In this document: one piece after another, positions 1 through 64,000 of the stretch
Position numbering within the stretch: position 1 is the first letter of the stretch
Layout of the letters: every line of letters begins with the position of its first letter
NCBI GenBank assembly: GCA_964035545.1
Contig: OZ037767.1
Coordinates: 6,774,707-6,838,706, forward strand
Direction of reading: 5' to 3'
Length of the DNA: 64,000 nt
DNA from: Bugula neritina
Taxonomy: Eukaryota; Animalia; Bryozoa
Notes under the pieces: model-generated
What the model saw: only the letters and a program-made list of their open reading frames with translations
What the model was told of the DNA's origin: nothing
Database searches by the model: none
Position numbers and translations under genes: made by a program

Positions 1-48
1 CAAACAGGAGGAGACAAATGCATTATTATGCTACGTAATCCCATTACA
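1..48 (-). repeat. Partial 3' LTR of element 1
   Basis: Exact match to 3890-3937; begins TGTAATGG on the minus strand directly after a purine-rich tract. Confidence 0.9.
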
Positions 49-68
49 CCGCCCCCTCCAGCAGAAAG
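49..68 (-). other. Polypurine tract of element 1
   Basis: Minus strand CTTTCTGCTGGAGGGGGCGG abuts the LTR; nearly identical to 54891-54910 in element 2. Confidence 0.75.
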
Positions 69-325
69 CCATACTTTCTGATAAAAACAGAAATAGTATA
101 ATAATGCAAAAATAAAATAAGTAAAGAAAACTCACAAAGAGAAAGAAGAGAAATACCAAATGTATGACATATATAAACATATAAGTAAGATACGGATAGC
201 CAGCGTACAACTGGCCAGCTATGAAGAGAGAGTCCTGGATCGTAGGTCATTAGCAGTCAAGCATTTACACGATCACAACGTAGTATCCCGGGAACATGCG
301 GGATGGAATTGCCAACTGTCAGCTC

Positions 326-1354
326 CTACTTTCGTAGGGATTCAATCCGGTGTCGTGCCTGCCGTGCACGTAGCCTACGCTTTAGGCGTCCTACTGAGCC
401 CTTCAATTCGCTAAGGCCCATTGTGGTACTGAGTAGGTCGGGAGCCAACTGGGTGAGTTCATCCTGTAACCGTGAGAGTCTTTCTTTGACGGTTGCTAGT
501 CGGGTAGGCCTGGTTGGGGTTGGCGTCGCTTCTTCTGGCGAGTCTGATGCTTCCATAGGGGTATTGTCTAGCCGCGGTATGATTGCAGCGACCGTTTTCA
601 CCATAGGGGACTTCTGACGGGCGGCTGTTAGTAATGTATAAAATCCGGAGGATAGTGCGGCCCAGGTTAAAGCCTTCTTAACCATTGGTTTGACCGCTTC
701 TAGGTATTGGTCATAGTTGTCCGCATCTACTACATAGCCCTCGCCTGCGAAACAGTCCATCATGTGAGCCAGGACGGGGTATGGGTACACGTCGTGATAT
801 CCACACGGACAAAACCGTAGTAGGAAGTGTGCATTCACATGCAGCCGTAGTCCTTGGTGTGAGGGAAGCTCTTCGTAACACACGTGGCAGGTGTGTTGTG
901 ACCTACTCGGTCCCCAGGCTTCTTCAATTTGCCGCTCCGTTCGTCGTGACACCCATCTGTGTCTTCGACGCAGCACCGCGGGCAGTCCGTTGTCCATTTC
1001 CGGTCCATTATCCGAGGAGGAGAGAGAGTGTAGGTCCTGTGACCCAGAGTTGGTCGATCGAGTGTGATCTGCAAGAGTATAACAGTGTGAGAGGGTACAC
1101 TGAGTACAACCAGCGTATACAGCCTGGTGGGTACTTAACTCAATTAGACACTCGTGAGACTCAGTTAATGAATAGTTGATCGAAAACACACACTGCTGTA
1201 ACAGACTGTTGAGTCTTAGAGTCAATGTGAATTCTCACCACTAAAAATCATTACCGAGTCTCCAGCTTACTTTATTATAGTTAAGCTGATTAATACAGTT
1301 TAGTTCTCGTACCAAAAACATAACTAACTCACCCCTCGATTCTTGGCAAGCCAT
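326..1354 (-). CDS. Retrotransposon accessory ORF3: zinc-finger/coiled-coil protein; predicted exons 1354-1333 and 1068-326, 254 aa
   Basis: CHVC-x12-HVNAH C2H2 finger, second CPC...H...C cluster and C-terminal heptad coiled coil; clearly homologous to the ORF at 55183-56037. ATG micro-exon MACQESR, G|GTGAGT donor and TTGCAG|AT acceptor join in frame. Confidence 0.75.
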
Positions 1355-1383
1355 TGTGAATGAGAGTGGTATGTTTATGAATT

Positions 1384-3468
1384 CTACGTACGTCTACTCA
1401 AAGCTGTATTAATGTGGTGAAAGAGCGAGCAGCGTGGTTGTGAAACGTGACTATGACTTATTACCTCCGGCGTATGAATCTTATTTGAATTTCCGCCGAG
1501 GCAAAAGTTGATATTTTCGTGGTGCTCACAACTCCCACGCTCTGCTCCCTTCCCCTCACGGCGTCTCGTAGGACGTTTGACCGCGCCCTTAACGGAACGT
1601 GGTAAGTCCTTGCGATACGCGGGGCCTGGTTTAGGACACCGTTTCCAAGGTGTCGTCACTAACCAAGGCGGTTTACGCACCCGTGGACGGTCACGTCGCT
1701 TGGGTGGTGCCTCCAGCCAGTTTGTGACAAATGGAGCTTTCCTAGCATCTCCGTTCGGAGCCTGGGGAAGTGTTGTCTCCAGCCATGGTGGTTTACGCAC
1801 CCGTGGACGGTCACGTCTCACAGGTGGTGCTTCCAGCCAATTTGTGCCAAATGGAGCTTTCCCAGTACCTCCGCACGGAGCCCCTCCCTTGGGGGGTTTT
1901 TGCACTTCCAGGTCGGTTCCTGACCTAGGAAGTGGCGGTGGCGGCTTGCACGCTAACGGCGGTGAGCGCACTTCCTTGGACGGGTGTGGCTTTTCCTGCC
2001 TCGCCACTGCTTTGGGTTGCATACTAGGCGGTTTGTCGACCAGGTTAGCAGTCTCCGTCTGCCCGGGTCTTTCTGCACTTTGCCTTCGCCGCCCTACCTC
2101 GTCAGTAGGGGGGCCGTGCTTACTGACCCGGCAGACTCCGCACTGCCCAACGCTGTGTCGTACATCACGCTCCATGTGAGGCCAATACCACCAGAGTTGT
2201 AGTTCGGTGAACACCTGTTGGGCTCCCCCATGAGCCTGTTGGTATACCTCTTCTATCAACTCTTGGCGGATGGCGGCAGGACAGAGGGTCCTCTCCTGGT
2301 CTGGCTGGTGATGGTTATCGGCCAAAGATATGGTCAGTAGACCATCCGGCCCGATCCGCAGTGCGTTCCAACGTCGGCAGTACAGCTGCCACTCAGGGCA
2401 GCCCTGCTTCCGTTGTCTGTCACTGGGTCGTCGCCTTTCCTGTTTCATTCGATAGACGTCGGCTACCACCCCCGGAATAATTTCCTGGAGGTGTCCTAGC
2501 TCCTTGACGCCATCGGTTGAGACAGGTTCGGCGTGGGGGTCCTGTGCCACTGCTGGGGGCATGTCAGGATCCCCAAGGTGAGGTGTAGCCTCGGTTTTGT
2601 GTAGTGACGTGGCCGTCTCTGGGCGCTGTTCGTCACCCACGCAACCGTCTGATGTTCCCCCACGGGTCTCCTGGCTGTGGGGTGAGGCAGTCCTTTGCCC
2701 GGAGGGCGGCTTCTCTAGAGGACTTTTCATCGCGGTTTCCCGCGATGGCCTGCTGTCATCTTCTTGAACAGAAGGAGTACAGCTTGGTGGAGAGGTGGGT
2801 GGTAGGCTCACTGGTTCTGAGGGGGAGTGGAGGCATGGCACCGAGGTCTTTCCTTTCCGTGTCAGCTGGTTAGAGCTGCGGACAGGTGGGACTTCCGGGT
2901 GCGCGCTCTCTACAGCTCCCGGCTTGGAGGTACGGCCATCGTCTACCTTGCGGTGGACGGTGCCCCGGGAGTGGCCAGGCATAGTACAGGTACGTACTAT
3001 CGGCTCTTCTCCCGTTGGGGGACGGCTGTGGACCCGCCGCGGAGGGGAAGACGGCGCCCCGTACGGCGTCTTTGTCCTCTCCCTCACAGTGTCTGAGGTC
3101 GGCAGCTCATCGAGTCCGTCTCGGAGTGGCTCCCGGTGGTGCGGCTTGGGTCTAATCCCCCTTCGAGGCTTCTTCGTCGGCCCGCAGGGTGCGGGGGCCG
3201 TAGAGGGCTCCGTGTCTATGGCGGAGATGCCAAAACGGACCCGCAGGGAAGCGAAGATACCGGCCACGTCAGTTCCCTCGCCGCATGGCTTGGCCTTGTC
3301 CGCCAACGCTGTCCTAAGCTTGAGCAACGCCATTCTTGGTGGCCACCGTGCAAAGTTCCGCAGATCTTGAAAAGTTTGAATGAATTGTTCTACTGATTCT
3401 TTACCTGTAAAGGTGGGTATCTTCAGCCGATATATAGTCTCCTCGAATCCTATAACAACTCTCACCAT
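1384..3468 (-). CDS. Fused Gag-Pol remnant ORF (694 aa): Gag N-terminus, Pol linkers, integrase zinc-binding region, Pol tail
   Basis: Segments YRLKIPTFTG...FGISAID (Gag), VRTCTMPGHSRGTVH (post-protease), PGVVADVYR...WYWPHMERDV...CGVC (integrase N-terminal domain) and GSCEHHENINFC (tail) match element 2. No DSG, YLDD, TDAS or DDE motifs. Confidence 0.75.
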   Translation of the reverse strand: MVRVVIGFEETIYRLKIPTFTGKESVEQFIQTFQDLRNFARWPPRMALLKLRTALADKAKPCGEGTDVAGIFASLRVRFGISAIDTEPSTAPAPCGPTKKPRRGIRPKPHHREPLRDGLDELPTSDTVRERTKTPYGAPSSPPRRVHSRPPTGEEPIVRTCTMPGHSRGTVHRKVDDGRTSKPGAVESAHPEVPPVRSSNQLTRKGKTSVPCLHSPSEPVSLPPTSPPSCTPSVQEDDSRPSRETAMKSPLEKPPSGQRTASPHSQETRGGTSDGCVGDEQRPETATSLHKTEATPHLGDPDMPPAVAQDPHAEPVSTDGVKELGHLQEIIPGVVADVYRMKQERRRPSDRQRKQGCPEWQLYCRRWNALRIGPDGLLTISLADNHHQPDQERTLCPAAIRQELIEEVYQQAHGGAQQVFTELQLWWYWPHMERDVRHSVGQCGVCRVSKHGPPTDEVGRRRQSAERPGQTETANLVDKPPSMQPKAVARQEKPHPSKEVRSPPLACKPPPPLPRSGTDLEVQKPPKGGAPCGGTGKAPFGTNWLEAPPVRRDRPRVRKPPWLETTLPQAPNGDARKAPFVTNWLEAPPKRRDRPRVRKPPWLVTTPWKRCPKPGPAYRKDLPRSVKGAVKRPTRRREGKGAERGSCEHHENINFCLGGNSNKIHTPEVISHSHVSQPRCSLFHHINTALSRRT
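1667..1862. repeat. Direct repeat with 120-bp period inside the element 1 ORF
   Basis: GGTTTACGCACCCGTGGACGGTCACGTC...CAAATGGAGCTTTCC occurs twice, encoding KAPFxTNWLEAPPxRRDRPRVRKPPWL twice. Confidence 0.85.
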
Positions 3469-3574
3469 ATCCCAACTTGGCGGGGTCTACAGGTGTAACA
3501 ATGTCATCTTCCTCCTCTTCACTTAGTGGCATGAGTAGTTCCGTAGCTCTTTCTTTCATCTTGAAATACGCGAA

Positions 3575-3592
3575 ATCCCACTGCTGCCACCA
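3575..3592 (-). promoter_or_regulatory. Primer binding site, tRNA-Leu type
   Basis: Minus strand TGGTGGCAGCAGTGGGAT, 1 nt from the LTR; one mismatch to the element 2 PBS; complementary to the ...AUCCCACCGCUGCCACCA 3' end of metazoan tRNA-Leu(AAG). Confidence 0.85.
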
Positions 3593-3593
3593 C

Positions 3594-3937
3594 TGTTGTG
3601 AGTTTTAGCACAATTATCAAGCGTGGATTGCCTGCGTATTTAGTTTCAATTTAACTAGCAACTACTAACAGAGCTTGCGTACGATAACCTTTATTTAATT
3701 CGATAAACATAATTATAACAGTATGTCAAAACCACAATACATCAATCAATTATAAACACGTCTAGCTACTACGAGCCCCTGCTCTCAACACACATGGTTT
3801 CTGCTAGCTAACCCGCGAACAGTCACTTGACCGGAACCTTGTCTTCCGGTCCTTCTGATTGGATAGTAAAACATAGTTATAAGTATTCCCAAACAGGAGG
3901 AGACAAATGCATTATTATGCTACGTAATCCCATTACA
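3594..3937 (-). repeat. 5' LTR of element 1 (344 bp)
   Basis: TG...CA termini, adjacent PBS, minus-strand AATAAA near 3690; its last 48 bp equal bases 1-48. Confidence 0.88.
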
Positions 3938-4612
3938 CCGGTCATGATTATGATAAATTTATTACATTTACTGTCTGAATTTTTATAGGGTAAATATTAA
4001 ATTTTGTTTATGATGATATAAGAGATTAAATAATTATAATGATACTGCTAGTAATAATAACAATCTGAGTGGTTCAATATGAATAATATTTTAGTACTAT
4101 TAATTATCATAAAATTAAACTATCATAATAATGATTATCCTTAATGTTAACATTTGGATGATCTTATTTAAATTATATAGATTTGTTATTACTATTAGTA
4201 TTTGTCATTAAATAAGTCGTGTGGCCTATTTTAGGTATAATTTCTGCTTAATGCCTAGTTAAGTCATAAACGCACTTGTTTTTTGTGACTAAACTAAAAA
4301 TTAAGAGTTAAGGGAAATTGTTTCGACTCACTCTGAATTTGTACACATCATGATCATCAATATTAGTATAACAGTAACTGTAGTCATTGCAGCTGTAATA
4401 CAACATTTTAGTGTTAAATTTCATAGCCATTATCATGTTTATATTGATTTTCATCTCTCTGCAATTGATATGTCTATTTTAGGGGAAAATGCTAATCACC
4501 TAATACATGAAAATGAAAGAGAAACTTGTTCCATTTCAGCAGCAGAATTATTTTTAGAAACAGAATAAGTGAAGTTTTCTTTTTGGTGACTACAGACAAA
4601 CATCGCTCAAAC

Positions 4613-7600
4613 ATGTCTTTGTTCCCTTGTATTGATTATGAAAAAGATACTTCTTCAGTTAATGACGAAGCCATCAAAGGTAATTTATCATATGATAATA
4701 ACTGTATGTGTAGTAAAGGTAATTCATTTAATTAAAATCCAATATTCAGTTTAACAAATGCATCCTAAGTGCCATCACAACAAATGTAGTAAATTGAAGC
4801 TTTAATCTAAACATGTTCATGTCAATTAAATAATAATGTTAATATTTGATAATAAGGCTAATTAAATTTTATCAAGCTAAATCACCTGCATACAGTAATG
4901 ATAGCTTTTAGCTATAAATTTAAAGTTGATACATTTGGAAAATATAAAATTTCAAGTTAGTGAACTTTGAACATTTTTATTTATCTAAACTCTCAGTTAA
5001 GCAATTTTTCATTGAATTGAATTTTTGTATTTTAAATCTTATAAGTTTTTATTTTGAGGTAAATAGATCCATAATGATCGGGCTTCTAATTCATGGGATA
5101 CATTTTAGTTTAATATCATTTTAGCTAGATATGTTTTTCCAAGTTGTCACTATTATTATCAGACTGGTTATGAGTTGAGGCTGGACTGCAGAGGTGCCCA
5201 AACTTAATAGACAGATTTAATTAAAAATAGTTTGTTTTGCCTTTTGTTTTATTTCAATTATTTTGTCAATTTTCAAAATCTTTGCTTGGTGATACTTGTG
5301 TGAATTAGATCTATGTTAACAAGTCTCAACAATAGTTTCACTATTATATATATTATGCATTTGCGAGCAACCAAAATATGCAGATACTAATTTTAGTTCA
5401 TCAAAAATATTGTGAATGTTTGTTTTAAAAAAATTAATTTAACCAAATAGTCTTTATAATATTAAGGCAATTATGAAAACATTCCTATTAGTCATTACAT
5501 TTAGGCTATGCATATTGTTTGATTTTTAGAACAAAGTAAAAATTGGCTTCAAGTTTCTAGTTTTAAGGCCGAGCTTATTGTGCCAGCAAAGCAGCTATCA
5601 CCAGAGCCATCACAAGCAGTGAATTCCTTGACCGGTTCGTAGACAACAACCATGTTTATAGCTAAACATTAATGTTCTTTATAAATAGAGAACAGAATAT
5701 GTAATTATAATTAATGAATTGATAAAAATTTTTTAGGTAATAGCGTTGATTATAGAGTAGCAAATTTTCTTATATTATTCTAATGCAGTTCAAGAACCCA
5801 ATGCTGAAATTATCCAGCCTTCCCTAACCAAGCTAGTTGAATCTAACGTTGCCCAAAGTGATGATACTTCTCAATATCATCACACACAGAAGAAACATAA
5901 GTCTCACAGTAAAAAACATAGTAACAAAAAGAAACGGAAGCGTGAAAGGTAATTGCACAGGTGAAAGTCTGCTTAATGAAAAATTGATGTGAAAACTTTA
6001 ATTATTAAGTGTTTTAATGAAATCTATTTTATTGTATACTCTTCTACATAATTGGTTTAAAAATTACCAACCATGAAGTAAAATACAGTGAAAACTTTCC
6101 TGTTATTAATAGCATACATATTATAATAAATTAGTTTTTAAATTAGAAAAGCTGTGACATTTTGTGTTCTTTTTATTGTGCAGCTGCTGAGCCTTTCTCA
6201 AGCTGAACTTGATTGGTTGTGCTGAAAGCTCAAAAAATTATCAAACTAATTTTTTTGCCGATAAAACTTCTATTACTTTTTATCCATGTCACGTTTTGGG
6301 GTTAGCAGGTCCCGGAGTAGGAGTCCGGCTAAAGTTTCAGTTCCTCGGAGCAAAGTGTTCCTGGAGGAGGTGAAAGATCTGGGTTATGATGACCATCACA
6401 GAGTTGATAACAGACCGGATAAAGACAATTACAGCTTCGGGTCACTAAATAAGAAGCACATATCTAAATATAGAACTCATGCTAAAGTATGTATTTTTAA
6501 AACCCAGAGCCGTATATAGTTTTTCGGTTATCATATTCTCTCACTTGCAAGTAACTGTTGCGCCCAGTCAAGCAGAGTAAGGCTAATTCGGTTCTTTTAC
6601 AATACTTAATTGGATCTTATTTGAAATACTGTTCATTATACAAGAAGTATTTCATGAATAGGTGCCTCTGGGACTCACTCGTGCACAAGCGTTCAGGTGG
6701 AGGAAGGCAACACAACAATTCTCTGAGCCTATCAGGTGTGATCATGACTTACAAACCTTGTTTGATTTTCATTTTTTCCTGTCCTTTTTAGATTGTTAGT
6801 TTAAGTAGGACATAACATTTGTTAGTTGAGCTTGCATATTCAGATGGCTATAGTAGAGCTATCTGTGATTTATTTGTTCCAGTTTAGGTTTGAAGTTGGT
6901 TATAATTGGTGTACCTAAGAAATCATACTTTTAATGGCATGTATAAATGTCTAAGGGTTTGGTGCTAAACTATGAGTTTTTGAATAGCCATATATCAGTT
7001 GTTGACTTGATATTGAAACTATTATTAGATATCACTCCAAATCAGTGAGAAAAGATGTGTATGAGCCAGGTAGTCAAGTGGAATTAACCATATCCACCCC
7101 TGTAATCGGCTCTTGGGGTCAGTTTGTTGGCCTGCCGCCAATAGCAGAGGCACCAGATGGTAAGTTGTTATAACTAGTAGATGATTAATTTATATTTTAA
7201 GGTATCTAAGTTTTCAAGTGTTCATGAGCGTTGATTCAAATTTATAATATAAATCTGAATAATTTAAAACTGTTCAGATAATAGAAGGTGGCACAGATTT
7301 ATATTTAAGTTGTTGACTAACAAGAATGAACTTCATATTTATTTCAAAATATCAGATGATCACTAAAACTGAGATGCAATTTGAGTTCAAATAGCTTGTT
7401 TTTGTGTTGTGGGCTCAGGTATTGAACAGCCTCTGATATATATTATGGACTTCAAAACGTAATATGCATGTACCTTCTTGCATTAGTCCTCTGTTTGAAT
7501 CTGGTTGTTCTTTGTAGTTCTTGGTCAATCACTCAATGCATAGCTCTGTTTTCTCTTAAATAAACAGCATTCTGTAGGAATATAGTACTATTACGTAGGT

Positions 7601-10600
7601 AAGAAGACATCAGCTAACCCACTAGGTATACTGGACTCCTCAACTCTGCTATGGACTCAGGGTAAAGCACCAAAGTCAGCTGGTGCTGATGTTGAAGTTA
7701 TGTCATCATATTTATCATCCAATGCAGCTCAAAAGATAGCAGCCATCAACAGGTGATTGCAAGTATTCATAAATACTAACTATTTTCATATAATATGCAG
7801 GTTAATTTTGTCAAAGTTTTTTTTTTAACCTGCTTCAGTATAGCTGACCAAATTTGCACAGTTATTTCATCATCTGTTCAGTATTAAGGATTTATCTCGG
7901 AAGTTATGAGTGTTATTATATTTATTTATTTTAGTTTATTTAGTAATATTATTTATTTATATTATTACATATACACACATGTAATGTTTATATATATATT
8001 GTATATCATCTGTATATTTGTATTCCTAGTATGTATATTACGCCTTGCTAGTAGTTCTGCCAGATTGTAACAGATACTGAACTCCCTGTAGACATCTAAT
8101 AACAGTGACCAATGAGTATTTACTGTGTTATATAGTGAGCTGAGAGAGGACTCTGGTAATACCGAGCTCTGGCTAAGACTCATCAGTGCCCAAGATGGCC
8201 TCCTGCAGCAGCGTACGGAAGATGGCAACTCCAAACTGTTCACTCACCAGAATATTATTGACAAGAAATTAGCCATCATTGAGCAAGCAATTAAGAAGAA
8301 CCCAGGCAACCTACACCTCAAGGTTTATATTAAATAACCAGTAAACTCAGTGTGAATGTTCAAGTAGTTTTCAGAGATTCACCTGTTTTTGCAGTGAAGT
8401 CCGTTCAGCTTCAATATAATGTCAAATAGAGCCTCTGCTATGCTTACAGTTATATATATGAAAGTTTACTTTATCTACTTGCACTTTCCTTGTATAACAG
8501 TGTGAATGATCAGTATTTTCAGAACAAGTCGTAGATTCAGCTTCATAATGTGATATCATAGCCTACAGGCTATACACATACTATTCATATACACTTACTA
8601 TACATAATTATACACTTACTATTCATATACACATACTATGCATTTACACTTACTATACATATACACTTACTATACATATACACTTACTATACATATACAC
8701 TTATTATACATTTACACTTACACCATACATTTGCACTTACTATACATATACACTTACACCATACATATACACTTACTATACATATACACTTACTATACAT
8801 ATACATTTACTATGCATATACACTTACACCATACATTTACATTTACACTGACTATTGTACTCTTACTATACATTTGCCTTACATGTAGGTCATTTTACTT
8901 TATTTACTAGTAAATTGGGACCACAAATGAAAATACTACTTAAAATTTATTGTTTTTGATTAAATTGATTTTTTTTGATGAATTACAAACCGATATATTA
9001 GTAGCTATAGTTATTACAAAATAGACGAAAAATGAGGATATTCAGTGTATACTAAATAAAATAAGGTGACTCATACATCACACACTCATCTACGTTATTC
9101 AAGTGCTGATTGCTTTAGCTCAAGAAGTTAGAGTTATCAGGGAAGATTCTAGACTGGCAGGAGCTGAGTCAAGAATGGAAGAACTTGACATTCACTCATA
9201 TTAATGACATTGATGTGTGGAGAGGCTACTTGAATCATGTTAAGAACTCATTTGCCAAGTAAGTTGTCGTAGAATATATATTATATATATATTTGTTTAG
9301 TGGTTGCTATAGTTACATATAGTATGATTTCCTTCGGGTTACAAATTGTACAGTTTAATGCTGTGATTTATAGCAGAACAGTCTTATTAAATGCACACAT
9401 AGATTGATAAACTTGAAATGCATGAGAGTCATGGCAGTTGTACTAAACCAATCACACTGTTTGCATATTGCACAAATGAGTTTGATTTAAGCTACCAAGT
9501 ATTTACCAAGCAATAAATTTCATAGAGGCAATAACTCTCATTCTTTTTCACTTGATTTGTCATTAAGGAGCTCTGTGGTGCTCCTTCATATGTTCCTCTC
9601 ATTGTTATATACTCTGTAACCAACTCAAGTCTGCCGTTAATGTCTTCAGCTTCACTGTGGGAGTGATGCAGGCAGCTTACACCAAGTGTATCAAGTCACT
9701 TCGTCAAGTCAGTCAAGGCATGCTCAAGTCTCATCCCTGTCAGCCCAACACAGTAGAACATATGATAGGTCTGTAAGTTTATATTATAGCATCTTCTTAT
9801 ATGTTTATACACATAATTTGGTCCAATTATTACAAAAGGCTTTGACTTGCAAACATCCACATTCAAACAACTCAATAACTTTGCTGCGTATAAATGTGTG
9901 TTGTTTGACAGTCCACGATGGCTCTGATTTCAATAAGCTTTTAGTGATACAAACTTTCTCTGAATACTCAATGAAAATTGTAAATTTTGAACTTCTATTT
10001 TGTGTTGTTTTTAGTGATACGTATCAGACATATGCTCACGGTTTTTTGTATAAATTCTAAGTATTAATTGTAATATTTTTGTTTCTACTTTTTTGTTTTA
10101 TTTTTCTTTTTGTTTTAGAAATTTTGTTGGAGTTATGTGACCTGTTAAACTTGGCCAACTGCACAGAAAAGGCTGTCGCTATTGTCCAATCAATGATAGA
10201 GTTCAATCTGTATCGCCCAGCATCATTGGACAGTCATAAAGCAGCCATCGAATCATTTCAGGAGTTCTATGATTCTGGTGAGAGCCAAGACTCTACATAA
10301 CTACATGTCTGATATTTGTCTGTTGATGAGTTGAATTTAAATCATACCTTTGTGGTATATTTGACTAATCTATTTTGATGGACAAATTCGTTAAACTAGT
10401 TTGACAAAAAATTTATGAAATCCTTATCAAATATTGAATTATATTTTAACAGAAGGGTTGAAGTCACTTCAACATTAATAGTATAAATTATAAACCCGAA
10501 AGCCAACTTGAAATTAAATAAAATATTAAAATTGGAATTTTCTGTTAGAATGAACCTGATCACATGATTACTATTCAAAGCCTGTCACTATGTGCTATAT

Positions 10601-13600
10601 ACTACTTGCTATACACTCTTGGTTACTATACACTGCTTGTTTACAGGCAGTAACATGTTTGTATGGTTATTGCAGGTGTCCCTAGGTTTGGAGAACCTGG
10701 GTCTAAAGGCTGGTGTAATGTGGGAAGTGACAGTTACACTGTTTTACCAGCTCCTCTCAAGCCTACAGGTTGGTTAGTCACACAAGTAAATGTTACCTTC
10801 TGCTATAAGTTTCTCCATCATGACTTCAGTATATCTTATAATCAGACATGTTTCACATTCACCACCCTAGCCGCGTTTGATTTTACTATTTTTGTTTGAA
10901 TATATTATATTATATTATAGTATAATCATAATTGTTTGTTATTCTTGACCAGATTTGTTGTTCAGCGGCTGCACAACTTAACGCTATCTTGATGTGTTTT
11001 GTGTTGCATATTTTGGCAATACTTATTTTTTTATGTATATTACGTTTCTATCTCTGTTGTTAGCCTATATTTATTGTGTATCTAAGTTATTTCAGGTTTT
11101 TTGAGGTTTATTTTATAACCTCATAAGTACAGCATATGTGGTTATGTTGTTTTGCGCATCTGTTATGAAAATTTACTGTAAATCTTTGCAACAGACAATA
11201 ATTAGTTAAGGAGACAACTTCAATCAGCATCGTAATATTAAAAAAATCCAAGCTTAACAACAAAATGTTTTAGTTAGTACTGCAAACACGTATTTTAGTG
11301 GAGCAAGATCAAAATGAGGAGGAAAATATACTAACTGCTTGTCAGGAAATGTCTCGAGCCAAAACATGGCTAAGCTTGGAGAAATCTCGGCAAACATCTC
11401 ATTGGTTACCATGGAAACCATCAGCTAATGAGCGTGAAGATGACTGCGAAGATCCCCATCGCCTGGTTATCAGTGATGATTTTGTCGATCTGCTCTTTTA
11501 TGTAGAAGGTAAGAAACATTACTAAACTCATTGTATTGTGTATTTTACTTGTGTGCCAAATATCTACCGGATACACAGGAACAGTAGGGAATGTTTGTCC
11601 TTTTGACTACATGGATAGTTCTTATGAAATGGAAGCAAATTGACCTCATTTCAAGACATTAGCAATCAGAGTTTAATTATTTACTTGGATGACGTAGAAC
11701 AAACTGCAGTATGATTTTATGTTGAACAATAAAAGAAACAGCTGTCTACCACTACCAAAACTCGTGTGTTGCATACATTATTGTTTCATGCACAATATCC
11801 TTTGCATTATTATTTGTGGTCGATTCAGATATGAGTTTTTACAAAAGTGACTATTTATTTTAGATGATAAATTAAGAAGTAAAATGTATTTCAATTTTCT
11901 CAACTGGCTGGGATTGCATTCTCATAGTTCAGGCTCTGCCAGCATGCAGCAAGTGCTTGCAGGTGTCAATCAGCTGAGTCCAACACCTTGCGTCACCTGT
12001 CATACTTATGACTGGCAGGATTATATTCTCCATGACTTGTTCATGGCCCACTGCACAGACCAAATCTTTCATCATTTGACACGAGAAGATAAATCTAGTC
12101 TTATAGCAGCAAAACTTTATCATCAGCTTGATCAGGTACAATTTCTCAGTGTGAAAGAGATACTGTTGTAAATATAACAAGCTAGTAGTTTAATTTTTCA
12201 GATTCTTCTGCTATATAAAAGTTTTTATTTTATTTCGCTTGTGTATGGAAATATTGACAGAGTTCTTGCAGCGTTTAAATGCACATGACTGCAATATGTT
12301 CACATTTTATATACATGTGTACCTTTCTACTGTTGATAGTAACAAATGTTTATTTCATTGCTACCTTTTCTGTATTTTGTGTTTGCATTTCATACCAGCT
12401 ATCTGTCCCATTCTTTTTGAGTTTTATTTGTCACTCGTATGAGCATTAGTTTTGGTAAATAATAACTATTGCTGCTTAATACAGGTAAAGTCTATTGAAG
12501 ATAGTAAGCAGAGAAAGTTGAAAGGTAAAGAGTTAAAACGGTATGCTAAATCTATATTGAGTCTGGAAGAGAACAGAAATAATAGCAAGTTGTGGCTGTG
12601 TTATGCTGACTGCATTCGAGAATTGGGTGAGTATTGGGCAAAGTTTAACTGTCAAAGGTCAAGTTTTATTACTCTAATATCACAAAACATATGCATACAT
12701 ACATATATTATACAGATATTTAATATTATATATTAAATATATATTGAATATATATCATAGTATGTATATCATAATATAATATACGTGATTCTATGGTAAA
12801 ACTGCATAATATTGTAACTATAATAACTTGACATAATAATAAATACTCAATGACCAAATATATCTGTTTTTTAATATAGTTTGTATAGATGCATTCTCTT
12901 TGAGCAGTAAACAGTAATTTACTGCCCGAAGCTGCATTCTGTGTTAGTCTTGTTGAATATTTCCGTCACTACAGTTTAATCAACAGCTACACTTTTGTTT
13001 CTCAGGGTTCTTCCAGGAAATGTCCCAAGTATATGACGTGCTGCTTGGTGCTCAGGCTACGACATCAGAGTCAGCTGATGACCTCTTGACCCCTGACAGG
13101 TGTGAGATCTGGTGGAATGCTGTTCAGGGAGAGATAACTCAAAATCAGCCACTTCAAACTAGGATACTCTCTATATGCTGGTAACAGTCTTACTCTAACC
13201 CATGTGTGTTTATAGTCACTATCCTTGTGCGAACTCCTGATGGAAAGGGTTTTTTTTAGCCGGATAAGAACTTGTCCTTTATTATGACAAAGAAGCAATT
13301 ATGACTGGCTCCTCTTCCTAACATCACCAGTGGCCTTTACTGGGATTCAAGTCACTAACATTGTGTTTACTAAGTCAGTGCTCTAACTCACTAGACCAAT
13401 GCTACTCCCAACTTTCTTACTGTATGATTTGTATTAATTAATTTCTACATTTCATAAAATATATTATGACTATATTATTATGTAAATCCATTTGTTTGCT
13501 AATTTTTCACCTTGGTTGTATCTATGTTAATCGTTGTTTTAACAAACTATACAGTTATCAGTAATAATTTTGAATAAACAATTATGCTTAGGTCTAAACT

Positions 13601-16600
13601 ATTGCTATCTACATATGTAACTCATGTACTTTCTTCTAGGATGTATATTCTATTGACTTGCAGTAAACACATTGAGAATTATTGTAATTGTAAATCATTC
13701 TAATGACAGGCATTCAAACATATATATCTAAATTAGCCTCTATCTCAGACATTCATCTGTTTACTAGTTGGCTGGTTTGTGGAGGTGCCCTGATCACCAG
13801 TCCATCCGCATCTCTCAAGCTTCTTCTCATCCGTCAATTAGAGTCACAGATACAAGAACTGTGGGAAAAGGTTGGTACAGCTAATACTCATTATTTAATG
13901 GTAGCTTTTGTAATAGTTTCACCAACTAGTTGTTAAAATAAATCAAATATTTTTTAAATTACTTAGCCATGTGAAATTTATTTGAAGTTATCTTCTCCCA
14001 AAATAATAATTTAATGTGGGACCACCTAGCACTTGGTTTCAAATGATGTTTTTTTGCAAAAATGGATGAATGAGTTCTAAAGAGTGGGATTTTCTTAAAG
14101 CTGACTGGTTTTGAGTGTAAGACTGGATTATTCAGAACGAAATACTCGAAGTAGGATGCACAAAGTAACTTAACATAAACCTTCTCAGATTTAAGTTGAT
14201 CCTTACATTAGTAGGTCTTTAGTGCACTGGAGTGCTCCCAGATAATTAGTTCACTAAATTGTATACTTATATTGTATTGTTTATTTTAAAGATTTCACAT
14301 CATCATGCCTGTCATCTGAAATGTAATTCTATAATAACACCATCGTATTATGTTATGTACGCTTTTAACAGAAGCTTCAATACAAGTGTTTTGGATGTGG
14401 GGATCATTTAACTAAACTAAAATATAATTCTACATGTACACACTGTAAGAAATGTTATCGGTTTGGTATATTTAGCATACCGACGCCACATTGACTCAAT
14501 TTCATTGAATTTACAATTCAAGAGTAGACGACTACTTGTTTTACATGCCGCCTGCAGCCATCGATTGTAATGTACATATATTTATAGATTCAGGAAACCA
14601 AGTACTCAGAGCAAAAACAGTTGTTGATGTCGGTGTTTTCCACGTTGCTATTATGCAACTATACGTCAGTGGCGTTGGTCAGCGGGGAGGCAGCACTAGA
14701 GCAGTCAGTCTCTTATTGGTCACAGCACGAGTTTCTCACACAGAACTTTGACCAATCAAAGTACTACAAGTCATTAGTTAAGGTCAGTGGGACAACTTGA
14801 TGTAGTGGAGTAGTATGTATAGTGTAGTGTAGTGTAGTGTAGTGTAGTGTAGTGTAGTGTAGTGTAGTGTAGTGTAGTGTAGTGTAGTGTAGTGTAGTGT
14901 AGTATAGTGTAGTTTAGTGTAGTGTAGTATAGTGTAATATAGTATAGTGTAGTGTAGTGTAGTGTAGTGTAGTGTAGTGTAGTGTAGTGTAGTGTAGTGT
15001 AGTGTAGTGTAGTGTAGTGTAGTGTAGTGTAGTGTAGTGTAGTGTAGTGTAGTGTAGTATAGTATAGTTTAGTGTAGTGTAGTATAGTGTAATATAGTAT
15101 AGTGTAGTGTAGTATAGTATAGTGTAACATAGTGTAGTGTAGTGTAGTATAGTGTAGTGTAGTGTAGTGTAGTGTAGTATAGTATAGTATAGTGTAGTGT
15201 AGTGTAGTATAGTGTAACATAGTGTAGTGTAGTGTAGTATAGTGTAGTGTAGTGTAGTGTAGTGTAGTGTAGTGTAGTGTAGTGTAGTGTAATATAGTAT
15301 AGTATAGTGTAGTGCAGTGTAATATAGTATAGTATAATATAATATAGTATAGTGCAGTATAGTATAGTGTAATATAGTGTAGTGTAATATAGTACAGTAT
15401 AGTGTAATATAGTATAGTGTAGTGTAGTTTAGTGTAGTGTAGTGTAACATAGTGTAGTGTGACTTCACCTAGAGCAGCATAGAGTAAGTGGTGCAACTTC
15501 AAAGAATACTGTACTGTTTTCATTGCACATGCCTAAACCTCATAACTTCTTATTAATCACAGTAAATATTCATCTAAACATGATAATATCTTGGGGTAGC
15601 ATTTATAAACCTTTCTATTATTTATTTAAATTTGGTTGCTATATGAACCAATTGTTTCTGGGTATATTTAAAACTATCAGAATATTACAAAGAAACAATT
15701 ATCATCTAATGTTTCCATCTCCCTTCCTTCTTCAAAATGGTAAAATTTGCATCAACAAGTATTACATGATATATTCAGGAAAAGGTGTGATTGTTAATTT
15801 AGCCTTCTTCAAAAAGGGTGGTTTAGTACCTTCTTGCAAGCGACTTGAGATGTGGCCAATTCAACTCCTCACACCCAATAGTATTGCGTCAAACCCTGGA
15901 GATGCAAATGCAGTACTTGCTAATGGCTGAGGGTGCTGGGCCCAAGTGGCAGCAGGTTCCCCAGTGACTCATAAGGGCAGGTGCTATGGCAGTCACTGAC
16001 ACTTGGGAAGCGGCATAGTAGGGGCCTCCAAATGTATCAAATCGGAATTCTGACCTTGTATTAATTTGAATAAATATCTTCATTGCCACTAATGGGGAAA
16101 CCATTTACTGATTTATTTGTTAAATCTAAACCAATCAACACAGTTCTAGGTTGGTGATGACTCTAAAGATACAGGGATGTAATGCAAGCATTTTATTTTC
16201 ACACAACTTACTAAATGCCTACACATGTGCATGTACTAACTTACTTATCCTTCTGTAATATAAGGGAATGTTTAAATAGACATTGACATTAACATAGTCA
16301 ACTTTTTGCTTGAGTAAATGTAAACTTGACTTGGTTCAACATTGACTTGCCTTTGCTGATATTTTACCTAGCTCCATTATTTACTTTAGCATTCTAGTGT
16401 GTACTAAGTACTTTAAATCTTCACACTTAAATAAGGTCAGCTTTTATGTTTATTATAGAAATTCAATTTATAATTTAAAGAGGTCTATTGATAGCAGTTT
16501 AATATTGACCAAGAGATGCTAATTTCAGCTGAACTAATTTCCTTGCTAAAGTAATTAATCCTGATTTGTATTCTTCTGTATTATTTCTATAAGATCCTAG

Positions 16601-18521
16601 CCTTGCTATGACGACAAAGGGTGGGGGTATAATGACACCACTAATTAATTAATAAGGATTGTTATTAGTTGTTTGGTGGACAGTAACACATGTATCTCTG
16701 TACATTTGTAATGTGTGCCCTGACAAACCCTAATAATTCTATTCCACATTTCGCAGGATTAGTTGCATAGTTGATATATTCCATCTAATATATTACATCT
16801 AATGTATTGCATCTAATTTATTACATCTAATGTATTACATCTAATGTATTACATCTAATGTATTACATCTGATTTATTACACTGAAATAGTGTGTGTATA
16901 AACTATCATTGTTATATTTCATGTTCCCCAATCCCTTACCATTTATACTTGGTCTACTAGTAATCCACATACCACAATCACACTGTTCAGTGCTCTGGTG
17001 TATTTCTGAGACAACCGGTGAAGATGCTGTCACATGGGGAGACAAATTTGCACAAGTCAAAAAATGGGCTCTTTTTATTCTAATTAATTTCACGTGATTG
17101 AGAATAGCACTGATATTTAAAAATAAAATGATAAAATGGCCGCTTTAGTTCCAATCTCACCGATACACATATTGTGTGTGGCAAGTAGCTCTTACAGCAT
17201 ACATGAAGTTCAGCTCTATGTGGCAGCACCATAAAGTCTGAAGTGTAGTCCAACCGGGCCTTTTTATCATGATACATATTTTAGATACTGAAGTATGTGC
17301 AGCAGAACCTCTACGTATCTTCAACACCGCTTCTACGTTCTGTCATTCAGTTAGCTATCAGTAACGTACATGACTGTACCACGTTCTTACAAGAGTACAT
17401 GGCGATGGAACAGAGGAACTATGCTGTCAGTAGAACCAGGCAGTTCTTCACCTCGTACTTAGCCTCTAGTTCCTCATCTCATAGTTCTAGGGCTAGGGAA
17501 AAGGTTGCTATTTACAGTGTGCTCTTTGAGTTACAACAGCTGCAGGCGTTGTCAAGTGATGGTTAGTAAACGTTTTATTGTGTTTGATCCAAGTTCTTTT
17601 AGCTTTCCAAACCCCAAACAGATATAATATGAAGTCGATGAAGCTCTATGGTTTTTACTACTGGTTTGCTGTTTTTTCGTGTGAATGATTTTTATGTTTG
17701 TTAAATGGTCACACATTGCAACGCTTTTGTTTTTACGATACAGCTAAGTATTCACAGTGTATTTTCTTCAGATTATTCCTCCAAGAGTGTTACCCACAGA
17801 ATAAGGTCGGTTTGTGAGAAGTGTCTCAACACATTCTGCTCAACATCAGTGTTACTATGGAGACTATACATGTCACATGAGGTGAGGAAGGTGCATTTTT
17901 GCAAATGACGAACTACAGATTTTCTTGGGCTAAACTTTGATGTTGGTTTATTTTTGTCCGTCAATCTATTGGTGATGTAATGATATCTTTTTGAGGCTAT
18001 AGCTTATTTTGGCAGCAGTATCGCAGATATTTTACAGATAGCAACAGCCGAGTGATTTAGTAGAAAATTCTGCTATCGTAATGTAATATTATGTAATCTA
18101 TACAGTTCCTATTTGGTGACTTAGAGGGATAATGCGTAAGTATTAGAGTTTTTGCCATTTTATACAGTATGCAACTTCTTGCACTGTCTGTCACTGGAAG
18201 AAGGTACTTACCCAAGCCACAGGCTCTCTCTGATAATTACGGAGTATTTATCTGGTTTTAATTGCTCTAAATCCTCATCCCATAATCATTTTGGTATTAT
18301 TATACCAATTTATTTTCCAGGCTAAACATGGTGACCTAAAGAAAGTGGAGTCTATATTCTATTCCTCAGTGCAGGCCTGTCCATACGCCAAGTATCTCTA
18401 CACTGATGCTGTCACATACTTGCCTCATAAGATTGAAGAGATCCTTGGTATTGCAGAAGAGAAGGATGTACGAGTTCACACGCCACTTGATGAGCTAGAT
18501 ATTTTACTTCACCAAGAATGA
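4613..18521 (+). CDS. NRDE2: NRDE2 (nuclear exosome regulator / nuclear RNAi factor), about 20 exons
   Basis: GT-AG exons encode MSLFP (start), NWLQVSSF, VDNRPDKDNYSFGSL...ISKY, NPLGILDSST, LREDSGNTELWLRLISAQD, EKAVAIVQSMIEFN, FYDSGVPRFGEPGSKGW, HWLPWKP...DCEDPHRLV and the C-terminal ACPYAKYLY...EKDVRVHTPLDELDILL, all typical NRDE2 motifs. Internal exon edges are approximate. Confidence 0.92.
8572..8875. repeat. Intronic minisatellite, ~17-bp unit CATATACACTTACTATA
   Basis: Visible degenerate tandem array. Confidence 0.85.
14812..15459. repeat. (TAGTG)n pentanucleotide microsatellite, ~650 bp, in an NRDE2 intron
   Basis: Long tandem array with TAGTA/TAATA variants; accounts for the HYTTL-repeat ORFs. 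Confidence 0.97.
16783..16870. repeat. 14-bp tandem repeat TATTACATCTAATG
   Basis: About six visible copies. Confidence 0.8.
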
Positions 18522-19769
18522 CTGCCTAAATTCTATACCATTTGAGATGTTAACTATGATTTTTGCATAGATAGATTCTGTGCTGTCAAGTTAAACAGTG
18601 AAGATTGTTTTGACGCTTTTAAGTAATAATTTTGCTGTTTAAAGATCACTCCTGAATACATTGGTATATCGATGTTTGGCTTATTTACATCTTCATTTTT
18701 CACACATTCACCAAAATCTGTTTTCAAATAAATATTTTGCTTGGCTGGTACCCAGTTAGTTATTTACCTGATTCTTGTATTAGTGATTATAATTAAATCT
18801 GTAGTCTTTTTATTTACCTACATACATTATCAAAATATTTTATACATCAAAATACAGTGGATTCACTTTATGCATACTCCTTTCTCTTGCTGAGTCAAGG
18901 TCTTGAAATAAAGATTTTCACAAATAAATGTGCGTTCTCCATCATGTGTAAATATTGCTGGTCCATTCTGCTTCTAAAGTTGTATAAATGTGGCTACATT
19001 GCGGAAAACATAGTTCTTGTTTTATTTTTCTCTGCAGCTAAACTTTTGTCATGTGCTTGTAAGAAAAGTTGGTTCATGGATGGTCAAGTATTCTTTTATA
19101 GCATTAAATTAGCCTTCAAATGCTTAATTGTGTGTTGGAGAGCATCTATATCGATTATTGTCAACTATTTTAAGCCTTTCTTAAATGAATATTCAGTTGT
19201 AGAAAAACGCAGGCCTTAGTAAATTTCACGGTATTTGTTCTATAATTATATGTTTAGAGATAGAACTTTGATCTAATTTTTTACCTACAGCCTGAGGTCT
19301 TCCATGTTTTAACCCTGTGTATGTTGTAATATCCATATGCTGAATCAACTCATGAGGAGCGCTGGGAGATGCATTCAAACTGCATATTGCCTTAATAAGT
19401 AGAGAATTGCACTTTAATTACAGGATAAGATAAAAAAATGTAGAGTTTAATTACTATGTATTTTATATAATCTACATGTTAGCTTAATTTTAAAGCAAAA
19501 TTACAATTGAATTTTTAACACAGGCTATTATGATAACTGGTTCCATTAAAATAATAAAAATTGCCTCGTAATAGACTTGAAAATAGGTAAAATAAAAGAG
19601 AGTTGTCCTCTTACATAACTCATAGCTTCAAAAGAAGACGACTTTTTTATTATGTACATTTTAAATAATTCAAAATAAAAATATTTTATTGTGATAAGTG
19701 TTTTTATGCAATAAAAAACTAGCAAGTTTATTTTTTATACCGAAAGAATATATTGCTCGTATAGCTTGC

Positions 19770-19920
19770 TTGAAATAACAGTTTCCGGAGCTGCGTCTAT
19801 TGCTGGACAACACCTTTATAATCGTAATGTTTGGGTTTTCCTTCGTGAATGCGGCGAAGCCATTTGCTAATAATAATTCGTTGCGATTACGTGATTAGCA
19901 ATCCAGAGTGAGAGTGAGTA
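19770..19920 (+). promoter_or_regulatory. Probable promoter and first non-coding exon of the SBP2-family gene
   Basis: Local CpG enrichment in an AT-rich background, followed by a GTGAGT donor near 19914; lies upstream of the CDS. Confidence 0.35.
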
Positions 19921-22900
19921 TTGAAGAACTGAAAGAATTGCAGTGAAATTATTTATTTGCATGGTTAAAATTTATTTTTAATGGTAAACAATAGCAAGGC
20001 TAAGTGTAACTGCCAGAATTAGTGATGAGTGAACTCAGTTTTAGTTTTACTTTTACTTTTAGTTTAGTTTTACAATTACTGTAAATCGAAGGAAGACTGA
20101 AGAGACTGTTCACAATCACTGTGAGTGTGGAAGTGGATTTGATATAGCTTGAGTTGAACTAAAACATAATCTATAGTCATACTCATAATCTGAGAGTGAT
20201 TATTTTAATGGGAACAGTAAATGTAATGAATAGTGACGACTGAAGTTTTAGTTAGTATTCAAGTTTAAGTTTGTCATTATAATTATGACCATCATTATGA
20301 TTATGTTTATTCAATAAACCTTATCGCCTATTGGTTAGCTATTAAACTCAAGTACTACTACTATTATATTTTCACTGTGAATAGATTGATTATTGATATT
20401 TTACACTTTCACACTTACTTTTCACTTTTAAGGGCATCATTGCCACTTCGAATCTGAATCTCACCTTGTTTCTACTAATTAAAATAGTGACTCGATCACT
20501 GTTACTGTACTGTAGAGTATTTTTTATTTAAATAAAAGTCATAATGCTACAAAAGTTGTACACTTGAGATGATACGAGTCTCTATTTAATAGAAACTAGT
20601 AATCTAACACTCATAGTCATAGCCATAAAGAGTGAGAGCAGACATCAATACCTCTTAGAGCTGAAGATCAGTAATTTTTCTGTTAACTTTTAAATTTGGT
20701 AGGCATATTAATGATCTAATATTAATAGTTACTTCTAGTTTTACTCAACTTTAGTGAGCATAGGCCTATAGTATTAATTGTTGAGTGGGTTAAATGTGTC
20801 GACCCACGTTTACACTTAATAACTTCAACTCTGCCTATTATAGACATGCTCTTTAAACCTAGGTTTTCAGAACTGTAATATGTATTGAATGCGAATAAAT
20901 TGGGGGCTTTAGTTTTAATAATGGAGTATGATAAAATAACTATCTTTTACAGTCCAATCATTACCCTTGTATAATAACCATTAAATTTTCATGTAAACAC
21001 TGAATTTACAGTTAAATGTTTGTAACTTGCAATTAGTAATTTCAATCACTGATGCCAACATAACTCGAATCCAACTCCAATAACTGCTAGCTTTTTTATT
21101 ATTATAGCTATTACTACTGACGTTCATTCACGTTTGATACAACTAAATTATTTTTGATTGGAATAAAAATACTATTAAGTGATTAAATATGAGCACAAAT
21201 GGCATGTTTCTGGAGTTATTTACAGAGTAGCAAAATACAAGTAGAAACAAATAAAGCAAGTAGACATTTGTAATTTATTTTATGTTGAAATGTGTTTAAA
21301 AACTCAGTAGTTTATCAAAGGTTTGTTTTTAATATTGAAGACTCATCAAGTATTACAGCACTTTAGGGGCAGTTTTTACAGCACACTACTTTTCCATAGT
21401 CTCATTGTATAGCTCTAACGCTTGTTTACATAATTTTGTGTACATTAAAAGCTAAAAACAATATTTACTTTTCGCAACAACAAAGAATTTATTCATGAAA
21501 GTATTGATATTTTAAAGTAAGCTTGGCTAATTTAATGTATTTAGTGTCTATTTCTTAGTAATATTTGCATTATTATAGTTTAGAAATGCTCATATAGAAT
21601 GGAATAATTTGCAGTCAATAAACAAAATTATCCCACCACTGCTTACTAGTTTTACAATTGTGAATTTAATTTGTTAACCCTCAGATTTTCTGCTTTCCAC
21701 GGGTGGTTCTGTCTGGTTTGAATTCTTTCATGAGACATTTAACTAGATAGATTATGTTATATTAGCTTGAAGTAAAACCAAAGAATTTGCATTTAAGCTT
21801 TGATTGACTCAGTACATCTGGTTCATAAATCATAGTTTCAACTGTCTAGCCTTTAGCTAGCTCCTCCTTTGATTGAAATTCAATTGGTGTAGTGCTATAA
21901 ATAATAGGGATAAATAAATGGTAATTAAAATGTATTTATATCTGTCTAAACTTTTATGGTGGAACTACCCTAGTCCATGCTACTGCGTTATCTTGTACTC
22001 CAGTTGTGGAAGGCTGTTAGTATAGAATAATCTAGCGCTCACCCTTAGTGTATGTAGTCTGACATGTGAAGTTTCAATATTAAAATTTTTTTTGCTGCTG
22101 CCCGTTATTTCTTTTGTATTTTGAGGCTGTCAACTTAGAATAAGCAAAAAGCTAGAGACAATAATTGTGATTGAGCAGGTCTTACCCATTAGCTTGCAAC
22201 GTAAATAGGGTTTAAGGATAATCTATATTGTAAGTAGATTATCAGTAAAACTAATTGGTCTGGTAGGCCTGGATTCTCTCATATTTTTACTCATTCTCGT
22301 GACAGATTTGTTTATGCTCGGTAAGTGGATTCTTTTACTTCATTTTGTGTTCAACTTTTCTACTGAACTATTTCATTTACATATGCAATCATTGAACAGG
22401 TGAGTGGTGCAGTAAGGTCTATTTAGCGTCTGATACTCAATCCAGTCTGTTAGAATCATCAAATAACAACCCCTTTGGTCAGGGTTACATATCTCCATTT
22501 CATTTTATTACAGCTGAGGCAGTAATGATATTCAAGTGACAACATATGTATAAACTGCATCACTACAGTAAAACCATCATTGCAATCATTTCCTGTATGT
22601 AATTGCTGCCACATGTGAGCTCTTTGAGCAGCAGCATTCATCGCAGTCTACGAGTGTTGCTGCACATGCTGTGACTAGTGCTGGGAGAGAAAGTTATTTT
22701 TGAAACTAGTTTCTAGTGTTAAAAGAAACAGTTAAATAATTGTAACAGGTATAAGTTACGCGTGCGTAAAAATGTTGCAGCCGCATTTTCAGTTGTTTTC
22801 CTTAGTGACTCAGTTATATTAGTGGAAGAAAATGTTACATTAGAAAGGATATTGAACTTCTATTCAAGGCAACAACTCAAGTTTACATGCATCGGGGAGA

Positions 22901-24213
22901 GTTGGGCAGCCAAGATCATCCAATTGTATTTTATTGATCTTTAATCAATCACAGTAAAAAGTTGAGGTGCAGGCTTGCAACAAAAGCTGCATAACTACCC
23001 ATTGTTCATGTTGGTTACACTAATAACTTGTGATTTGCTGTGCAAATAGCTGCTTTGTTCTTTGGTGTAGTTTTTTAACACGAATTAGCTGACAACCTCT
23101 GCGTTTAATATTGAGGCAGGTTTCAAATGTTGGTGAGTAGTATTTTCATCATCGGGATAGAATGTTCTTACTTTTCTCCAACTCTTCTAGTTTTGTAGTT
23201 TTTTTTTCTGTAATAAATTCAAGTGAAAACAGAGCTTTTTCACTCACTGCATTCCTATTGCTCCAGTGGGTTTGTGGTTGTGGTTTGCATTATCTTATGG
23301 TTGAGGTTTCATTCAATGCAACTGTCCCCCCCCCCACATCAATGGAATATCCAACAGGAAGCAGTGACTGTGTTTGTCTAAAAATGTACTTTGATTTATT
23401 GATGCACAATGCATTTCCTGTACTAGCAAGTGTTATGTAATTTCACAGTAGACATCAGCTAGTTTTTCTTGAGTAATTAATACTCTAAAGAAACACTCAT
23501 CCCATCATGTTAATCAGAGATAGGCAGCCTATACATTACGAAATTCCAATTTGTTGCATTTCTCTGGAAATGTTATTATAACTAAGGTTATTTTAGATCT
23601 ACAATGTTGGAAAGTAGCATGATTTTCTATACTAACAGTCTGACTAAATAGTTATGCAAATGTTAATGTTACTGCTATTCTTGTTATACGCTACTATATT
23701 ATTAGTATTAGGAAATCCTCTAGAATTATACATGTATTGACTAGCTGGCAATAACCAGTTACTTATTATTGTTTTAGTTTTATTCAACTTAACACGTTAC
23801 TGCATTTCTTCTGTGGACTTCTTTATTTACTTTGCACGTCATTCATTTGCTACTTCTACTTGTAGGGAGACTGACTGATACTGCGTTCACCTTTTACCTG
23901 TACTTTGTGAGCTTCAGGTAGGTCTAGCTGTTACAAGTAGAAGGATTGTCAAGTCATCGGCCTAGTGCTTTATGATGTTATTTATTTGCCAATTTAGAAG
24001 AGTTTCAGAACTTGTTTAAAAAATAAGAGGGTCTGCAACAATCCCCTAAGTGTTGGAAACACATGGCGATGTCTTTCTATGCTGCAGTATTTCTTCAAAA
24101 AAAACGGATTTTGTACGTAGCTGTTGAATTTGATTTTGTAATCTTATGACATTTTGAATAAAAACGAAAGGTATATGATTTTCCCAGGATGGCGATAGAG
24201 TAACCCCAGAATC

Positions 24214-27200
24214 ATGAAGGAAGAAGCTGCTGGCCAATCAGAAGGCTCGGCAGCAACCAGGCTGTCAGCTGAGGCTGCAGAGTTTGTTCCTAGTCATGAC
24301 TGTAATAGTCTTCCAAAGTATATGTTCAACTGTTACCCATTTGTAACAGAGTCGGTGGGGCAACAGAGCAAGAGTAATGGAGGCACACCTAGTCACCATC
24401 AACAGTGAGGATTTATTAGATGATAATTAGTATTCTTTGCGCCATCGCTAGTCATCTGTTCGAGCTTATTGGCTGCCAACGCCCATCAATGAACTCATTT
24501 ATACCTTCTCTTTTTTGCGATTGGCCAGTTTTGGTGGCTTGGATGATGCATATTTATGGATTCTAAGATAATAGTTGTAGAATGGTAGTAATTTTATGCA
24601 TATTTTTTAACCATGTAATATGGGCTAAGTTTCCTTCGAAAGGACCAGTTAAATTCCTTCAACTGCTTAGTGCATATTTTCCTATTTGTCTAATTACTAT
24701 TTCTCTTCTCCTTTCCATCAGAGCGTGTTACTAGCATTTACAATACTGAAGGGGAAAATTCGAACCTTTAATCCATGCGTTAATCCAGATAAATCCTCGT
24801 TTAAAGTATCAAATGTTTCCATGGTTACTAGTACGTTGTGATTTGTTGCCAACTTGAGCAGGTAGTACATTAAGTGGTCCCATTCAGTGCTGGCACTAAA
24901 TCCTTATCCAGGAATACTTGCAATAGTTACAGAACTAATGCTATGTTATGTTACAGTTGGTTGGCACAGGAACTGCCCCTTCTTTCAAGAAAAAGATATG
25001 CATTGCCTTACTCGTAAAGTACATCTTCTGTTTCAGACACTCCAGCGAGGGGCTCCCCCATAAGTCGCTGCCACCTAACCACCATCATTGCTCTTCTGGC
25101 AGCAAACATCATGGCCACCAGCCAATTTTCCAAGCACCCCCTCCAAACTTTTACCCGTCACACTCTGCTACTCCAGGTAAGCCCTTAGCAGCTTCCTCGG
25201 CCTCCTTCTGGCCCTTCCCTGTGGCCAGTGCACTGTGTGGCATCTCTTTATTAGGTTTCACAAGTAACTCTGAGCCTGCTAAGTATTTCAGTGATTCCAA
25301 GTCCTCGTCTGCTAGCTGGTGACATTTATACACTGCTATGCCGAGCCCCTGTCTTGTATTACCATGTTAAATTATATGCCATGTTATTTGTTATAATAGG
25401 TATATGCCATGCTGTATGTTATATCACATGCTGTGCTGTATGTTGTAATATATGTCATGCTGTATGTTGTAATATATATCCTGCTATATGTTATATCACA
25501 TGCTGTGCTGTGTGTTGTAATATATGCTGTGCTGTATGTTGTAATATATGCCATGCTTCGTGTAATATTTTGTATCTATAGATTGGTACAATTGTCTTGC
25601 TATATTTATTGTCCTTAGACTGAGATAGTCTACAAATATCTGCTACTTATGAGCCGATAGTGTTGAGGTTTCACTGCTCCAATACATTATATATTTACTG
25701 TGTATTAGTAGTGTATACTACTATACAACTGCTGCATTACCTTAAGAGTACTTGTGCACATGTGCTACTAGCTCCTACACTAGCAACTGTCTAACTACTC
25801 AGTGTACACTGCTCCAGCACTTTTTAGCAGGGTAGCCTATGTACACACAAGTACAGCTATCCGTAATATAGCTTCATAGATAATCTGGTTACTAGGTATC
25901 TGGTTGTATAATGCAAACAGTCTTTATTCCAATAACTATTCAGTCCAATAACTATTCAGTTACTGAGCTGAATTGGGCATTAAATACTAAATGATTTATA
26001 ACAGGCAGTTTAAAGATAGTAACTTTTTCATCTCTAATAATCATTTTAAAATATGGTGCTTCTTTATCTCCAGCTAATGTATCTAACTCCCAGACAAGGT
26101 GTTTCCGTAATTTCTGCACTTTTAAATTTTAAATTATGGCCTTTCACTCTTTGAGACTGAAATATGTGTGTTTCCAAAGTGCAGTGTGCCTATATGTATG
26201 GTGCCAACAGTTGTGTATTTCTGAAAGCTGTGAAACTATTAATTTGCATCTCAGGTGCAACCATTTACTTTCTTGTATCAAAACAAGAAATCTTCACCTG
26301 GTTTCATCCTACCAGCTCTTTGTAATAATTAGTAGCTACTTTCAACTCTGTTGAAATATTGTCACTGTAATTTATTTTTAATTGCTATGAGGGTATAATT
26401 ACTGTGTTTATTATGTTAAGATGTGCCTGCATATACTTGCACTACGTACATGCAGGCTGTATGCAGCACAGGTGGTTTCCATCTCCTACTGTATACCTGG
26501 GTGTTGTCAGCTTGAAAATAGTTCAATTAGTGCCAATCCTCGCTGCCTTATATCTCCGCAAAGTTTTCGTTTTCTATATAGTATATACACCCTGCTTTAA
26601 AGTTTAAATGTTGACATCTAGTGTATGTGGTTATGTAGTATTCTAGTTAATGCACCTTTGTAATATATCATTTCATGACATGAAACTGGAAATACCTTTG
26701 GTAGAGTTGGCATATTTAAGAGGCTAAAATTAGTGACTGTTTTAGCATTTTGGTATTTTCTGTAGTTTATGTTTCAGTAAAGCAAACTAGAATAAATTAG
26801 TACATATAAGCATTCAGGATCAACTAAAGTTATCTCCCCTGGTTTAGTCCTATATCTTACTCAGAGTAGTCTGGCAAATCATAATAATAAAATGTTTTAA
26901 TAGAAATTAGAGTCATTTTGATATAGTTGGAGATATTCAGTGTTGATTGAAATTCCACCATTCTACCAATTAGAAATTCTTGTAGTGGTATGCAATATTT
27001 TTAATGAGAATTAAATATATTCATAGTGATGTGATCAACTCAACTCTGTTCCAGTCATGACTTTACTGAGACCTGATTGAAAGGTTTTGTGTTAGCTTGA
27101 CTTAACCTGATTAGCCCTTGCCCTTGAATTGCTGTGAATTTTATTTTCGGTTACACTTTGCCATGCTATTGTCTAAATTTATTTCCAAATTACTAAACTA

Positions 27201-30200
27201 AAAAGAAGCAGTTTAAAAAATGTTCTTCATTGCTACAATTCATGACTTCTGAAATGTGCCCACTTGACACTAGAGGAAGCTGTGTGTAAGTTGAGACAGT
27301 GAAAACACTAATAATTATGTCACAGAATCAATACCCAACACCATGTTATCTCAGCACCATTATATGCTATGAACATAACACGGCATATTACAAGGACTTG
27401 TATTCTACCATGCAGGGCTCTATGGACAAGTGCCAGCTAGTCATGGTATGTTTCACCCTGGGTTCTACCCTCCAAGGTGTCCCAACCCCGGAGACATGGC
27501 TACTCTACAAGCATATGGCCACCCGCCTTACCTGCAGACACATTCACTCGGCTATCCTATGAGTGGTCCACGTGCACGACCCCCTAGACCACTTCGGCCC
27601 CCTCGGCCCAGTCATCCCCAGAATATCGCACCTCCTCACTTTGGCCCAGCACATGGGGGCAACATCAACAGACATTCTGATGTACAACACAGAAAACACC
27701 AGGTTTGTAGTAAACCACATTAATGCATTTCTACTACTTTTTTTTATAAGGATACCAGTGCTATCACTGTAATACTACCACAATCAGTGCAAACAGCACG
27801 GCCAGTACCAACTTGACTAAGTAATGATTATAATTAAAAGCAGCAGTTTATCCAGTCACTATGTTTTGCTCATTACAAAGTCAGCTTGACAGTTGATATA
27901 CTAGTTAGAAGGTGTGAGATGCCTATTTCTGTCTGCACTTGGTATTTTCATTGAGGGAAATGAGTAGTGCATGCATTCAGAGCTGAGCTGGGAACCATTT
28001 CAATTTATATCAATTTAATCATTTATTAGTCCAATTCTCCGGGAAGTTGTGAATTTTGTGACCGATTTTTTTTAGCCATATAAATTTCATAATGAGCAAG
28101 AACAATATAAATAAGTTAGTCTATCTTAGTGCACGTGTTTGGGCAAAGCATGTTGATTTATAACAGCCGAAAGGTTTCGTTTCATTTTAAGAATTCACTG
28201 TACACTGTTAAGGTTATAATATAAAACAAACAACAATAGAAAGTTGGTACCTGTATTTATTATTGCTCTCTGTTGTCAAAGCATTACGAAATTTTGCTGT
28301 AGAGACGGCTAATAGGTTCCATTATACCTTTTTACTTGCCCAGTCACTCAGCGAACACAATAGGTTTCTTGCAGCATTCAATAAACTATTAACTTTTACA
28401 TTTTAAATAATATCGGTAAGGTCTATAATGAAATAGCAAATTGGTGCTTTATAAATGATGTGATAAGCTCTCATAATTGTCACTAAATTATGTTGTAATT
28501 AGCAGAGTGTTGAGGAACATCTTGCTTAAAAAGTTCACTATTCCTGGGTAGACAGAAAAAAACTTCAATTTGATTTGAGTGGAAACGCTGCTAATTGTCT
28601 TAAATTGTCCTGAATTAGTTTAACTGGTTTATCTAGCGCAATGGACAAAATCCTGTTGCACCTACATAATATGAATCTCTGGTAGGCTGCCAACTAACTG
28701 TGAATGGCCAGTAGTGTGAAAATATGTTTATATGGTAAATTAACTTGAAATTTTTCTTTTGTTCCAACAACCTATTGTAGTTTTGTAATTGTGTGCTCAA
28801 CATAATGAGGTTAACTAATTTATTATATTATGGTTAGCCTGTGTTCATCCAAGCATACAACTTTAACAATCTGGGGAAGGTATTGAAAAAACTATTCAAT
28901 GTAACAGTGTTTGTAGATTATTTCTACGGCTATTGTTCAACTCATGTGCTCTATATGGAACAGTAGTTACCAACCATGGGGATCCCCCTTCGGAAAGGGG
29001 TCATTTCTAAAAATTTTCTTGCAGTTCATTAATGCTTTTTGAGCTCTTGCCTTCTTCCCTATATATATCTATAACACCTCCACCTTATAGTTAATCTATT
29101 TTCTGCATTTAACCATCTAAATTTGTTTCCACCTGCATGTGTCTATTCATCACTCTACCTAACTGCTACCTGTGTTACTTCAAATGGAGGTTAAACAGTT
29201 TTTTGGGAGCAAAAACAACAAGAACTTTTAGCAGCCATGCAAGCTGACATCAATGAAGAAACTTAAACCTAAAACTGCAAGAGTGCAACCATCACATATT
29301 TGCTTTTCATAGCAGCATCAAAACCTCCAAAGCTAAGCTGAAGTTGTAGCAGACTTGCTTCCATATCAAAAATATGGTGTCTTTCCCACACCCAATGAAT
29401 AATTTATTAGGAAAAAACATGTTCCAGATTCTCTTTCTAAAAGCACTTCGCTAATATAAACTTGTGTGATGTGTTGTGTCAGTCATGTTAACTTGCATTT
29501 GTTTTGCTGTTGACATTACCTTATGGCTGTGGTTTCCTTCTATGCAACATTTCCATTAGGTGAATGAAAACTCCATTCACATCATGCAATCATGGAAATG
29601 TAGCGATAAACTCCAATTTTCAAAAGGGTTGAAATTAACAGTAATAAGAAGGGAATGGTATGAAAAGGTTGAGAATCACTGATATAGAATGTAATTTCCT
29701 GTTGATTGTGTAGAAACAAGGGTCAAGCTCTGACAGAAGACCAAAGATCTCGGTTGGCACACAGAATGAGTTTGGTTCAAAACACACCAACACTAAGTCT
29801 GGGAATGTATCCACCCGGTCTCTCACTAAGACTATAATGCTCATGGACACAGCCGCTCAAACTGGTCAGTTCTCTTTCCCCCCACCTTATAGTTACTAGC
29901 TCTGTATAGTAGTGATCTGGTGGTAGGTTGTTATCTTCTTTTGCCTATTTTCCTGAACCAGTATACCTGTATTACCTGTACTATAAGATAGAGAGAGTGT
30001 GTACCAACAGTGGTGTGTATAACTTGGCTATTCAAACTTCAATTCATCTCCCTTCACATTACAATGCAGACCTAAGCTTGCCCATAGATATGCCCTCTAT
30101 CCTACAAGAGTACTGGGTTATATTTCAAAACAATTTCTATGAATTTGTTGCAGATTTTGCTTCGGAGATTGCAGACCACACCTTGGAGCAGGTGCCCAAC

Positions 30201-33200
30201 GCTTTGTATCAGGGAAAGCGTAAGTTACGGCGGAAGACATTCCCCTCCCGGCAGCAGCATAATGGCGGCACGGATTCAACTGACAGCGAGGAGTTGGACC
30301 ACAGTGACTCTGGCTACTCCAGCCCTATGCACCGGCAAAACCAGATAAGCAGTGGAACAGATGCCCAGACCAAGACTGTGGACTCACACTCTAGCGGTGT
30401 ATCGGTGGGGGCGGTCACCACAGCCACCCATTACGTGACCACCCCGCCTCTCTCTGTGGTGACAGTCTCACAAGTTAGCTCGTGTACCCAGCTGCGACAA
30501 GCGAGTAGCGTGTACCATGCCACCCCCCTCTACAGTGAACAAATAACTCCCAGTCTAAGGAAGAGTTATGCCCTCTCTGCCAGTCTACACAGACCAGCCA
30601 TGGTAACAGTTCCTCATCTCCACACCAACATGCCTCAGGCTACGGGCTCACTCGCTCAGACCAAAGACAGCGCGCTGTCGGAGCAGGAGGATGAGTTGGA
30701 GGAAGCTCACCCTTCTGGAAAGAAAAGGAAGCGGAAACGAGGACGTCGGCGTAGAAAGAAAGGTATGTTCTGGGGATCTTAGAGTATACAGGAAACATAA
30801 AGTGTACGTGTTTAGTCACATCTAATTCAGAGATTCAGCTTCCGTTTGTGTTCATATGTAGTTATGTTGTTATGATAGTTTATAGTAAAGGTTGGAAATA
30901 CCTCTGATAGATTGCTGTGTGTTATGGGCCACTTCTAGGCAATTCAGTAGCTGCCTTTTCAAACCCGTCTCATGTTACAAGCATAAACTGTGTAGTCATT
31001 ACAGCTCAGTATGCTGAGTGTTTCTATTTCCACTAAAAAATAACTTTTGATAAGTTGCTGCAGCTATGAATGCCATTACATGGTGATTACTTGTAGTAAT
31101 GTTTGTAGCAATGTGAGGTATGCATGCTTTTCCTTTAGTGGTTAGGCAAGGCAAGGCAATGACTGAGCTGTGTATAGCCCAGTGAGTCACTGCCTTAAGC
31201 TAATCATGTAGTAACAATTAATTAGTTTATAAATACTCTAATTAAGCTGATATAATAGAACTGAAATAAAACCTAGCCTCGCCTCCTCAACTAACGAGTA
31301 ACAACCAACAGGTTGGGCCATCAAAGAAACTATTCAAGTGTTTGATAAACTCTGGAGAATTATGGTCTAGAAAAAATGCTTTAAATATTCCATATAATCT
31401 ATATTCTAGAATCTAGATACTGGCTACAGTTTCTAGAATGTTCCAGTTATAGGATGTCCATATAATATTTACCATCTTCTCACTGCAAAGCATTGAAGGG
31501 TGCTGATTGCAAATATCAGTTTTTTATTGAAAGATAAATAACATTTTAGTTTCATTGTTTTGGGTGAAGTGCTGCAGTGTTATGTGGAGCCAACGCTGTT
31601 TGAAGAAACTCACTTGTAGAACTAGTTTCTACTCAGAGTTTACCAAGAGACCATCATTTAGTATTTACCTTCCCAAATCTTTCACTCCAAGTAGAAGAAA
31701 TGATGCCCCCCCCTTGTCCCTTATACTTCTTCCTAAGCCCCCTATGGTCCTTCTATGCCCCATTATGGTTCCCTGTGGTCTCCTATACCCCCCCTATGGC
31801 CTGGTTAGACACATGTCAATCCAACTGATGATCTCTACTCTCTGCTGTATTTACAGACAAGACTTCTGCAGAAGATGGAACTGGGGGTAAAGTTGGAATT
31901 GTGGAAAACTTAGAGGTTCGCAATGTGAGTTTTATTTATATCCAGTGAATATTACACAAGTGTGTAATAGTTGGCTGTCTCTTTCAGATACACATATACC
32001 CATATCTTATGATGATTAACACTTGTTTGTTTCTATCCAGCAATCACCAATCCTTAGTCAAGAAACACCATTCAACTTGCTTTCACCTGACAGAATAGCA
32101 GAAAACTTCCCTTCTTTTGCCGAGGCTGGGTTGTACGACGGTAAGTGTCTGGTTCCACCAATCACATTAGCCGTGTCATAATATTGATTATACAGAATTG
32201 ATTATACTGAAACTGCAACTTCTACCGGAAGAACAATAGCATAACATTGTTACTCCTTATACATCAGTACCTCTCAATGCAATCTTTCAGCTCACATTCC
32301 TCTGTTTTAATTTATTAGAAATTACACAGCATGTTAATCTTGCGTTTTATAGTTTTTTTGCAGCACATAATCCCAGCATTATCCCGATATTTAGTTTGAG
32401 TTATGTGAGTTAGTATGGTATAATGTAGAGCTACAGGTACTGGATGGTAAATACCTTATATATCAAGCTACTGGCTCTCAGCTTGAGACAACCTCCATCT
32501 TGAATGTCCTTTCATAGTTTACTTGTCTTGGAATAATAGCATTTGATTTTAGAAGTCAAATGAAATGTAATTAGTTTAATGAGTCAGAAGTTGTTAGGCA
32601 GCAGTTGTGCTGACCTAACCTCTTAAAGTATTATCTGCAGCTGATGTCTGCTGTTTTTATTTCAGTTAGTCAACAAATTAAACTTTCTAGTTTCACTACA
32701 GAGTGTCTCTTGTCAGTTTAGTGGGTATTTTACTCTGCAGTAAGGAATTGCCTCCTCACTCACAAGCTTGCTGATAGCTCCCAGACAATAGTCACTTGGA
32801 TTAATCTAAGCTGTTCATATAGCTGAATGTTTCAAAAGCTTAGCTGTCAGTGTAGTCGAGTGTTGTGAATCCTTATAGAGTCTTGAGTTTTCTGGTTTGG
32901 GTCACTTCACCCACCCCCCCCCCCCCCAACTCTATTGCGCAGATTAGAGTTAGAATTGAATTTCTTAGATTCCTCAGAGTGTAAGCTTTCTGGAAAGAGG
33001 AAGAAAAGGCGGGAACAGGCTAATAAAGCTGCAATGGAAGAGCAGTTGGAGATTGACCTTGAACAGCAAGCCCTCAAGGTCGTTAACCAGACTCCTGTGA
33101 TAGTGAAACCTACGCCCCTTCTGGTCTCACCCCCTCCTGCCAGCGGTAAGAAGTCCCAGCAGCCAGTCTCAATAAATCTGATGGACTTCATTGCTAGCCC

Positions 33201-36200
33201 TAGTCCCAAGGTAAGTCTTTACACCTGAAGTTGTCCCCTCACTACAATACGAAACCACTTTATCCAGTAAATATGTAACTGTGAATGTATTCTTCAGTTA
33301 GAAATGGAAGGAATCTGCCAGCCTTTTTAAACCTAGCAAAAGTGGTGCAGAGAAAGTCCTTTTGTTTCTAGTATCTAGTGTTGAAGTAAACTTTATAAGT
33401 GTTTTTGATTGTTGGTAGTCAAGAGAGATTTTGTAAAAAGTGAATGCCTTGCTTTCCTGCTCTTCCTGTAATGCTATAACTTATTCCACGTTATTAGTAT
33501 ATTCTGTACTGTAACTAGAATCCATGCTGTAAAATGTAGGAAACATTCACCAGTGTTTACATGTGTTGTGATTGGTAGCTAGTGTAGCCTTTGTGCTCTG
33601 GTTATTGATTGTTTCAGTGTAGGTCAGTCGCATTCTCTATATACTTGTACATGAACTGCCACACTGTATTATATCGCTGACAGGCAGTTTTATATTACTC
33701 ATACAATATTTATACTATTAATATAACTGTAGTTTTATATTACAGCTTATAGTGTGTGTACTTTATATGGCATACACTCATTGTAGTTTAGTTATTTATT
33801 ACTACTCTGAACAAAATGGCTGTATATTATACGAGATGGTTCTCTTACCTATTAAGTATGGCATCTATCAACACTTGCAATGTTACATTCATACAAGGTT
33901 CCATTAAAGGAAGGCTTGTCATGTTTCCTGCCCTTTAGGACAGGCATTTCTATATACTTTTAACCAGTGATTTCTGAGGGCCTGCAGCCAGTCTAATCAA
34001 ATTTAGACTGAGATCCTAGAGTAGTTATATTACTCTAAAGGGTCCCGACATAGCTGAGTCTGTAGGCCGCAGACACTCAATTTCAACTTGTATTCAGTAA
34101 AAAAATATTGTTCTGTTTGTATTTTATAGCATAATGGAAGCAATGTTATAATATGCAGCCAATATGAGAAGACAACTCCTGTAGATAGAAATACTCATGG
34201 AATGTATTCATTTGTAGCCTCTGCAGTCGGATACTGAAACGCCCACGCCGGTGCAGAAAAAGAATAGCTTTAGTCCCAAGAGTACTGCAGCTCTCAATCC
34301 ACTGGACTCCTCCGCACCCAACCAAAAGCGGGGCAAGGAAAGGGAGACCCCTAAGGCTAAGAAACCCAGTGCCCTCAAGAAAGTCATTCTCAAAGAGAGA
34401 GAAGAGCGGAAACGGATGAGGTAGACGTTTTTGAAACTGTAACTTTATAAAGTAACATAGAGATGTGTTTATAGAGCAAAATTCTGCATGTAATTTTAGT
34501 CAATAAAGTTGCTTTGTTAAAAAGAGCTGGTGATATCCTAGCAACCATTAGCTCTGAACTCAAAGGATCCGCCATCAGTGTAATACTAAAGTGTCTTGCT
34601 TGCTGCCGCTTGTTTGCTGACTTAGTGTGTGTCTTAGTAATTCCTCTGGCCAATTAGATGTTGGGTTTGTGTTCAGGTACATTGGAGACGGGCCAGTTGA
34701 TCTGATCTCTACACCTGACTCCAGTCTCCACTTCACTTCTGAACCGGAAGAGAACGACGAAGATGATGTAATCAGTGACATAGAAGAAGCCAATTTGCTA
34801 GGCAATAGCTCTATAGGTTGGTAAAACTAGCACCTCGTTTCCATTTCTTGGAATGGATCAGTTTTGATGCATTTGTGGTTTCGGTTCCCATTAACTTATG
34901 GTTACGGTTTCACTCATTCAACTGTTCCCAAACATCAAATGAAAAATCCATGCAAGCAATGGAAACACAGTGATGGTATATAAACTTTCTGTTGGTATTG
35001 TTGTCTCTGTATTTATACTGTTTCAAACTGATGAACTGGTATGACATATTGAAAGCCTGGTGGAATTTTAGCTCAATATTTTTATAGTACAAGACATAAA
35101 AAGTTAAGCATTGCTAGACATCAGTTAGGTTCACGGTGCCAGGTCAAGTGAGAGTAAGTGATTGCAGCAGATGTGTGAATGTGATGGCATATTGTGTGGA
35201 GTGTCGGTTACAAATCTGCAGCTTCTGTTACATTGTGTCAAAGGTTCTTAGAAATAATTAGTCTACAGTGACGTATTCAGCACTATATAGTAATTATATA
35301 TAACACCATGTTGCTCTGCTTACCTGTAGTACACTCTGCCATATGTATTTTCATCATATCAAAGTAGTGTTGAAGTGATTGGAGACTTGCAGGTTTTAAA
35401 AATCCCCAAAAAATGACAAATATGGTTTTATGTTTGAATGTTTATTGTGGTTGTTGATAGATAACGTGTCTTCGTATTACAGGAGATGACTCAGGAACAC
35501 CCCATAGTCAAGATTTATCCCCTGTTAGTCAAAACTCTCCGATAAGTGTCGGATTGTTGTCTCCCCCGACCAGCCTGAGTAATCCAGCCAGTGGTATCGG
35601 CAGCCCTACTGTTGTCAGCGACATCATACAGAAGATCCATTCCCGTAGATTTAGAGAGTAGGTGTTGGGCACGCTCTATAGATAATGTATAAACCTTCCC
35701 ATTCTATTTGTAGATAAGGTATAAGTTTTTCCATTCTATTTGTAGATAATGTATAAACCTTCCCATTCTATTTTTGATAATGTATAGACCTTCCCATTCT
35801 ATTTTTAGATAATGTATAAACCTTCCCATTCTATTTATAGACAATGTATAGACCTTCCCATTCTATTTATAGATATTGTAAGCAAGTCCTGGACAAGGAG
35901 ATTGATGCCAACTGTACCAACCTTCTGCAAACTCTCGTCAAGTTCCAAGACCGGCTCTACCACAAGGACCCTATAAAAGCAAAGACAAAAAGAAGGCTTG
36001 TACTGGGTTTAAGGGAGGTCACCAAACACCTCAAACTTAGAAGGGTTAAACTGGTCATTATATCTCCTAATCTCGAGAAAATACAGTCTAAAGGTAAGAA
36101 ACTTTATCTTTCTAAATTAATTTTGCCCTGTGAACAGTCGATGAGTTATATTATATGTTTCATGAGATATGGAAGGGTACATAGATCCTTCTGCTGTATT

Positions 36201-39200
36201 ATGGATTACCAGCTGCTGTATTTAAAATAATTTAAATGTGTTTTCATTTCTATCCTAAATGGCGCAAAATATCTGCTTCCAAGACTTATTTCATTGGTTG
36301 TGAGTTAGTCAACTAGCCACCAGGTTTTAGAATGTTGGAATTTTATTTGCTACTTAATTAAAACCATTTGACTTTATTAGCTACTGTTGAAGTTTTTTAA
36401 TTTAGTAGTTTGGAAGTTTCACTTCTTCAAATTTTAAAAGACACTTCACAGTTATCAGTTAATAGTAGTGTAAGTTGATCGTATTATGTGAAATTTATAT
36501 ACAATGTGGGATTTAAATGACTGGCAGTGTTAATTTATAGCCTTCAGATTATCTATATTTTGGTAATTTCATACAGCATTAGCTTAAATGATGGTTTTAA
36601 CCCGAGGAGACATTTATCCCTTGACTTCAAAAGTTTAAAGTTTCAGTTTCAATTCTGCATTCTATTAACTTCTTCTCATTTCTTCTCACTATTTTATTCT
36701 TTGCTGGAGTTGTCTTTCTTATGTGATGCTCATGTTTCTCACTTTGTAAGTTGTAATGCTAGGCGGTCTCCTTGCAGTAGTATTACACAATGTGGCTTTA
36801 TATAGGCAAGGTTTCACAATCTCTACATATAGAACACATAAATTCCTTTTTAATGTTAATTACCCTTTTCTCTTTTACAGCATGCTAATGATACCCCTGC
36901 ATTATTGTATAAACTCTTTCTCAATCCAGTATTCTATTCTTAGGTGGCCTTGATGATGCGCTGAACATAATTATAAACCTGTGCAGCGAACAGGATGTGC
37001 CGTTTGTGTTTGCGCTGGGGAGGCGGTCTCTTGGCAGAGCGTGTGCCAAGCTTGTGCCAGTCAGTGTTGTTGGAGTGTTCAATTATCAAGGAGCAGAGGT
37101 GAGACTGGGATCCTAGCACTAGTTTGTATGCTGAGCTATGCATCCTATCAGAATGTGCATTTGCTGTGTACAGAGGCTAAATCTGATGTTTATGCCACCA
37201 GCTTATGGCAATAAGTAATAATAACGTATGTAATAATTTTTTAATGCTTAGTCTGTTTTACCTTGACTTCAAATCCAATCCACTAAGCAGTCGATTAGCT
37301 TGTTTTAATTCTTATATATGTTTATATCATGATAAGTATAGTATGAAGCTAGAGGTTGGTGACTTTCAATAGTTTATCACTTGTCTTTTTTTACAAACTG
37401 AATAAAACAAACTCAATATTTTGTAAAAAAAATGGCTGCTCCAGATGTTTGAAAAATGTACTTTGCATAAAATTCATTTTTAAAGCTGTAGACCAACTAC
37501 CGCAAGCTTTAAGTGCACGAATAGTATGGAGTTGTCTTCCTTACTTTGAAATCTCATAACTTGTTCATTTTTAATAATTTTCAATGCATACACAAATTAT
37601 AATATGGAGTTGTCTTTCATTGATTATAGACTATGTACAAAGAACTAATAGAGCTTACCAGTCAGGCTAGGGAGGCGTACCATGAGATGGTGGATGCCCT
37701 GGCTAAAGAGTTGGCAGAGTACGGAGGAGCTCTGAAAGGTTCCTGTGGTCTGTATTTCTCACACCTTGGTCACTCCCGCACCCCCTCTGGCTGCAGCGCC
37801 ATCTCATTTACTAGCAGTATCCTCTCAGAACCTGTTTCTGATGTTCAGAGTGTCAAGGCAGAGCATATTACATCCTACAGTAAAACTGCTACGACAACCA
37901 GTATTCAGTCAGAACAGGTGGGTTCTCAAACTTTGTGCTTTATGTTGGTGCAGTATTCAATGGACTCCGTAAACTGTCAAAGCATTAGAGAAACTAGGTT
38001 CTTGTTCTAATAACCTCTCCTTGTCTTTGGTTTACTGAACAGTTTTGTCTCTAATGCTAAAACAATTATCTGTTTATTGTATCTGATTATTTTATACAGG
38101 TATATTTTTATGGTGTAATAGTAACATCGTGTATTGGGTGTATATTTGTTAGGCCAGTAGTCAAGGTTCCATGCCCACATCAGGCAGTAGTTCGATAAAT
38201 GAGACACGCGGCCCTCTCCAGGATGATATTTACGACATAGATGAGGGAAATGAAGCCGATACTGAAGATAATGACACTGTCAACCACAACCATGCAACTC
38301 AAACTGCTCAAGATGAAGCAAATGCTCAAGGAAATGACATCTCAGCTCTTAACGTAGCTAGTCAGTTTATTACTTCATAATATTATGCATTCATTAAGAT
38401 AAATAAACAAGAAGCATTTCTTTGGTTGCTACTTTATTTATTTAAATAAATTAGGGACCAACCAATATTTTTCGTTTGCTTTTAATAAACTTACTAGTAA
38501 TAGTAATAGGTAAAGATGTATTTAAGTTATGCATTCAATGTGTATTTGTCTTTTATAATAATATTATGAAAGTGAAATTACTTTTTGTTTTATTACTTAC
38601 GTTTTAATTTTTATTTTAGATAATACAGAAACAAGTGCCAAGTCTTATATTAATAACGATAAAAATGGAGAGGCTGTTTCTTTTCAGGTAACTATAATGA
38701 CTACAGTTATAGTTATCTCATCATCTCTAACTGAAATAATTGTCTTTGCAATAATGTACGTCTATGTTGTCAAGATTGGTAGGTAATATCATATTGCCAT
38801 GCATAACAAAGTTTTTTTTCTTTGCACTTTATTGTTTAAACGTTTGAGTCGGTGATAAAATTTAAAAATGTAATCGGATTTTGCTGTAACTGTGGCCTGG
38901 TGTACTACAAGTAGCTGATGCCTTATTTTGTAGGAGGAGTCTACCAAATCTATAGACACAGTTAGTCAGTCGTTAGCACAAATGTCTCTTAAAAAGCGAT
39001 CACATGATAGCCATCGACGAACAAACAGTGGCAGCCATTTTGAAATTAGATCACAGGCATCTTCACGCACCCTAGATCACCATGACACCGTTAGGTAAAG
39101 CTCATCATTACTTTACCTCCACATAGGAAATTAAGTTAATTAACTAGGCAACGTTATAAATTGCAGAATATAGCATTTTGTGTAGCTTCTTTGACCAACA

Positions 39201-39501
39201 TTTTAGAGAGCCATTCCTTCTAGTTAAAGTTGCTTTTTCATCTCATTGCAGCTGCCATTCATCAGTGACTATTGAGAATGCGAGCGAGACAGAGCTAGTC
39301 GCAGAACCGCTTGGTTCCAGCTCCTCCAGTTCTCATCTGGATCGAATCAAGTCTTGGGTACGTGATGTCGATACAAAGAGTACTCTACCTGCTGAAATCT
39401 CCCAAGACGACGTAGAGTTCAATGCAACGTACACAGCTTGTGAAGCAAACACTGATGTCTTGATATCTAGAAGTAGATCTCCTAGCATATCTAAGAGCTA
39501 G
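24214..39501 (+). CDS. SECISBP2L: SECIS-binding protein 2 family (SBP2/SECISBP2L), multi-exon
   Basis: N-terminal PAM2-like TRLSAEAAEFVPS and YMFNCYPFV; K-rich NPLDSSAP-KRGKERETPKAKKPSALKKVILKERE; KIHSRRFREYCKQVL; L7Ae domain RRLVLGLREVTKHLKL...IISPNLEKIQSKGGLDD...VPFVFALGRRSLG...VSVVGVFNYQGA. Confidence 0.93.
25370..25570. repeat. Degenerate intronic minisatellite (ATGCTGTATGTTGTAATAT-like unit)
   Basis: Visible tandem units. Confidence 0.75.
35679..35880. repeat. 32-bp tandem repeat (6 copies) filling an SBP2 intron
   Basis: Unit ATAATGTATAAACCTTCCCATTCTATTTGTAG. Confidence 0.9.
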
Positions 39502-41136
39502 TATGCCATGCCCTTGATTTTTTACATGAATAGTATTACAATATATCATTATCAATTATCTAATTATTTTACTACATTATTTTATTGACAATGCACAATT
39601 TTCCATCTCATAAAAACAATGCATGCTAACCTGATGATTTAGACCTTTTTATTTTGGGGCTACTTTTCCTATTGAGCCCTTATATGTATGTGTGTGTTTG
39701 CATTGTACTCATTTATTAATTCTATTGGAAAGAAAAACTGTTATATTTTATTTATTAATGTTGACAGCTAATTTATTCAATATTATATTTTTTGAAATAT
39801 AATATCAGATTTTTAGACATTTAAATTTTCTGTATAGCAATATTTTACGGTTATGGCTCACCTAGGTTTCTGTTGCATTTATAAAATCTCAAATGGGTCT
39901 GCATGAAAAATGCCACAATAAAGTTTTAAATATCAGTGCTAAATATTATAGTTGAATCATTCTCAACTGTATAAACCAACTAGAAACGTTGCAACCCCTA
40001 ATTTTGGTACAATTTCTAATAAACTGACTATTTTATTGTCCTTAGAGTGCCTATAAATACCACTTGCTTATAGCTATTACTACCATTTTTTGCAGGAATT
40101 GGGGTGGGAGCATTTTTTTGCATGAATAAATTGACCAATTTAAAATTCTAAATCTGAAGAAAATTCGGCATTGTTTTCTCTATGAACATTAAATGAAACT
40201 AGTAATTGCAGAAAACATGCTATTTGTGTGCAAGAAATAACAACATGCAAACTTAGAAGGAATTGTGCTGTACACCCATGCAAGTTTTCCAAACACAAGA
40301 GCTAGGCAAATGCAACAGATATATTCTTCAACAAACAAAAAACAAACATACATCCTTATTTTATGTAGAAAAGATAAGGCTAAATCATAACAGAATGAAT
40401 AGTTCAACAAATGCAAATATAGCATGCAAATTATGAATAATAGGATAAGTAAAGGTTAATGTGAAAGTGTGATAAAAGACATAAGTAGTGTATACTATAG
40501 TAGAACATTAATTAGAGTAAATAATCCTAACAGTTAAATATATTATTGAGGATTTGCTTAAAGGTCTTCTGGCATCTAGATTTTTTCTGCCATAAAAAGT
40601 TCAAAATTTGCTGAATTTGTTGGACATAAAATTATTTGCACTAAACATTCCATAATGTAAAAGGGGTTAGAGGATCTAGTGAATGCATTTTCAATTAATT
40701 TCAATAAAATGAAGAGACTTTTTTGGACATTTGCCTTCCCGCCATCACATATAGAACATATTTTTACAGGATATGTTGGGTAAAGCAATTCAAACCTCAA
40801 ATTTCTATTCAATGGAACAAAAAGCACAAGGCATCAGAAGACCTGCTACGGAATCTTGGAAACATTGCTAATAATTGCTGTTCTTAAAGAGACATGGTAA
40901 CATGTTAGAGCTGCTCTGCAGTGCTCTGCATTATGACAGTACAATAAGAAATCAAATACAATAACAACTGTCTTCATGTCAAAATATATAAATTTTAAAG
41001 ATAAGTCATACAAATAAAGTATGCAACATTGGGAAAATAATAAAGCTAAATAAACGTTGAATAAAATACCAAATATATAAGAAATACAGGTGTGTCCAAG
41101 AGTCTGTGTCTATAGTAGTTGTGATAAGCAGAGATG

Positions 41137-44100
41137 TTACTCTTCTATGTGGTCAATATCCGGCACTAACTGAGCAGCACATGAGTTTAACTCTCTTCTT
41201 CGATTTCTCCTTCCGAGAATATTTGCCAGCTCGTCATCAGAACTTGTGGGCACCTGCAGCACACATCACATTAGTCAACTACGGCTTAGTGTATGCAGCC
41301 ACTGTTGCAGTCCACATGTCACTTCCCTGCATATGTCACTATCAGAGTGCAAGTTTTAAATCTGTATCAAGTGCAGGTGTATCAGAGTTGCACTATTTCC
41401 ATCAGCCTCGTTGCAGGCTGTTCAAAACCAAACCCGTTATAATGATAATACTGCAACACCTTGACTTTATATAATCATTAATTACATGTAGGCTATAGAA
41501 TGATGCACTTAGCATCCCTAATTCTGATTGCAGTGAGATAACTTTCAACAGCGATATAAGTTACATTATGACATGAAGTAATGTTATGAGCTCTCAACTG
41601 TTGAGCTCATAGCACAGTGGTTATAAAACAAGCTGTATAAAACACTTCACTTCATTATTATTTTTATTAAAATAAAACATTTAATAAACTGATGGGTAAA
41701 ATATATAAAGTCAAAATAATTTAAAGAATCGTTACTGGCTAATGATGCATAGATCTGTAGCAAACATTTTCAGGAGTTATCATTCCACAAATTAAAGCAA
41801 ATCACTGTTGAAGTGCCATGCTTTCCTTTCTGCGTTAATAAATGGCTGTCTGGAATTTGCAGCTTTGAGTTTTGCTTTATGTGCTTTGAGATCCACAAGT
41901 TTTAATCTACTTATTTTGAATCATTTTTGAAAGAAATCTCACTGAATTGCTCCACTTAATTTTAACCTGCACTTTGGGTTCAATTATAAAATGCTTCAAA
42001 ATCTATAAAACGCCAAGTTGTTTCAGGCTGTTTTTAAGATATCCAAATTACCTAATTTTCAAAACTCACACAAGATTTTAATACATTTTCAAACAAAGAG
42101 CTAAAAACTCCTAAAAGTGCCATTAGGATATTGCTTTAGCACATTTTACCATGCTTTTGAAGCAATTGATTACAAGAGAAACTCAAAAAGCACTGGAAAA
42201 CAATATAAAACAACAATAATGTACAAAACAATCATATATATTATATCACTTACTGTATGATCAGAGCCTGTTTGAGAGCTACGCTCTATGACCTCATTAA
42301 ATGATGAATATAGACTGAGATTGTCCAAAGAATCAAACGTTTGTTCCAAGTTGGTGCTAACTGGACCATAATTGTGGTGCGCTATCTGTCAAATGGTGGC
42401 AATTACGTGGTAATGCATTGCAGTATATGATGCTCTAATAAGTAAGAGTATCAATTAAAATATGTCATCGTAACAGTACATCTTTATATAATTTGAAGTA
42501 CATGGTATTGAAAGATGACGAAAATAACACGACATGTTGGTTAGTGCAGGGGCTTCAACTCTTACAAGTACCGAGTCTATAGAAAGTCCAGCCAGCATCC
42601 GACCCTTTCTTTATTAGATAATTGTGTGCAGCCCACTTCATATTGCTAAGCAGGAGGTTTTGTAATGGGATCAAAACTCACTAATTACATGCCTTTTTCT
42701 GTATCTTTTAACTTTATATTTATTTTTATATGAGACAAGAATTGGTAACACTAAACAAGAAAGCTAACTATAAGTAAAGCTTGAATTAAATAATCATGTA
42801 TGCATAATTTATATGTCAACTTGTTGAATCAATAAACCACACTGACATTCCTTTATAGGGCCAATTGCATATAAGCAATAAACTGTGTAAAGACCTAATA
42901 CAAGATATGTTTACTGAATATTGTGTTAGAGTACATACTGCAGGCCCATGATGCTGTGTGTGGAAAGGGTTAGACAACTCCTGTCCAGACAACTCCAAAT
43001 CAAATAAATTGGATACATGATCAGCACTGAGAGGCTCTACAAAATGCCAGCAAAACTAGAACGTGTCTAAATATGTCAAATTGATATTCTTTTGATTATT
43101 GCTAACAGATAAACTGAGCTTTTTATTGTAATATGACTACAACATGGCTGCTATTTCTACAAACCTGTATGCAGGTCACAAGTGGACGATTCCAAAACAG
43201 CTGAACTTGTTTCATCCAAATTCAACTGCAAGTAAATTACAGGCAATAATTGAGTTAAATCAAATATACATATACACATACACATACATATACACATACA
43301 CATACCTATACAAATACATATACAAATACATATACAAATACATATACAAATACACATTATATATACAGACATATATATTACTGTAGGAAAAACATGTAGC
43401 TAGCTAATGGCTTTTACATAGAAAAATTCATTTAATCCATACTACACTGGACTGTAAGTTAGAGAGAAAGGATTAATCTGTATTTGCGTGTGAAAACAGC
43501 TACTTCGAGAAGCAGTTAAACCCAGTCAACAGAACACTTATTAAACAAAGCTCCAGAACACTTACTGAATATTGCTATTAACTAGTATTCTTAGTATTGC
43601 AGTCATCATTTGGATTCATAATATATTACAAGGAACTACCTCTCCAATAGAACTCTCTCTTGTTTCAAAGGAGGTGTTTTGAGTTGCATTAGAAGAGGGA
43701 AAATCTTGAGAGAACCCAAAGTGTGACTGAGGAGAGAGTTCGGACATGTTGGATAATGATGGTCCACAGGATGTGAGATCAGCAGACAGCAACGGGGACA
43801 GCGAAGGAGAGTTTCCAACAGACAGCAAAAATTCTACAAGTTCAACAGCCATTTCTTGGCATTTTACAATCAATTTAATGCGTGAATGTTTTACACTATT
43901 TGGTAAATTAACTATTTTCCAAAAAAAAATCATTAGAATTAGGCTTCCAAATTACTTTAACATATTTATCACTTCAGTTTAAAATAATGAACAGATCATA
44001 AAAAGTTTAAACTTGAGGTTTTCTTCAAAGTTGCTTAGAAAATACACAATGGTTAAAATAAAAAGTTAAAACAATCAATTTGACATGCTAGCTACAAACA

Positions 44101-46373
44101 TTAGCCTATAAGAGACGACTACCTAACGTCATGGAGTCAAAGTCTGTGGACTGAGAGAGTAAATCAGAAGTAGTACTCCCGTTCAAGAGAGCGGTATCTG
44201 CTTCCCCCACACTGCAGTCAACACCAGCATCTCCTAACTTCTGTAAACTTCCAAAAGAGTCGTCTAGAAATGAAACGCTCAACGACAGATCCTCGCCTTC
44301 CAACTCATCCTATTTATCAAAAAAACAACACATGTATTTGGAGAGATTGAAGACCAGTGCAGATAGAGTGAAGTCTGCTACAAGTCTTAAAGTCTTAAAG
44401 TCTGCTACAATGATAAATATAAGCTGTCATCTCATCTACAAGCTAATAGTTACAAGAACTTTGAATTGCATTCACTGACCAAAAAAAGGAAATTCATGTC
44501 CCCTTTAGGTTGTTTATCAGTTGGCTACAAAGTAAAAAGGTGTTTAGTGAGCGTGTAGCTTATTCAATTATCTAAATGCAAGATGGCAGTAAACAGACAA
44601 CAATTTATTATTCAGGTATAAATAGAAAAAGCCCCGACATCCATAGCAACTTCACTAGTTTAGTATGCTTATGAAAAAATTTAAAACATATTCGTTTTTG
44701 AAAGTGCCTCACTGAGAAAAAGAAACTCGAAAATTAATGTTAAATGGTGATGTTATTCAAAAAAATTTATGTCTGTTCTTTCATCTATAAATTTAAGAGA
44801 ATAATTTCAAAAGCCATAAGAGAGTAAATTTATAAGACTGTATATATTTTTTTACAGAACTGAATAAGATGAAGTTATTTTAACTTTCTCTTAACTAAAA
44901 TGCAATGTCCATGCTACCATTATCTGATATCATGCCATATATCTTTATAAGCAGTTTAGTACACTAATTTCACACTTCTTTTGTTATAAGTAACATAGTT
45001 AATATTATAAATTTGTGACTTAGCTGCCACAAACTTCATATATAATATTAATTTACCCTTTGAAATTAATGCATTATCTTTAAATGTTTGTTACTTACGA
45101 TCATTTCGTTGCATTCGCGTGCTTCTGGTTCAACTGGAGGAGCAGAATGGGAAAGTTTTATACGCTTCCTTGACCGCTTTCGGTGCCCCGTCTTAGTACT
45201 ATCTTCATCTGAAGAATTGCTAAACGATGACTCATGGCAAGCCAAGTCGATGTGTGTGTCGGGAACCTAAAATATTTTTACAAAATTTTCTGCTCAGGAG
45301 TTGGAGATAATAGCAAATCAGCACTTAACTCAATAAGATTATAGCTCTAAATAAAACTTTACATGAAGGTCTTATTAAATAACATGTAACTATTAAAAAA
45401 TATCTATGGGCTAATGATTAAAAGCAGTTTAATGATAATTTATTAATTTAAAACCACTTTTTCAAAAATTTTGATTCTTAAATGGGTCTATCACTAAAAC
45501 CAGTTTTGTAGGAATGTTTTTGGAAATTTCAACTCAAATGTAGCCTGAGTTATCTTTTCAATTTATGAAATCGGATAACAGCTAGCTCTATAACTTTCAA
45601 TTACAAAAAGAGTATCATGACACTAAAACCAATGCATCAAATCAGCACAAATCATTTGAAAATGTGAAAATCATGAATAGTGAACTTCTTATATAACCTA
45701 TAGTATTCTAAAGCAGCATTTTCACATCCCAAGTTTTTTTTATCAATAACTGAGCATGCCAAATTGTCTAATTCAAGTACTGAAAATACGAATAATTTGC
45801 TTTAAGAAATAACAAAACTGTAACACAAAAACCTGAATGCCAACAGCTAAAAGGCTATCGGGGTTTATCTAGATATATTTATTTGAGCACAATTGTTGCA
45901 AGTGCAATAGATGCATTTAACCTGCTAGAAAATTAAACGACATGTACTATGTATTTCAAATCATTTGAAAATGTGAAAATCATGAATAGTGAACTTCTTA
46001 TATAACCTATAGTATTCTAAAGCAGCATTTTCACATCCCAAGTTTTTTTTATCAATAACTGAGCATGCCAAATTGTCTAGCTCAAGTACTGAAAATACGA
46101 ATAATTTGCTTTGTGTACAAAATATTTTTGACGAACTATGAAAATCACTACACAACAAGTTAAATAAAACTTACTAATGCATATTGGTGTTCAACCTACC
46201 TCAACACCATCATAGTTGTTGACAAGCTCATCCACATTCAAGATAGGCTCATCTGGAACAGTGAAACCGTTTCTATCAAGTCCGGTAAATCTTTTTGGCT
46301 CAGTGTGGTTCTGAAAATGTTGAAGTGATACACTATACGTTGAAGAAACCGTGCCATCCGTATGAGGGTTCAT
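41137..46373 (-). CDS. Uncharacterised acidic/Ser-rich protein, 8 coding exons, 376 aa
   Basis: Exons 46373-46200, 45266-45099, 44309-44123, 43833-43640, 43225-43165, 43036-42939, 42385-42254 and 41253-41137 all have GT-AG ends and compatible phases (1131 nt). Contains NLS-like HRKRSRKRIK. No family recognised. Confidence 0.7.
43265..43379. repeat. (CATATA/CAAATA)n simple repeat
   Basis: Visible tandem array. Confidence 0.85.
45648..46112. repeat. ~156-bp direct duplication (45648-45803 and 45957-46112) in an intron
   Basis: The two copies differ at about 2 positions; offset 309 bp. Confidence 0.9.
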
Positions 46374-47599
46374 CCTCTCACTGCAAATATGACATGAACA
46401 AGAGCGATCAGGGTACACAAAATAGGTTTATTAAGCTATGTGTTTCATAATGCGATTAATATATAAATAGTGAAAATATTGACAAACATTTTACTCAATG
46501 CTGTAATGAAAACTAAGTTTTTAAGCAATTGCTAAATTAGACTTGTTTTCAATAGCTAAGCTTTATACGTTTACTGTAGCCCAAACCTAGTAATACTCTT
46601 ATTATATCATTGGCAATTGTAAATAATTAACAATTTTCAACTCTTCTCTTTAGCTTTACCTTTAGTTGATTAAAACCAGTTTGTCTTATATGGTAAAATC
46701 TCTAAGCTAAGCACATGTGATCTTTAACTGGGTTGATGACTAACTTATCATAACTTCACATTTGAGATTTACTAACCATTATATGCACCTACATTTTAGT
46801 TCTCAAACATAAATAATGCTCAAATTGAATATTAACTTCACTATAATATGCATTTTGTTTACAATTTACAATTATTGAATTAAAGTCTACTAAATGTTAA
46901 AATACTGTTATGTGTAACTTTGGCGTGCGCAACTCTAGACATTATTGAAATCATTATGTCATACATGCAGTAATTATCAGTACATACAATAACAGCCCAC
47001 TTAGTGGTGCATAAAACTACAACACCAGTAAAAAGAGCCTATAAATGTTAAATGTTTTTGTTAATAATATTGTGATTATCATGATGATTATGATCATCAA
47101 TATTATTATGATTAATATTATGAATATCAGTTACTACTATTAGTACTAGTACTACGTCTAGGCTACTGCTTACTTTTTAGTAATAGTACTACTAAAGTAC
47201 TACTACTAGTACTAGTAGTAGTATTAGTAGTACTTCTAGTTCTATTCTAACTAGGTTAAGAGAATAATTAAAGGCTTAATTAGTTGAAGTTATATTTTTA
47301 TGTGAATAATTTAATTTTTATACGCAATACTAGGATCTTATAACTATAATTATAGTATGAAAGCACAAATGAAAATTCTATTTCAATTTAATATTTAATA
47401 CTGTTAATACTAATACTTAATAGCTAGTTTTGCCTCTGCTTTTACTTTTAGCCAAGCTTTTAAGTTATGATTGGGCAAATTGAAATTTCAATGAATTGTA
47501 AAAATTGAATTTTATTTAAATCATCAACTGTAATTAAAGTTTATTACTAATGTCATATAAATACAAAAAAATCAATAGATTTAATAATTTATTATACAA

Positions 47600-47815
47600 T
47601 TCTACAAAATCGTAGATCTAAATCCAAATTTGAAAATAACTGTACGGGTCTGCTGGTTAAAATCGCCTTTTGAGCGCGACGTAAAAATATCAGAATATGA
47701 CCAACAATTACCGAATTGTTGGTTTGTTTTACGCTGCTGACCACGTGTCCGCGTCAATAAGAAGACAACTTGTACATTAAACTTTGGCCACACCCTTACG
47801 CACGTAATCATTGCA
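47600..47815 (-). promoter_or_regulatory. Probable promoter/first exon of the 41137-46373 gene
   Basis: Isolated CpG-rich patch upstream of the CDS on the minus strand. Confidence 0.35.
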
Positions 47816-49599
47816 ATGCTGGCATATAATTAAAATATTTATAATGTACACTGTTGCATTATTTTGCTGCACATGAGTGAGCAGCTAATTTTTACTCCAC
47901 ATCTTTATACATTTAAAGCTGTTCTTACACTACACAAACTCTAAATTGATATACACAGGGTACTAAATGTGCATAACTAAAGCTGAATCGATCAAGGCAA
48001 GTCAATCGACATACATGTAGAAATTTATCTTTTGCATGAAATTTATTGTATTTTTGAAACAAAATTATTTTAATTACTAACCTTTTAAAAATTATGCAGG
48101 CCATAATTTAAAAGTTTTACATTCTTTTCTAACAATTTTAGTTATAATTTAAGCATATTTCTAGATCAGCTTTGTGCAAAAGGCTGTTACCTTATGCAAT
48201 AACTTTTTGAGTAACTGTAATTGAACAATTAATGCCATCAGCAAAAGCTCTAAATTATTATGTTTATGCATTTTCATTATGTATGGGTACTTTAATGCAA
48301 GGATTTACTTGCATATATTTTACATTTTGGCTTTTAATTTTACTGTGTGGTATAAAAATAGTCTTCTATGAGTATAATGCACAACATACACATTCAACAA
48401 TTTCATTAATTTACGATATGATGCATACTATTGAAATTTGTGTGGTCTGCAATAAAATATCACAATATTGATTGAACAGGTTTTAAACACAATAACCTAT
48501 TTCTTAATATAAGTATTGCCACCACAATGAAATAATAGCGTTAATAAACTATATTATATTATGCTAAACTATGATTTTAAGTTGTACAATCTAAGGTTAA
48601 ACTGGATCTTACATTGAGATTTTTAATATATTATGTAATTATAAATATGCTACAAAAATGCTTTAGTTGTTTCTTAATTCACATGTATACTTTAACTACC
48701 TGCTTTTAGTCAAGAATTAATAAGCAAAATTGATCATTGAAAATGAAGGTCGAGAAGACAATTACCATTATTACAGCATAAACATGTATATTTTTCATAT
48801 CAAAACTGTTATAATTGAACTTTCCAAAATTAATACCAATTGTGAGACAAGGATAAAGGCAAGAGTAAAACAAACATCATATATTAAAATTTTAGTTTCA
48901 ATGAGTCAAAATTGTTTGACCTGGTGTTGTGTCCACTGCAGATCTAATCATTTTTATAAATACACAAGGATCAAGTTAAAACTAAAAGTTCAAGTAAAAC
49001 AAAAAGTTGCCACTAAGGGGATACAAAATAAAAACATGCTTTGAAAAAGAATTTTGTTATAAAATACTATTATCCAAGCTTTTAAATCATATTGCCAACA
49101 GCAAAATTTATGGTTTAGACATGAAAGCTCTTTTAACCCATGGTTCTCAAAACTATATTACAATAATTATGTAAAAATGTATGTGTTATTACTAGCAAAG
49201 TAATAATTTGTGTTGAGCTCTAGCAAGATTAGTGCCACACTAAGAACCAGCTATGTAATATCCTTACCATTAATAAGCATTGTACTGATTTACAGTTTAA
49301 GCTCAGTAAATAACAATTGATCAGATATTATAAATTTTCAAATTTCTATGTAACAAGTATTGTATGACATTGCAACTTATATTTTTTAATTTAATTCGGT
49401 TTTGTTGGTAAAAATTTAGGCCTTGGAATAATAATCAGGTCTAAACTTCACAAACAATACAATATAGACAAAAAAGAGAACATTTGTTAACCATCTAATT
49501 ACAGTTGTTTAAACAAGTTTTAATATACTACAACCTTAAATTATAGTGAAACTTGCTCACAACCCCTGTGATTGAGTAAGACATCTATTTATTATTGAA

Positions 49600-52299
49600 C
49601 TAACGGCCCTGAGATTTATATATTTTCATTATGTGGGCAGTCTCTGATAGAGCCATATTAATGCACATAGAATTGTTCAAGCCAAAATCAGTTAGTAGAT
49701 AACCTTGCGAGTTACCATATGGACGGAATCGAAAATCTTTTATTTTATAAGCAGGTAAAGACTCTTTAATGCATAATTTTTCCCAAGAAGTTCGTAGCTT
49801 CTTTAATCTTAAGACCTCACCAGCAAGGTAATCTTTTTTCCTAGCAATAATGGCTTCCAGTTTATTTTTGAAGTAACAATATAATGAAACGTCAGCGCTT
49901 AGAAACTTGTAGACAGTAGCTCTATTTTTTTCGTTGTCTTCAGGTAAAAGAGTTTCATTTTTCGTAGAAGATGTCATGTCGCGTTGACGATTTGACTGAA
50001 AGTAAAGAATATCTAAATCTTTCCACCCTAACATATCTCTTAGCAATATCAGGCATTCATCAAAATATTCAACAATAATTACGAAATGGAATTGTTTTTC
50101 AAGGCTATTAATTAGCTCCTCTATGACTTCGTGATTATTGCTGTTTGCTAAGCTAAGACCTAAATCATATGCTTGAGGATTTTTAAAAATAGTATTGCAA
50201 ATACGATGTCCAGCATTGATCAATTCTAAGAGAGAATGATTCCGATTATCTTGGCTATGCTTGCAGTTTTGCAGATGATAATATCGATACACTGAAGCAA
50301 GCTGTTTAAATGGATCCCTTAGAGAAGTCAGGTAAAAGCTGTCTGCCGGCATAGTCTTTACCAGATCATCAGAAAAAACAGTATGCAAACAAAACACATC
50401 TGGGACTTTTTTGCCTAAATGAGGATACAAATTTTGCCGGAATTTGTTGGGCCAACCAAAATTGACCAAATTCTTTCCAGGAGGAAAAGCAAATGACAAG
50501 TTTCTCTTAACTCCTGCTCTCATAATGATGTTCTGTATAGTGCAACTAGCAGTCTTATGCACTTTTAGATAGACGATGTGGTTACTATTGAAAGCTCTAT
50601 GATTGAAATACGTTGAGGCTTTATGTTTTATGAATTCCCCATCTGCTATTTGTGATAATGCTTTAAGGTGACATTTTTCCTCTACATTAAAATAGTGAAG
50701 TTTTAAATCTGCTGCAGAGTTATAACCTAAAAGTATAAAAAATATTTCTACCTACTTTTATTATAATAGGACTAGGACTACCATTGTAACTGTCATGAGC
50801 AAGGCAAACATACAATAAAAACTAAAGCTTAGGATTTGGTGTCGAATTAATAAAATGTATTATCCAGCTTGCAAAAAAGATGAAAAGGTTTCTGGAAATT
50901 GGTAATTTGCACTAAAAATATTTGGCTGCAAGTGGTATTTTCAAAGTAAAATTACTTGGTGTTAGACAATTTTAGTTTTATTTTAATGAACCAGAATCAT
51001 AATTTATTATTGAAACAATGATTAGACAAAAATATAAGCTCCTTACCAACAAACAAGTAGACAAGAACTGAACTCAGAGCCAAAATCAGCAATGCTAGAA
51101 CTTTTGCTTGTTGTCTGCTCAGAATGTTTAATCTGAAAAAAAATTATGGCAACAGAAGTGGTTAAAACTCAAGCAAGTTGAACGCTGAAATCTCTAACTG
51201 TTTTAAACTATATAAGTTCAGCCAACATCTGCAATAATTTATAGCTAAAGGTGTCAACAAGCTAAGATTTCAAAAACGTCTATCTTTTTTTAATTTCAAT
51301 ACAGCTCTCAACTACAAGCTAATGAATCTTACTATGAAACACAACTTTATATATTAATGGCAGAGCTTTTCGAATTAAAATTTCTTAAAACAATATGTTA
51401 TTATAGGCTATATAAATTAATTTGACCAAGACTAAGGTGGCAGTGGTAGAACTGGAGTATTTATAGAACTGCTGATAAGCTGGAAGACAAGAAAACTTAT
51501 GAGTTATGACAAAATTATATTCTGCACTACACCCAATAGCAAAAGCAGAAAGGCTGGCTGCATGTATGTTAGAAGGAAAGAAGACAGCAGAGGAAAGATT
51601 TCAATTGAAAAATGTGAATAATTAAACTTGTCAGATAACATCAAGAAAAGACCGTAGAAGAGAACACAACATTCAAAAGATTTCTTGAAGGCAAAACCAC
51701 GTAGCAGTTAGCAGTAAACATTGATAAAGTAATTGAAAAAACTAATGAAGGAAAAGAAAAGGCTCTACATGATCAGTACACCAGGAGCTAGTATGAATGG
51801 TTGAAAAGGCAAACAGAAATACTGTTGTTGGCTGCTTAAGATTAGGCACTTCCTACTAGGAATAAACAAGGCAGAAAGAAGTGTTGGACATGAAATGAAA
51901 GGCATGAAACTGTGATGCATAGCCTACACCCAGTAAATGTGAGAAGCAAACACCGAGCAAATTTTAGTAGAGAAATGAATATTTGGCTTTTTTAATTCAC
52001 TGAGAAGTGTCTGAAATCCATAGATTTCAGAAGAGCACGAATTGGTTCAACCACAGAGTAGAATTAGTAACCGAGAATGAAAACATAATTTTTTGGTTAT
52101 TTCAAAATGTACACTAACAGAGTCATCAAAGCTAGAAGAAAGGCCTAATATCATTGTAATTGACAAGCACACTGCAAAAAATAATGATCAATAATATAGC
52201 GGTCTTTGGCGAAAATAATAGAGTCAGAGAAGATAGGAAAATACCAAAAGATGACATTACAACTCACCCATCTTTGGGGAAATTCTTAGTAATCTCCAT
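49600..52299 (-). CDS. GAL3ST: Galactose-3-O-sulfotransferase family protein; exons 52299-52268, 51132-51047, 50726-49600; 414 aa
   Basis: Type II transmembrane anchor VLALLILALSSVLVYLFV; 5'-PSB motif IVYLKVHKTASCTIQNI; 3'-PB motif LTSLRDP...SVYRYY; NPQAYDLG; FVIIVEYFDECLILL. Exon phases are compatible. Confidence 0.9.
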
Positions 52300-53699
52300 A
52301 GTAATGAGAGCCCTTGAGCTACACACAAGATAATAGATTTGATAATACAACATGGATTAGCTGAGACGAATACCAATAGATTCAACAGCTAGGCCTACTA
52401 GGATCAGCCGACAGTTTAAAAAAGTCTCATTCATTCTTATGTAGTAGAACTAGGTTTATGGTGAGAAATTTTACAAACATAAACTGCGATACATGATACA
52501 ACCAATAATAATATGATATAGAGCATATAGATAATAATTGATTTCACCAATGGGAAACATTGTCTATAGAAACAAATAAGCCTCCCTTTATGATCCTATA
52601 ACAATAATAATGAGGATGATAATAATATAAATATTGAAATAGGCGTGATTATGCTATATCACATTGTTGAATATTAAATAATTATTTATCATATAATACA
52701 GAGAAAGCACAACTGTAAATTAGAGTAATTTTGCTTTGATAATGTGTAGATACTACAGGTTGAGATAAGAAATGGAGCTAGCATGGGAAAGCAAGCTAGA
52801 GCATACTGATGCTGATATGTCAACCCCATCTCCTAACTGTATGCAAAGCTACAATGAATAACAAACATGGTGAGTTGATCACAATCAGTCATGCAGCAGC
52901 ACAGTGATATTAAATGCATATAGTTATGTCATATGAAACTCATAGTTATGCAGTTGCATAATGATAATCATATAGTGAATGTGATATATACACGAGCACT
53001 ACGAGTTTTACTTTTAGCTTATGAATCAGAATATTATTGTTATAATACGCAACATTTATATAGTTATACTATATTTGATTGTGGTTTTTAAACTTCCTAT
53101 ATTATTATTATATAGCAATGTACTAATAGTAAGTATATTTAGTATAAGAATCATATTTCATCACAATTTGAATTTTTAAAAAATAAGGATAATATTCATA
53201 TTAACAACTTATTACAATAATTATTATAATTAGAACTCTAGTCTTGAAAGTAAAAGTATAATTTAAATCAATAAATGATAAGTATAAGATTAACCTTAAG
53301 TACAACAATAGACTTAAATTGTTTTACTTTTTGAGTTATTAGGAGCTAACAGTAACAGTTCGAGTTTCATTTTTATACAATTATAATAACAATTAATATT
53401 AATAGTATATTCAACATCAATATCATATATTGATAATCATAATGATTATTTAATATCAAAATTAATATTATATTGATACTGTGAGGGTGTCACCATTAGT
53501 ATAAGCTGCTAACCACCCTAATGATTTTCTGTTTTCATAAGGATAATCATATTATTAATATTATGAACAATGCTCAAGCAAGTAAAACTGTGTTTTTCCA
53601 AATTCGAGGTAAGGTATCACATTTGACTTCAAGAGATGCCTGATAGTGATACTTGAACATTTATTTCTAAACAGTAAATTTAATTCAGTGATTGTAAAA

Positions 53700-53810
53700 C
53701 TTAAAGTAAATGACTAAAAGTAAAAGTAAAACTAAAAGTAAATGACTAGAACTAAAGCCCTACCGATAACTAAAACTGAAAGTAAAAGTAAAACTAAAAG
53801 TAAAAGTAAA
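53700..53810. repeat. (AAAAGT/AAAACT)n simple repeat
   Basis: Visible tandem array. Confidence 0.7.
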
Positions 53811-54035
53811 TCTCTATATTCATATTCACTTATTGCAAGCTAGTTTCTAAGTTAGAGTTAAGAGATCTGAATTCAAGCATTCTCATAATGAAATTATGTT
53901 AATGATCCAGTAAAATGTAAAAGAAATTAAGCAAAAAACCCATAAAGTCAAAATAGCATATTTAATTTTATGTTTAATAATAATCAGAAGTAACAAGTCA
54001 GAGTTATAACAGCATGGCTTTGTCCGCTGCTACTT

Positions 54036-54581
54036 TATCTTGATCTTGATTGGGTTAATTAAGTCACAAGACCTCTCGGAGAGAGTAATTATGGGACCCT
54101 CGGATCTATCCAGGCTCAGAAATCCGCTACTATCTCCCCCGTACGGAGCTCCCGGACAGTGCGCAACAGGAAACCCTGCAGGTACAAGCTCGAATCGCAG
54201 GCTATAGCATTGTAGGTGTTAATACGGGTATTAATGTTATGGGTTGAGGATTTCATAGATTTAAGTGTGTTATTTATGGTTGGAAATAAATCATCATTAG
54301 CAGTAATACGACACAACAATCATCATGACTGTCTGCGCTTTCTTAATGTTTCTAGGCCTAGGCCGATACTTCTCTACCTTTTAAATTTTTAATGAACCGT
54401 ACAACCCTATTTTGAGTAACTTCTAATTTTGTTATTAGATGTTTATTGCATGGGTCCCATACTTCAGCAGCATATTCCAGGAGAAGTCTAAAAGAGTTTT
54501 ATATGCAAGAATTTTAACATTTTCTGGGGCATTTCCTAGTGTGAGCCAGAATAAACCTAATACTCTGTATGCCTTTGATAT
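54036..54581 (-). mobile_element. 3' part of a decayed LINE (ORF2 C-terminus, 3' UTR and tail), split by element 2
   Basis: Continues KHVENLI|SKAYRVLG...LAYKTL, then (frameshifted) LEYAAEVWDP and ...GFLLRTVREL; stop at 54116; short (ATCAAG)n tail. Confidence 0.8.
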
Positions 54582-54890
54582 TGTTATGATTTTCAGAATT
54601 AGGGTTGATATGCAATCCAGAGAGTCTAATTACTTGCTATAGAACTGCACCAGGATAAGTCGAGTGAACGAGTATATATTTTAAACACACAGATACATTA
54701 CAAAAACGATACAAACACATTTGACAATTCACACATCTAGACTATTCAACACTCTAACTTCGACTGACTGACAGCGGGAAAACTATGATTGCTGCTAACT
54801 AACTCGAAGCCGCTAATTGGCTATCAATTGTTCCGGGTCAATTACGCGACCCTATATACTGTGCTGCTGGTAGCTCCACGAGCCACCACA
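54582..54890 (-). repeat. 3' LTR of element 2
   Basis: TG...CA termini; matches 61786-62094. Confidence 0.96.
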
Positions 54891-54910
54891 CCGCCCCCAC
54901 CAGCAGAAAG
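54891..54910 (-). other. Polypurine tract of element 2
   Basis: Minus strand CTTTCTGCTGGTGGGGGCGG abuts the 3' LTR. Confidence 0.75.
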
Positions 54911-55182
54911 CCCTCTTTCTGATATAAAAAAAAACATTCGTCATTAACCACATACATCAATAGACCAAAAGATAATACATAACACATATAAAGATATCTA
55001 ATAACAGACAGAGTCATTATAACAGCAAGTAACATACAATTGGCCAGCTATAGAGGAGGAATACCGGCTAGCTGTGGTATTGGACAAGGAGTCGACCTGT
55101 CGAGCAGTCAAGCATTTACATGATAGTCTTGGGTCTCCCAAGAGGACGAAGTTGTGGATTATTCCGGGTAGCAGAACCAGAG

Positions 55183-56255
55183 TCAATGTTGGGCACGCCG
55201 ATGTTTGGCTTGGCATGTACGTAGCTTCCGCTTAATCCGGCCCACTGATCCTTTCAGTTGGAAGAGCCCCGTCGTGGTATTGAGCAGGTCGGGTGCTAAC
55301 TGGGTAAATTCCTCCTGCAGTCGGAGGAGACGCTCCTCTACTGTGGCTAGGCGAGCAGGGTCTGGGGACGGTGTCCGTCTGCGGCGCAGAGGGGGACTGG
55401 GAGACCTGGTTCGTCTCTTCATCGGGGTAGGGGAGACCTCTCCTTCTTCGGGATAGGAAAACTCTTCGGGGGTGTACGCAATCTGAGGGCGGTCAGATAC
55501 CAATGGAGATTGTTGCCTGGCATTGTCTAGTACACGCTGGAAACCTGAGGTCAGGACGGCTAACAACATCGCCTTCTTTACTAGGGGTCGTATCAGAGTG
55601 AGGAATTCTGGATAGAGCTTGGCATCTACCACGTAATTCTCTCCGGAGAAACAGCCTGTTGCTCGATGTCTGGTGACAGGGTAGGGGTAGACATCATTGT
55701 ATCCGCAGGGGCAGAATGTGAGTAAGAGATGGGCGTTGACGTGTAGCTTCAAGGAGCGGTGAGAGGCACATTCTTCGCCACAAATCTGGCACCGCGTCCG
55801 TCCTCTGGACCCCCAGGCCGTTTCTATCTGCTCCTCTGTTTCTGGAGACACCCACCGCCAACGGCGGCGCAGTGGCTCGGGCCGGTCACCATTGGCATAC
55901 TCCTCAGGATGCGGAGCGGGAAGTGCTCTATCCCGTACCCTGGTTGTAGCGGGTCGAGTGTAATCTGAAAAAGTTTCAACAGTGTTAGTACAGTACACTG
56001 CCGTGTTGTCGGCTTGAATAGCCTGGCAACTCCTCATTCAGTTACCTCGTAGAGATCTATGGTAGTGAATAGTCAGATAGAACACGTATTGCAATGAGAT
56101 TATAAAAATCTCTAAGTCAAACTGAGTTCTTACTACGGTATTTCACTAACCTATCTCCAGCTCAATTGACTCGGTGAGTCGGAGCTGAGCGATGCAATCT
56201 AGTTTCCATATTAAGATATAGTTAACTCACCCCACGATCTGTTGTCGTACGACAT
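55183..56255 (-). CDS. Retrotransposon accessory ORF3: zinc-finger/Arg-rich/coiled-coil protein; predicted exons 56255-56231 and 55964-55183, 268 aa
   Basis: CQIC-x12-HVNAH finger, CPC...H...C cluster, RRTRSPSPPLRRRRTPSP and heptad C-terminus. Micro-exon MSYDNRSW, G|GTGAGT donor, TACTAAC branch point (55990-55984) and TTTTTCAG|AT acceptor join in frame. Confidence 0.78.
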
Positions 56256-56279
56256 ACTGAATTTGTGAAATGGTTTGAA

Positions 56280-56528
56280 CTACTGCTTAGAAACACGTCT
56301 ACTCCTGACTGCATCAGCGTATGAAAAGATCGAGCAACGTGGTTGGGGTGCGTGATTAAGACTTTGTGCACCCGGCGGATGAATTTTGTTTCTATTTCCG
56401 CCGATACAAAAGTTGATATTTCCGTGGTGTTGACAACTCCCACATTTGCTCGATACTTTTCTCGTACGGTTTTCCCCTAGACTTTCATATGCGCCACTTT
56501 TAACGCAGTCGCATACGAAGTCCTTCAA
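56280..56528 (-). other. Out-of-frame C-terminal tail of Pol
   Basis: Homologous to the in-frame tail of the element 1 ORF; rejoined to Pol by removing one base from the G7 run at 56535-56541. Confidence 0.7.
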
Positions 56529-59500
56529 ATATGCGGGGGGGTTGCCTCGTACGTTGTCCCCTTTCTAGGGGGGGTGACACGCTCGCCGGTTTATTAGCAG
56601 GGGCCTCTAATGGCGTCTCTACTTCACCGTTGGCGGTCACTTCTTCTTGTTCTCCGGATGGAGCCCCTCCCTCCGTGGGGGTTTGCACTTCCGGAACCGG
56701 CCCGGTTTCTGGAAGTGATGGAGTTAGACTTGGTGGCGGCGGACACGCTTCTGTTGGCAAAAGCTGTCGCTCTTCTCTCACCAAGTTTTCCTCCCGCGGT
56801 ATGACCACTTCATATTCAGGTCCATGCCGCCGTCGCCCGCGCGTTGTTGTCTGCCTCCTGGGCTCCAACAACGGGGGGGCTTCTCCCACTGCGTCGGGGC
56901 TAGCCCAATACGGCTTCAAGCGAGACTCATTCTGGATAGACACCTGTCCTGAGCGCTCAATCTTGTACGTATGGTTGGGCATAGCCTCGACGATCACGTA
57001 GGGTCCCACGAACTTAGGCTTTAATTTGTCAGCCTGCCCGTGACGCCTACGGTAATTGACCATCCACACCTTATCTCCCGTTTGGTAGAGAGGTGGTTCC
57101 TCGGAATCTTCGTGCCGCACCTTCCACTGCTGTTCGCGCAGTATATCGTGTGCGGCCTTCATCCGTTCCACTAGTTCACTGGCATACTCGTGAATCGAGT
57201 TGTCTAGCTCTGGAACGTGGTAGGTGAGATGGTCAGGTACCCGGGTTTCTCTCCCGAGCATCAAGAGGTTTGGGGTCTCACCAGTACTGGTGTGTGGGGT
57301 GCTACGGTATGCGCGCATGACCTGCGGCAATACCGTGTCCCATTCCTCTTGACTGCGTCCAAGGAGGAGACTCCGGAGCGCATCACCTAGCATCCGGTTG
57401 TTGCGCTCCACCACCCCATTACCTTGTGGGTGATAGGGGGTGGTCCTGCTCTGATTTACTCCCCAGAGGCGACAAAGGTCGCTCATCAGTTGAGACTGGA
57501 ATTGAGCGCCTTGATCAGAGTGTATCTGCTCGGGGAGACCGAAATAACAGAATACATGTTGGTCTAGTACCCTGGCCACTGTCGGGGCTGACGCATCTGG
57601 GATAGCCAGAGCATCCGCCCACCTAGTAAAGTGGTCGGTTAATACTAATATCCAACTATTGCCTCTGGGGGTCAGGGGCATGGGTCCGACCAGGTCTACA
57701 GCGACTACTTGCCAGGGCCTTCCAGCATATAGCCTCCGCCGTCCCGCTTCACCAGGGAGACGGCTATGCTTACTGGCCTGGCAGATCTCACACTGTTTGA
57801 CTCTGAGTCGGACGTCACGCTCCATGCGTGGCCAATACCACCGGAGTCGTAATTTGGACATCACTCTCTTGACCCCTGCGTGGGCCTGTTTGTGAGTATC
57901 CCAAATCAACTCACGGCGGATGGCAGTGGGGCAGACTACCCTCTTCCTCTCCGGATGTCTGCCGCTGGCGGCTAGAGAGATGGTTAGTAAACCATCCTGC
58001 CCGATCCGCAGCGAGTCCCAACGCTGACAGTATAGCCGGAACTCGGCGCATCCCTGTCGTATGCGTTCCTCGCTGGGTCGTCGCCCTTCCCTCTTGGCCC
58101 GATATATGTCTGCCACGACTCCAGGCAGCTCTTCTTGGAGCTTCTTCAGCTCTCGGACATTATCGGCCAGTACAGGGTTGGCGCGGAGGTTTTGTACAAC
58201 CTCCGGGGACTCGTCAACCTCCTGTCCGAGTTGACCCTGGTCCCAGTCAAACGGTGCTCCGTGGTGAGCCAGCGTCTCCAACTCACATCGCGGGGGACCT
58301 CCATCCCTCCTCTCGATGTGGAGACACTGTTTGCAACCTCCATCAGGTCGGCGACTCAAACCATCCGCATTGCTGTGTCTCTTGCCCGGTCGATGTTCGA
58401 TCCGGTATGAGAATTCAGCTAGGATTTCGAGCCACCGGGCGACCTGACTAGAGGGCTCTGCTCTCTTGCACAACCAGATCAGCGAGGCATGATCCGTACG
58501 CAGCCGGAACTTCCTGCCATATAGGTATGGTCTGAAGTGCTTCACTGACTTGATTACTGCCAGCAGCTCCTTGCGGGTAGTGCAGTAATTTCGTTCAGTG
58601 GGTGAGAGAGACTTGCTGTAGTAGGCTACTACTACTTCTCGGCCTTCCTGCACTTGAGACAGCACAGCGCCAACATTTTGGTCACTGGCGTCAGTGTCGA
58701 GGATGTACTCCAGAGTGGAGTCTGGGTAGGCCAAGATGGGCGCCGTTAGTAGGCAGCCCTTGAGGCGGTCGAACGCTCCTTGTTCGACTGGGGTCCACTG
58801 CCACGTCACTCCCTTTGCGGTGAGCCGGTTTAACGGCTGTGCTATGCCCGCAAAGTCTGGTATGTATTGTCTGTAATACCCTACCAGCCCCAAGAAAGCC
58901 CGGAGTCCGGTCAAGTCTTGGGGGGTGACCCAGTCTTCTATTGCCCGTACCTTCTCGGGATCCGTTGCCACGCCGTTTCGACCGACAACGTGCCTCAGGT
59001 ACTTAACCTCTGGCTGCAATAGAGCGCACTTGGAAGGTTTGAGCTTAAGACCGGCACCTTGGAGTCTCTCAAAGACCTCCTGCAGACGACTGACATGCGT
59101 CTCGAAGTCTGGGGAGATCACGATGACATCATCGAGGTAGATCAGCAGTGTCTTCCAATGGAGCCCGCTGAGGACTTGCTCCATCAACCTCTGGAAGGTG
59201 GCTGGGGCGGAGGTTAACCCGAACGGCAACACCTTCCACTTCCACAAACCGTCCCGTGTGATAAACGCCGCTTTCTCCTGGGCGTCGGGACTCAGAGGAA
59301 CTTGCCAATAGCCACTCAGCAAGTCTAACGTACTGAAGTACTTGCTGCCGGCTAGGTCGTCCAATGACTCGTCAATACGAGGTAGAGGGTAGGCGTCCTG
59401 TATGGTTACGCTATTGAGTTTGCGGTAATCCACACAGAACCGCCAACTGCCGTCTTTCTTCCGGACCAGTACGACCGGCGAGCTCCACGCACTATGGGCG

Positions 59501-60852
59501 GGCTCTATCAGTCCCCGGTCCAGAAGATCCCGTACTTGTCGGCTAACCTCCTTCTCTTTCTCCGGCCCCAGCCTACGTGTGGGTTGCCGGACAGGGACTG
59601 TCCCTGCAGTCAGCGGTATTTCGTGTCTGACAACTCCAGTCAGCCCCACGTCATGATCTCCGCTGCTGAACACATCACCGTAGTCGCGTAGTAACTTCGC
59701 CATAGCTTGGCGTTCTTTGTTACTCGCGCAGCCGCCACAGGCTGTGTCATACAACTCCCGGAGATGTGCTGGGACTGTCCCTCGCCCTTGAGTAGGGCAC
59801 CGAGGGAATGCCTCCGTCGCATCACCCAGCGACGGGCCTACGTCCTCCTCCTGAACAGAGTGAAAACGGCCCAGCATAGACCCAGCCGGAAGCTTGACAG
59901 ACTCGGTAAAGGGGTTGACGCACTGCACTAAGATCTCCCCTTGCTCAGTCAGCTGATTCAGACTGCTGGCAAGTTGGATCTTTTCGTGCGCGCCTTCAAC
60001 TACCCCGAGTCCAGAGATCCGGCTATTGTTCACCCTGCAGTGAATGGTAGCCCGGGAGCGGCCTGGTATGGTACGGTTGCGTACCACCTGCACACCTCCC
60101 ACTAAAGGGCGGCCGAACTTGTCGACGCAGGCGAGTTCTCGCCCGGACATCATCATCGCAGATTTACTAAAATCGATGTGACATCCGTGCCGTTTTAGGA
60201 ATGGCATCCCGAGGATGGCGTCCTCCTTGAGCTGACTGACGATGAACGTCTCTTGGATCGTTTGATCACGGACTCGTCCCGTCAGCTCAATTATACCATA
60301 GAAGGGAAGGCACGACCCGTCAGCTAGGGTGCCATACTCCCCCTCGTATGATTCCATCTCGCCCCTGACCCTAGCACTGAGGGTGTCGAAGAGTTGGCGG
60401 CTTAAGAGGTTTGTGGTACAGCCCGAATCAATGAGGAAAGTAACAGCTTTGCCTTCCAGTTTACCGGGCAAGAAATAGCTGTTCCCATGGGGCTGCACCT
60501 GAACTCTCTCTTCAGGCCTTACTCTCGCAGGGAGTACCTCCCTCGCTTTGGGTCGCGAAGGAGGTCTCTTGGGATGGTGGTAAGTAGGCCTCGGAGGTGC
60601 CGAGGCTAGATTTCCGGCTACCTTTGTTGGCTCCCATCCAGATTCTTGGGCTGGTAGCCCTTCGAATCGATTGTGGAGGGGCATGGAAAAGGTAGCGGCG
60701 GGGCGGAGCCCCTTGCTGGTCCGTCGTGGCTGTTGCCACTGTCGGTTGCCAGTACGCGGTGCCCGTCTGGGTGACCTGCGTTTCTTCTTCCCTGGAGGTT
60801 TCATCGTCGGCCCGCAGGAGGTGGGAACATCTGCGGGCCGCGGTAGTTTAAC
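56500..60852 (-). CDS. pol: Pol polyprotein (protease, RT, RNase H, integrase), expressed by -1 frameshift from gag
   Basis: LIDSG; WRFCVDYRKLN; LPFGL; YLDD; LDTDAS...TDH...ADGLSR; HHCC; DLVGP...HSDQG...GVVER; GPY motif. Confidence 0.96.
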   Translation of the reverse strand, partial: VKLPRPADVPTSCGPTMKPPGKKKRRSPRRAPRTGNRQWQQPRRTSKGLRPAATFSMPLHNRFEGLPAQESGWEPTKVAGNLASAPPRPTYHHPKRPPSRPKAREVLPARVRPEERVQVQPHGNSYFLPGKLEGKAVTFLIDSGCTTNLLSRQLFDTLSARVRGEMESYEGEYGTLADGSCLPFYGIIELTGRVRDQTIQETFIVSQLKEDAILGMPFLKRHGCHIDFSKSAMMMSGRELACVDKFGRPLVGGVQVVRNRTIPGRSRATIHCRVNNSRISGLGVVEGAHEKIQLASSLNQLTEQGEILVQCVNPFTESVKLPAGSMLGRFHSVQEEDVGPSLGDATEAFPRCPTQGRGTVPAHLRELYDTACGGCASNKERQAMAKLLRDYGDVFSSGDHDVGLTGVVRHEIPLTAGTVPVRQPTRRLGPEKEKEVSRQVRDLLDRGLIEPAHSAWSSPVVLVRKKDGSWRFCVDYRKLNSVTIQDAYPLPRIDESLDDLAGSKYFSTLDLLSGYWQVPLSPDAQEKAAFITRDGLWKWKVLPFGLTSAPATFQRLMEQVLSGLHWKTLLIYLDDVIVISPDFETHVSRLQEVFERLQGAGLKLKPSKCALLQPEVKYLRHVVGRNGVATDPEKVRAIEDWVTPQDLTGLRAFLGLVGYYRQYIPDFAGIAQPLNRLTAKGVTWQWTPVEQGAFDRLKGCLLTAPILAYPDSTLEYILDTDASDQNVGAVLSQVQEGREVVVAYYSKSLSPTERNYCTTRKELLAVIKSVKHFRPYLYGRKFRLRTDHASLIWLCKRAEPSSQVARWLEILAEFSYRIEHRPGKRHSNADGLSRRPDGGCKQCLHIERRDGGPPRCELETLAHHGAPFDWDQGQLGQEVDESPEVVQNLRANPVLADNVRELKKLQEELPGVVADIYRAKREGRRPSEERIRQGCAEFRLYCQRWDSLRIGQDGLLTISLAASGRHPERKRVVCPTAIRRELIWDTHKQAHAGVKRVMSKLRLRWYWPRMERDVRLRVKQCEICQASKHSRLPGEAGRRRLYAGRPWQVVAVDLVGPMPLTPRGNSWILVLTDHFTRWADALAIPDASAPTVARVLDQHVFCYFGLPEQIHSDQGAQFQSQLMSDLCRLWGVNQSRTTPYHPQGNGVVERNNRMLGDALRSLLLGRSQEEWDTVLPQVMRAYRSTPHTSTGETPNLLMLGRETRVPDHLTYHVPELDNSIHEYASELVERMKAAHDILREQQWKVRHEDSEEPPLYQTGDKVWMVNYRRRHGQADKLKPKFVGPYVIVEAMPNHTYKIERSGQVSIQNESRLKPYWASPDAVGEAPPLLEPRRQTTTRGRRRHGPEYEVVIPREENLVREERQLLPTEACPPPPSLTPSLPETGPVPEVQTPTEGGAPSGEQEEVTANGEVETPLEAPANKPASVSPPLERGQRTRQPPRIFEGLRMRLR

Positions 60853-61754
60853 CCCGGAGTTAGGAAGGGACAGTACCTGCGGAAATGTCCTTGATTTCCG
60901 CATTCCCAGCAAAAACTGACCGTTTCCCCCTGTGGCGGCGCCGGTGGCCGTACGGGCTCAGCGGCGGTACCTACTGGGGTTTGGGGTGTCAGTGTTGCTA
61001 TCAGTTTGGCCAGCATGTCTGTCAGTTGAGTGACTTTTGATGCTGTCGCTAACTGAGCCACGGCAGCCGTGGCGGAGGTTTCCTCCTCTCGTCCTGCTGC
61101 CGTGTCCGTGCGGTCTACCTCCACTTGACGGGAGCTCCCGCGACTTTTATGCATTTGACTTGCTAGGAGGTAAGCTTCCCCCTCAGTCAGAGCATTTTCA
61201 ACGGTGGTGACTCCCCTAGCTAGAAACTGGTGGTGGAGACCCAAATCGTCGACAGATGCTATGAAAGCGTCGAGGGTATACCTCTCGCGGTTGACTGGGG
61301 GCAAGTCGCTGTATGCGATCTGTGCCAGCTTCATGACCGCGGCGGCATGCTCTCGCAGCGGGGTGCGGGGATCACGCCGCAACCTCTGCAATCGGGCCCT
61401 GGCATCTGTAGCAGAGAGGCCGAAGCGGGCCCGCAGAGAAGCAAAGATATTATCGATGTCTACGCCCAGCCCATAAGGCTTGGCTTTGTCCATCAATGCC
61501 ATTCTAAGCTTTAGCAGGGCCACCCTAGGGGGCCACTGGGCGACGTCCATTACGTCGCTAAACTCTTGGATGAATTGTTCCACCTCCTCTTCGCCCGTGA
61601 AGGTGGGCGCCTTTAACCGGTAGCGGTCTTCAGTTAGTTCTCGCGGAACCCTTCGCTCTTCTACTACATGGTTAATAGGCATTGTCTCTACAGCATTGTC
61701 TCTACGCTCACCTTCTACTGCCGGTGGTTGCGTTCCAGCATTTTCAGTCTCCAT
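60801..61754 (-). CDS. gag: Gag (317 aa) with CCHC zinc knuckle
   Basis: ATG just after the PBS; KAPTFTG...FIQEF capsid-like region; CWECGNQGHFRRYC. Confidence 0.93.
   Translation of the reverse strand: METENAGTQPPAVEGERRDNAVETMPINHVVEERRVPRELTEDRYRLKAPTFTGEEEVEQFIQEFSDVMDVAQWPPRVALLKLRMALMDKAKPYGLGVDIDNIFASLRARFGLSATDARARLQRLRRDPRTPLREHAAAVMKLAQIAYSDLPPVNRERYTLDAFIASVDDLGLHHQFLARGVTTVENALTEGEAYLLASQMHKSRGSSRQVEVDRTDTAAGREEETSATAAVAQLATASKVTQLTDMLAKLIATLTPQTPVGTAAEPVRPPAPPQGETVSFCWECGNQGHFRRYCPFLTPGLNYRGPQMFPPPAGRR
60808..60852 (-). promoter_or_regulatory. -1 programmed ribosomal frameshift signal
   Basis: G_UUA_AAC in the gag frame (60852-60846), a 5-nt spacer and a perfect 10-bp GC stem CGGCCCGCAG/CUGCGGGCCG, all inside the gag/pol overlap. 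Confidence 0.8.
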
Positions 61755-61766
61755 CTTGGATGCACT

Positions 61767-61784
61767 ATCCCACCGCTGCCACCA
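61767..61784 (-). promoter_or_regulatory. Primer binding site, tRNA-Leu type
   Basis: TGGTGGCAGCGGTGGGAT (18 nt), 1 nt from the LTR. Confidence 0.9.
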
Positions 61785-61785
61785 C

Positions 61786-62094
61786 TGTTATGATTTTCAG
61801 AATTAGGGTTGATATGCAATCCAGAGAGTCTAATTACTTGCTATAGAACTGCACCAGGATAAGTCGAGTGAACGAGTATATATTTTAAACACACAGATAC
61901 ATTACAAAAACGATACAAACACATTTGACAATTCACACATCTAGACTATTCAACACTCTAACTTCGACTGACTGACAGCGGGAAAACTATGATTGCTGCT
62001 AACTAACTCGAAGCCGCTAATTGGCTATCAATTGTTCCGGGTCAATTACGCGACCCTATATACTGTGCTGCTGGTAGCTCCACGAGCCACCACA
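61786..62094 (-). repeat. 5' LTR of element 2
   Basis: Matches 54582-54890. Confidence 0.96.
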
Positions 62095-63794
62095 ATATGA
62101 GATTTTCGACATGCTTATTCCATTTTAAATCTGCTGATAGCAATATTCCAAGGTATTTTACAACTCCAACTCTATTCAGGGGATCTTCTCCTAATTTATA
62201 AGTGAAGACATTTTCCATATTTTCTGTTTTCTTACCAAAGGTGATCACATTACTTTAATTCTTTGAGTTAAACTTCATATTGTTTTCTTTTGCCCACCTA
62301 TAAAGTCTAGAAAGATCTTCCTGTAGTTTATGATGATCATTTGGATCAGTAATGGGCAGATAAACAAGAGTGTCATCAGCAAAAAGCCTGACTGTACTAT
62401 GTGTAACGCAGTTTACAATGCCATCAATAAACAAAACGAATAATGTTAGACCCAGCACACTTCCTTGTGGAACCCCGGAAGTCACTGGTGCTAAGTCCGA
62501 AGATACCCGTCAATGACCACTCGTTGTGAGCGTCCAGTTAAGAATGATGAAACCCATCGGATAATACAGGGATTTATTTTTAACAATATCAATTTATTTA
62601 CAAGAATATGATGGTCAATTACATCAAAGGCTTTAGAAAAATCCAGCACAACTGCTTCTACAAAATGTTCTTTATCTATATGCCTTAATATATCGTGGGT
62701 GACAGTAGCGAGCTAAGTAACACATGAAAAGTTGCGGCGAAAACCATGTTGGTTTTCATGTATCAAATTTTCCAATTGTGTGTTTAAATGATGCAGAACC
62801 ACATGTTCAAGAATTTTACAACAAATGCACGTTAGTGATACTGGACGATAGTTGGAAGCTAGAGTGCGGTTACCCTGTTTAAACACAGGTGTTACATTTG
62901 CAGTCTTCCAGTCATCCAGCACTATTCCTGTATTGAGTGAATGATTGAAAATACACACCAGTATTTCTGCTGTTCGATCTAAGTCCACTGTGAGATAGTT
63001 CTTTGTGAATCCATCTACTCCAAGAGCTTTACCTTGTACAAGTTGTCTCAGCAGGTTCACAACTCTTTCTTTAGTTACCACTATATTATCTTTCTCAGTG
63101 ACTGATGGTAATTCTGGTAGAGGTGATGGAGTGGTAAATACACTGTAGAAGAAACCATTAAGAGTGTTAGATATCTTAGTTTTATCATACGTCAAGATAC
63201 CATCGTTGTTTTCTATGGAAGTAATCTCATTATAATTCCTTTTTAGTTCTTTAAAATATTTGTAAAACGGTTTTGTGTAGCCACTGGAAAGAGGTTGGTA
63301 TAGACGATTCACCAGAAAAGATGCTTTTTGTTTTCTAAATAATTTTTTTTATTACGGCGACGTAATTCTTTATATTTAGCCAAGTGATCAGCATTACCAG
63401 ACTTTTGAAAGCGGTTGTAAAACTTTCGCTGTTTCTTACATGCCCGTCTGGCTTCATCATTAAACCAGAGAGGCTCATGTAGATTTCTAGGCTTACTTTG
63501 TTTAGTTGGGACATATGAATCAACAAGTCTATGTAATTCAGTCTTAAATGTATTCCATATAACATTAATATCATATTTCAACATTACTTTGTTTTTAATA
63601 GTATAAAGCAACTCATCTAGACCAGTTGTAAACCCGCCGAGTTCGATTTTGTGGAATAGCTTGATGGGGGGGGGGGGGGATAGATGGTTTCTTCTTCTGT
63701 TCAACTTTACCAGTCAAGACTGTTTCTATCATGAAATGGTCGCTAATACCCGGTGTTATTACGTTTGTGCTTTGAACTTTATATGACAAGTCAG
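62095..63794 (-). mobile_element. Decayed APE-type non-LTR retrotransposon (LINE) ORF2, 5'-truncated
   Basis: PGISDH (end of endonuclease), NYRPVSLTCICCKILEH, QHGFR, LDFSKAFD, SGVPQGSVLG, LFADD, KYLGI; several stops and frameshifts. Clade not assigned. Confidence 0.92.
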
Positions 63795-64000
63795 TAGGGG
63801 TAACGGGGGCACAACGGTCATAGGGGTACAAAAAGCCGGCCAAATTGTGAGAGAACTTATTGACTTAGAGTTGTGATTTTTTTATCATAAAAAGATATTG
63901 ACATAATTATTCAGTCTTTGTAGTTTCAACACTTGCGGAACATAAATGTTGAAAAGGCGAGTAAAAAACTGTTTTTATCTACTTTTTGTAAATTTTTTAG
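63795..64000. mobile_element. Possible DNA transposon/MITE end truncating the LINE
   Basis: LINE similarity stops at TA followed by GGGGTAACGGGGGCACAACGG with an internal TAGGGGTA repeat. The other end is not in the window. Confidence 0.25.

Follow-up and report, generated by a model that had tools for sequence, protein, structure and literature searches.

The window analyzed here, a stretch of 64,000 nucleotides of Bugula neritina DNA, begins within an internally deleted Ty3/gypsy-type LTR retroelement (E1, window start to 3940, minus strand) that carries a 694-codon open frame. We consider it reasonably probable that E1 is one copy of a multi-copy family in need of enzymes in trans, that its frame is open mainly by descent, and that this particular copy either is in decay or arrived defective. 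On this reading, the in-frame deletions would have arisen in ancestors and then been passed on, the frame reaching E1 mainly from recently active source copies. Purifying pressure in those source lineages would have been at most weak, the candidates for it being the integrase zinc finger and the Gag N-terminal block. Since E1 is without a protease, RT, RNase H and integrase core, its copying would require the trans enzymes of autonomous relatives.

The bounds of E1 are those of a Ty3/gypsy-type element, namely direct LTRs with TG...CA ends, a primer-binding site (PBS) and a polypurine tract (PPT), and they are shared with a second, full-length element of the same type (E2, 54582..62094, minus strand), recognized from its LTRs and Pfam map. 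The 5' LTR of E1 (3594..3940, minus strand; about 344-347 bp) adjoins a PBS-like stretch (3575..3593, minus strand) that is nearly identical in E2 (3575-3608 against E2 61767-61800, 88%). The first part of the 3' LTR occupies 1..51 (minus strand), with the remainder running outside the window; it is 100% identical to 3890-3940, an identity that rests on 51 bases and is a poor gauge of copy age. Next to it lies the polypurine-tract region (52..95, minus strand), where 46-93 aligns to E2 54888-54934 at 87.5%. E2 itself has 309-bp, 100% identical LTRs (54582-54890 and 61786-62094) with TG..CA ends and a 4-bp flank repeat, ATAT, and encodes gag (60801-61754), pol (56500-60912) and a third frame, ORF3 (55183-56037); its pol domains follow the order protease, RT, RNase H, integrase in the Pfam map. 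The pol remnants of E1, which comprise the integrase zinc-binding domain and linkers only, are collinear with E2 and keep this order. We reject E2 as the parent of E1, since their DNA is 67-81% identical where the main homologous blocks align and the likeness of their LTRs, aligned globally, is only about 60%.

The 694-codon frame (1384..3468, minus strand; ATG start; product P0001) is the remainder of a gag-pol. As the sequence-only reading had noticed, it is unbroken, with 0 internal stops against 27, 31, 20, 12 and 27 in the other five frames. Base composition as the cause of this openness is rejected by 2000 mononucleotide shuffles, which gave a mean of 23.2 stops and a minimum of 10. When the E2 Gag, Pol and ORF3 proteins were compared to E1 by tblastn, all significant gag/pol blocks fell in the P0001 frame. 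In order of translation, and all on the minus strand, these are: the Gag N-terminal block corresponding to E2 Gag 35-117 (3214..3462; 65% identity by tblastn in the ORF frame, 70% over 73 aa by blastp); a pre-protease Pol block weakly matching E2 Pol 26-114 in the ORF frame (3019..3207; tblastn E=1.8e-5), which reads the nucleotides around the E2 gag stop in the pol frame; a protease-to-RT linker block matching E2 Pol 268-422 (2560..3024; 35% identity, ORF frame); and the RNase H-to-integrase linker with the integrase zinc-binding (HHCC) domain (2026..2559; 54% identity to E2 Pol 900-1075). The last of these contains a Pfam match to PF17921 (E=1.4e-9; residues 397-451, window 2116-2280), and in tblastn E2 Pol 839-1079 aligns to E1 2757-2026 and E2 Pol 1331-1459 to E1 2130-1786.

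Beyond these blocks the frame reads an integrase C-terminal tail (1384..2025, minus strand) to the Pol stop of its clade. The tail contains the roughly 120-bp duplication reported before (1650-1762 against 1770-1882, 84% identical, at a spacing of 120, or 40 codons) and a segment conserved at the DNA level (1420-1538). Both the duplication and the stop position are common to P0001 and the related proteins P0008 and P0088, and the stop position also to P0122, P0129 and P0157. The claim of translation to the ancestral Pol stop comes close to the mark, in that P0120, an autonomous-type integrase C-terminus, shares this reading of the tail and stops 3 codons farther on; it does not extend to E2, where the tail is present but in a frame other than its pol. 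The claim that retained blocks are read in their ancestral frame holds for every E2-homologous block but not for the family Gag start codon (3559-3557), which in E1 lies in a frame other than the 694-codon one.

The tblastn blocks and the Pfam map of E2 Pol together place four junctions in E1, in agreement with the sequence-only count of four lost functional blocks. They lie near 3207-3214, 3019-3024, 2560 and 2026, and mark the loss, respectively, of the Gag C-terminal part with the zinc knuckle, the protease, RT plus RNase H, and the integrase core plus SH3; a fifth, small junction within Gag at the 'TEPSTAPAP' piece is possible. Among 157 proteins examined, a single HSP crosses the 3210, 3020, 2560 and 2026 junctions in 8, 4, 17 and 19 proteins, counts that include some doubtful low-identity rows and concern proteins that are in frame by construction. 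P0090 and P0091 are clear sharers of the 3210 junction, and these two along with P0133 of the 3020 junction. Numerous diverged proteins of environmental origin have the RT/RNase H and integrase-core junctions too (alignment A1), which therefore look old and inherited; closer sisters have the Gag and protease junctions in common with E1. In P0109, a separate derivative, Gag-N is joined straight to the integrase-N block. For the 2560 and 2026 junctions a splice origin was also considered, which we reject as there is no GT..AG at their E2 equivalents.

At the DNA level, 833, 3416, 1411 and 1264 contigs with at least 85% likeness to E1 were found in four runs, which come from one organism, three samples and one study, so that E1 belongs to a multi-copy family with shared junctions, and the single-copy case named as a refutation in the sequence-only reading does not apply. 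Contigs bridge the 2026 junction (X2 1736-2137 and X3 1725-2241), the 2560 junction (X3 2504-2885) and the 3020 junction (X3 2987-3091); the 3210 junction is bridged by a single contig only (X2 3113-3307), at 86% likeness. A marine plankton metagenome (X5) gave only 3 short contigs, with 90-95% likeness to E1. We also observed a joint from 1762 to 1891, which skips 128 letters and has 10 other letters at the join; X2 and X3 each show it in a single contig, and with flanks of just 21-25 letters it is too weak to use. The earlier argument that four independent in-frame junctions have a chance of about (1/3)^4 fails, because the junctions are shared with diverged relatives or closer sisters and are not independent events in E1, and because E2 is a distant relative and not the parent.

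With regard to enzymatic capacity, Pfam detects in P0001 no RVT_1, RNase H, rve or protease match of the kind that an autonomous element would show, and tblastn with the E2 proteins finds no RT, RNase H, integrase-core or protease block in any frame of E1. Two established classes were considered and rejected. First, a TR-GAG, defined in the consulted part of PMC13570524 by an intact gag frame with the enzymes lacking, has a complete Gag ORF; E1 retains Gag 35-117 only, without the mid-Gag region or the CCHC knuckle. Second, a LARD or other non-coding non-autonomous LTR element does not fit the 694-codon frame and the conserved ORF3. A protein search at 1216-3470 aa yielded no autonomous partner of E1, and the long proteins in the representative search are just 27-32% identical. 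Pattern scans for the DNA of relatives gave 201 matches in metagenome contigs (alignment A2) and 46 in viral contigs, none of them confirmed.

E1 also carries damage of its own. The family Gag start codon opens in E1 a frame of 52 codons (3401..3559, minus strand; stop 3403-3401), and the N-termini of P0091, P0111 and P0118 match this region. Relative to sister copies, E1 carries one extra base at 3476..3479 (minus strand), left out in 98% (X3) and 100% (X4) of the depth. P0091 and P0111 read through at this point, passing from E1 frame 1 to the ORF frame (frame 2); the start codon is thus out of frame with the 694-codon ORF because of a one-base length difference. Further, at codon 409 (window 2242-2244) Tyr replaces the first His zinc ligand of the integrase finger; all other contigs have His at place 2244, making the change private to E1. 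P0001 also differs from the family majority at 13 of the 32 columns conserved in distant autonomous integrases. Together these features suggest that E1 is in decay, or was already defective when it inserted. Efficient translation of its 694-codon frame is unlikely, and in E1 the frame is likely to be a family heirloom rather than a working gene.

Two alternatives would give the frame a role. The stronger, to which we allow a minor though real chance, is that frame continuity itself was selected in active source lineages, whatever the amino-acid sequence, with E1 as a recently damaged product. Translating the frame all the way from the Gag start codon to the Pol stop may protect or route the genomic RNA: the RNA could be spared the decay triggered by an early stop with a long 3' part, or the emerging Gag N-terminal domain, still attached to the RNA that encodes it, could be drawn with it into helper particles. 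Over 466 aligned codons, P0001 and P0008 are 66.5% identical and show no stop and just three indels, all in frame, whereas neutral simulation at that identity predicts about 8.4 stops, with 0 of 1500 runs stop-free. Their identity is near-uniform across blocks (62-73%, with one short block at 47%). Other core-deleted relatives likewise show open frames of 572-722 aa, and the Pol-stop position common to six proteins, P0001 included, points the same way. The listed sister variants (n=49) comprise 14 synonymous, 35 non-synonymous and 0 stop changes, a split that fits the neutral expectation (30%, 67% and 3%) and yet includes no stop where 1.6 were expected, a weak signal. No indel rows at 90% likeness or more fall inside the ORF, and of the 12 indels with the best support anywhere in the element, 11 lie in the LTR or untranslated parts. 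However, there is an ascertainment toward open frames, for long proteins come only from these and P0001 was picked because it is open. Moreover, 7 of the 12 close sister proteins shift frame when compared with E1, E1 is cut off from its start codon, and the frame could be renewed through recombination with autonomous partners, with no selection on it. The sisters are mixed in this regard, with frame changes in most of the close ones but an open alignment between P0001 and P0008, and the refuting case named in the sequence-only reading, sisters with many frameshifts and stops, holds in part. Judged from sequence, active lineages may have been selected for frame continuity, though this is unproven.

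The other alternative, which we regard as improbable, is that the fused protein of Gag-N, linker, integrase zinc-binding domain and integrase tail is functional, joining helper Gag/integrase assemblies either as a parasite packaging its own RNA or as a dominant-negative. Relative to E2, pN/pS is lowest in the Gag-N and integrase-N blocks (0.31 and 0.45, against 0.69-0.76 for the other blocks), but this comparison takes in the autonomous lineage, so that a low value is no sign of constraint after the deletions. Among sisters Gag-N is the best-kept block (79% in P0091, 88% in P0111), whereas between P0001 and P0008 integrase-N is kept only slightly better than the remainder (108/149 against 202/317 identical residues). 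Of 16 core-deleted proteins, 13 keep the HHCC zinc ligands, and the core-deleted set is more strongly conserved at those columns that are also conserved in distant autonomous integrases (0.80 vs 0.69, p=0.02); the separate fusion in P0109 also favors a role for the pairing. Against this, the sister variants are neutral in their synonymous to non-synonymous split, and E1 has lost both a zinc ligand and its start codon. The retention of blocks could equally reflect cis-acting RNA signals, and the junction-spanning proteins, as noted, had to be in frame. One such cis reason, a second polypurine tract in the integrase-N block, finds no PPT-like copy among purine runs of at least 11. For the selection or fusion protein proposed from the sequence alone the evidence is mixed: the 466 open codons and the retained ligands speak for it, and the neutral variant split, the near-uniform block identity and the ascertainment speak against it.

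The part of E1 most likely to matter as a protein appears to be ORF3 (326..1225, minus strand; 299 aa as listed, conserved part 329-1069), which is 50% identical to its E2 counterpart, with a pN/pS of 0.43. It has 75 homologues at 49-86% identity, among which no Pfam domains were detected, and ORF3 itself has only sub-threshold Pfam matches to zf-C2H2_6 and ATG16. Its listed variants (n=15) are 8 synonymous and 7 non-synonymous. AlphaFold2 predicts, with moderate confidence (mean pLDDT 65.7), a C2H2-like finger and a long C-terminal helix; when this model was compared with the PDB by Foldseek, nothing matched at E <= 0.001 and the only rows were weak ones to C2H2 fingers. To judge by an acceptor-like site and a single fused protein (P0014), ORF3 may be expressed by splicing. 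This conserved and unnamed family may be a more rewarding target than the gag-pol remnant.

The usual view of non-autonomous LTR elements is that they are non-coding hitchhikers. If it is true that the fused gag-pol frame stays open through much divergence, its translation or the truncated Gag/integrase protein would help a parasite of a parasite to spread. We tentatively posit, as a less probable extension, a long-lived RT-less and integrase-core-less gypsy-type lineage in a marine animal, which would keep a Gag-N/integrase-zinc-finger frame because its translation or the fusion protein gets the RNA into helper particles; in addition to ORF3, this would give a non-autonomous LTR element a coding strategy. 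The safe value of E1 is descriptive, as a worked example of stepwise, inherited, in-frame deletions.

In terms of known systems, E1 is a trans-dependent deletion derivative of an ordinary kind, with a conserved ORF3. The sections of PMC13570524 drawn on here describe non-autonomous LTR elements with coding remnants as a known continuum, and mention the BARE-2/BARE-1 pair alongside. Like the TR-GAG and 'partly degraded derivative' families and the LARD size class of those sections, E1 is LTR-bounded and without its own RT; it retains gag-side and some pol-side remnants, its family shares a structure, and its mobilization by a sequence-sharing autonomous partner is presumed. Unlike them, as far as those sections go, it is hosted by an animal (marine samples) rather than plants, retains the N-terminal third only of Gag, without capsid core or zinc knuckle, joins this Gag-N, within a single frame, to three remnants of pol, one of which contains the integrase zinc finger, and also carries the conserved ORF3. 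The degenerate RLC_Angela sub-populations of wheat, in the portion of PMC9744471 consulted, offer a parallel in being non-autonomous beside autonomous relatives, with many copies defective on arrival; in contrast, the 694-codon frame of E1 survives, as do those of 521-722 aa in its relatives. Finally, ORF3 recalls the CERV frame of Cer1 in C. elegans, which, according to the excerpted account in PMC10309623, is without known homology, is expressed from a spliced mRNA and is needed for genomic-RNA export. ORF3 might be a comparable accessory frame; it differs in being some 250 aa long, in combining a long helix with a C2H2-like finger, and in that its splicing is only tentative.

E1, the internally deleted gypsy-type element, lies on the minus strand with its 5' LTR at 3594-3940. 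Its 3' LTR extends beyond the window, because positions 1-51 exactly repeat 3890-3940, and since the LTR pair can be compared over those 51 bases only, the age of this copy is poorly constrained. The frame of 694 codons (1384-3468, minus; protein P0001) is open as the sequence-only reading had reported, and composition can be ruled out as its cause: the other five frames of the interval hold 12-31 stops each, and shuffles average 23. All significant gag/pol blocks found by tblastn with the proteins of E2, the full-length Ty3/gypsy-type neighbor, fall in this frame, namely Gag 35-117 at 3462-3214, Pol 26-114 at 3207-3019, Pol 268-422 at 3024-2560, Pol about 900-1079 at 2560-2026 and Pol 1331-1459 at 2130-1786 (all minus). 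This bears out the claimed loss of four blocks with the remainder in its ancestral frame. Missing at the four gaps are the Gag C-terminal part with the zinc knuckle, the protease, the RT with RNase H, and the integrase core with SH3; the integrase zinc-binding domain (residues 397-451) is the sole remaining Pfam domain in P0001. The 120-bp duplication is likewise present, in frame (1650-1762 versus 1770-1882, 84% identical).

What did not hold up is the supposition that the four in-frame junctions arose independently, as they are common to relatives. A word-index search recovered four relatives from environmental contigs and their clusters supplied more, all lacking the RT and integrase core. 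Alignment A1 places the integrase-core junction at the identical residue in P0001, P0002/P0008, P0003 and P0004, and in it the RT/RNase H junction is common to P0002/P0008, P0003, P0004 and P0005, with P0001 having lost 47 more residues there, in frame; the protease is still present in P0003/P0009 (722 aa). Scanned in full with HMMER, 1.84 billion representatives yielded 448 matches at E ≤ 0.001. Among 157 proteins examined, a single HSP crosses the junctions at 3210, 3020, 2560 and 2026 in 8, 4, 17 and 19 cases, counts which include some doubtful low-identity rows; of the two 5' junctions, both are clearly present in P0090 and P0091, and that at 3020 in P0133 as well. These alignments indicate that the in-frame junctions are inherited and represent no fourfold coincidence, and the simplest history would comprise two old deletions and then two younger ones, each passed on by descent. 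Splicing as the source of the 2560 and 2026 junctions is ruled out, as the E2 equivalents of the deleted segments do not pair a GT start with an AG end. The environmental P0109 is a separate deletion derivative, with the Gag N-terminal block joined directly to the integrase N-terminal block.

The same reading had proposed counting genomic copies that share the junctions, and contigs matched to E1 show that the family is multi-copy. In four sequencing runs (X1-X4), which cover three samples of one organism in a single study, between 833 and 3416 contigs per run match E1 at a likeness of at least 85%, and 271, 1543 and 540 contigs in X1-X3 lie on the ORF at 90% or more. The junctions at 2026, 2560 and 3020 are bridged by contigs, that at 3210 at 86% likeness only. 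Contig loose ends at 2546, read by eye against P0008, match its longer form, placing a P0008-type subfamily in the same organism as the E1 relatives.

E1 itself is a damaged member of this family. The related proteins P0091 and P0111 begin 30 residues earlier than P0001; the matching start codon in E1 (3559-3557) lies in another frame, which runs for 52 codons to a stop at 3403-3401. By tblastn, both proteins cross from this frame to that of the ORF at about 3483-3443, and one base is absent at 3476-3479 in 98% (X3) and 100% (X4) of contig depth. E1 thus carries a private one-base length difference that separates the long frame from the family start codon. Evidently the 694-codon frame falls short of the whole family frame: its ATG at 3468 corresponds to an internal Met, which P0111 and P0118 lack. 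Further ATGs lie upstream, and translation of the long frame from E1 would probably be inefficient. At the other end, the notion that the frame stays open to the ancestral Pol stop was nearly right. Measured against E2 pol, which is off-frame here, it appears to overrun the stop, but P0120, an autonomous-type integrase C-terminus, reads the tail of P0001 and ends three codons after its stop. The first zinc-ligand His is replaced by Tyr in E1, with every other contig at place 2244 reading His (1, 20 and 13 in X1-X3), and in 13 of the 32 columns that distant autonomous integrases conserve, P0001 differs from most of the family. Added to the start-codon break, these departures mark E1 as a probable decaying or defective-on-arrival copy, its frame cut off from its start.

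Frame continuity may be weakly constrained in the active lineages, as may the Gag-N block and the integrase finger; even taken together, we hold these possibilities only tentatively, and they are unproven. Across the 466 codons over which P0001 can be aligned to P0008 (66.5% identity) there is no stop and the three indels are all in frame, and both carry the duplication and the identical stop codon position; neutral simulation on E1 DNA to that identity yields ~8.4 stops, and none of 1500 runs stayed stop-free. However, the stop-free run is partly a matter of ascertainment, because only open frames yield long proteins and the window itself was flagged for its open frame; moreover, identity between the two is near-uniform by block (63%, 72%, 73%, 47%, 69% and 62%). 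All four zinc ligands are kept in 13 of 16 proteins without the integrase core, and conservation within this set is higher at the columns that distant autonomous integrases also conserve (0.80 versus 0.69; p=0.02 by Mann-Whitney test, with a Spearman rho of 0.27). Retroviral template switching offers a ground for a different account, in which recombination with autonomous partners could have refreshed the retained blocks with no selection on the fused frame. In the contigs matched to E1, no indel falls within the ORF at a likeness of 90% or above, and 11 of the best 12 of 34 indels of the whole element lie in the LTR or untranslated parts. Yet the 49 best-supported ORF variants (among 117 and 514 rows) comprise 14 synonymous and 35 non-synonymous changes and no stop, against a neutral expectation of 30%, 67% and 3%, with codon positions flat (15/18/16), and 7 of 12 close sister proteins show frame changes relative to E1 (P0089, P0090, P0099, P0111, P0133, P0135 and P0146). 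The pN/pS values between E1 and E2 (Gag-N 0.31, integrase-N 0.45, linkers and tail 0.69-0.76, ORF3 0.43) span the autonomous lineage too, leaving selection after the deletions undecidable from them.

E2, also on the minus strand, has 309-bp LTRs at 54582-54890 and 61786-62094 that are 100% identical, with TG..CA ends and the flank repeat ATAT. Its gag lies at 60801-61754, its pol, in the -1 frame, at 56500-60912 (protease, RT, RNase H, integrase zinc finger, integrase core, SH3), and its third ORF, the downstream ORF3, at 55183-56037. The conserved integrase tail of the clade sits outside the pol frame, which ends at 56500, in a frame at 56564-56283 that is open down to 56283; E2 thus shows a frame change before the ancestral Pol end despite identical LTRs. 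An RVT_1 fragment directly outside the 5' LTR (62713-63704, minus; E=6e-6) suggests that E2 may have inserted into or next to an older retroelement. E2 is ruled out as the parent of E1 by DNA identity of just 67-81% in the main homologous blocks, saturated synonymous sites (pS 0.55-0.77) and LTRs ~60% alike in global alignment. An E2-like helper for E1 is conceivable, because the primer-binding-site-like stretch, polypurine tract and LTR ends are similar. The best-kept DNA block (1420-1538 versus 56325-56443, both minus) is 80.7% identical over 119 nt, and a marine plankton run also matches E1 here, at 1491-1539. The 78-codon tail has an unusually low synonymous difference from E2 (pS 0.39 versus 0.55-0.77 elsewhere) and pN/pS of 0.84, which hints at nucleotide-level constraint.

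Both elements stand out in GC content (0.47-0.57 at 1-4000 and 54000-62000, E1 and E2 respectively) from host DNA at ~0.28-0.39. The host portion includes a galactose-3-O-sulfotransferase-like frame (49600-50562, minus; Pfam E=9e-46), which identifies the host as an animal, and a coding piece of the L7Ae/L30e family (35844-36230, plus; E=2e-9). A tandem array at 14801-15460, in which the 5-base unit TGTAG recurs ~132 times (86% matches), accounts for the GC-skew spike at 14001-16000; other tandem arrays, in AT-rich host DNA, lie at 8571-8846, 25373-25557 and 35677-35880 (periods of 17, 72 and 32 bases).

The E1 ORF3 (326-1225, minus) is 50% identical to that of E2. Its 75 relatives (49-86% identity) are typically ~245 aa long, and not one carries a name or a Pfam domain. 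ORF3 contains a C2H2-like finger (C-x2-C-x12-H-x3-H) along with a second Cys/His cluster and, in the predicted structure, a 57-residue C-terminal helix; Foldseek with this model gave no match at E ≤ 0.001. Its listed variants are 8 synonymous and 7 non-synonymous. ORF3 is a conserved, nameless accessory protein of this retroelement clade and looks better kept than the fused gag-pol frame. In one of the 75 relatives, P0014, Gag residues 1-13 are fused to ORF3, and the match of this protein to E1 begins at 1069, right after the acceptor-like 'ttatactcttgcag' (1069-1082, minus), which adjoins the conserved ORF3 start on its upstream side. A donor-like GTGAAG follows 3523 (3517-3523, minus), behind Gag codon 12, and by our reckoning joining 3523 to 1068 would lead into ORF3 in frame. 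These sites and the Gag-ORF3 join of P0014 suggest a spliced ORF3 mRNA, and possibly short retro-copied derivatives.

E1 is, then, a non-autonomous LTR retrotransposon keeping coding remnants, a kind already described (PMC13570524, PMC9744471). The putative spliced ORF3 mRNA finds a parallel in Cer1, whose CERV is made from a spliced mRNA (PMC10309623).

Follow-up and report, generated by a model that had tools for sequence, protein, structure and literature searches.

A Conserved Non-Env Accessory Gene Encoding Two Zinc Fingers and a Predicted Coiled Coil in Gypsy Elements of Bugula neritina

Our analyses of a 64,000-nucleotide stretch of the Bugula neritina genome (hereafter the window) revealed that two Ty3/Gypsy elements, A and B, carry a third gene, ORF3. 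As judged from the sequence, ORF3 is supported as a dedicated non-env accessory gene that is under purifying selection and encodes a protein of nucleic-acid-binding-type architecture. To that extent the data uphold an earlier note on this DNA, which had proposed a nucleic-acid-binding regulator, and ORF3 probably does regulate the element itself.

Two Gypsy Elements Carry a Third Sense ORF between pol and the PPT

Two GC-rich islands stand out within the 64-kb window against a host background of ~33% GC. The features of the two elements are as follows.

54582-62094, minus strand: element A, a young, near-complete Ty3/Gypsy LTR retrotransposon
54578-54581 and 62095-62098: target-site duplication ATAT of element A, 4 bp
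61786-62094, minus strand: 5' LTR of A, 309 bp, same sequence as the 3' LTR
54582-54890, minus strand: 3' LTR of A, 309 bp
61767-61784, minus strand: primer-binding site of A, near-identical in element B
60801-61754, minus strand: gag of A, one CCHC knuckle; pol overlaps it in the -1 frame
56500-60957, minus strand: pol of A, PR-RT-RH-IN (Pfam), catalytic motifs present
54891-54925, minus strand: PPT of A, with a short conserved inverted repeat immediately upstream
~1-3940, minus strand: element B, an internally deleted relative of A; 3' LTR cut by the window start
55183-55964, minus strand: ORF3 main exon of A, predicted acceptor to stop
326-1068, minus strand: ORF3 main exon of B, predicted acceptor to stop

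Element A has the PR-RT-RH-IN order, the TG..CA LTR ends, the duplication, the primer-binding site (PBS) and the PPT of a Ty3/Gypsy element, and its LTRs are identical at 309/309 bp. We take the PBS of both elements to be of the tRNA-Leu type. The C-terminal tail of pol contains a frame break near 56535-56541, and reading past this break yields a sequence resembling the end of the B remnant. A PPT-proximal hairpin was not significant against shuffled sequences (z of -0.6 and -2.1). Because one contig of run X2 contains the empty-site joint 54577>62095, the insertion of A is recent and probably polymorphic. Many other joints in X2, within 57248-61767, leave out interior segments of A and point to derivatives of A that, like B, are internally deleted.

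Element B still has an LTR, the PBS and the whole region 3' of pol, together with a piece of gag that is joined to the integrase zinc-binding region. Its remnant ORF (1384-3486) is an open gag/pol frame of 700 codons with Integrase_H2C2 as sole Pfam match; the PR, RT, RH and IN core domains are absent from it by Pfam. Since all visible LTR bases are identical (51/51), B looks young. The LTRs of A and B, in which the earlier note had seen little similarity, indeed have none by local alignment (score of 24 vs. a shuffled maximum of 28). The pol tail of B also contains a 113-bp tandem duplication (84% identical; 1650-1882) that keeps the frame.

The DNA around the elements holds a galactose-3-O-sulfotransferase ORF in a single frame, a host gene (49600-50751, minus strand; Pfam PF06990, E of 7e-49), and broken non-LTR-type reverse-transcriptase fragments ~600 bases past the 5' LTR of A (62713-63713, minus strand; RVT_1, E of 6.5e-6). 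An open frame of 288 codons with a Lys/Arg-rich end and no Pfam match (29916-30782, plus strand) is probably a host exon. Minisatellite arrays occupy 8584-8863, 14672 onward, 16760-16895, 25401-25568 and 35649-35900, and a 156-bp direct repeat lies at 45648 and 45957.

Between pol and the PPT, both elements contain a third sense ORF, as the earlier note had reported. The open frame covers 55183-56037 (284 codons) in A and 326-1234 in B, and the two proteins share 132 of 265 residues (50%; BLASTP E of 2e-73), including all of the protein motifs quoted in that note. The longer spans that it had given as continuous ORFs, 55183-56255 and 326-1354, do not hold up: without splicing, the frame closes after 14 codons in A (from the ATG at 56255) and after 37 in B. 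A comparison of the main exon between the two element families, rather than among many copies, gave a pN/pS of 0.38 (bootstrap 0.30-0.47; 213 aligned codons; pN of 0.29, with pS saturated at 0.76). The note had named a dN/dS near 1 with frequent stops as counting against the gene, and this was not what was found. Differences fall at codon positions 1/2/3 in the ratio 72/56/134, and the coiled-coil part has an omega of ~0.09. The same A-B comparison gave a pN/pS of 0.32 for the gag remnant and 0.56 for the pol remnant. A chance ORF is rejected, and ORF3 is almost certainly a real gene. That it is intact in the copy lacking enzymes is true but constitutes weak evidence, because the gag/pol remnant of B is likewise open, over 700 codons, and B looks young.

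An Env protein is also rejected: ORF3 has no TM helix (highest 19-residue hydropathy of 1.51 in A and 0.88 in B) and no fusion-protein match. The earlier argument against Env thus survives in its TM part. Its statement that furin sites are lacking does not, as R-x-K/R-R strings occur (RRRR and RIKR in A, RLKR in B); these are meaningless without a signal peptide.

ORF3 Is Predicted to Be Spliced

The predicted exons, introns and donors are listed below, with the exon-intron boundary marked by a slash.

56231-56255, minus strand: predicted short first exon of ORF3, ATG, 25 nt; ends at phase-1 donor D2, G/GTGAGT
1333-1354, minus strand: predicted B counterpart of the short ATG exon, 22 nt
55965-56230, minus strand: predicted GT-AG intron of ORF3, 266 nt; branch-point-like sequence and pyrimidine tract before CAG
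1069-1332, minus strand: predicted B counterpart of the GT-AG intron, 264 nt
61706-61711, minus strand: predicted donor D1, G/GTGAG, 43 nt after the gag ATG, phase 1
3465, minus strand: predicted B counterpart of donor D1, 94 nt after the ATG at 3559, phase 1

The D2 donor 11-mer is identical in A and B, and the alignment of the 3' regions shows that the branch-like sequence and the pyrimidine tract ending in CAG are conserved. The predicted spliced reading frames, of 268 residues in A and 254 in B, have no internal stop. Because the short exons are both 3n+1 in length (25 and 22 nt) and the introns measure 266 and 264 nt, read-through of the intron cannot be conserved. Among 147 close relatives, 10 reach at least 44 residues upstream of a W-V-S anchor; nine of these have (D/G)(Y/H/C)T at the junction, preceded by S or L in eight of the nine, a pattern compatible with YAG. 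The upstream part of one relative, P0024, maps onto the B intron in two different frames, and the stretch of A from the acceptor to the fingers lacks a Met. On these grounds ORF3 is very probably spliced.

The common acceptor could be reached either from the Gag leader (D1) or from the short ATG exon (D2). Sites of the G/GTGAG type occur at ~5e-4 per base, so that one lying in phase within the first 100 nt has a chance of ~0.02 per element, although we noticed this coincidence only afterwards. The first ATG that follows the PBS in B (3559) is out of frame with the gag remnant and in frame with ORF3, and the remnant's own ATG, at 3468, directly precedes D1. None of the joints among those listed from RNA contigs matched a predicted intron, these being scattered contigs from one RNA run; that run (X1; share of 0.05) gave 20 contig pieces, some only 85-95% alike, and no indication of transcription or splicing.

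Unspliced translation of ORF3 from a downstream or in-intron start, or its carriage as passive host cargo without a role for the element, has very little probability in our judgment. An in-frame ATG at 56037 in A is common to relative P0002, and a Met close to the junction or downstream of it is present in many relatives. The ATG at 56037 is missing, however, from B and from P0049, and the splice signals stay conserved even where the Met does not. As for host cargo, host-like genes with the double-finger domain do exist (below), but selection on ORF3 has operated across lineages of the elements that are saturated at synonymous sites.

The ORF3 Protein Combines Two Zinc Fingers with a Predicted Coiled Coil

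Two parts of the protein are recognizable.

55489-55902, minus strand: double zinc-finger domain, C2H2 (C38 C41 H54 H58) plus CxC-x12-H-x4-C (C64 C66 H79 C84), model numbering
55189-55356, minus strand: C-terminal coiled-coil helix with a basic end, net +9 over the last 30 residues

The 138-residue finger domain was modelled from an 80-sequence alignment at a pLDDT of 93 and a pTM of 0.86. Both fingers are spanned by 169 of 191 domain matches, in which the ligand columns C, C, H, H, C, C, H and C are kept in 164, 165, 157, 159, 169, 165, 164 and 135 of the 169, respectively, and the first seven ligands are all kept in 137. W17 and a V-D following finger 2 are conserved as well. In the model, finger 1 is a classical C2H2 finger, C-x2-C-x12-H-x3-H, with a beta-beta-alpha fold; Pfam zf-C2H2_4 is matched at an E of 0.01 or better by 11 of 80 family members and falls below the cut-off in the window copy. 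Finger 2, we presume, resembles a CxC-type C2HC finger of the BIRD/IDD or ASCIZ kind. The atlas rows for these comparisons had TM values of 0.31-0.34, under the bar, and neither kind was among the 25 of 64 Pfam families listed.

The whole finger domain found no family-level match: the best PDB hit in Foldseek had an E of 0.4, the best VIA row a Z of 3.8, and BFVD gave none. There was thus no hit at an E of 0.001 or better in PDB or BFVD and none with a Z of at least 5, which is not proof of a new fold. The sensible VIA rows are the C2H2 pairs of Kaiso, SALL4 and CTCF, over residues ~28-88; the Kaiso and SALL4 pairs overlay with a Z of 3.4-3.5 and ~3 Å over 51-57 residues. All atlas matches for ORF3 were under 0.9 and were generic C2H2 proteins.

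After the fingers, the model has a low-confidence Ser/Pro-rich linker and then a long helix at residues 203-258. Of 20 distant relatives, most have a C-terminal heptad-like segment, as judged by eye and with a crude score that lacked a control; homodimer prediction, run without an alignment, scored 0.05, which is uninformative. The zinc fingers and coiled coil described in the earlier note are borne out by the model, but its Arg-rich motif is not a discrete family feature: at least five K/R in eight residues occur in 18 of 39 tails, and only 4 of the 39 beat a shuffle of their own composition. B ORF3 has no basic linker. Inspection of ORF3 for an export signal yielded none distinct from the coiled-coil heptads, and Pfam and profile searches found no silencing-related domain.

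ORF3 Relatives Include Uncharacterised Bryozoan Gene Models

Three protein sets gave ORF3 relatives: 74 among 1746 candidates, 138 among 7985 proteins scored with a 42-sequence profile, and 110 among 1.84 billion 50% representatives, where many were 26-40% identical and at least one, P0170, is a generic multi-finger protein. Many are truncated, as expected for copies of a repeat. P0047, which joins a pol-tail-like peptide to ORF3, is the sole hint of linkage outside the window; no DNA context joining ORF3 and pol was found in metagenome or viral contigs, and no longer fused form appeared among proteins of 1044-2980 aa, which is weak evidence. A distant subfamily (P0097, P0110, P0114, P0152, P0171) has at its N terminus an acidic-leucine motif, conceivably for export or for activation, that is absent from the window subfamily.

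Names were carried by 4 of the 30 clusters looked up, all of them bryozoan gene models: XP_067940964.1 and XP_067944745.1 of Watersipora subatra, and KAF6040923.1 and KAF6037488.1 of Bugula neritina. These uncharacterised proteins contain the same double-finger domain, at 27-39% identity to ORF3 (the best stretch with A has an E of 2e-19 to 1e-9), and two of the four have a coiled-coil-like segment at the C terminus as well. Two tandem double-finger domains are present in P0081 (XP_067940964.1), P0126 and P0238 (KAF6040923.1). Because two named models from different genera share an additional N-terminal stretch (20/54 identical, E of 2e-8), the comparison suggests a true cellular gene.

A domain tree was computed from the 71 domains that remained when the 169 were thinned at 72% identity; it used 100 columns and a bootstrap that had not settled. 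In it, the window ORF3s belong to a clade of 11 rows (support 100/99, stem 1.09), and the named genes lie outside, in several places. Recent capture of a host exon, which the earlier note had regarded as the other outcome that would count against it, is unlikely on this tree, with even the nearest named models only 27-39% identical and outside the element clade.

The breadth of the family bears on a role in anti-silencing or chromatin, in which ORF3 would shield copies from piRNA or heterochromatin by binding either the DNA of the element or a silencing factor of the host. Wide diversification, with 26-40% identity and long branches, fits such a conflict with the host, as does retention of ORF3 in the copy lacking enzymes. 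Against it, the searches turned up no domain related to silencing, purifying selection acts on both fingers and coiled coil, and the hairpin described below would be left unexplained; we judge this role improbable.

A Conserved Block with a Predicted RNA Hairpin Follows pol

Sites of noncoding conservation between A and B are as follows.

56289-56444, minus strand: conserved cis block, 115/156 nt (74%) identical to B 1384-1539, gap-free
56361-56413 (B 1456-1508), minus strand: predicted RNA hairpin, candidate response element, ~53 nt, inside the block
55103-55119 (B 252-268), minus strand: 17-nt motif after the ORF3 stop, identical in A and B

Elsewhere, A and B are 56% identical in the intron, 53% in the ORF3 exon and 51% in the 3' UTR. 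Differences within the block show no codon-position bias in any of the three frames (15/14/12, 13/11/14 and 11/14/14), which rules out pol-tail coding as the cause of its conservation. After the ORF3 stop, the 17-nt motif, which resembles a Pumilio/Nanos-type site, is accompanied by a second motif of 16 nt. Read-through peptides of P0074, P0087 and P0102 suggest that the 17-nt motif is family-wide.

On the sense strand, the hairpin has a z of -3.7 in A and -4.2 in B, with 0 of 200 shuffles as stable; the opposite strand folds less well (z of -2.8 and -2.5). The joint A/B fold has an energy of -15.6 kcal/mol, which none of 1000 column shuffles reached, with the qualification that the hairpin window was chosen after the fact and that several other windows also had a z below -2.5 in the column shuffle. 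Single-strand windows of 120 nt across the hairpin gave a z of only -1.6 to -2.4. All 14 stem pairs hold in A and B, and four of them vary, three on one side and one on both; covariation cannot be proved from two sequences (248 of 500 in a pair shuffle). Rfam contained no match at an E of 1 or better. The hairpin falls inside the D1 intron and would be removed by the D1 splice; thus, its restriction to unspliced RNA depends on the use of D1. Element B retains the hairpin, the donors and ORF3 while having lost the enzymes.

This retention also fits a particle-level role, in which the hairpin would be a packaging signal and a fusion of the Gag leader to ORF3 would take part in the packaging of RNA, in trafficking or in tethering to integration sites. 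D1 would indeed fuse ORF3 to the Gag N terminus, and a packaging signal would have to be kept in the nonautonomous B. The common Gag peptide, however, would be only 14-31 residues long and is not conserved between A and B, and D2 would yield a Gag-free form; we hold this role to be decidedly improbable. The predicted hairpin could serve packaging or dimerisation rather than the RNA export proposed below.

The block might instead be DNA that the protein recognizes. ORF3 would then be a transactivator like foamy virus Tas, with the block as an internal promoter that drives the short ATG exon; as a dimer, the finger protein would bind both block and LTR and thereby activate the element. The fold leans in this direction, the finger pair overlaying DNA-binding C2H2 pairs, and the short ATG exon, with its own donor, lies ~35-60 nt downstream of the block. 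The bryozoan models that share the domain have the appearance of transcription regulators, with VKxE/VKTE motifs that we assume to be SUMO sites. However, the structural matches are weak (Z under 4, E of 0.4 or more), and block and LTR share no excess of 8-mers (3 vs. 2.2 expected in A; 2 vs. 2.3 in B), which leaves room for degenerate sites. Moreover, the LTRs have diverged past recognition and the fingers have not, and changes in the block preserve base pairing that a promoter does not need. For third ORFs at the 3' end, the accessible texts on Oikopleura Tor elements (PMC4402516) and foamy viruses (PMC13220597) describe internal promoters, a possible likeness to ORF3; as presented there, Tas is a retroviral protein and the Tor third ORF a membrane glycoprotein, unlike ORF3. 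On balance, we regard a transactivator as unlikely, though as the main rival of the reading proposed below.

Discussion

Strong donors in the genomic RNA of an element oblige it to leave some of that RNA unspliced and to send it out of the nucleus. A layout like that of CERV, the accessory protein of Cer1 discussed below, together with a hairpin in the D1 intron that is kept in the enzyme-less B, makes a Rev/CERV-like role our best single guess. We put it forward tentatively, as somewhat short of probable: ORF3 may bind the predicted hairpin in unspliced RNA for nuclear exit. A fully spliced mRNA would join the first 14-31 codons of gag (D1) or the short ATG exon (D2) to the common phase-1 acceptor and would be exported normally. 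The basic ORF3 protein would enter the nucleus and oligomerise through its coiled coil, and the finger domain or basic segments would bind the predicted hairpin at the end of pol. Removed by the D1 splice, the hairpin would be present on genomic RNA, which, once bound, would escape splicing or retention to be translated and packaged.

HTLV Rex is a regulator comparable to HIV Rev. ORF3 would resemble both if it is a small regulator made, as predicted, from a spliced message, with a predicted structured RNA that overlaps a coding region and would be removed from spliced mRNA. It differs from the HIV system in that Rev has no zinc finger, and in that the RRE, according to the accessible text of PMC4488727, is ~350 nt long vs. 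the predicted 53-nt hairpin here.

The closest likeness is to CERV of Cer1, a Ty3/Gypsy element of Caenorhabditis elegans. As described in the accessible part of PMC10309623, CERV is encoded by a spliced mRNA that shares the Gag N terminus and is needed for export of unspliced RNA; it has a Cys finger, a leucine zipper, a candidate NLS and Ser-Pro phosphorylation. The same text gives it 517 aa, five exons overlapping gag, a C4 loop and a G-protein-like domain, with no obvious homologues outside nematodes. Both are non-env Gypsy accessory proteins with a finger and a coiled coil and, for ORF3 by prediction, a spliced message with the Gag N terminus. That description also sets ORF3 apart, as it is ~255-270 aa long, lies after pol and has C2H2 and CxC-H-C fingers. 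In place of the H-M-G domains with a C4 loop, the ORF3 model has two fingers, a low-confidence linker and one long helix, with no room for a G domain.

Additional ORFs in the same position as ORF3, between pol and the 3' LTR, are described for plant LTR elements (PMC7264820, PMC11963269) and bdelloid LTR elements (PMC5408684) in the accessible texts. The bdelloid non-env ORF3 types are GDSL, DEDDy, and TM or coiled-coil, and zinc fingers are unmentioned in the available portion. In view of CERV and these ORF3s, the premise of the earlier note that Gypsy elements encode only Gag, Pol and sometimes Env was overstated, and a "complex" Gypsy lineage with a non-env ORF3 is an already known kind. 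The ORF3 protein family itself looks new and apparently undescribed. Titles and abstract openings in the literature on Gypsy/LTR accessory ORFs and bryozoan LTR elements revealed no C2H2 accessory gene, and none is named in the accessible parts of PMC2774666, PMC6431247 and PMC8220671; Repbase, Dfam, GyDB, subscription journals and supplements, which lay outside this search, could record the family.

What is new beyond the protein is the conserved predicted RNA hairpin just after pol. Nuclear exit of intron-containing LTR retrotransposon RNA is known for very few elements, CERV being the Gypsy example found, and no RNA target site of CERV is named in the accessible text of the paper on it (PMC10309623). 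In A and B, a candidate regulator lies next to a candidate RNA site, and a small reporter could test both. It is conceivable, if doubtful, that this Gypsy lineage evolved its own Rev/RRE system, independent of retroviruses and of CERV, in which a double finger of transcription-factor type was repurposed to bind a 53-nt hairpin at the end of pol and the module moved between retrotransposons and bryozoan host genes. The finger domain represents an unnamed family, well folded in the model, that is shared with uncharacterised bryozoan genes, and the direction of gene flow between them is a tractable question.

Follow-up and report, generated by a model that had tools for sequence, protein, structure and literature searches.

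How ORF3, the third open reading frame of a Ty3/Gypsy retrotransposon, is expressed, and how an intron on the sense strand could persist in an element that is copied through RNA, are the questions raised by this locus. An earlier note had described an intron and an ATG micro-exon ahead of ORF3 in two related elements, and its proposals of a spliced ORF3 and of unspliced RNA as the copied form are both supported by the analysis reported here. Throughout, "the window" means the whole 64-kb stretch of DNA that was analyzed.

Two related Ty3/Gypsy elements

Two GC-rich inserts, both on the minus strand, lie in the animal DNA of the window (∼33% GC). Element 2 (62094 to 54582, minus strand) is a Ty3/Gypsy retrotransposon with open gag and pol and a third ORF between pol and the 3′ LTR. 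Its LTRs match at 307 of 307 compared positions, and a 4-bp target duplication (ATAT) flanks the element. As in Metaviridae (Ty3/Gypsy), LTRs of the form TG...CA occur together with a primer binding site (presumably for tRNA-Leu) and a target site duplication, and pol has the order protease, reverse transcriptase (RT), RNase H, integrase (Pfam positions 164, 498, 721, and 1010 to 1177). No gag family from Pfam was found for its gag. The two genes overlap in different frames at 60801 to 60957, which implies a translational frameshift. Element 1, a relative on the same strand, runs from 3937 to the window edge; most of its pol is gone through an internal deletion that left the integrase H2C2 domain (Pfam). 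Its gag goes out of frame close to the start, yet the conserved block, micro-exon, intron, and open ORF3 described below are all kept (1 to 3937).

61786 to 62094, minus strand: 5′ LTR of element 2 (309 bp, TG...CA), identical to the 3′ LTR
61767 to 61784, minus strand: primer binding site of element 2, directly after the LTR
60801 to 61754, minus strand: gag of element 2 (ATG at 61754, CCHC motif at the C terminus, 133 homologs)
56500 to 60957, minus strand: pol ORF of element 2 (protease, RT, RNase H, integrase, and SH3/GPY-F by Pfam)
54582 to 54890, minus strand: 3′ LTR of element 2 (309 bp), with a G-rich tract ahead
3594 to 3937, minus strand: 5′ LTR of element 1, which is internally deleted
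1 to 48, minus strand: start of the 3′ LTR of element 1, cut by the window edge

The insertion site of element 2 is a decayed LINE reverse transcriptase gene (62095 to 63350 and from 54581 downward). The window also contains a host ORF for a galactose-3-O-sulfotransferase (49600 to 50751, minus strand; Pfam PF06990), a 288-aa open frame (29916 to 30782, plus strand) that has no Pfam match, ends in a basic run, and is likely a host exon, and minisatellite arrays, the units of which are 5 to 32 bases long (8584 to 8863, 14672 to 15530, 16760 to 16895, 25401 to 25568, and 35649 to 35900).

A probable splice acceptor at the start of ORF3

55183 to 55964, minus strand: ORF3 main exon of element 2, with a Cys/His domain (∼55890 to 55507), a Pro/Arg/Ser-rich linker, and a C-terminal helix with a basic tail
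326 to 1068, minus strand: ORF3 main exon of element 1, 53% identical to that of element 2 over 219 aligned amino acids

Expression of ORF3 by read-through from pol was rejected: the frame is the same, but 10 stops occur in 179 codons. Among homologs, similarity to ORF3 (74 matches) starts at the residue that is encoded across the acceptor junction. The boundary pattern was found in 25 of 197 ORF3 entries; two of these (P0095 and P0122) were spurious, and 23 truly span the boundary. S or L precedes D/G in 22 of the 23, which, as inferred from protein, is compatible with a YAG acceptor; the 23rd is P0027, described below. The frame just 5′ of the acceptor AG differs between subfamilies while the frame 3′ of it is common to them, so the stretch before the AG is not coding. 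The branch motif occurs as CTAAC, CTCAC, and, in assembled contigs of run X1, CTTAC, forms that differ at its free position only, and the region from branch site to acceptor is 77% identical between the elements, compared to 47 to 54% around it. By pyrimidine count, the acceptor of element 2 is only sixth among 11 candidates with a branch motif, and one rival candidate of this type lies inside the short intron, at 56057. Judged from these features, the ORF3 acceptor is very likely real. The same branch site (A at 55985) and acceptor would also close a 5747-nt intron running from gag to ORF3. On balance, we lean slightly toward an arrangement in which two donors use this predicted acceptor, a leaning that concerns the architecture and excludes function.

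A candidate short intron and ATG micro-exon

56231 to 56255, minus strand: candidate ATG micro-exon of element 2 (25 nt, phase 1)
55965 to 56230, minus strand: short intron of element 2 (266 nt), with GTGAGT at its start, TACTAAC at 55990 to 55984, and branch A at 55985
1333 to 1354, minus strand: candidate ATG micro-exon of element 1 (22 nt, phase 1)
1069 to 1332, minus strand: short intron of element 1 (264 nt), with GTGAGT at its start, CTCAC at 1091 to 1087, branch A at 1088, and CTTGCAG at its end

Rereading of the minus strand confirmed the intron coordinates, lengths, motifs, and phases that had been given for both elements. The micro-exon ATG is indeed in frame with ORF3 after splicing, resulting by arithmetic in proteins of 268 aa (element 2) and 254 aa (element 1). 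The short intron of element 2 ends TTTTTCAG. All U2-type signals are present (GT donor, yUnAy branch site, and YAG acceptor), and both introns contain stops in all three frames. With a generic donor matrix, whose frequencies are approximate, the donor at 1332 ranked first of 223 GT sites in element 1 and that at 56230 second of 448 in element 2. The donor region, with 13 of 14 positions identical between the elements, is the best conserved among the 291 14-nt windows from the conserved block to the branch region. Identity amounts to 41% in the spacer before the ATG and 49 to 54% in the intron body; other identical runs of 8 to 9 nt are also present within the intron. The micro-exons differ by 3 nt in length yet keep phase 1, with the ATG aligned between the elements. 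These predicted splice signals exceed chance.

The further claim that ORF3 has no ATG unless it is spliced turned out to be wrong, as in-frame ATGs exist in the unspliced ORF3 of both elements: in element 1, residue 24 of exon 2 is an in-frame Met, upstream of the conserved domain, and the unspliced ORF of element 2 begins at ATG 56037, within the intron. In 16 of 19 ORF3 rows, a Met is present between acceptor and domain (absent in element 2, P0001, and P0002), so that a spliced-in ATG would be unneeded in most members. None of the upstream AGs (0 of 16 and 0 of 17) would allow the micro-exon to follow the gag exon in frame as a cassette, and this reading was therefore rejected. The result points to a start site of its own (or to reinitiation).

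The short intron is known from two copies only, those of elements 1 and 2, and the viral, metagenome, and genome contigs searched yielded no match for the DNA of other family members. In the contigs of run X1, no match to the short intron was found among 15 listed joints of 52, nor among all 4 joints on 940 to 1560; rare variants are dropped from such assembled contigs, which therefore have no bearing on intron-less copies. No variant at a 30% share was listed in these contigs at the GT, AG, or ATG of element 1, from which invariance does not follow. We consider the short intron with its ATG micro-exon a plausible and reasonably probable second route to ORF3 (route B).

A stronger predicted donor in gag and a junction protein

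61706 to 61754, minus strand: gag exon and donor of element 2, with 43 coding nt (61754 to 61712) and the phase-1 donor AAG/GTGAGC from 61711

The earlier note had placed both splice sites downstream of pol. This holds for the sites of the short intron, but a stronger donor is located in gag at 61711. It follows gag codon 14 in phase 1, in frame with ORF3, and ranked first of the 448 GT sites in element 2 with the same generic matrix. A corresponding footprint was seen in Gag homologs: residue 15 is G, S, or R (codons able to read xGT) in 64 of 66 N termini and D in 2 of 66, and residue 16 is E in all 66, within an N terminus that varies in sequence and length. The distance of this footprint from the first Met varies between Gag subfamilies. 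The 66 rows (element 2 and 65 of 120 listed homologs, the other 55 being too short or lacking the anchor motif) share ancestry and hence are not 66 independent tests, and the conservation of E16 could reflect constraints on the protein. A donor-compatible residue at position 15 is missing from element 1 and from its nearest Gag relative, P0435, so that route B would be their main route. A further phase-1 GT site, in frame with the gag ATG of element 1, is found at 3465.

The junction itself is seen in one protein, P0027 (JGI, 5320-nt contig). Its first 14 residues equal the start of Gag P0370 (14 of 14), and after residue 14, where P0370 has G-E, it goes straight to the first residue of the ORF3 exon. 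Both ends of the junction coincide with independently predicted splice sites, and P0027 is alone among 213 ORF3-side entries in having a long run in common with a Gag N terminus. A longer micro-exon was ruled out as the source of its N terminus, the sequence being Gag. The length of the contig (5320 nt) suggests that it is a DNA copy of a spliced RNA; however, the junction is known from this single protein and could also have arisen by a short-homology deletion. In P0187 and P0177, apparent pre-RT Pol sequence is joined to the zinc finger domain at the same point, which looks like a recurrent deletion derivative or another splice. Considering donor, footprint, and junction, splicing from the gag donor at 61711 to the ORF3 acceptor in the manner of env mRNAs (route A) is highly probable. 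The contrast with env mRNAs that had been drawn for this intron is not supported, as the acceptor pairs in frame with a 5′ gag donor and P0027 has that junction.

Against this two-donor arrangement, use of the gag donor alone carries considerable, if minority, weight. In that case, GTGAGT at 56230 and 1332 would be a regulatory U1-binding or decoy site, or one kept by descent, and the micro-exon ATG would be incidental. All evidence of the junction type, that is, P0027 and the Gag footprint, concerns the gag donor, identical runs of 8 to 9 nt occur elsewhere in the intron, and the internal promoter is still putative. In contrast, the short-intron donor is the best conserved of the 291 windows and has the top rank in element 1, the aligned ATG holds phase 1 across a 3-nt indel, and the gag donor footprint is absent from the subfamily of element 1. 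Conversely, the short intron might be the sole splice and ORF3 dependent on the micro-exon ATG, as the earlier note had it; although signals, phase, and length agree between both elements, this is improbable given the stronger in-frame gag donor with its footprint in 64 of 66 rows, the P0027 junction, and the availability of other in-frame ATGs. We give very little credence to a lack of splicing altogether, in which case translation of ORF3 would begin at an internal Met of an unspliced subgenomic RNA and P0027 would be a deletion product. Such expression would agree with the Met that 16 of 19 rows have upstream of the domain and with the unspliced internal-promoter env mRNAs of Tor3b/4b (available parts of PMC4402516). 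However, the two ends of the P0027 junction match splice sites that were predicted independently, no such Met is present in element 2, P0001, or P0002, and the elevated identity of the branch-acceptor region (77% versus 47 to 54% around it) argues against it.

A conserved block after pol

56290 to 56444, minus strand: conserved noncoding block of element 2, a candidate structured RNA element or internal promoter
1385 to 1539, minus strand: conserved noncoding block of element 1, aligned with that of element 2

The block (155 nt) is 74% identical between the elements, compared to 41 to 45% in its flanks. Its consensus fold has a z score of −4.3 versus column shuffles (0 of 500 shuffles; two sequences, dinucleotide content ignored), and its single-sequence fold has z scores of −0.63 in element 2 (no better than shuffles) and −2.51 in element 1. 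Three stems are predicted, and all 8 differing positions in the 31 predicted pairs still pair. Contigs of more diverged relatives from run X1 stack on the 5′ 35 nt of the block. Rfam gave no match over 54500 to 62200. The block lies inside the predicted long gag-to-ORF3 intron and would thus be confined to RNA not spliced from gag. Instead of a structured RNA element, it could be the promoter of route B.

The ORF3 protein and fusion of its domain to Pol in relatives

ORF3 consists of a disordered N terminus, a ∼125-aa domain, a Pro/Arg/Ser-rich linker, and a long C-terminal helix with a basic tail, the last present in 37 of 47 rows. The domain has the motif C-x2-C...H-x3-H followed by C-x-C...H...C, in which C34, C37, H50, H54, C60, C62, and H75 are conserved to at least 90% (84 sequences); the model of the domain reached a pLDDT of 95.6 (84 sequences). 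A profile search returned 124 relatives. No significant match to the domain was obtained in Pfam, PDB, or BFVD, and Foldseek at an E value of 0.001 returned nothing for the full ORF3 model or the domain alone; the top PDB matches of the domain were tandem C2H2 finger-DNA complexes, all nonsignificant (E value of 0.34 and weaker). Neither ORF3 protein of the window matches the classical C2H2 zinc finger (Pfam zf-C2H2) at an E value of 0.01; 7 of 84 homologs match zf-C2H2, and 9 of 84 match zf-C2H2_4. There is no consistent transmembrane segment: the best 19-residue hydropathy is 1.51 and 0.88 in the two elements and exceeds 1.6 in 5 of 47 rows. ORF3 was rejected as an Env, having no transmembrane anchor and no match to an Env family or fold. 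By these sequence features, it is predicted to be a soluble zinc-binding and nucleic acid-binding regulator.

In at least 25 of 122 Pol homologs (P0211, P0212, P0234, P0238, P0241, and 20 more), the ORF3 domain, usually followed by the C-terminal helix, is fused in frame after integrase, ∼200 to 650 residues past the GPY/F motif; 25 is a minimum, as some unfused Pol rows may be incomplete. In a quick, unrooted tree without a clade test, from which no order of events is claimed, all 25 fused forms fall in one 102-row clade (SH-aLRT of 100) that includes element 2, where they are interleaved with unfused forms. The nearest relatives of element 2 are unfused. An annotated bryozoan protein, P0438/P0096 (XP_067940963.1, Watersipora subatra), contains two copies of the domain and a C-terminal helix, and could be either a domesticated copy or a host source.

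Proposed expression and function of ORF3

In the proposed scheme, RNA from the LTR would be spliced from the donor after gag codon 14 to the ORF3 acceptor, dropping gag-pol, and in env mRNA manner would encode a 274-aa protein with 14 Gag residues at its N terminus (route A). Route B would rely on a short transcript, probably from an internal promoter in or near the post-pol block, that carries the ATG micro-exon and from which the 266-nt intron is removed. The introns would persist through the unspliced LTR-to-LTR RNA, which would encode Gag-Pol and be reverse-transcribed; ordinary copying of this RNA is sufficient for intron survival. The persistence of a sense intron is therefore no paradox. 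Sense splice sites are normally retained in retroviruses and in Cer1 (PMC3315495, PMC10309623), for which reverse transcription of the unspliced RNA is established. The spliced mRNA would be made first, and the ORF3 product might then bind the structured block in unspliced RNA and license its nuclear export. Such a Rev- or CERV-like role in the export of unspliced RNA is our single most likely function for ORF3, although held only tentatively. It is favored because of the CERV-like layout of the predicted mRNA, the putative zinc-binding domain together with a basic helix, and the conserved, possibly structured block in the long intron. No homology of ORF3 to Rev or CERV was detected.

Nuclear export has two close rivals, transcriptional regulation and integrase tethering. 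ORF3 could possibly, though on the unlikely side, be a DNA-binding transcriptional regulator, either a Tas-like transactivator or an anti-silencing factor, acting on the LTR or internal promoter. The tandem C2H2 finger-DNA complexes among the best folds (E value of 0.34 and weaker), the match of 9 of 84 homologs to zf-C2H2_4, and the pairing of an internal promoter with a transactivator in foamy viruses (available parts of PMC7828637) are in line with this role, but the fold matches are all nonsignificant, and RNA binding is also open to zinc fingers and basic helices. The Pol-fused domain after integrase is at least as compatible with a role linked to integration as with export. Tethering of integrase to chromatin or target DNA by the domain, which would be part of Pol in some elements and act in trans in element 2, is the less likely of the two rivals. 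While the domain in 25 of 122 Pol homologs occupies the chromodomain position of chromoviruses downstream of integrase (available parts of PMC7998251), fused and unfused forms are interleaved in the tree, the nearest relatives of element 2 are unfused, the domain of fused forms lies ∼200 to 650 residues beyond GPY/F, and expression from a separate spliced mRNA implies that the domain is supplied independently of Pol.

Comparison with known systems

The comparisons below draw on the available parts of the cited sources. As is proposed for ORF3, CERV of Cer1 (Caenorhabditis elegans) is a Ty3/Gypsy accessory protein from a spliced mRNA with Gag N-terminal sequence; it has a cysteine-rich putative zinc finger and a coiled-coil region, and the genomic RNA skips the splice sites (PMC10309623, PMC3315495). 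In contrast to ORF3, CERV comprises 517 aa and five exons overlapping gag, contains a G-protein-like domain, and in that source is reported from nematodes only (PMC10309623). ORF3 is set apart by size and layout, being located after pol and having a C2H2-like domain, and no G-protein-like fold was found among its structure matches; export is shown for CERV and putative here. In Oikopleura, Tor3a resembles route A, with a donor near the gag start spliced to an acceptor before the third ORF, and Tor4b resembles the proposed start of route B, with the promoter of the third ORF in the post-pol intergenic space (PMC4402516). However, the third ORF of Tor elements is a transmembrane Env, their internal-promoter transcripts are unspliced, and the two routes are assigned to different element groups, not to one element (PMC4402516). 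The env mRNAs of Drosophila errantiviruses and retroviruses likewise use a 5′ donor and a 3′ acceptor for an ORF between pol and the 3′ LTR (PMC4402516, PMC7264820). They differ from the proposed ORF3 mRNA in their product, as ORF3 is without a consistent transmembrane segment or Env family match. Foamy viruses, the internal-promoter transcripts of which are spliced, are unlike element 2 in being retroviruses with env. Their Tas/Bel-2 resembles route B in being an accessory regulator near the 3′ end that is expressed from an internal promoter (PMC7828637).

Pol of Gypsy_Ds1 (Darwinula stevensoni) is similar to the fused relatives in its 250-aa extension past integrase with a coiled coil at the end, whereas a zinc finger or splice is not reported in the available parts of that source (PMC7998251). 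An extra Ty3/Gypsy ORF between pol and the 3′ LTR is also known from brtn of Botrytis Boty-like elements and from plant aORFs; unlike ORF3, these are antisense, so that their introns are never exposed on the genomic RNA strand (PMC8365987, PMC7264820). Transcripts of sORF2 are described as unspliced in the available part of the source (10.1101/2025.03.14.642691), and splicing and zinc fingers are unmentioned in that of PMC13524379. Literature searches, with subscription journals, Repbase reports, and supplements largely outside their coverage, yielded no account of the ORF3 domain or of a gag donor and a post-pol micro-exon feeding one acceptor.

Implications

The intron itself is ordinary retroelement biology, and the value of the locus lies in the accessory gene and its wiring. 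Its interest rests with an undescribed, clade-wide accessory zinc finger module that may have a dual expression route. The ORF3 domain is characteristic of a large clade of elements and lacks a family model, and one relative of it is annotated as a bryozoan host gene. The way in which intron-containing retroelement RNA evades nuclear retention has been explained for HIV, for a few retroviruses, and, within the Ty3/Gypsy literature found, for Cer1. For the study of such RNA export, the family provides a compact candidate pair, a 270-aa protein and a 155-nt element. In its most complete form, which as a whole we regard as doubtful, the proposal describes a Ty3/Gypsy clade, apparently unnamed and widespread, that would combine a Rev-like zinc finger regulator with a structured post-pol response element, in which the module would alternate between a Pol tail and a separate spliced gene and the acceptor would be fed by both the gag donor and an internally promoted micro-exon. 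If true, this would place the expression plan of a complex retrovirus in an env-less retrotransposon.

Follow-up and report, generated by a model that had tools for sequence, protein, structure and literature searches.

A zinc-finger ORF3 and a predicted intron-wide RNA fold in a Ty3/gypsy retrotransposon of Bugula neritina: a possible regulator and response-element pair

For few env-less LTR retrotransposons is it known how they export their unspliced RNA. In Cer1 of C. elegans the export of unspliced RNA requires CERV, a protein made from spliced RNA and having its N-terminus in common with Gag, which comprises 517 aa encoded in 5 exons and includes, besides its H, M and G domains, possibly a C4 finger (PMC10309623). 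The Cer1 protein is known, but the sections of PMC10309623 consulted do not name an RNA target for it. ORF3s of LTR retrotransposons are typically expressed from spliced messages (PMC5408684), and on the RNA side the structure of the MLV PTE has been described as overlapping pol over ~1,400 nt (PMC4588558). Here we describe a bryozoan retrotransposon for which the following are established: the element itself, a hairpin in its intron, a predicted fold shared with a second element, a spliced relative, excess folding across the intron and the finger anatomy of the ORF3 protein.

The window, by which we mean the whole stretch of 64,000 nt that was analysed (Bugula neritina, contig OZ037767.1, positions 6,774,707 to 6,838,706), is AT-rich eukaryotic DNA with spliced genes. 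On the minus strand, at 54582-62094, it contains element 2, a full-length LTR retrotransposon of Ty3/gypsy type, which can be assigned to this type by its identical LTRs of 309 nt each (61786-62094 and 54582-54890), a 4-nt target duplication (ATAT), a primer-binding site directly after the 5' LTR (61767-61784, minus strand; the same motif occurs in the distant relative L001) and the pol domain order PR-RT-RH-IN, to which gag and a third open reading frame (ORF3) are added. The primer-binding site is presumably of the tRNA-Leu type. The pol frame of element 2 ends with a stop at 56500 (interval 56280-56564), and the pol tail, which is in frame in element 1, lies in a different frame in element 2, representing either a break or recoding. 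In PMC8220671, as far as its accessible parts go, this ORF is not described, and the literature searched, which left most subscription journals and Repbase reports beyond reach, contained no description of the family, of its fold or of folding limited to the intron.

Element 1 (1-3940, minus strand) is an internally deleted relative, ~60% identical to element 2 where the two can be aligned. It retains part of gag, a folded stretch of pol, the entire spacer fold discussed below and an open ORF3 (326-1068). A 700-codon open fusion of gag, integrase finger and pol tail extends over 1384-3559; it is out of frame with the first ATG, whose own short frame holds an in-phase donor at 3465, and element 1 may be a non-autonomous element which still makes ORF3. 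Just upstream of the polypurine tract both elements have a small AGAAAG...CTTTCT hairpin (54892-54920 in element 2, 52-80 in element 1) that is also found in the distant L001 (1433-1461). Elsewhere in the window, an exon of an NRDE-2-like host gene adjoins element 1 (8137-8322, E 7e-8, below the Pfam cut-off), a decayed non-LTR retrotransposon RT fragment with a weak RVT_1 match flanks element 2 (62100-63704), a galactose-3-O-sulfotransferase ORF is located at 49600-50562, and tandem repeat arrays occupy 14672-15900, 8584-8863, 16760-16895, 25401-25568 and 35649-35900.

The main exon of ORF3 (55183-55964, minus strand) follows pol, and the protein, of ~270 aa, has a finger domain (modelled at pLDDT 95) made up of a C2H2 finger, a second finger of C2HC type and a helical subdomain, followed by a Pro/Arg-rich linker modelled at low confidence and a long basic C-terminal helix predicted to be a coiled coil. 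Residues C34, C37, H50, H54, C60, C62 and H75 are invariant or nearly so in 66 ORF3 sequences, and the C-x2-C-x12-H-x3-H spacing that defines C2H2 zinc-finger proteins is present; matches to C2H2 proteins extend down to E 7e-6, with zf-C2H2_4 found at E<0.01 in 7 of the 66 members. Fold searches returned no match at E<=0.001 (best Z 3.7) and nothing clear beyond zinc fingers, an Atlas search with ORF3 led to unnamed and C2H2 clusters, and the homodimer prediction score was 0.08. A transmembrane segment was sought and none was found, the highest 19-residue hydropathy values in the two elements (1.51 and 0.88) falling in an amphipathic helix; an Env identity was rejected for want of a membrane anchor and because the model is that of a soluble zinc-finger protein. 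Relatives comprise 74 close sequences and 121 matches at E<=0.001 among cluster representatives, an uncharacterised bryozoan protein being one of them, and no ORF3 loci were detected in the viral contigs (also searched by DNA pattern), metagenome contigs and prokaryote genomes that were scanned. In one annotated bryozoan protein (P0088/P0310) the ORF3 finger domain is present twice, together with a C-terminal helix, making host origin or domestication of this domain possible. ORF3 is supported as a protein of nucleic-acid-binding type encoded beside a conserved intron fold.

The most informative relative with respect to splicing is P0027, in which 13 of the 14 N-terminal residues are those of the Gag P0188 and the sequence continues exactly at the first ORF3 codon past the acceptor (TTTCAG, 55965, minus strand). 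The corresponding donor, D1, reads AAG|GTGAGC in element 2, with the intron beginning at 61711 in phase 1, and the Gly-Glu encoded across it (G|GTGAG) is found in 25 of the 29 Gags with a sufficiently long N-terminus among the 120 relatives listed. The junction in P0027 and the maintenance of the donor motif in Gag together indicate that the real intron is the 5,747-nt gag-pol intron (55965-61711, minus strand), of the env/CERV-like kind, preceded by a putative first coding exon of 43 nt (61712-61754, minus strand; Gag codons 1-14 plus one base, phase 1). An initial annotation of this DNA had instead drawn a 266-nt intron (56230-55965); this is not supported, since the sole spliced product found uses the gag donor and position 56230 is predicted to be base-paired in both elements. 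The same annotation proposed that an essential cis element explains why the intron survives retrotransposition, for which there is no need: its survival follows simply from the presence of gag and pol within it.

After two spurious pattern rows had been dropped, 22 relatives were found to span the acceptor, 21 of them unspliced, one spliced from gag and none from 56230. Element 1 has no GT at the D1 position but carries GTGAGA, in phase, at 3465 in its leader frame. P0027 sits on a 5,320-nt contig, which suggests, without proving it, that spliced RNA has been copied back at least once. Two further arrangements were considered and rejected: a middle exon read in the frame of Gag, as in each of the elements the nearest CAG that they share is followed by stops, and an IRES with its own AUG in element 2, as no ATG occurs from the acceptor to the zinc fingers.

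Folded in context, the two elements adopt the same predicted architecture over the ~500 nt preceding the acceptor (all coordinates on the minus strand). It begins with a branched domain overlapping the pol tail frame (D0, 56316-56468), followed by a rod (R1, 56191-56315; 1289-1413 in element 1), a hairpin (P2, 56158-56187; 1263-1288), a second rod abutting it (R2, 56050-56157; 1156-1262) and small terminal hairpins including P6 (55977-56003; 1083-1102). R1, P2 and R2 are joined with almost no linker, placing P2 between two long rods. P6 holds TACTAAC (55990-55984), which we take to be branch-point-like, in its loop and 3' strand, and R1 encloses the GTGAGT site discussed below as well as a predicted 3x3 purine internal loop (AGA/GAA, in element 1 AGA/AGA). 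D0 is the most conserved block, being 81% identical over 119 nt, and third positions of its pol tail frame differ in only 10 of 47 codons, compared with 148 of 250 in ORF3 and gag (p 2e-6).

The structural comparison rests on an alignment of two full DNA sequences, those of elements 1 and 2. Over 496 nt they independently form 56 identical pairs, 10 with one-sided and 7 with double-sided changes, against a permutation null of 2.1±2.9 shared pairs (maximum 11 in 40 permutations), whereas neither the ORF3 exon nor a 203-nt piece of gag yields a single shared pair; folding z values for the spacer region are -7.9 and -6.4. Under a stricter null, 104 pairs are kept against 91.8 expected in one direction (p 0.0004) and 106 against 96.9 in the other (p 0.015), with 16 double-sided changes against 9.0 (p 0.005) and, in reverse, 14 against 9.4 (p 0.06), and 41-58 pairs are broken between the elements. 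Additional evidence may be drawn from relatives whose gene calls read through the spacer as protein: sure changes affect 14 of 139 paired and 24 of 119 unpaired sites in P0024 (p 0.033), and 9 of 102 paired and 18 of 68 unpaired sites in P0026 (p 0.003). Among changed pairs, none of 8 is broken in P0026 (p 0.047); P0024, with 4 of 12 broken (p 0.68), and P0049, with 4 of 9, do no better than the null. A search for further read-through peptides gave one match, P0311, a near-duplicate of P0026. Variants at >=5% in run X1 are unpaired in 8 of 11 cases, keep a pair in two and break one in a single case when the hairpin register of the initial annotation is used (p 0.004-0.012), and a common variant at 56023 (94%) disrupts a pair of the small helix P5; run X1 may be the source of the window itself and is then not independent. 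An integrase scan for relatives gave 8 loci, all too distant to be aligned with the spacer, and in Rfam no gathering-threshold match was obtained in the window, the spacers of both elements giving only chance-level matches (E 0.33-3.2). These results support a conserved RNA structure in the intron upstream of the ORF3 acceptor, and, by prediction only, the type of several-hundred-nt multi-stem fold confined to unspliced RNA that is represented by RRE, MTE and PTE.

The spacer is not unique in this respect. The pol stretch retained in element 1 (57710-58216, minus strand; 2060-2566 in element 1), which had been chosen as a negative control, also has 56 shared pairs with 7 double-sided changes, thereby passing the tests of the spacer, and is a candidate second cis element by predicted fold. 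As a consequence of this positive control the whole element was scanned, and with 10-40 shuffles per window, z fell below -2 in 19 of 23 windows of 250 nt inside the gag-to-ORF3 intron and in 1 of 7 outside it (p 0.002). When shuffling was restricted to synonymous changes, 17 of 29 gag/pol windows showed excess folding compared with 0 of 6 in ORF3 (p 0.019); mean z values were -2.5 for gag and -2.2 for pol in element 2, -1.9 for the fused ORF of element 1, and +0.1 and +0.2 for ORF3, and no window of four other ORFs in the analysed DNA fell below -2 (one window being undefined). The antisense strand folds as well as the RNA-sense strand, and this measure therefore does not discriminate the RNA strand. 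No report of genome-scale ordered folding in an LTR retrotransposon was met with in the literature searched.

Such a distribution can be read in more than one way. The explanation we prefer, without going quite so far as to call it likely, is that the ~500-nt fold, which occupies the intron's 3' end, damps splicing to the ORF3 acceptor and marks unspliced RNA for export, with ORF3 as its probable partner. A broader form of this, which we regard as possible but rather speculative, is that a gypsy lineage of invertebrates has independently evolved a circuit like Rev/RRE in which the whole gag-pol intron, with its coding sequence, is selected to fold, up to its splice sites, and is read by a spliced, Gag-headed C2H2/coiled-coil protein that switches the RNA from regulator mRNA to genome export.

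The strongest competitor, which we consider unlikely while taking it seriously, treats P2 as one brick of a general genome-scale RNA fold that compacts or stabilises the RNA or shields it from host sensors and that has no specific ligand, ORF3 being a DNA-binding regulator of LTR transcription. It accommodates the extension of excess folding beyond the spacer into gag and pol, where one stretch is structurally as conserved as the spacer itself, and comparable structure has been described for RNA viruses (PMC9784701). The upper-ranked zinc-finger matches of ORF3, moreover, are DNA-binding C2H2 proteins. The distant relatives L001 and L003 have a zinc-finger ORF3 and an unfolded spacer (z +0.6 to -1.5), and pol of L001 is weakly folded (mean z -0.84), so that fold and ORF3 are not obligate partners and the trait is one of the subfamily. 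A fold of the genome as a whole should, however, not stop about at the two splice sites and spare the ORF3 exon and the LTRs, which are genomic too; it also leaves unexplained that the D0 block and the purine loop are conserved beyond the needs of pairing and that element 1, despite its deletion, retained the whole spacer. As a separate observation, the contig of L001 contains the post-pol region twice, with and without a 1.25-kb ORF3 segment (56-1307 and 7336-7390), the two copies being joined at a short microhomology, which may reflect a deletion variant or an effect of assembly.

A different role for the spacer would follow if the GTGAGT motif that the initial annotation regarded as the working donor (D2, 56225-56230, minus strand; at 1332 in element 1) were a true second donor, joining an 8-codon exon with its own ATG to the acceptor and so producing a second form of ORF3, with R1 as the switch. 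The motif is conserved between the elements and also as the start of P0024, its distance from the acceptor is steady (266, 264 and about 265 nt), and ahead of it an ATG at 56255 (1354 in element 1), 25 nt past the stop of the pol tail frame, aligns between the elements and agrees in phase with the acceptor across an intervening 3-nt indel, although phase agreement of this kind is expected by chance about 1 time in 9 by our estimate. Against this, the corresponding N-terminus occurs in 0 of the 22 relatives that reach across the acceptor, no joint skipping 56230-55965 is present among the 15 of 17 joints listed for run X1 (contigs being informative on presence only), and the site is buried in R1 with a predicted pairing of 88% and 79% in the two elements, the ATG itself doubling as a stem strand. 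The gag donor D1 is likewise predicted to be mostly paired. A second ORF3 isoform of this origin is left open by the sequence, but as an account of the region we find it improbable, and no evidence that D2 is used as a donor was found.

The hairpin P2, with which this analysis began, consists of a 6-bp outer stem, a small internal loop, an inner stem and a variable tip. Its sequence and coordinates had been given correctly, although on the plus strand, the element and its RNA being on the minus strand, and it does start 43 and 44 nt past GTGAGT (56230 and 1332), as had been stated. Its folding energy is -12.0 kcal/mol in element 2 (z -4.37, equalled by 0 of 200 shuffles) and -6.9 kcal/mol in element 1 (z -2.65, 1 of 200). 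The compensatory change claimed for the outer stem, C-G to U-A (56182-56163), is real and is one of the 7 double-sided changes among the 56 shared pairs; taken alone it is not significant, and permutation p values for the interval from GTGAGT to the acceptor alone range over 0.015-0.54 according to the measure and the direction used. The view that the two interiors are unrelated does not hold, for an inner ACU/AGU stem is retained in both hairpins, and the neighbouring blocks GAATAGT and GTCAA, correctly said to align between the elements, form strands of R2. A slipped register in element 2 is disfavoured because two common variants, at 56164 (73%) and 56190 (40%), break its pairs.

Could P2 itself be a packaging signal or the binding site of ORF3? 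It is the best-folding 30-mer of the 316-nt non-coding spacer, its outer stem is nearly invariant, and in run X1 all three frequent variants within it (58-98%) fall in the 8 unpaired of its 30 bases (p 0.014), two paired bases varying at just 1.2-1.5%. Judged by eye from codon-fixed bases, P0024 keeps the outer stem and swaps the inner closing pair from C-G to G-C; the automatic alignment of P0024 to element 1 places the gap elsewhere and scores one inner pair as broken. Absence from spliced RNA, as packaging requires, also speaks for such a signal. The tip and loop, on the other hand, vary in sequence and length (3 and 7 nt), unlike a recognition site, D0 is more conserved, the hairpin lies 5.5 kb from the leader, and the relative on the 5,320-nt contig is spliced and has no P2, all of which makes a signal residing in P2 itself quite doubtful, the packaging proposal being weakened by the position and by the spliced relative. 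A neutral origin of P2, from a palindromic AGCT and common descent, is very improbable. In its favour, 5 of the 6 outer pairs are simply inherited unchanged, at least equally good folding is seen in 56 of 2,493 sampled 30-mers of element 2, among which P2 does not stand out, and the interval-only p values are mostly non-significant; against it, shared pairs are far above the null and variants avoid the stems.

P2 should therefore not be viewed as the functional unit that it had been taken for, since it makes up a single arm of the ~500-nt fold and the intron as a whole has dozens of stems, and no special role is shown for it by itself. The proposed pairing of a response element with a regulator fares better and is the best-fitting model, provided that its unit is not the 30-nt hairpin. 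Under the preferred reading of a spacer fold that damps splicing and marks RNA for export, splicing would by default join gag codon 14 to ORF3. By concealing the decoy-like GTGAGT and, in part, the branch point, the rods would leave a fraction of the RNA unspliced, and ORF3 would then bind the folded intron RNA and license its export, by analogy with Rev and Cer1 CERV. D0 and the purine loop of R1, rather than P2, would be the best candidate sites for ORF3, and the part of P2 would be that of a structural spacer separating R1 and R2.

What makes the family interesting is its spliced candidate regulator together with the intron-wide fold, P2 alone being of little importance. One family supplies both halves of a possible export system, namely a candidate regulator that is small and well modelled and a conserved RNA fold that is bounded and has defined splice sites, and this makes the question testable with a minigene. 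Folding that is limited to the intron and runs through coding sequence would be a new signature with which other gypsy families could be screened.

With regard to described systems, the element resembles Cer1 in being an env-less LTR retrotransposon whose accessory protein comes from a spliced mRNA sharing the Gag N-terminus, on the evidence of one spliced relative (P0027) and the donor motif, and in combining a cysteine-rich metal finger with a helical segment; it differs from CERV, as far as that protein is described, in that ORF3 has ~270 aa, follows pol and carries C2H2/C2HC fingers and a long C-terminal helix. Among bdelloid LTR retrotransposons non-env ORF3s after pol are also found, but these are of esterase, exonuclease, coiled-coil or membrane types, and the word "zinc" does not appear in the main text of the description (PMC5408684). 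The excess folding of coding sequence relative to shuffles recalls the genome-scale ordered structure reported for RNA viruses in the parts of PMC9784701 consulted, except that in our element it does not extend beyond the intron, stopping close to the splice sites. Should GTGAGT in its conserved fold act as a decoy, or as a 5' splice site masked by structure, and so leave RNA partly unspliced, this would recall the accounts given of the RSV NRS and of 5' splice-site attenuation in MLV (PMC3082916, PMC2794156), from which our case departs in that the motif is located after pol, at 266 nt upstream of the acceptor. With HIV Rev/RRE, the MusD MTE and the MLV PTE, as these are presented in PMC4488727 and PMC4588558, the predicted fold has in common its several-hundred-nt multi-stem form in intron-containing RNA and its purine-rich internal loops, but the host element is a gypsy element and not a retrovirus, the fold seemingly spans the whole intron and has no Rfam match at gathering threshold, and ORF3 has zinc fingers in place of the arginine-rich helix used by Rev. 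Membership in the CERV, Rev/RRE, MTE, PTE or NRS classes is not shown; by analogy, the system, with an NRS-like decoy, would work most like CERV and like Rev/RRE, MTE and PTE.
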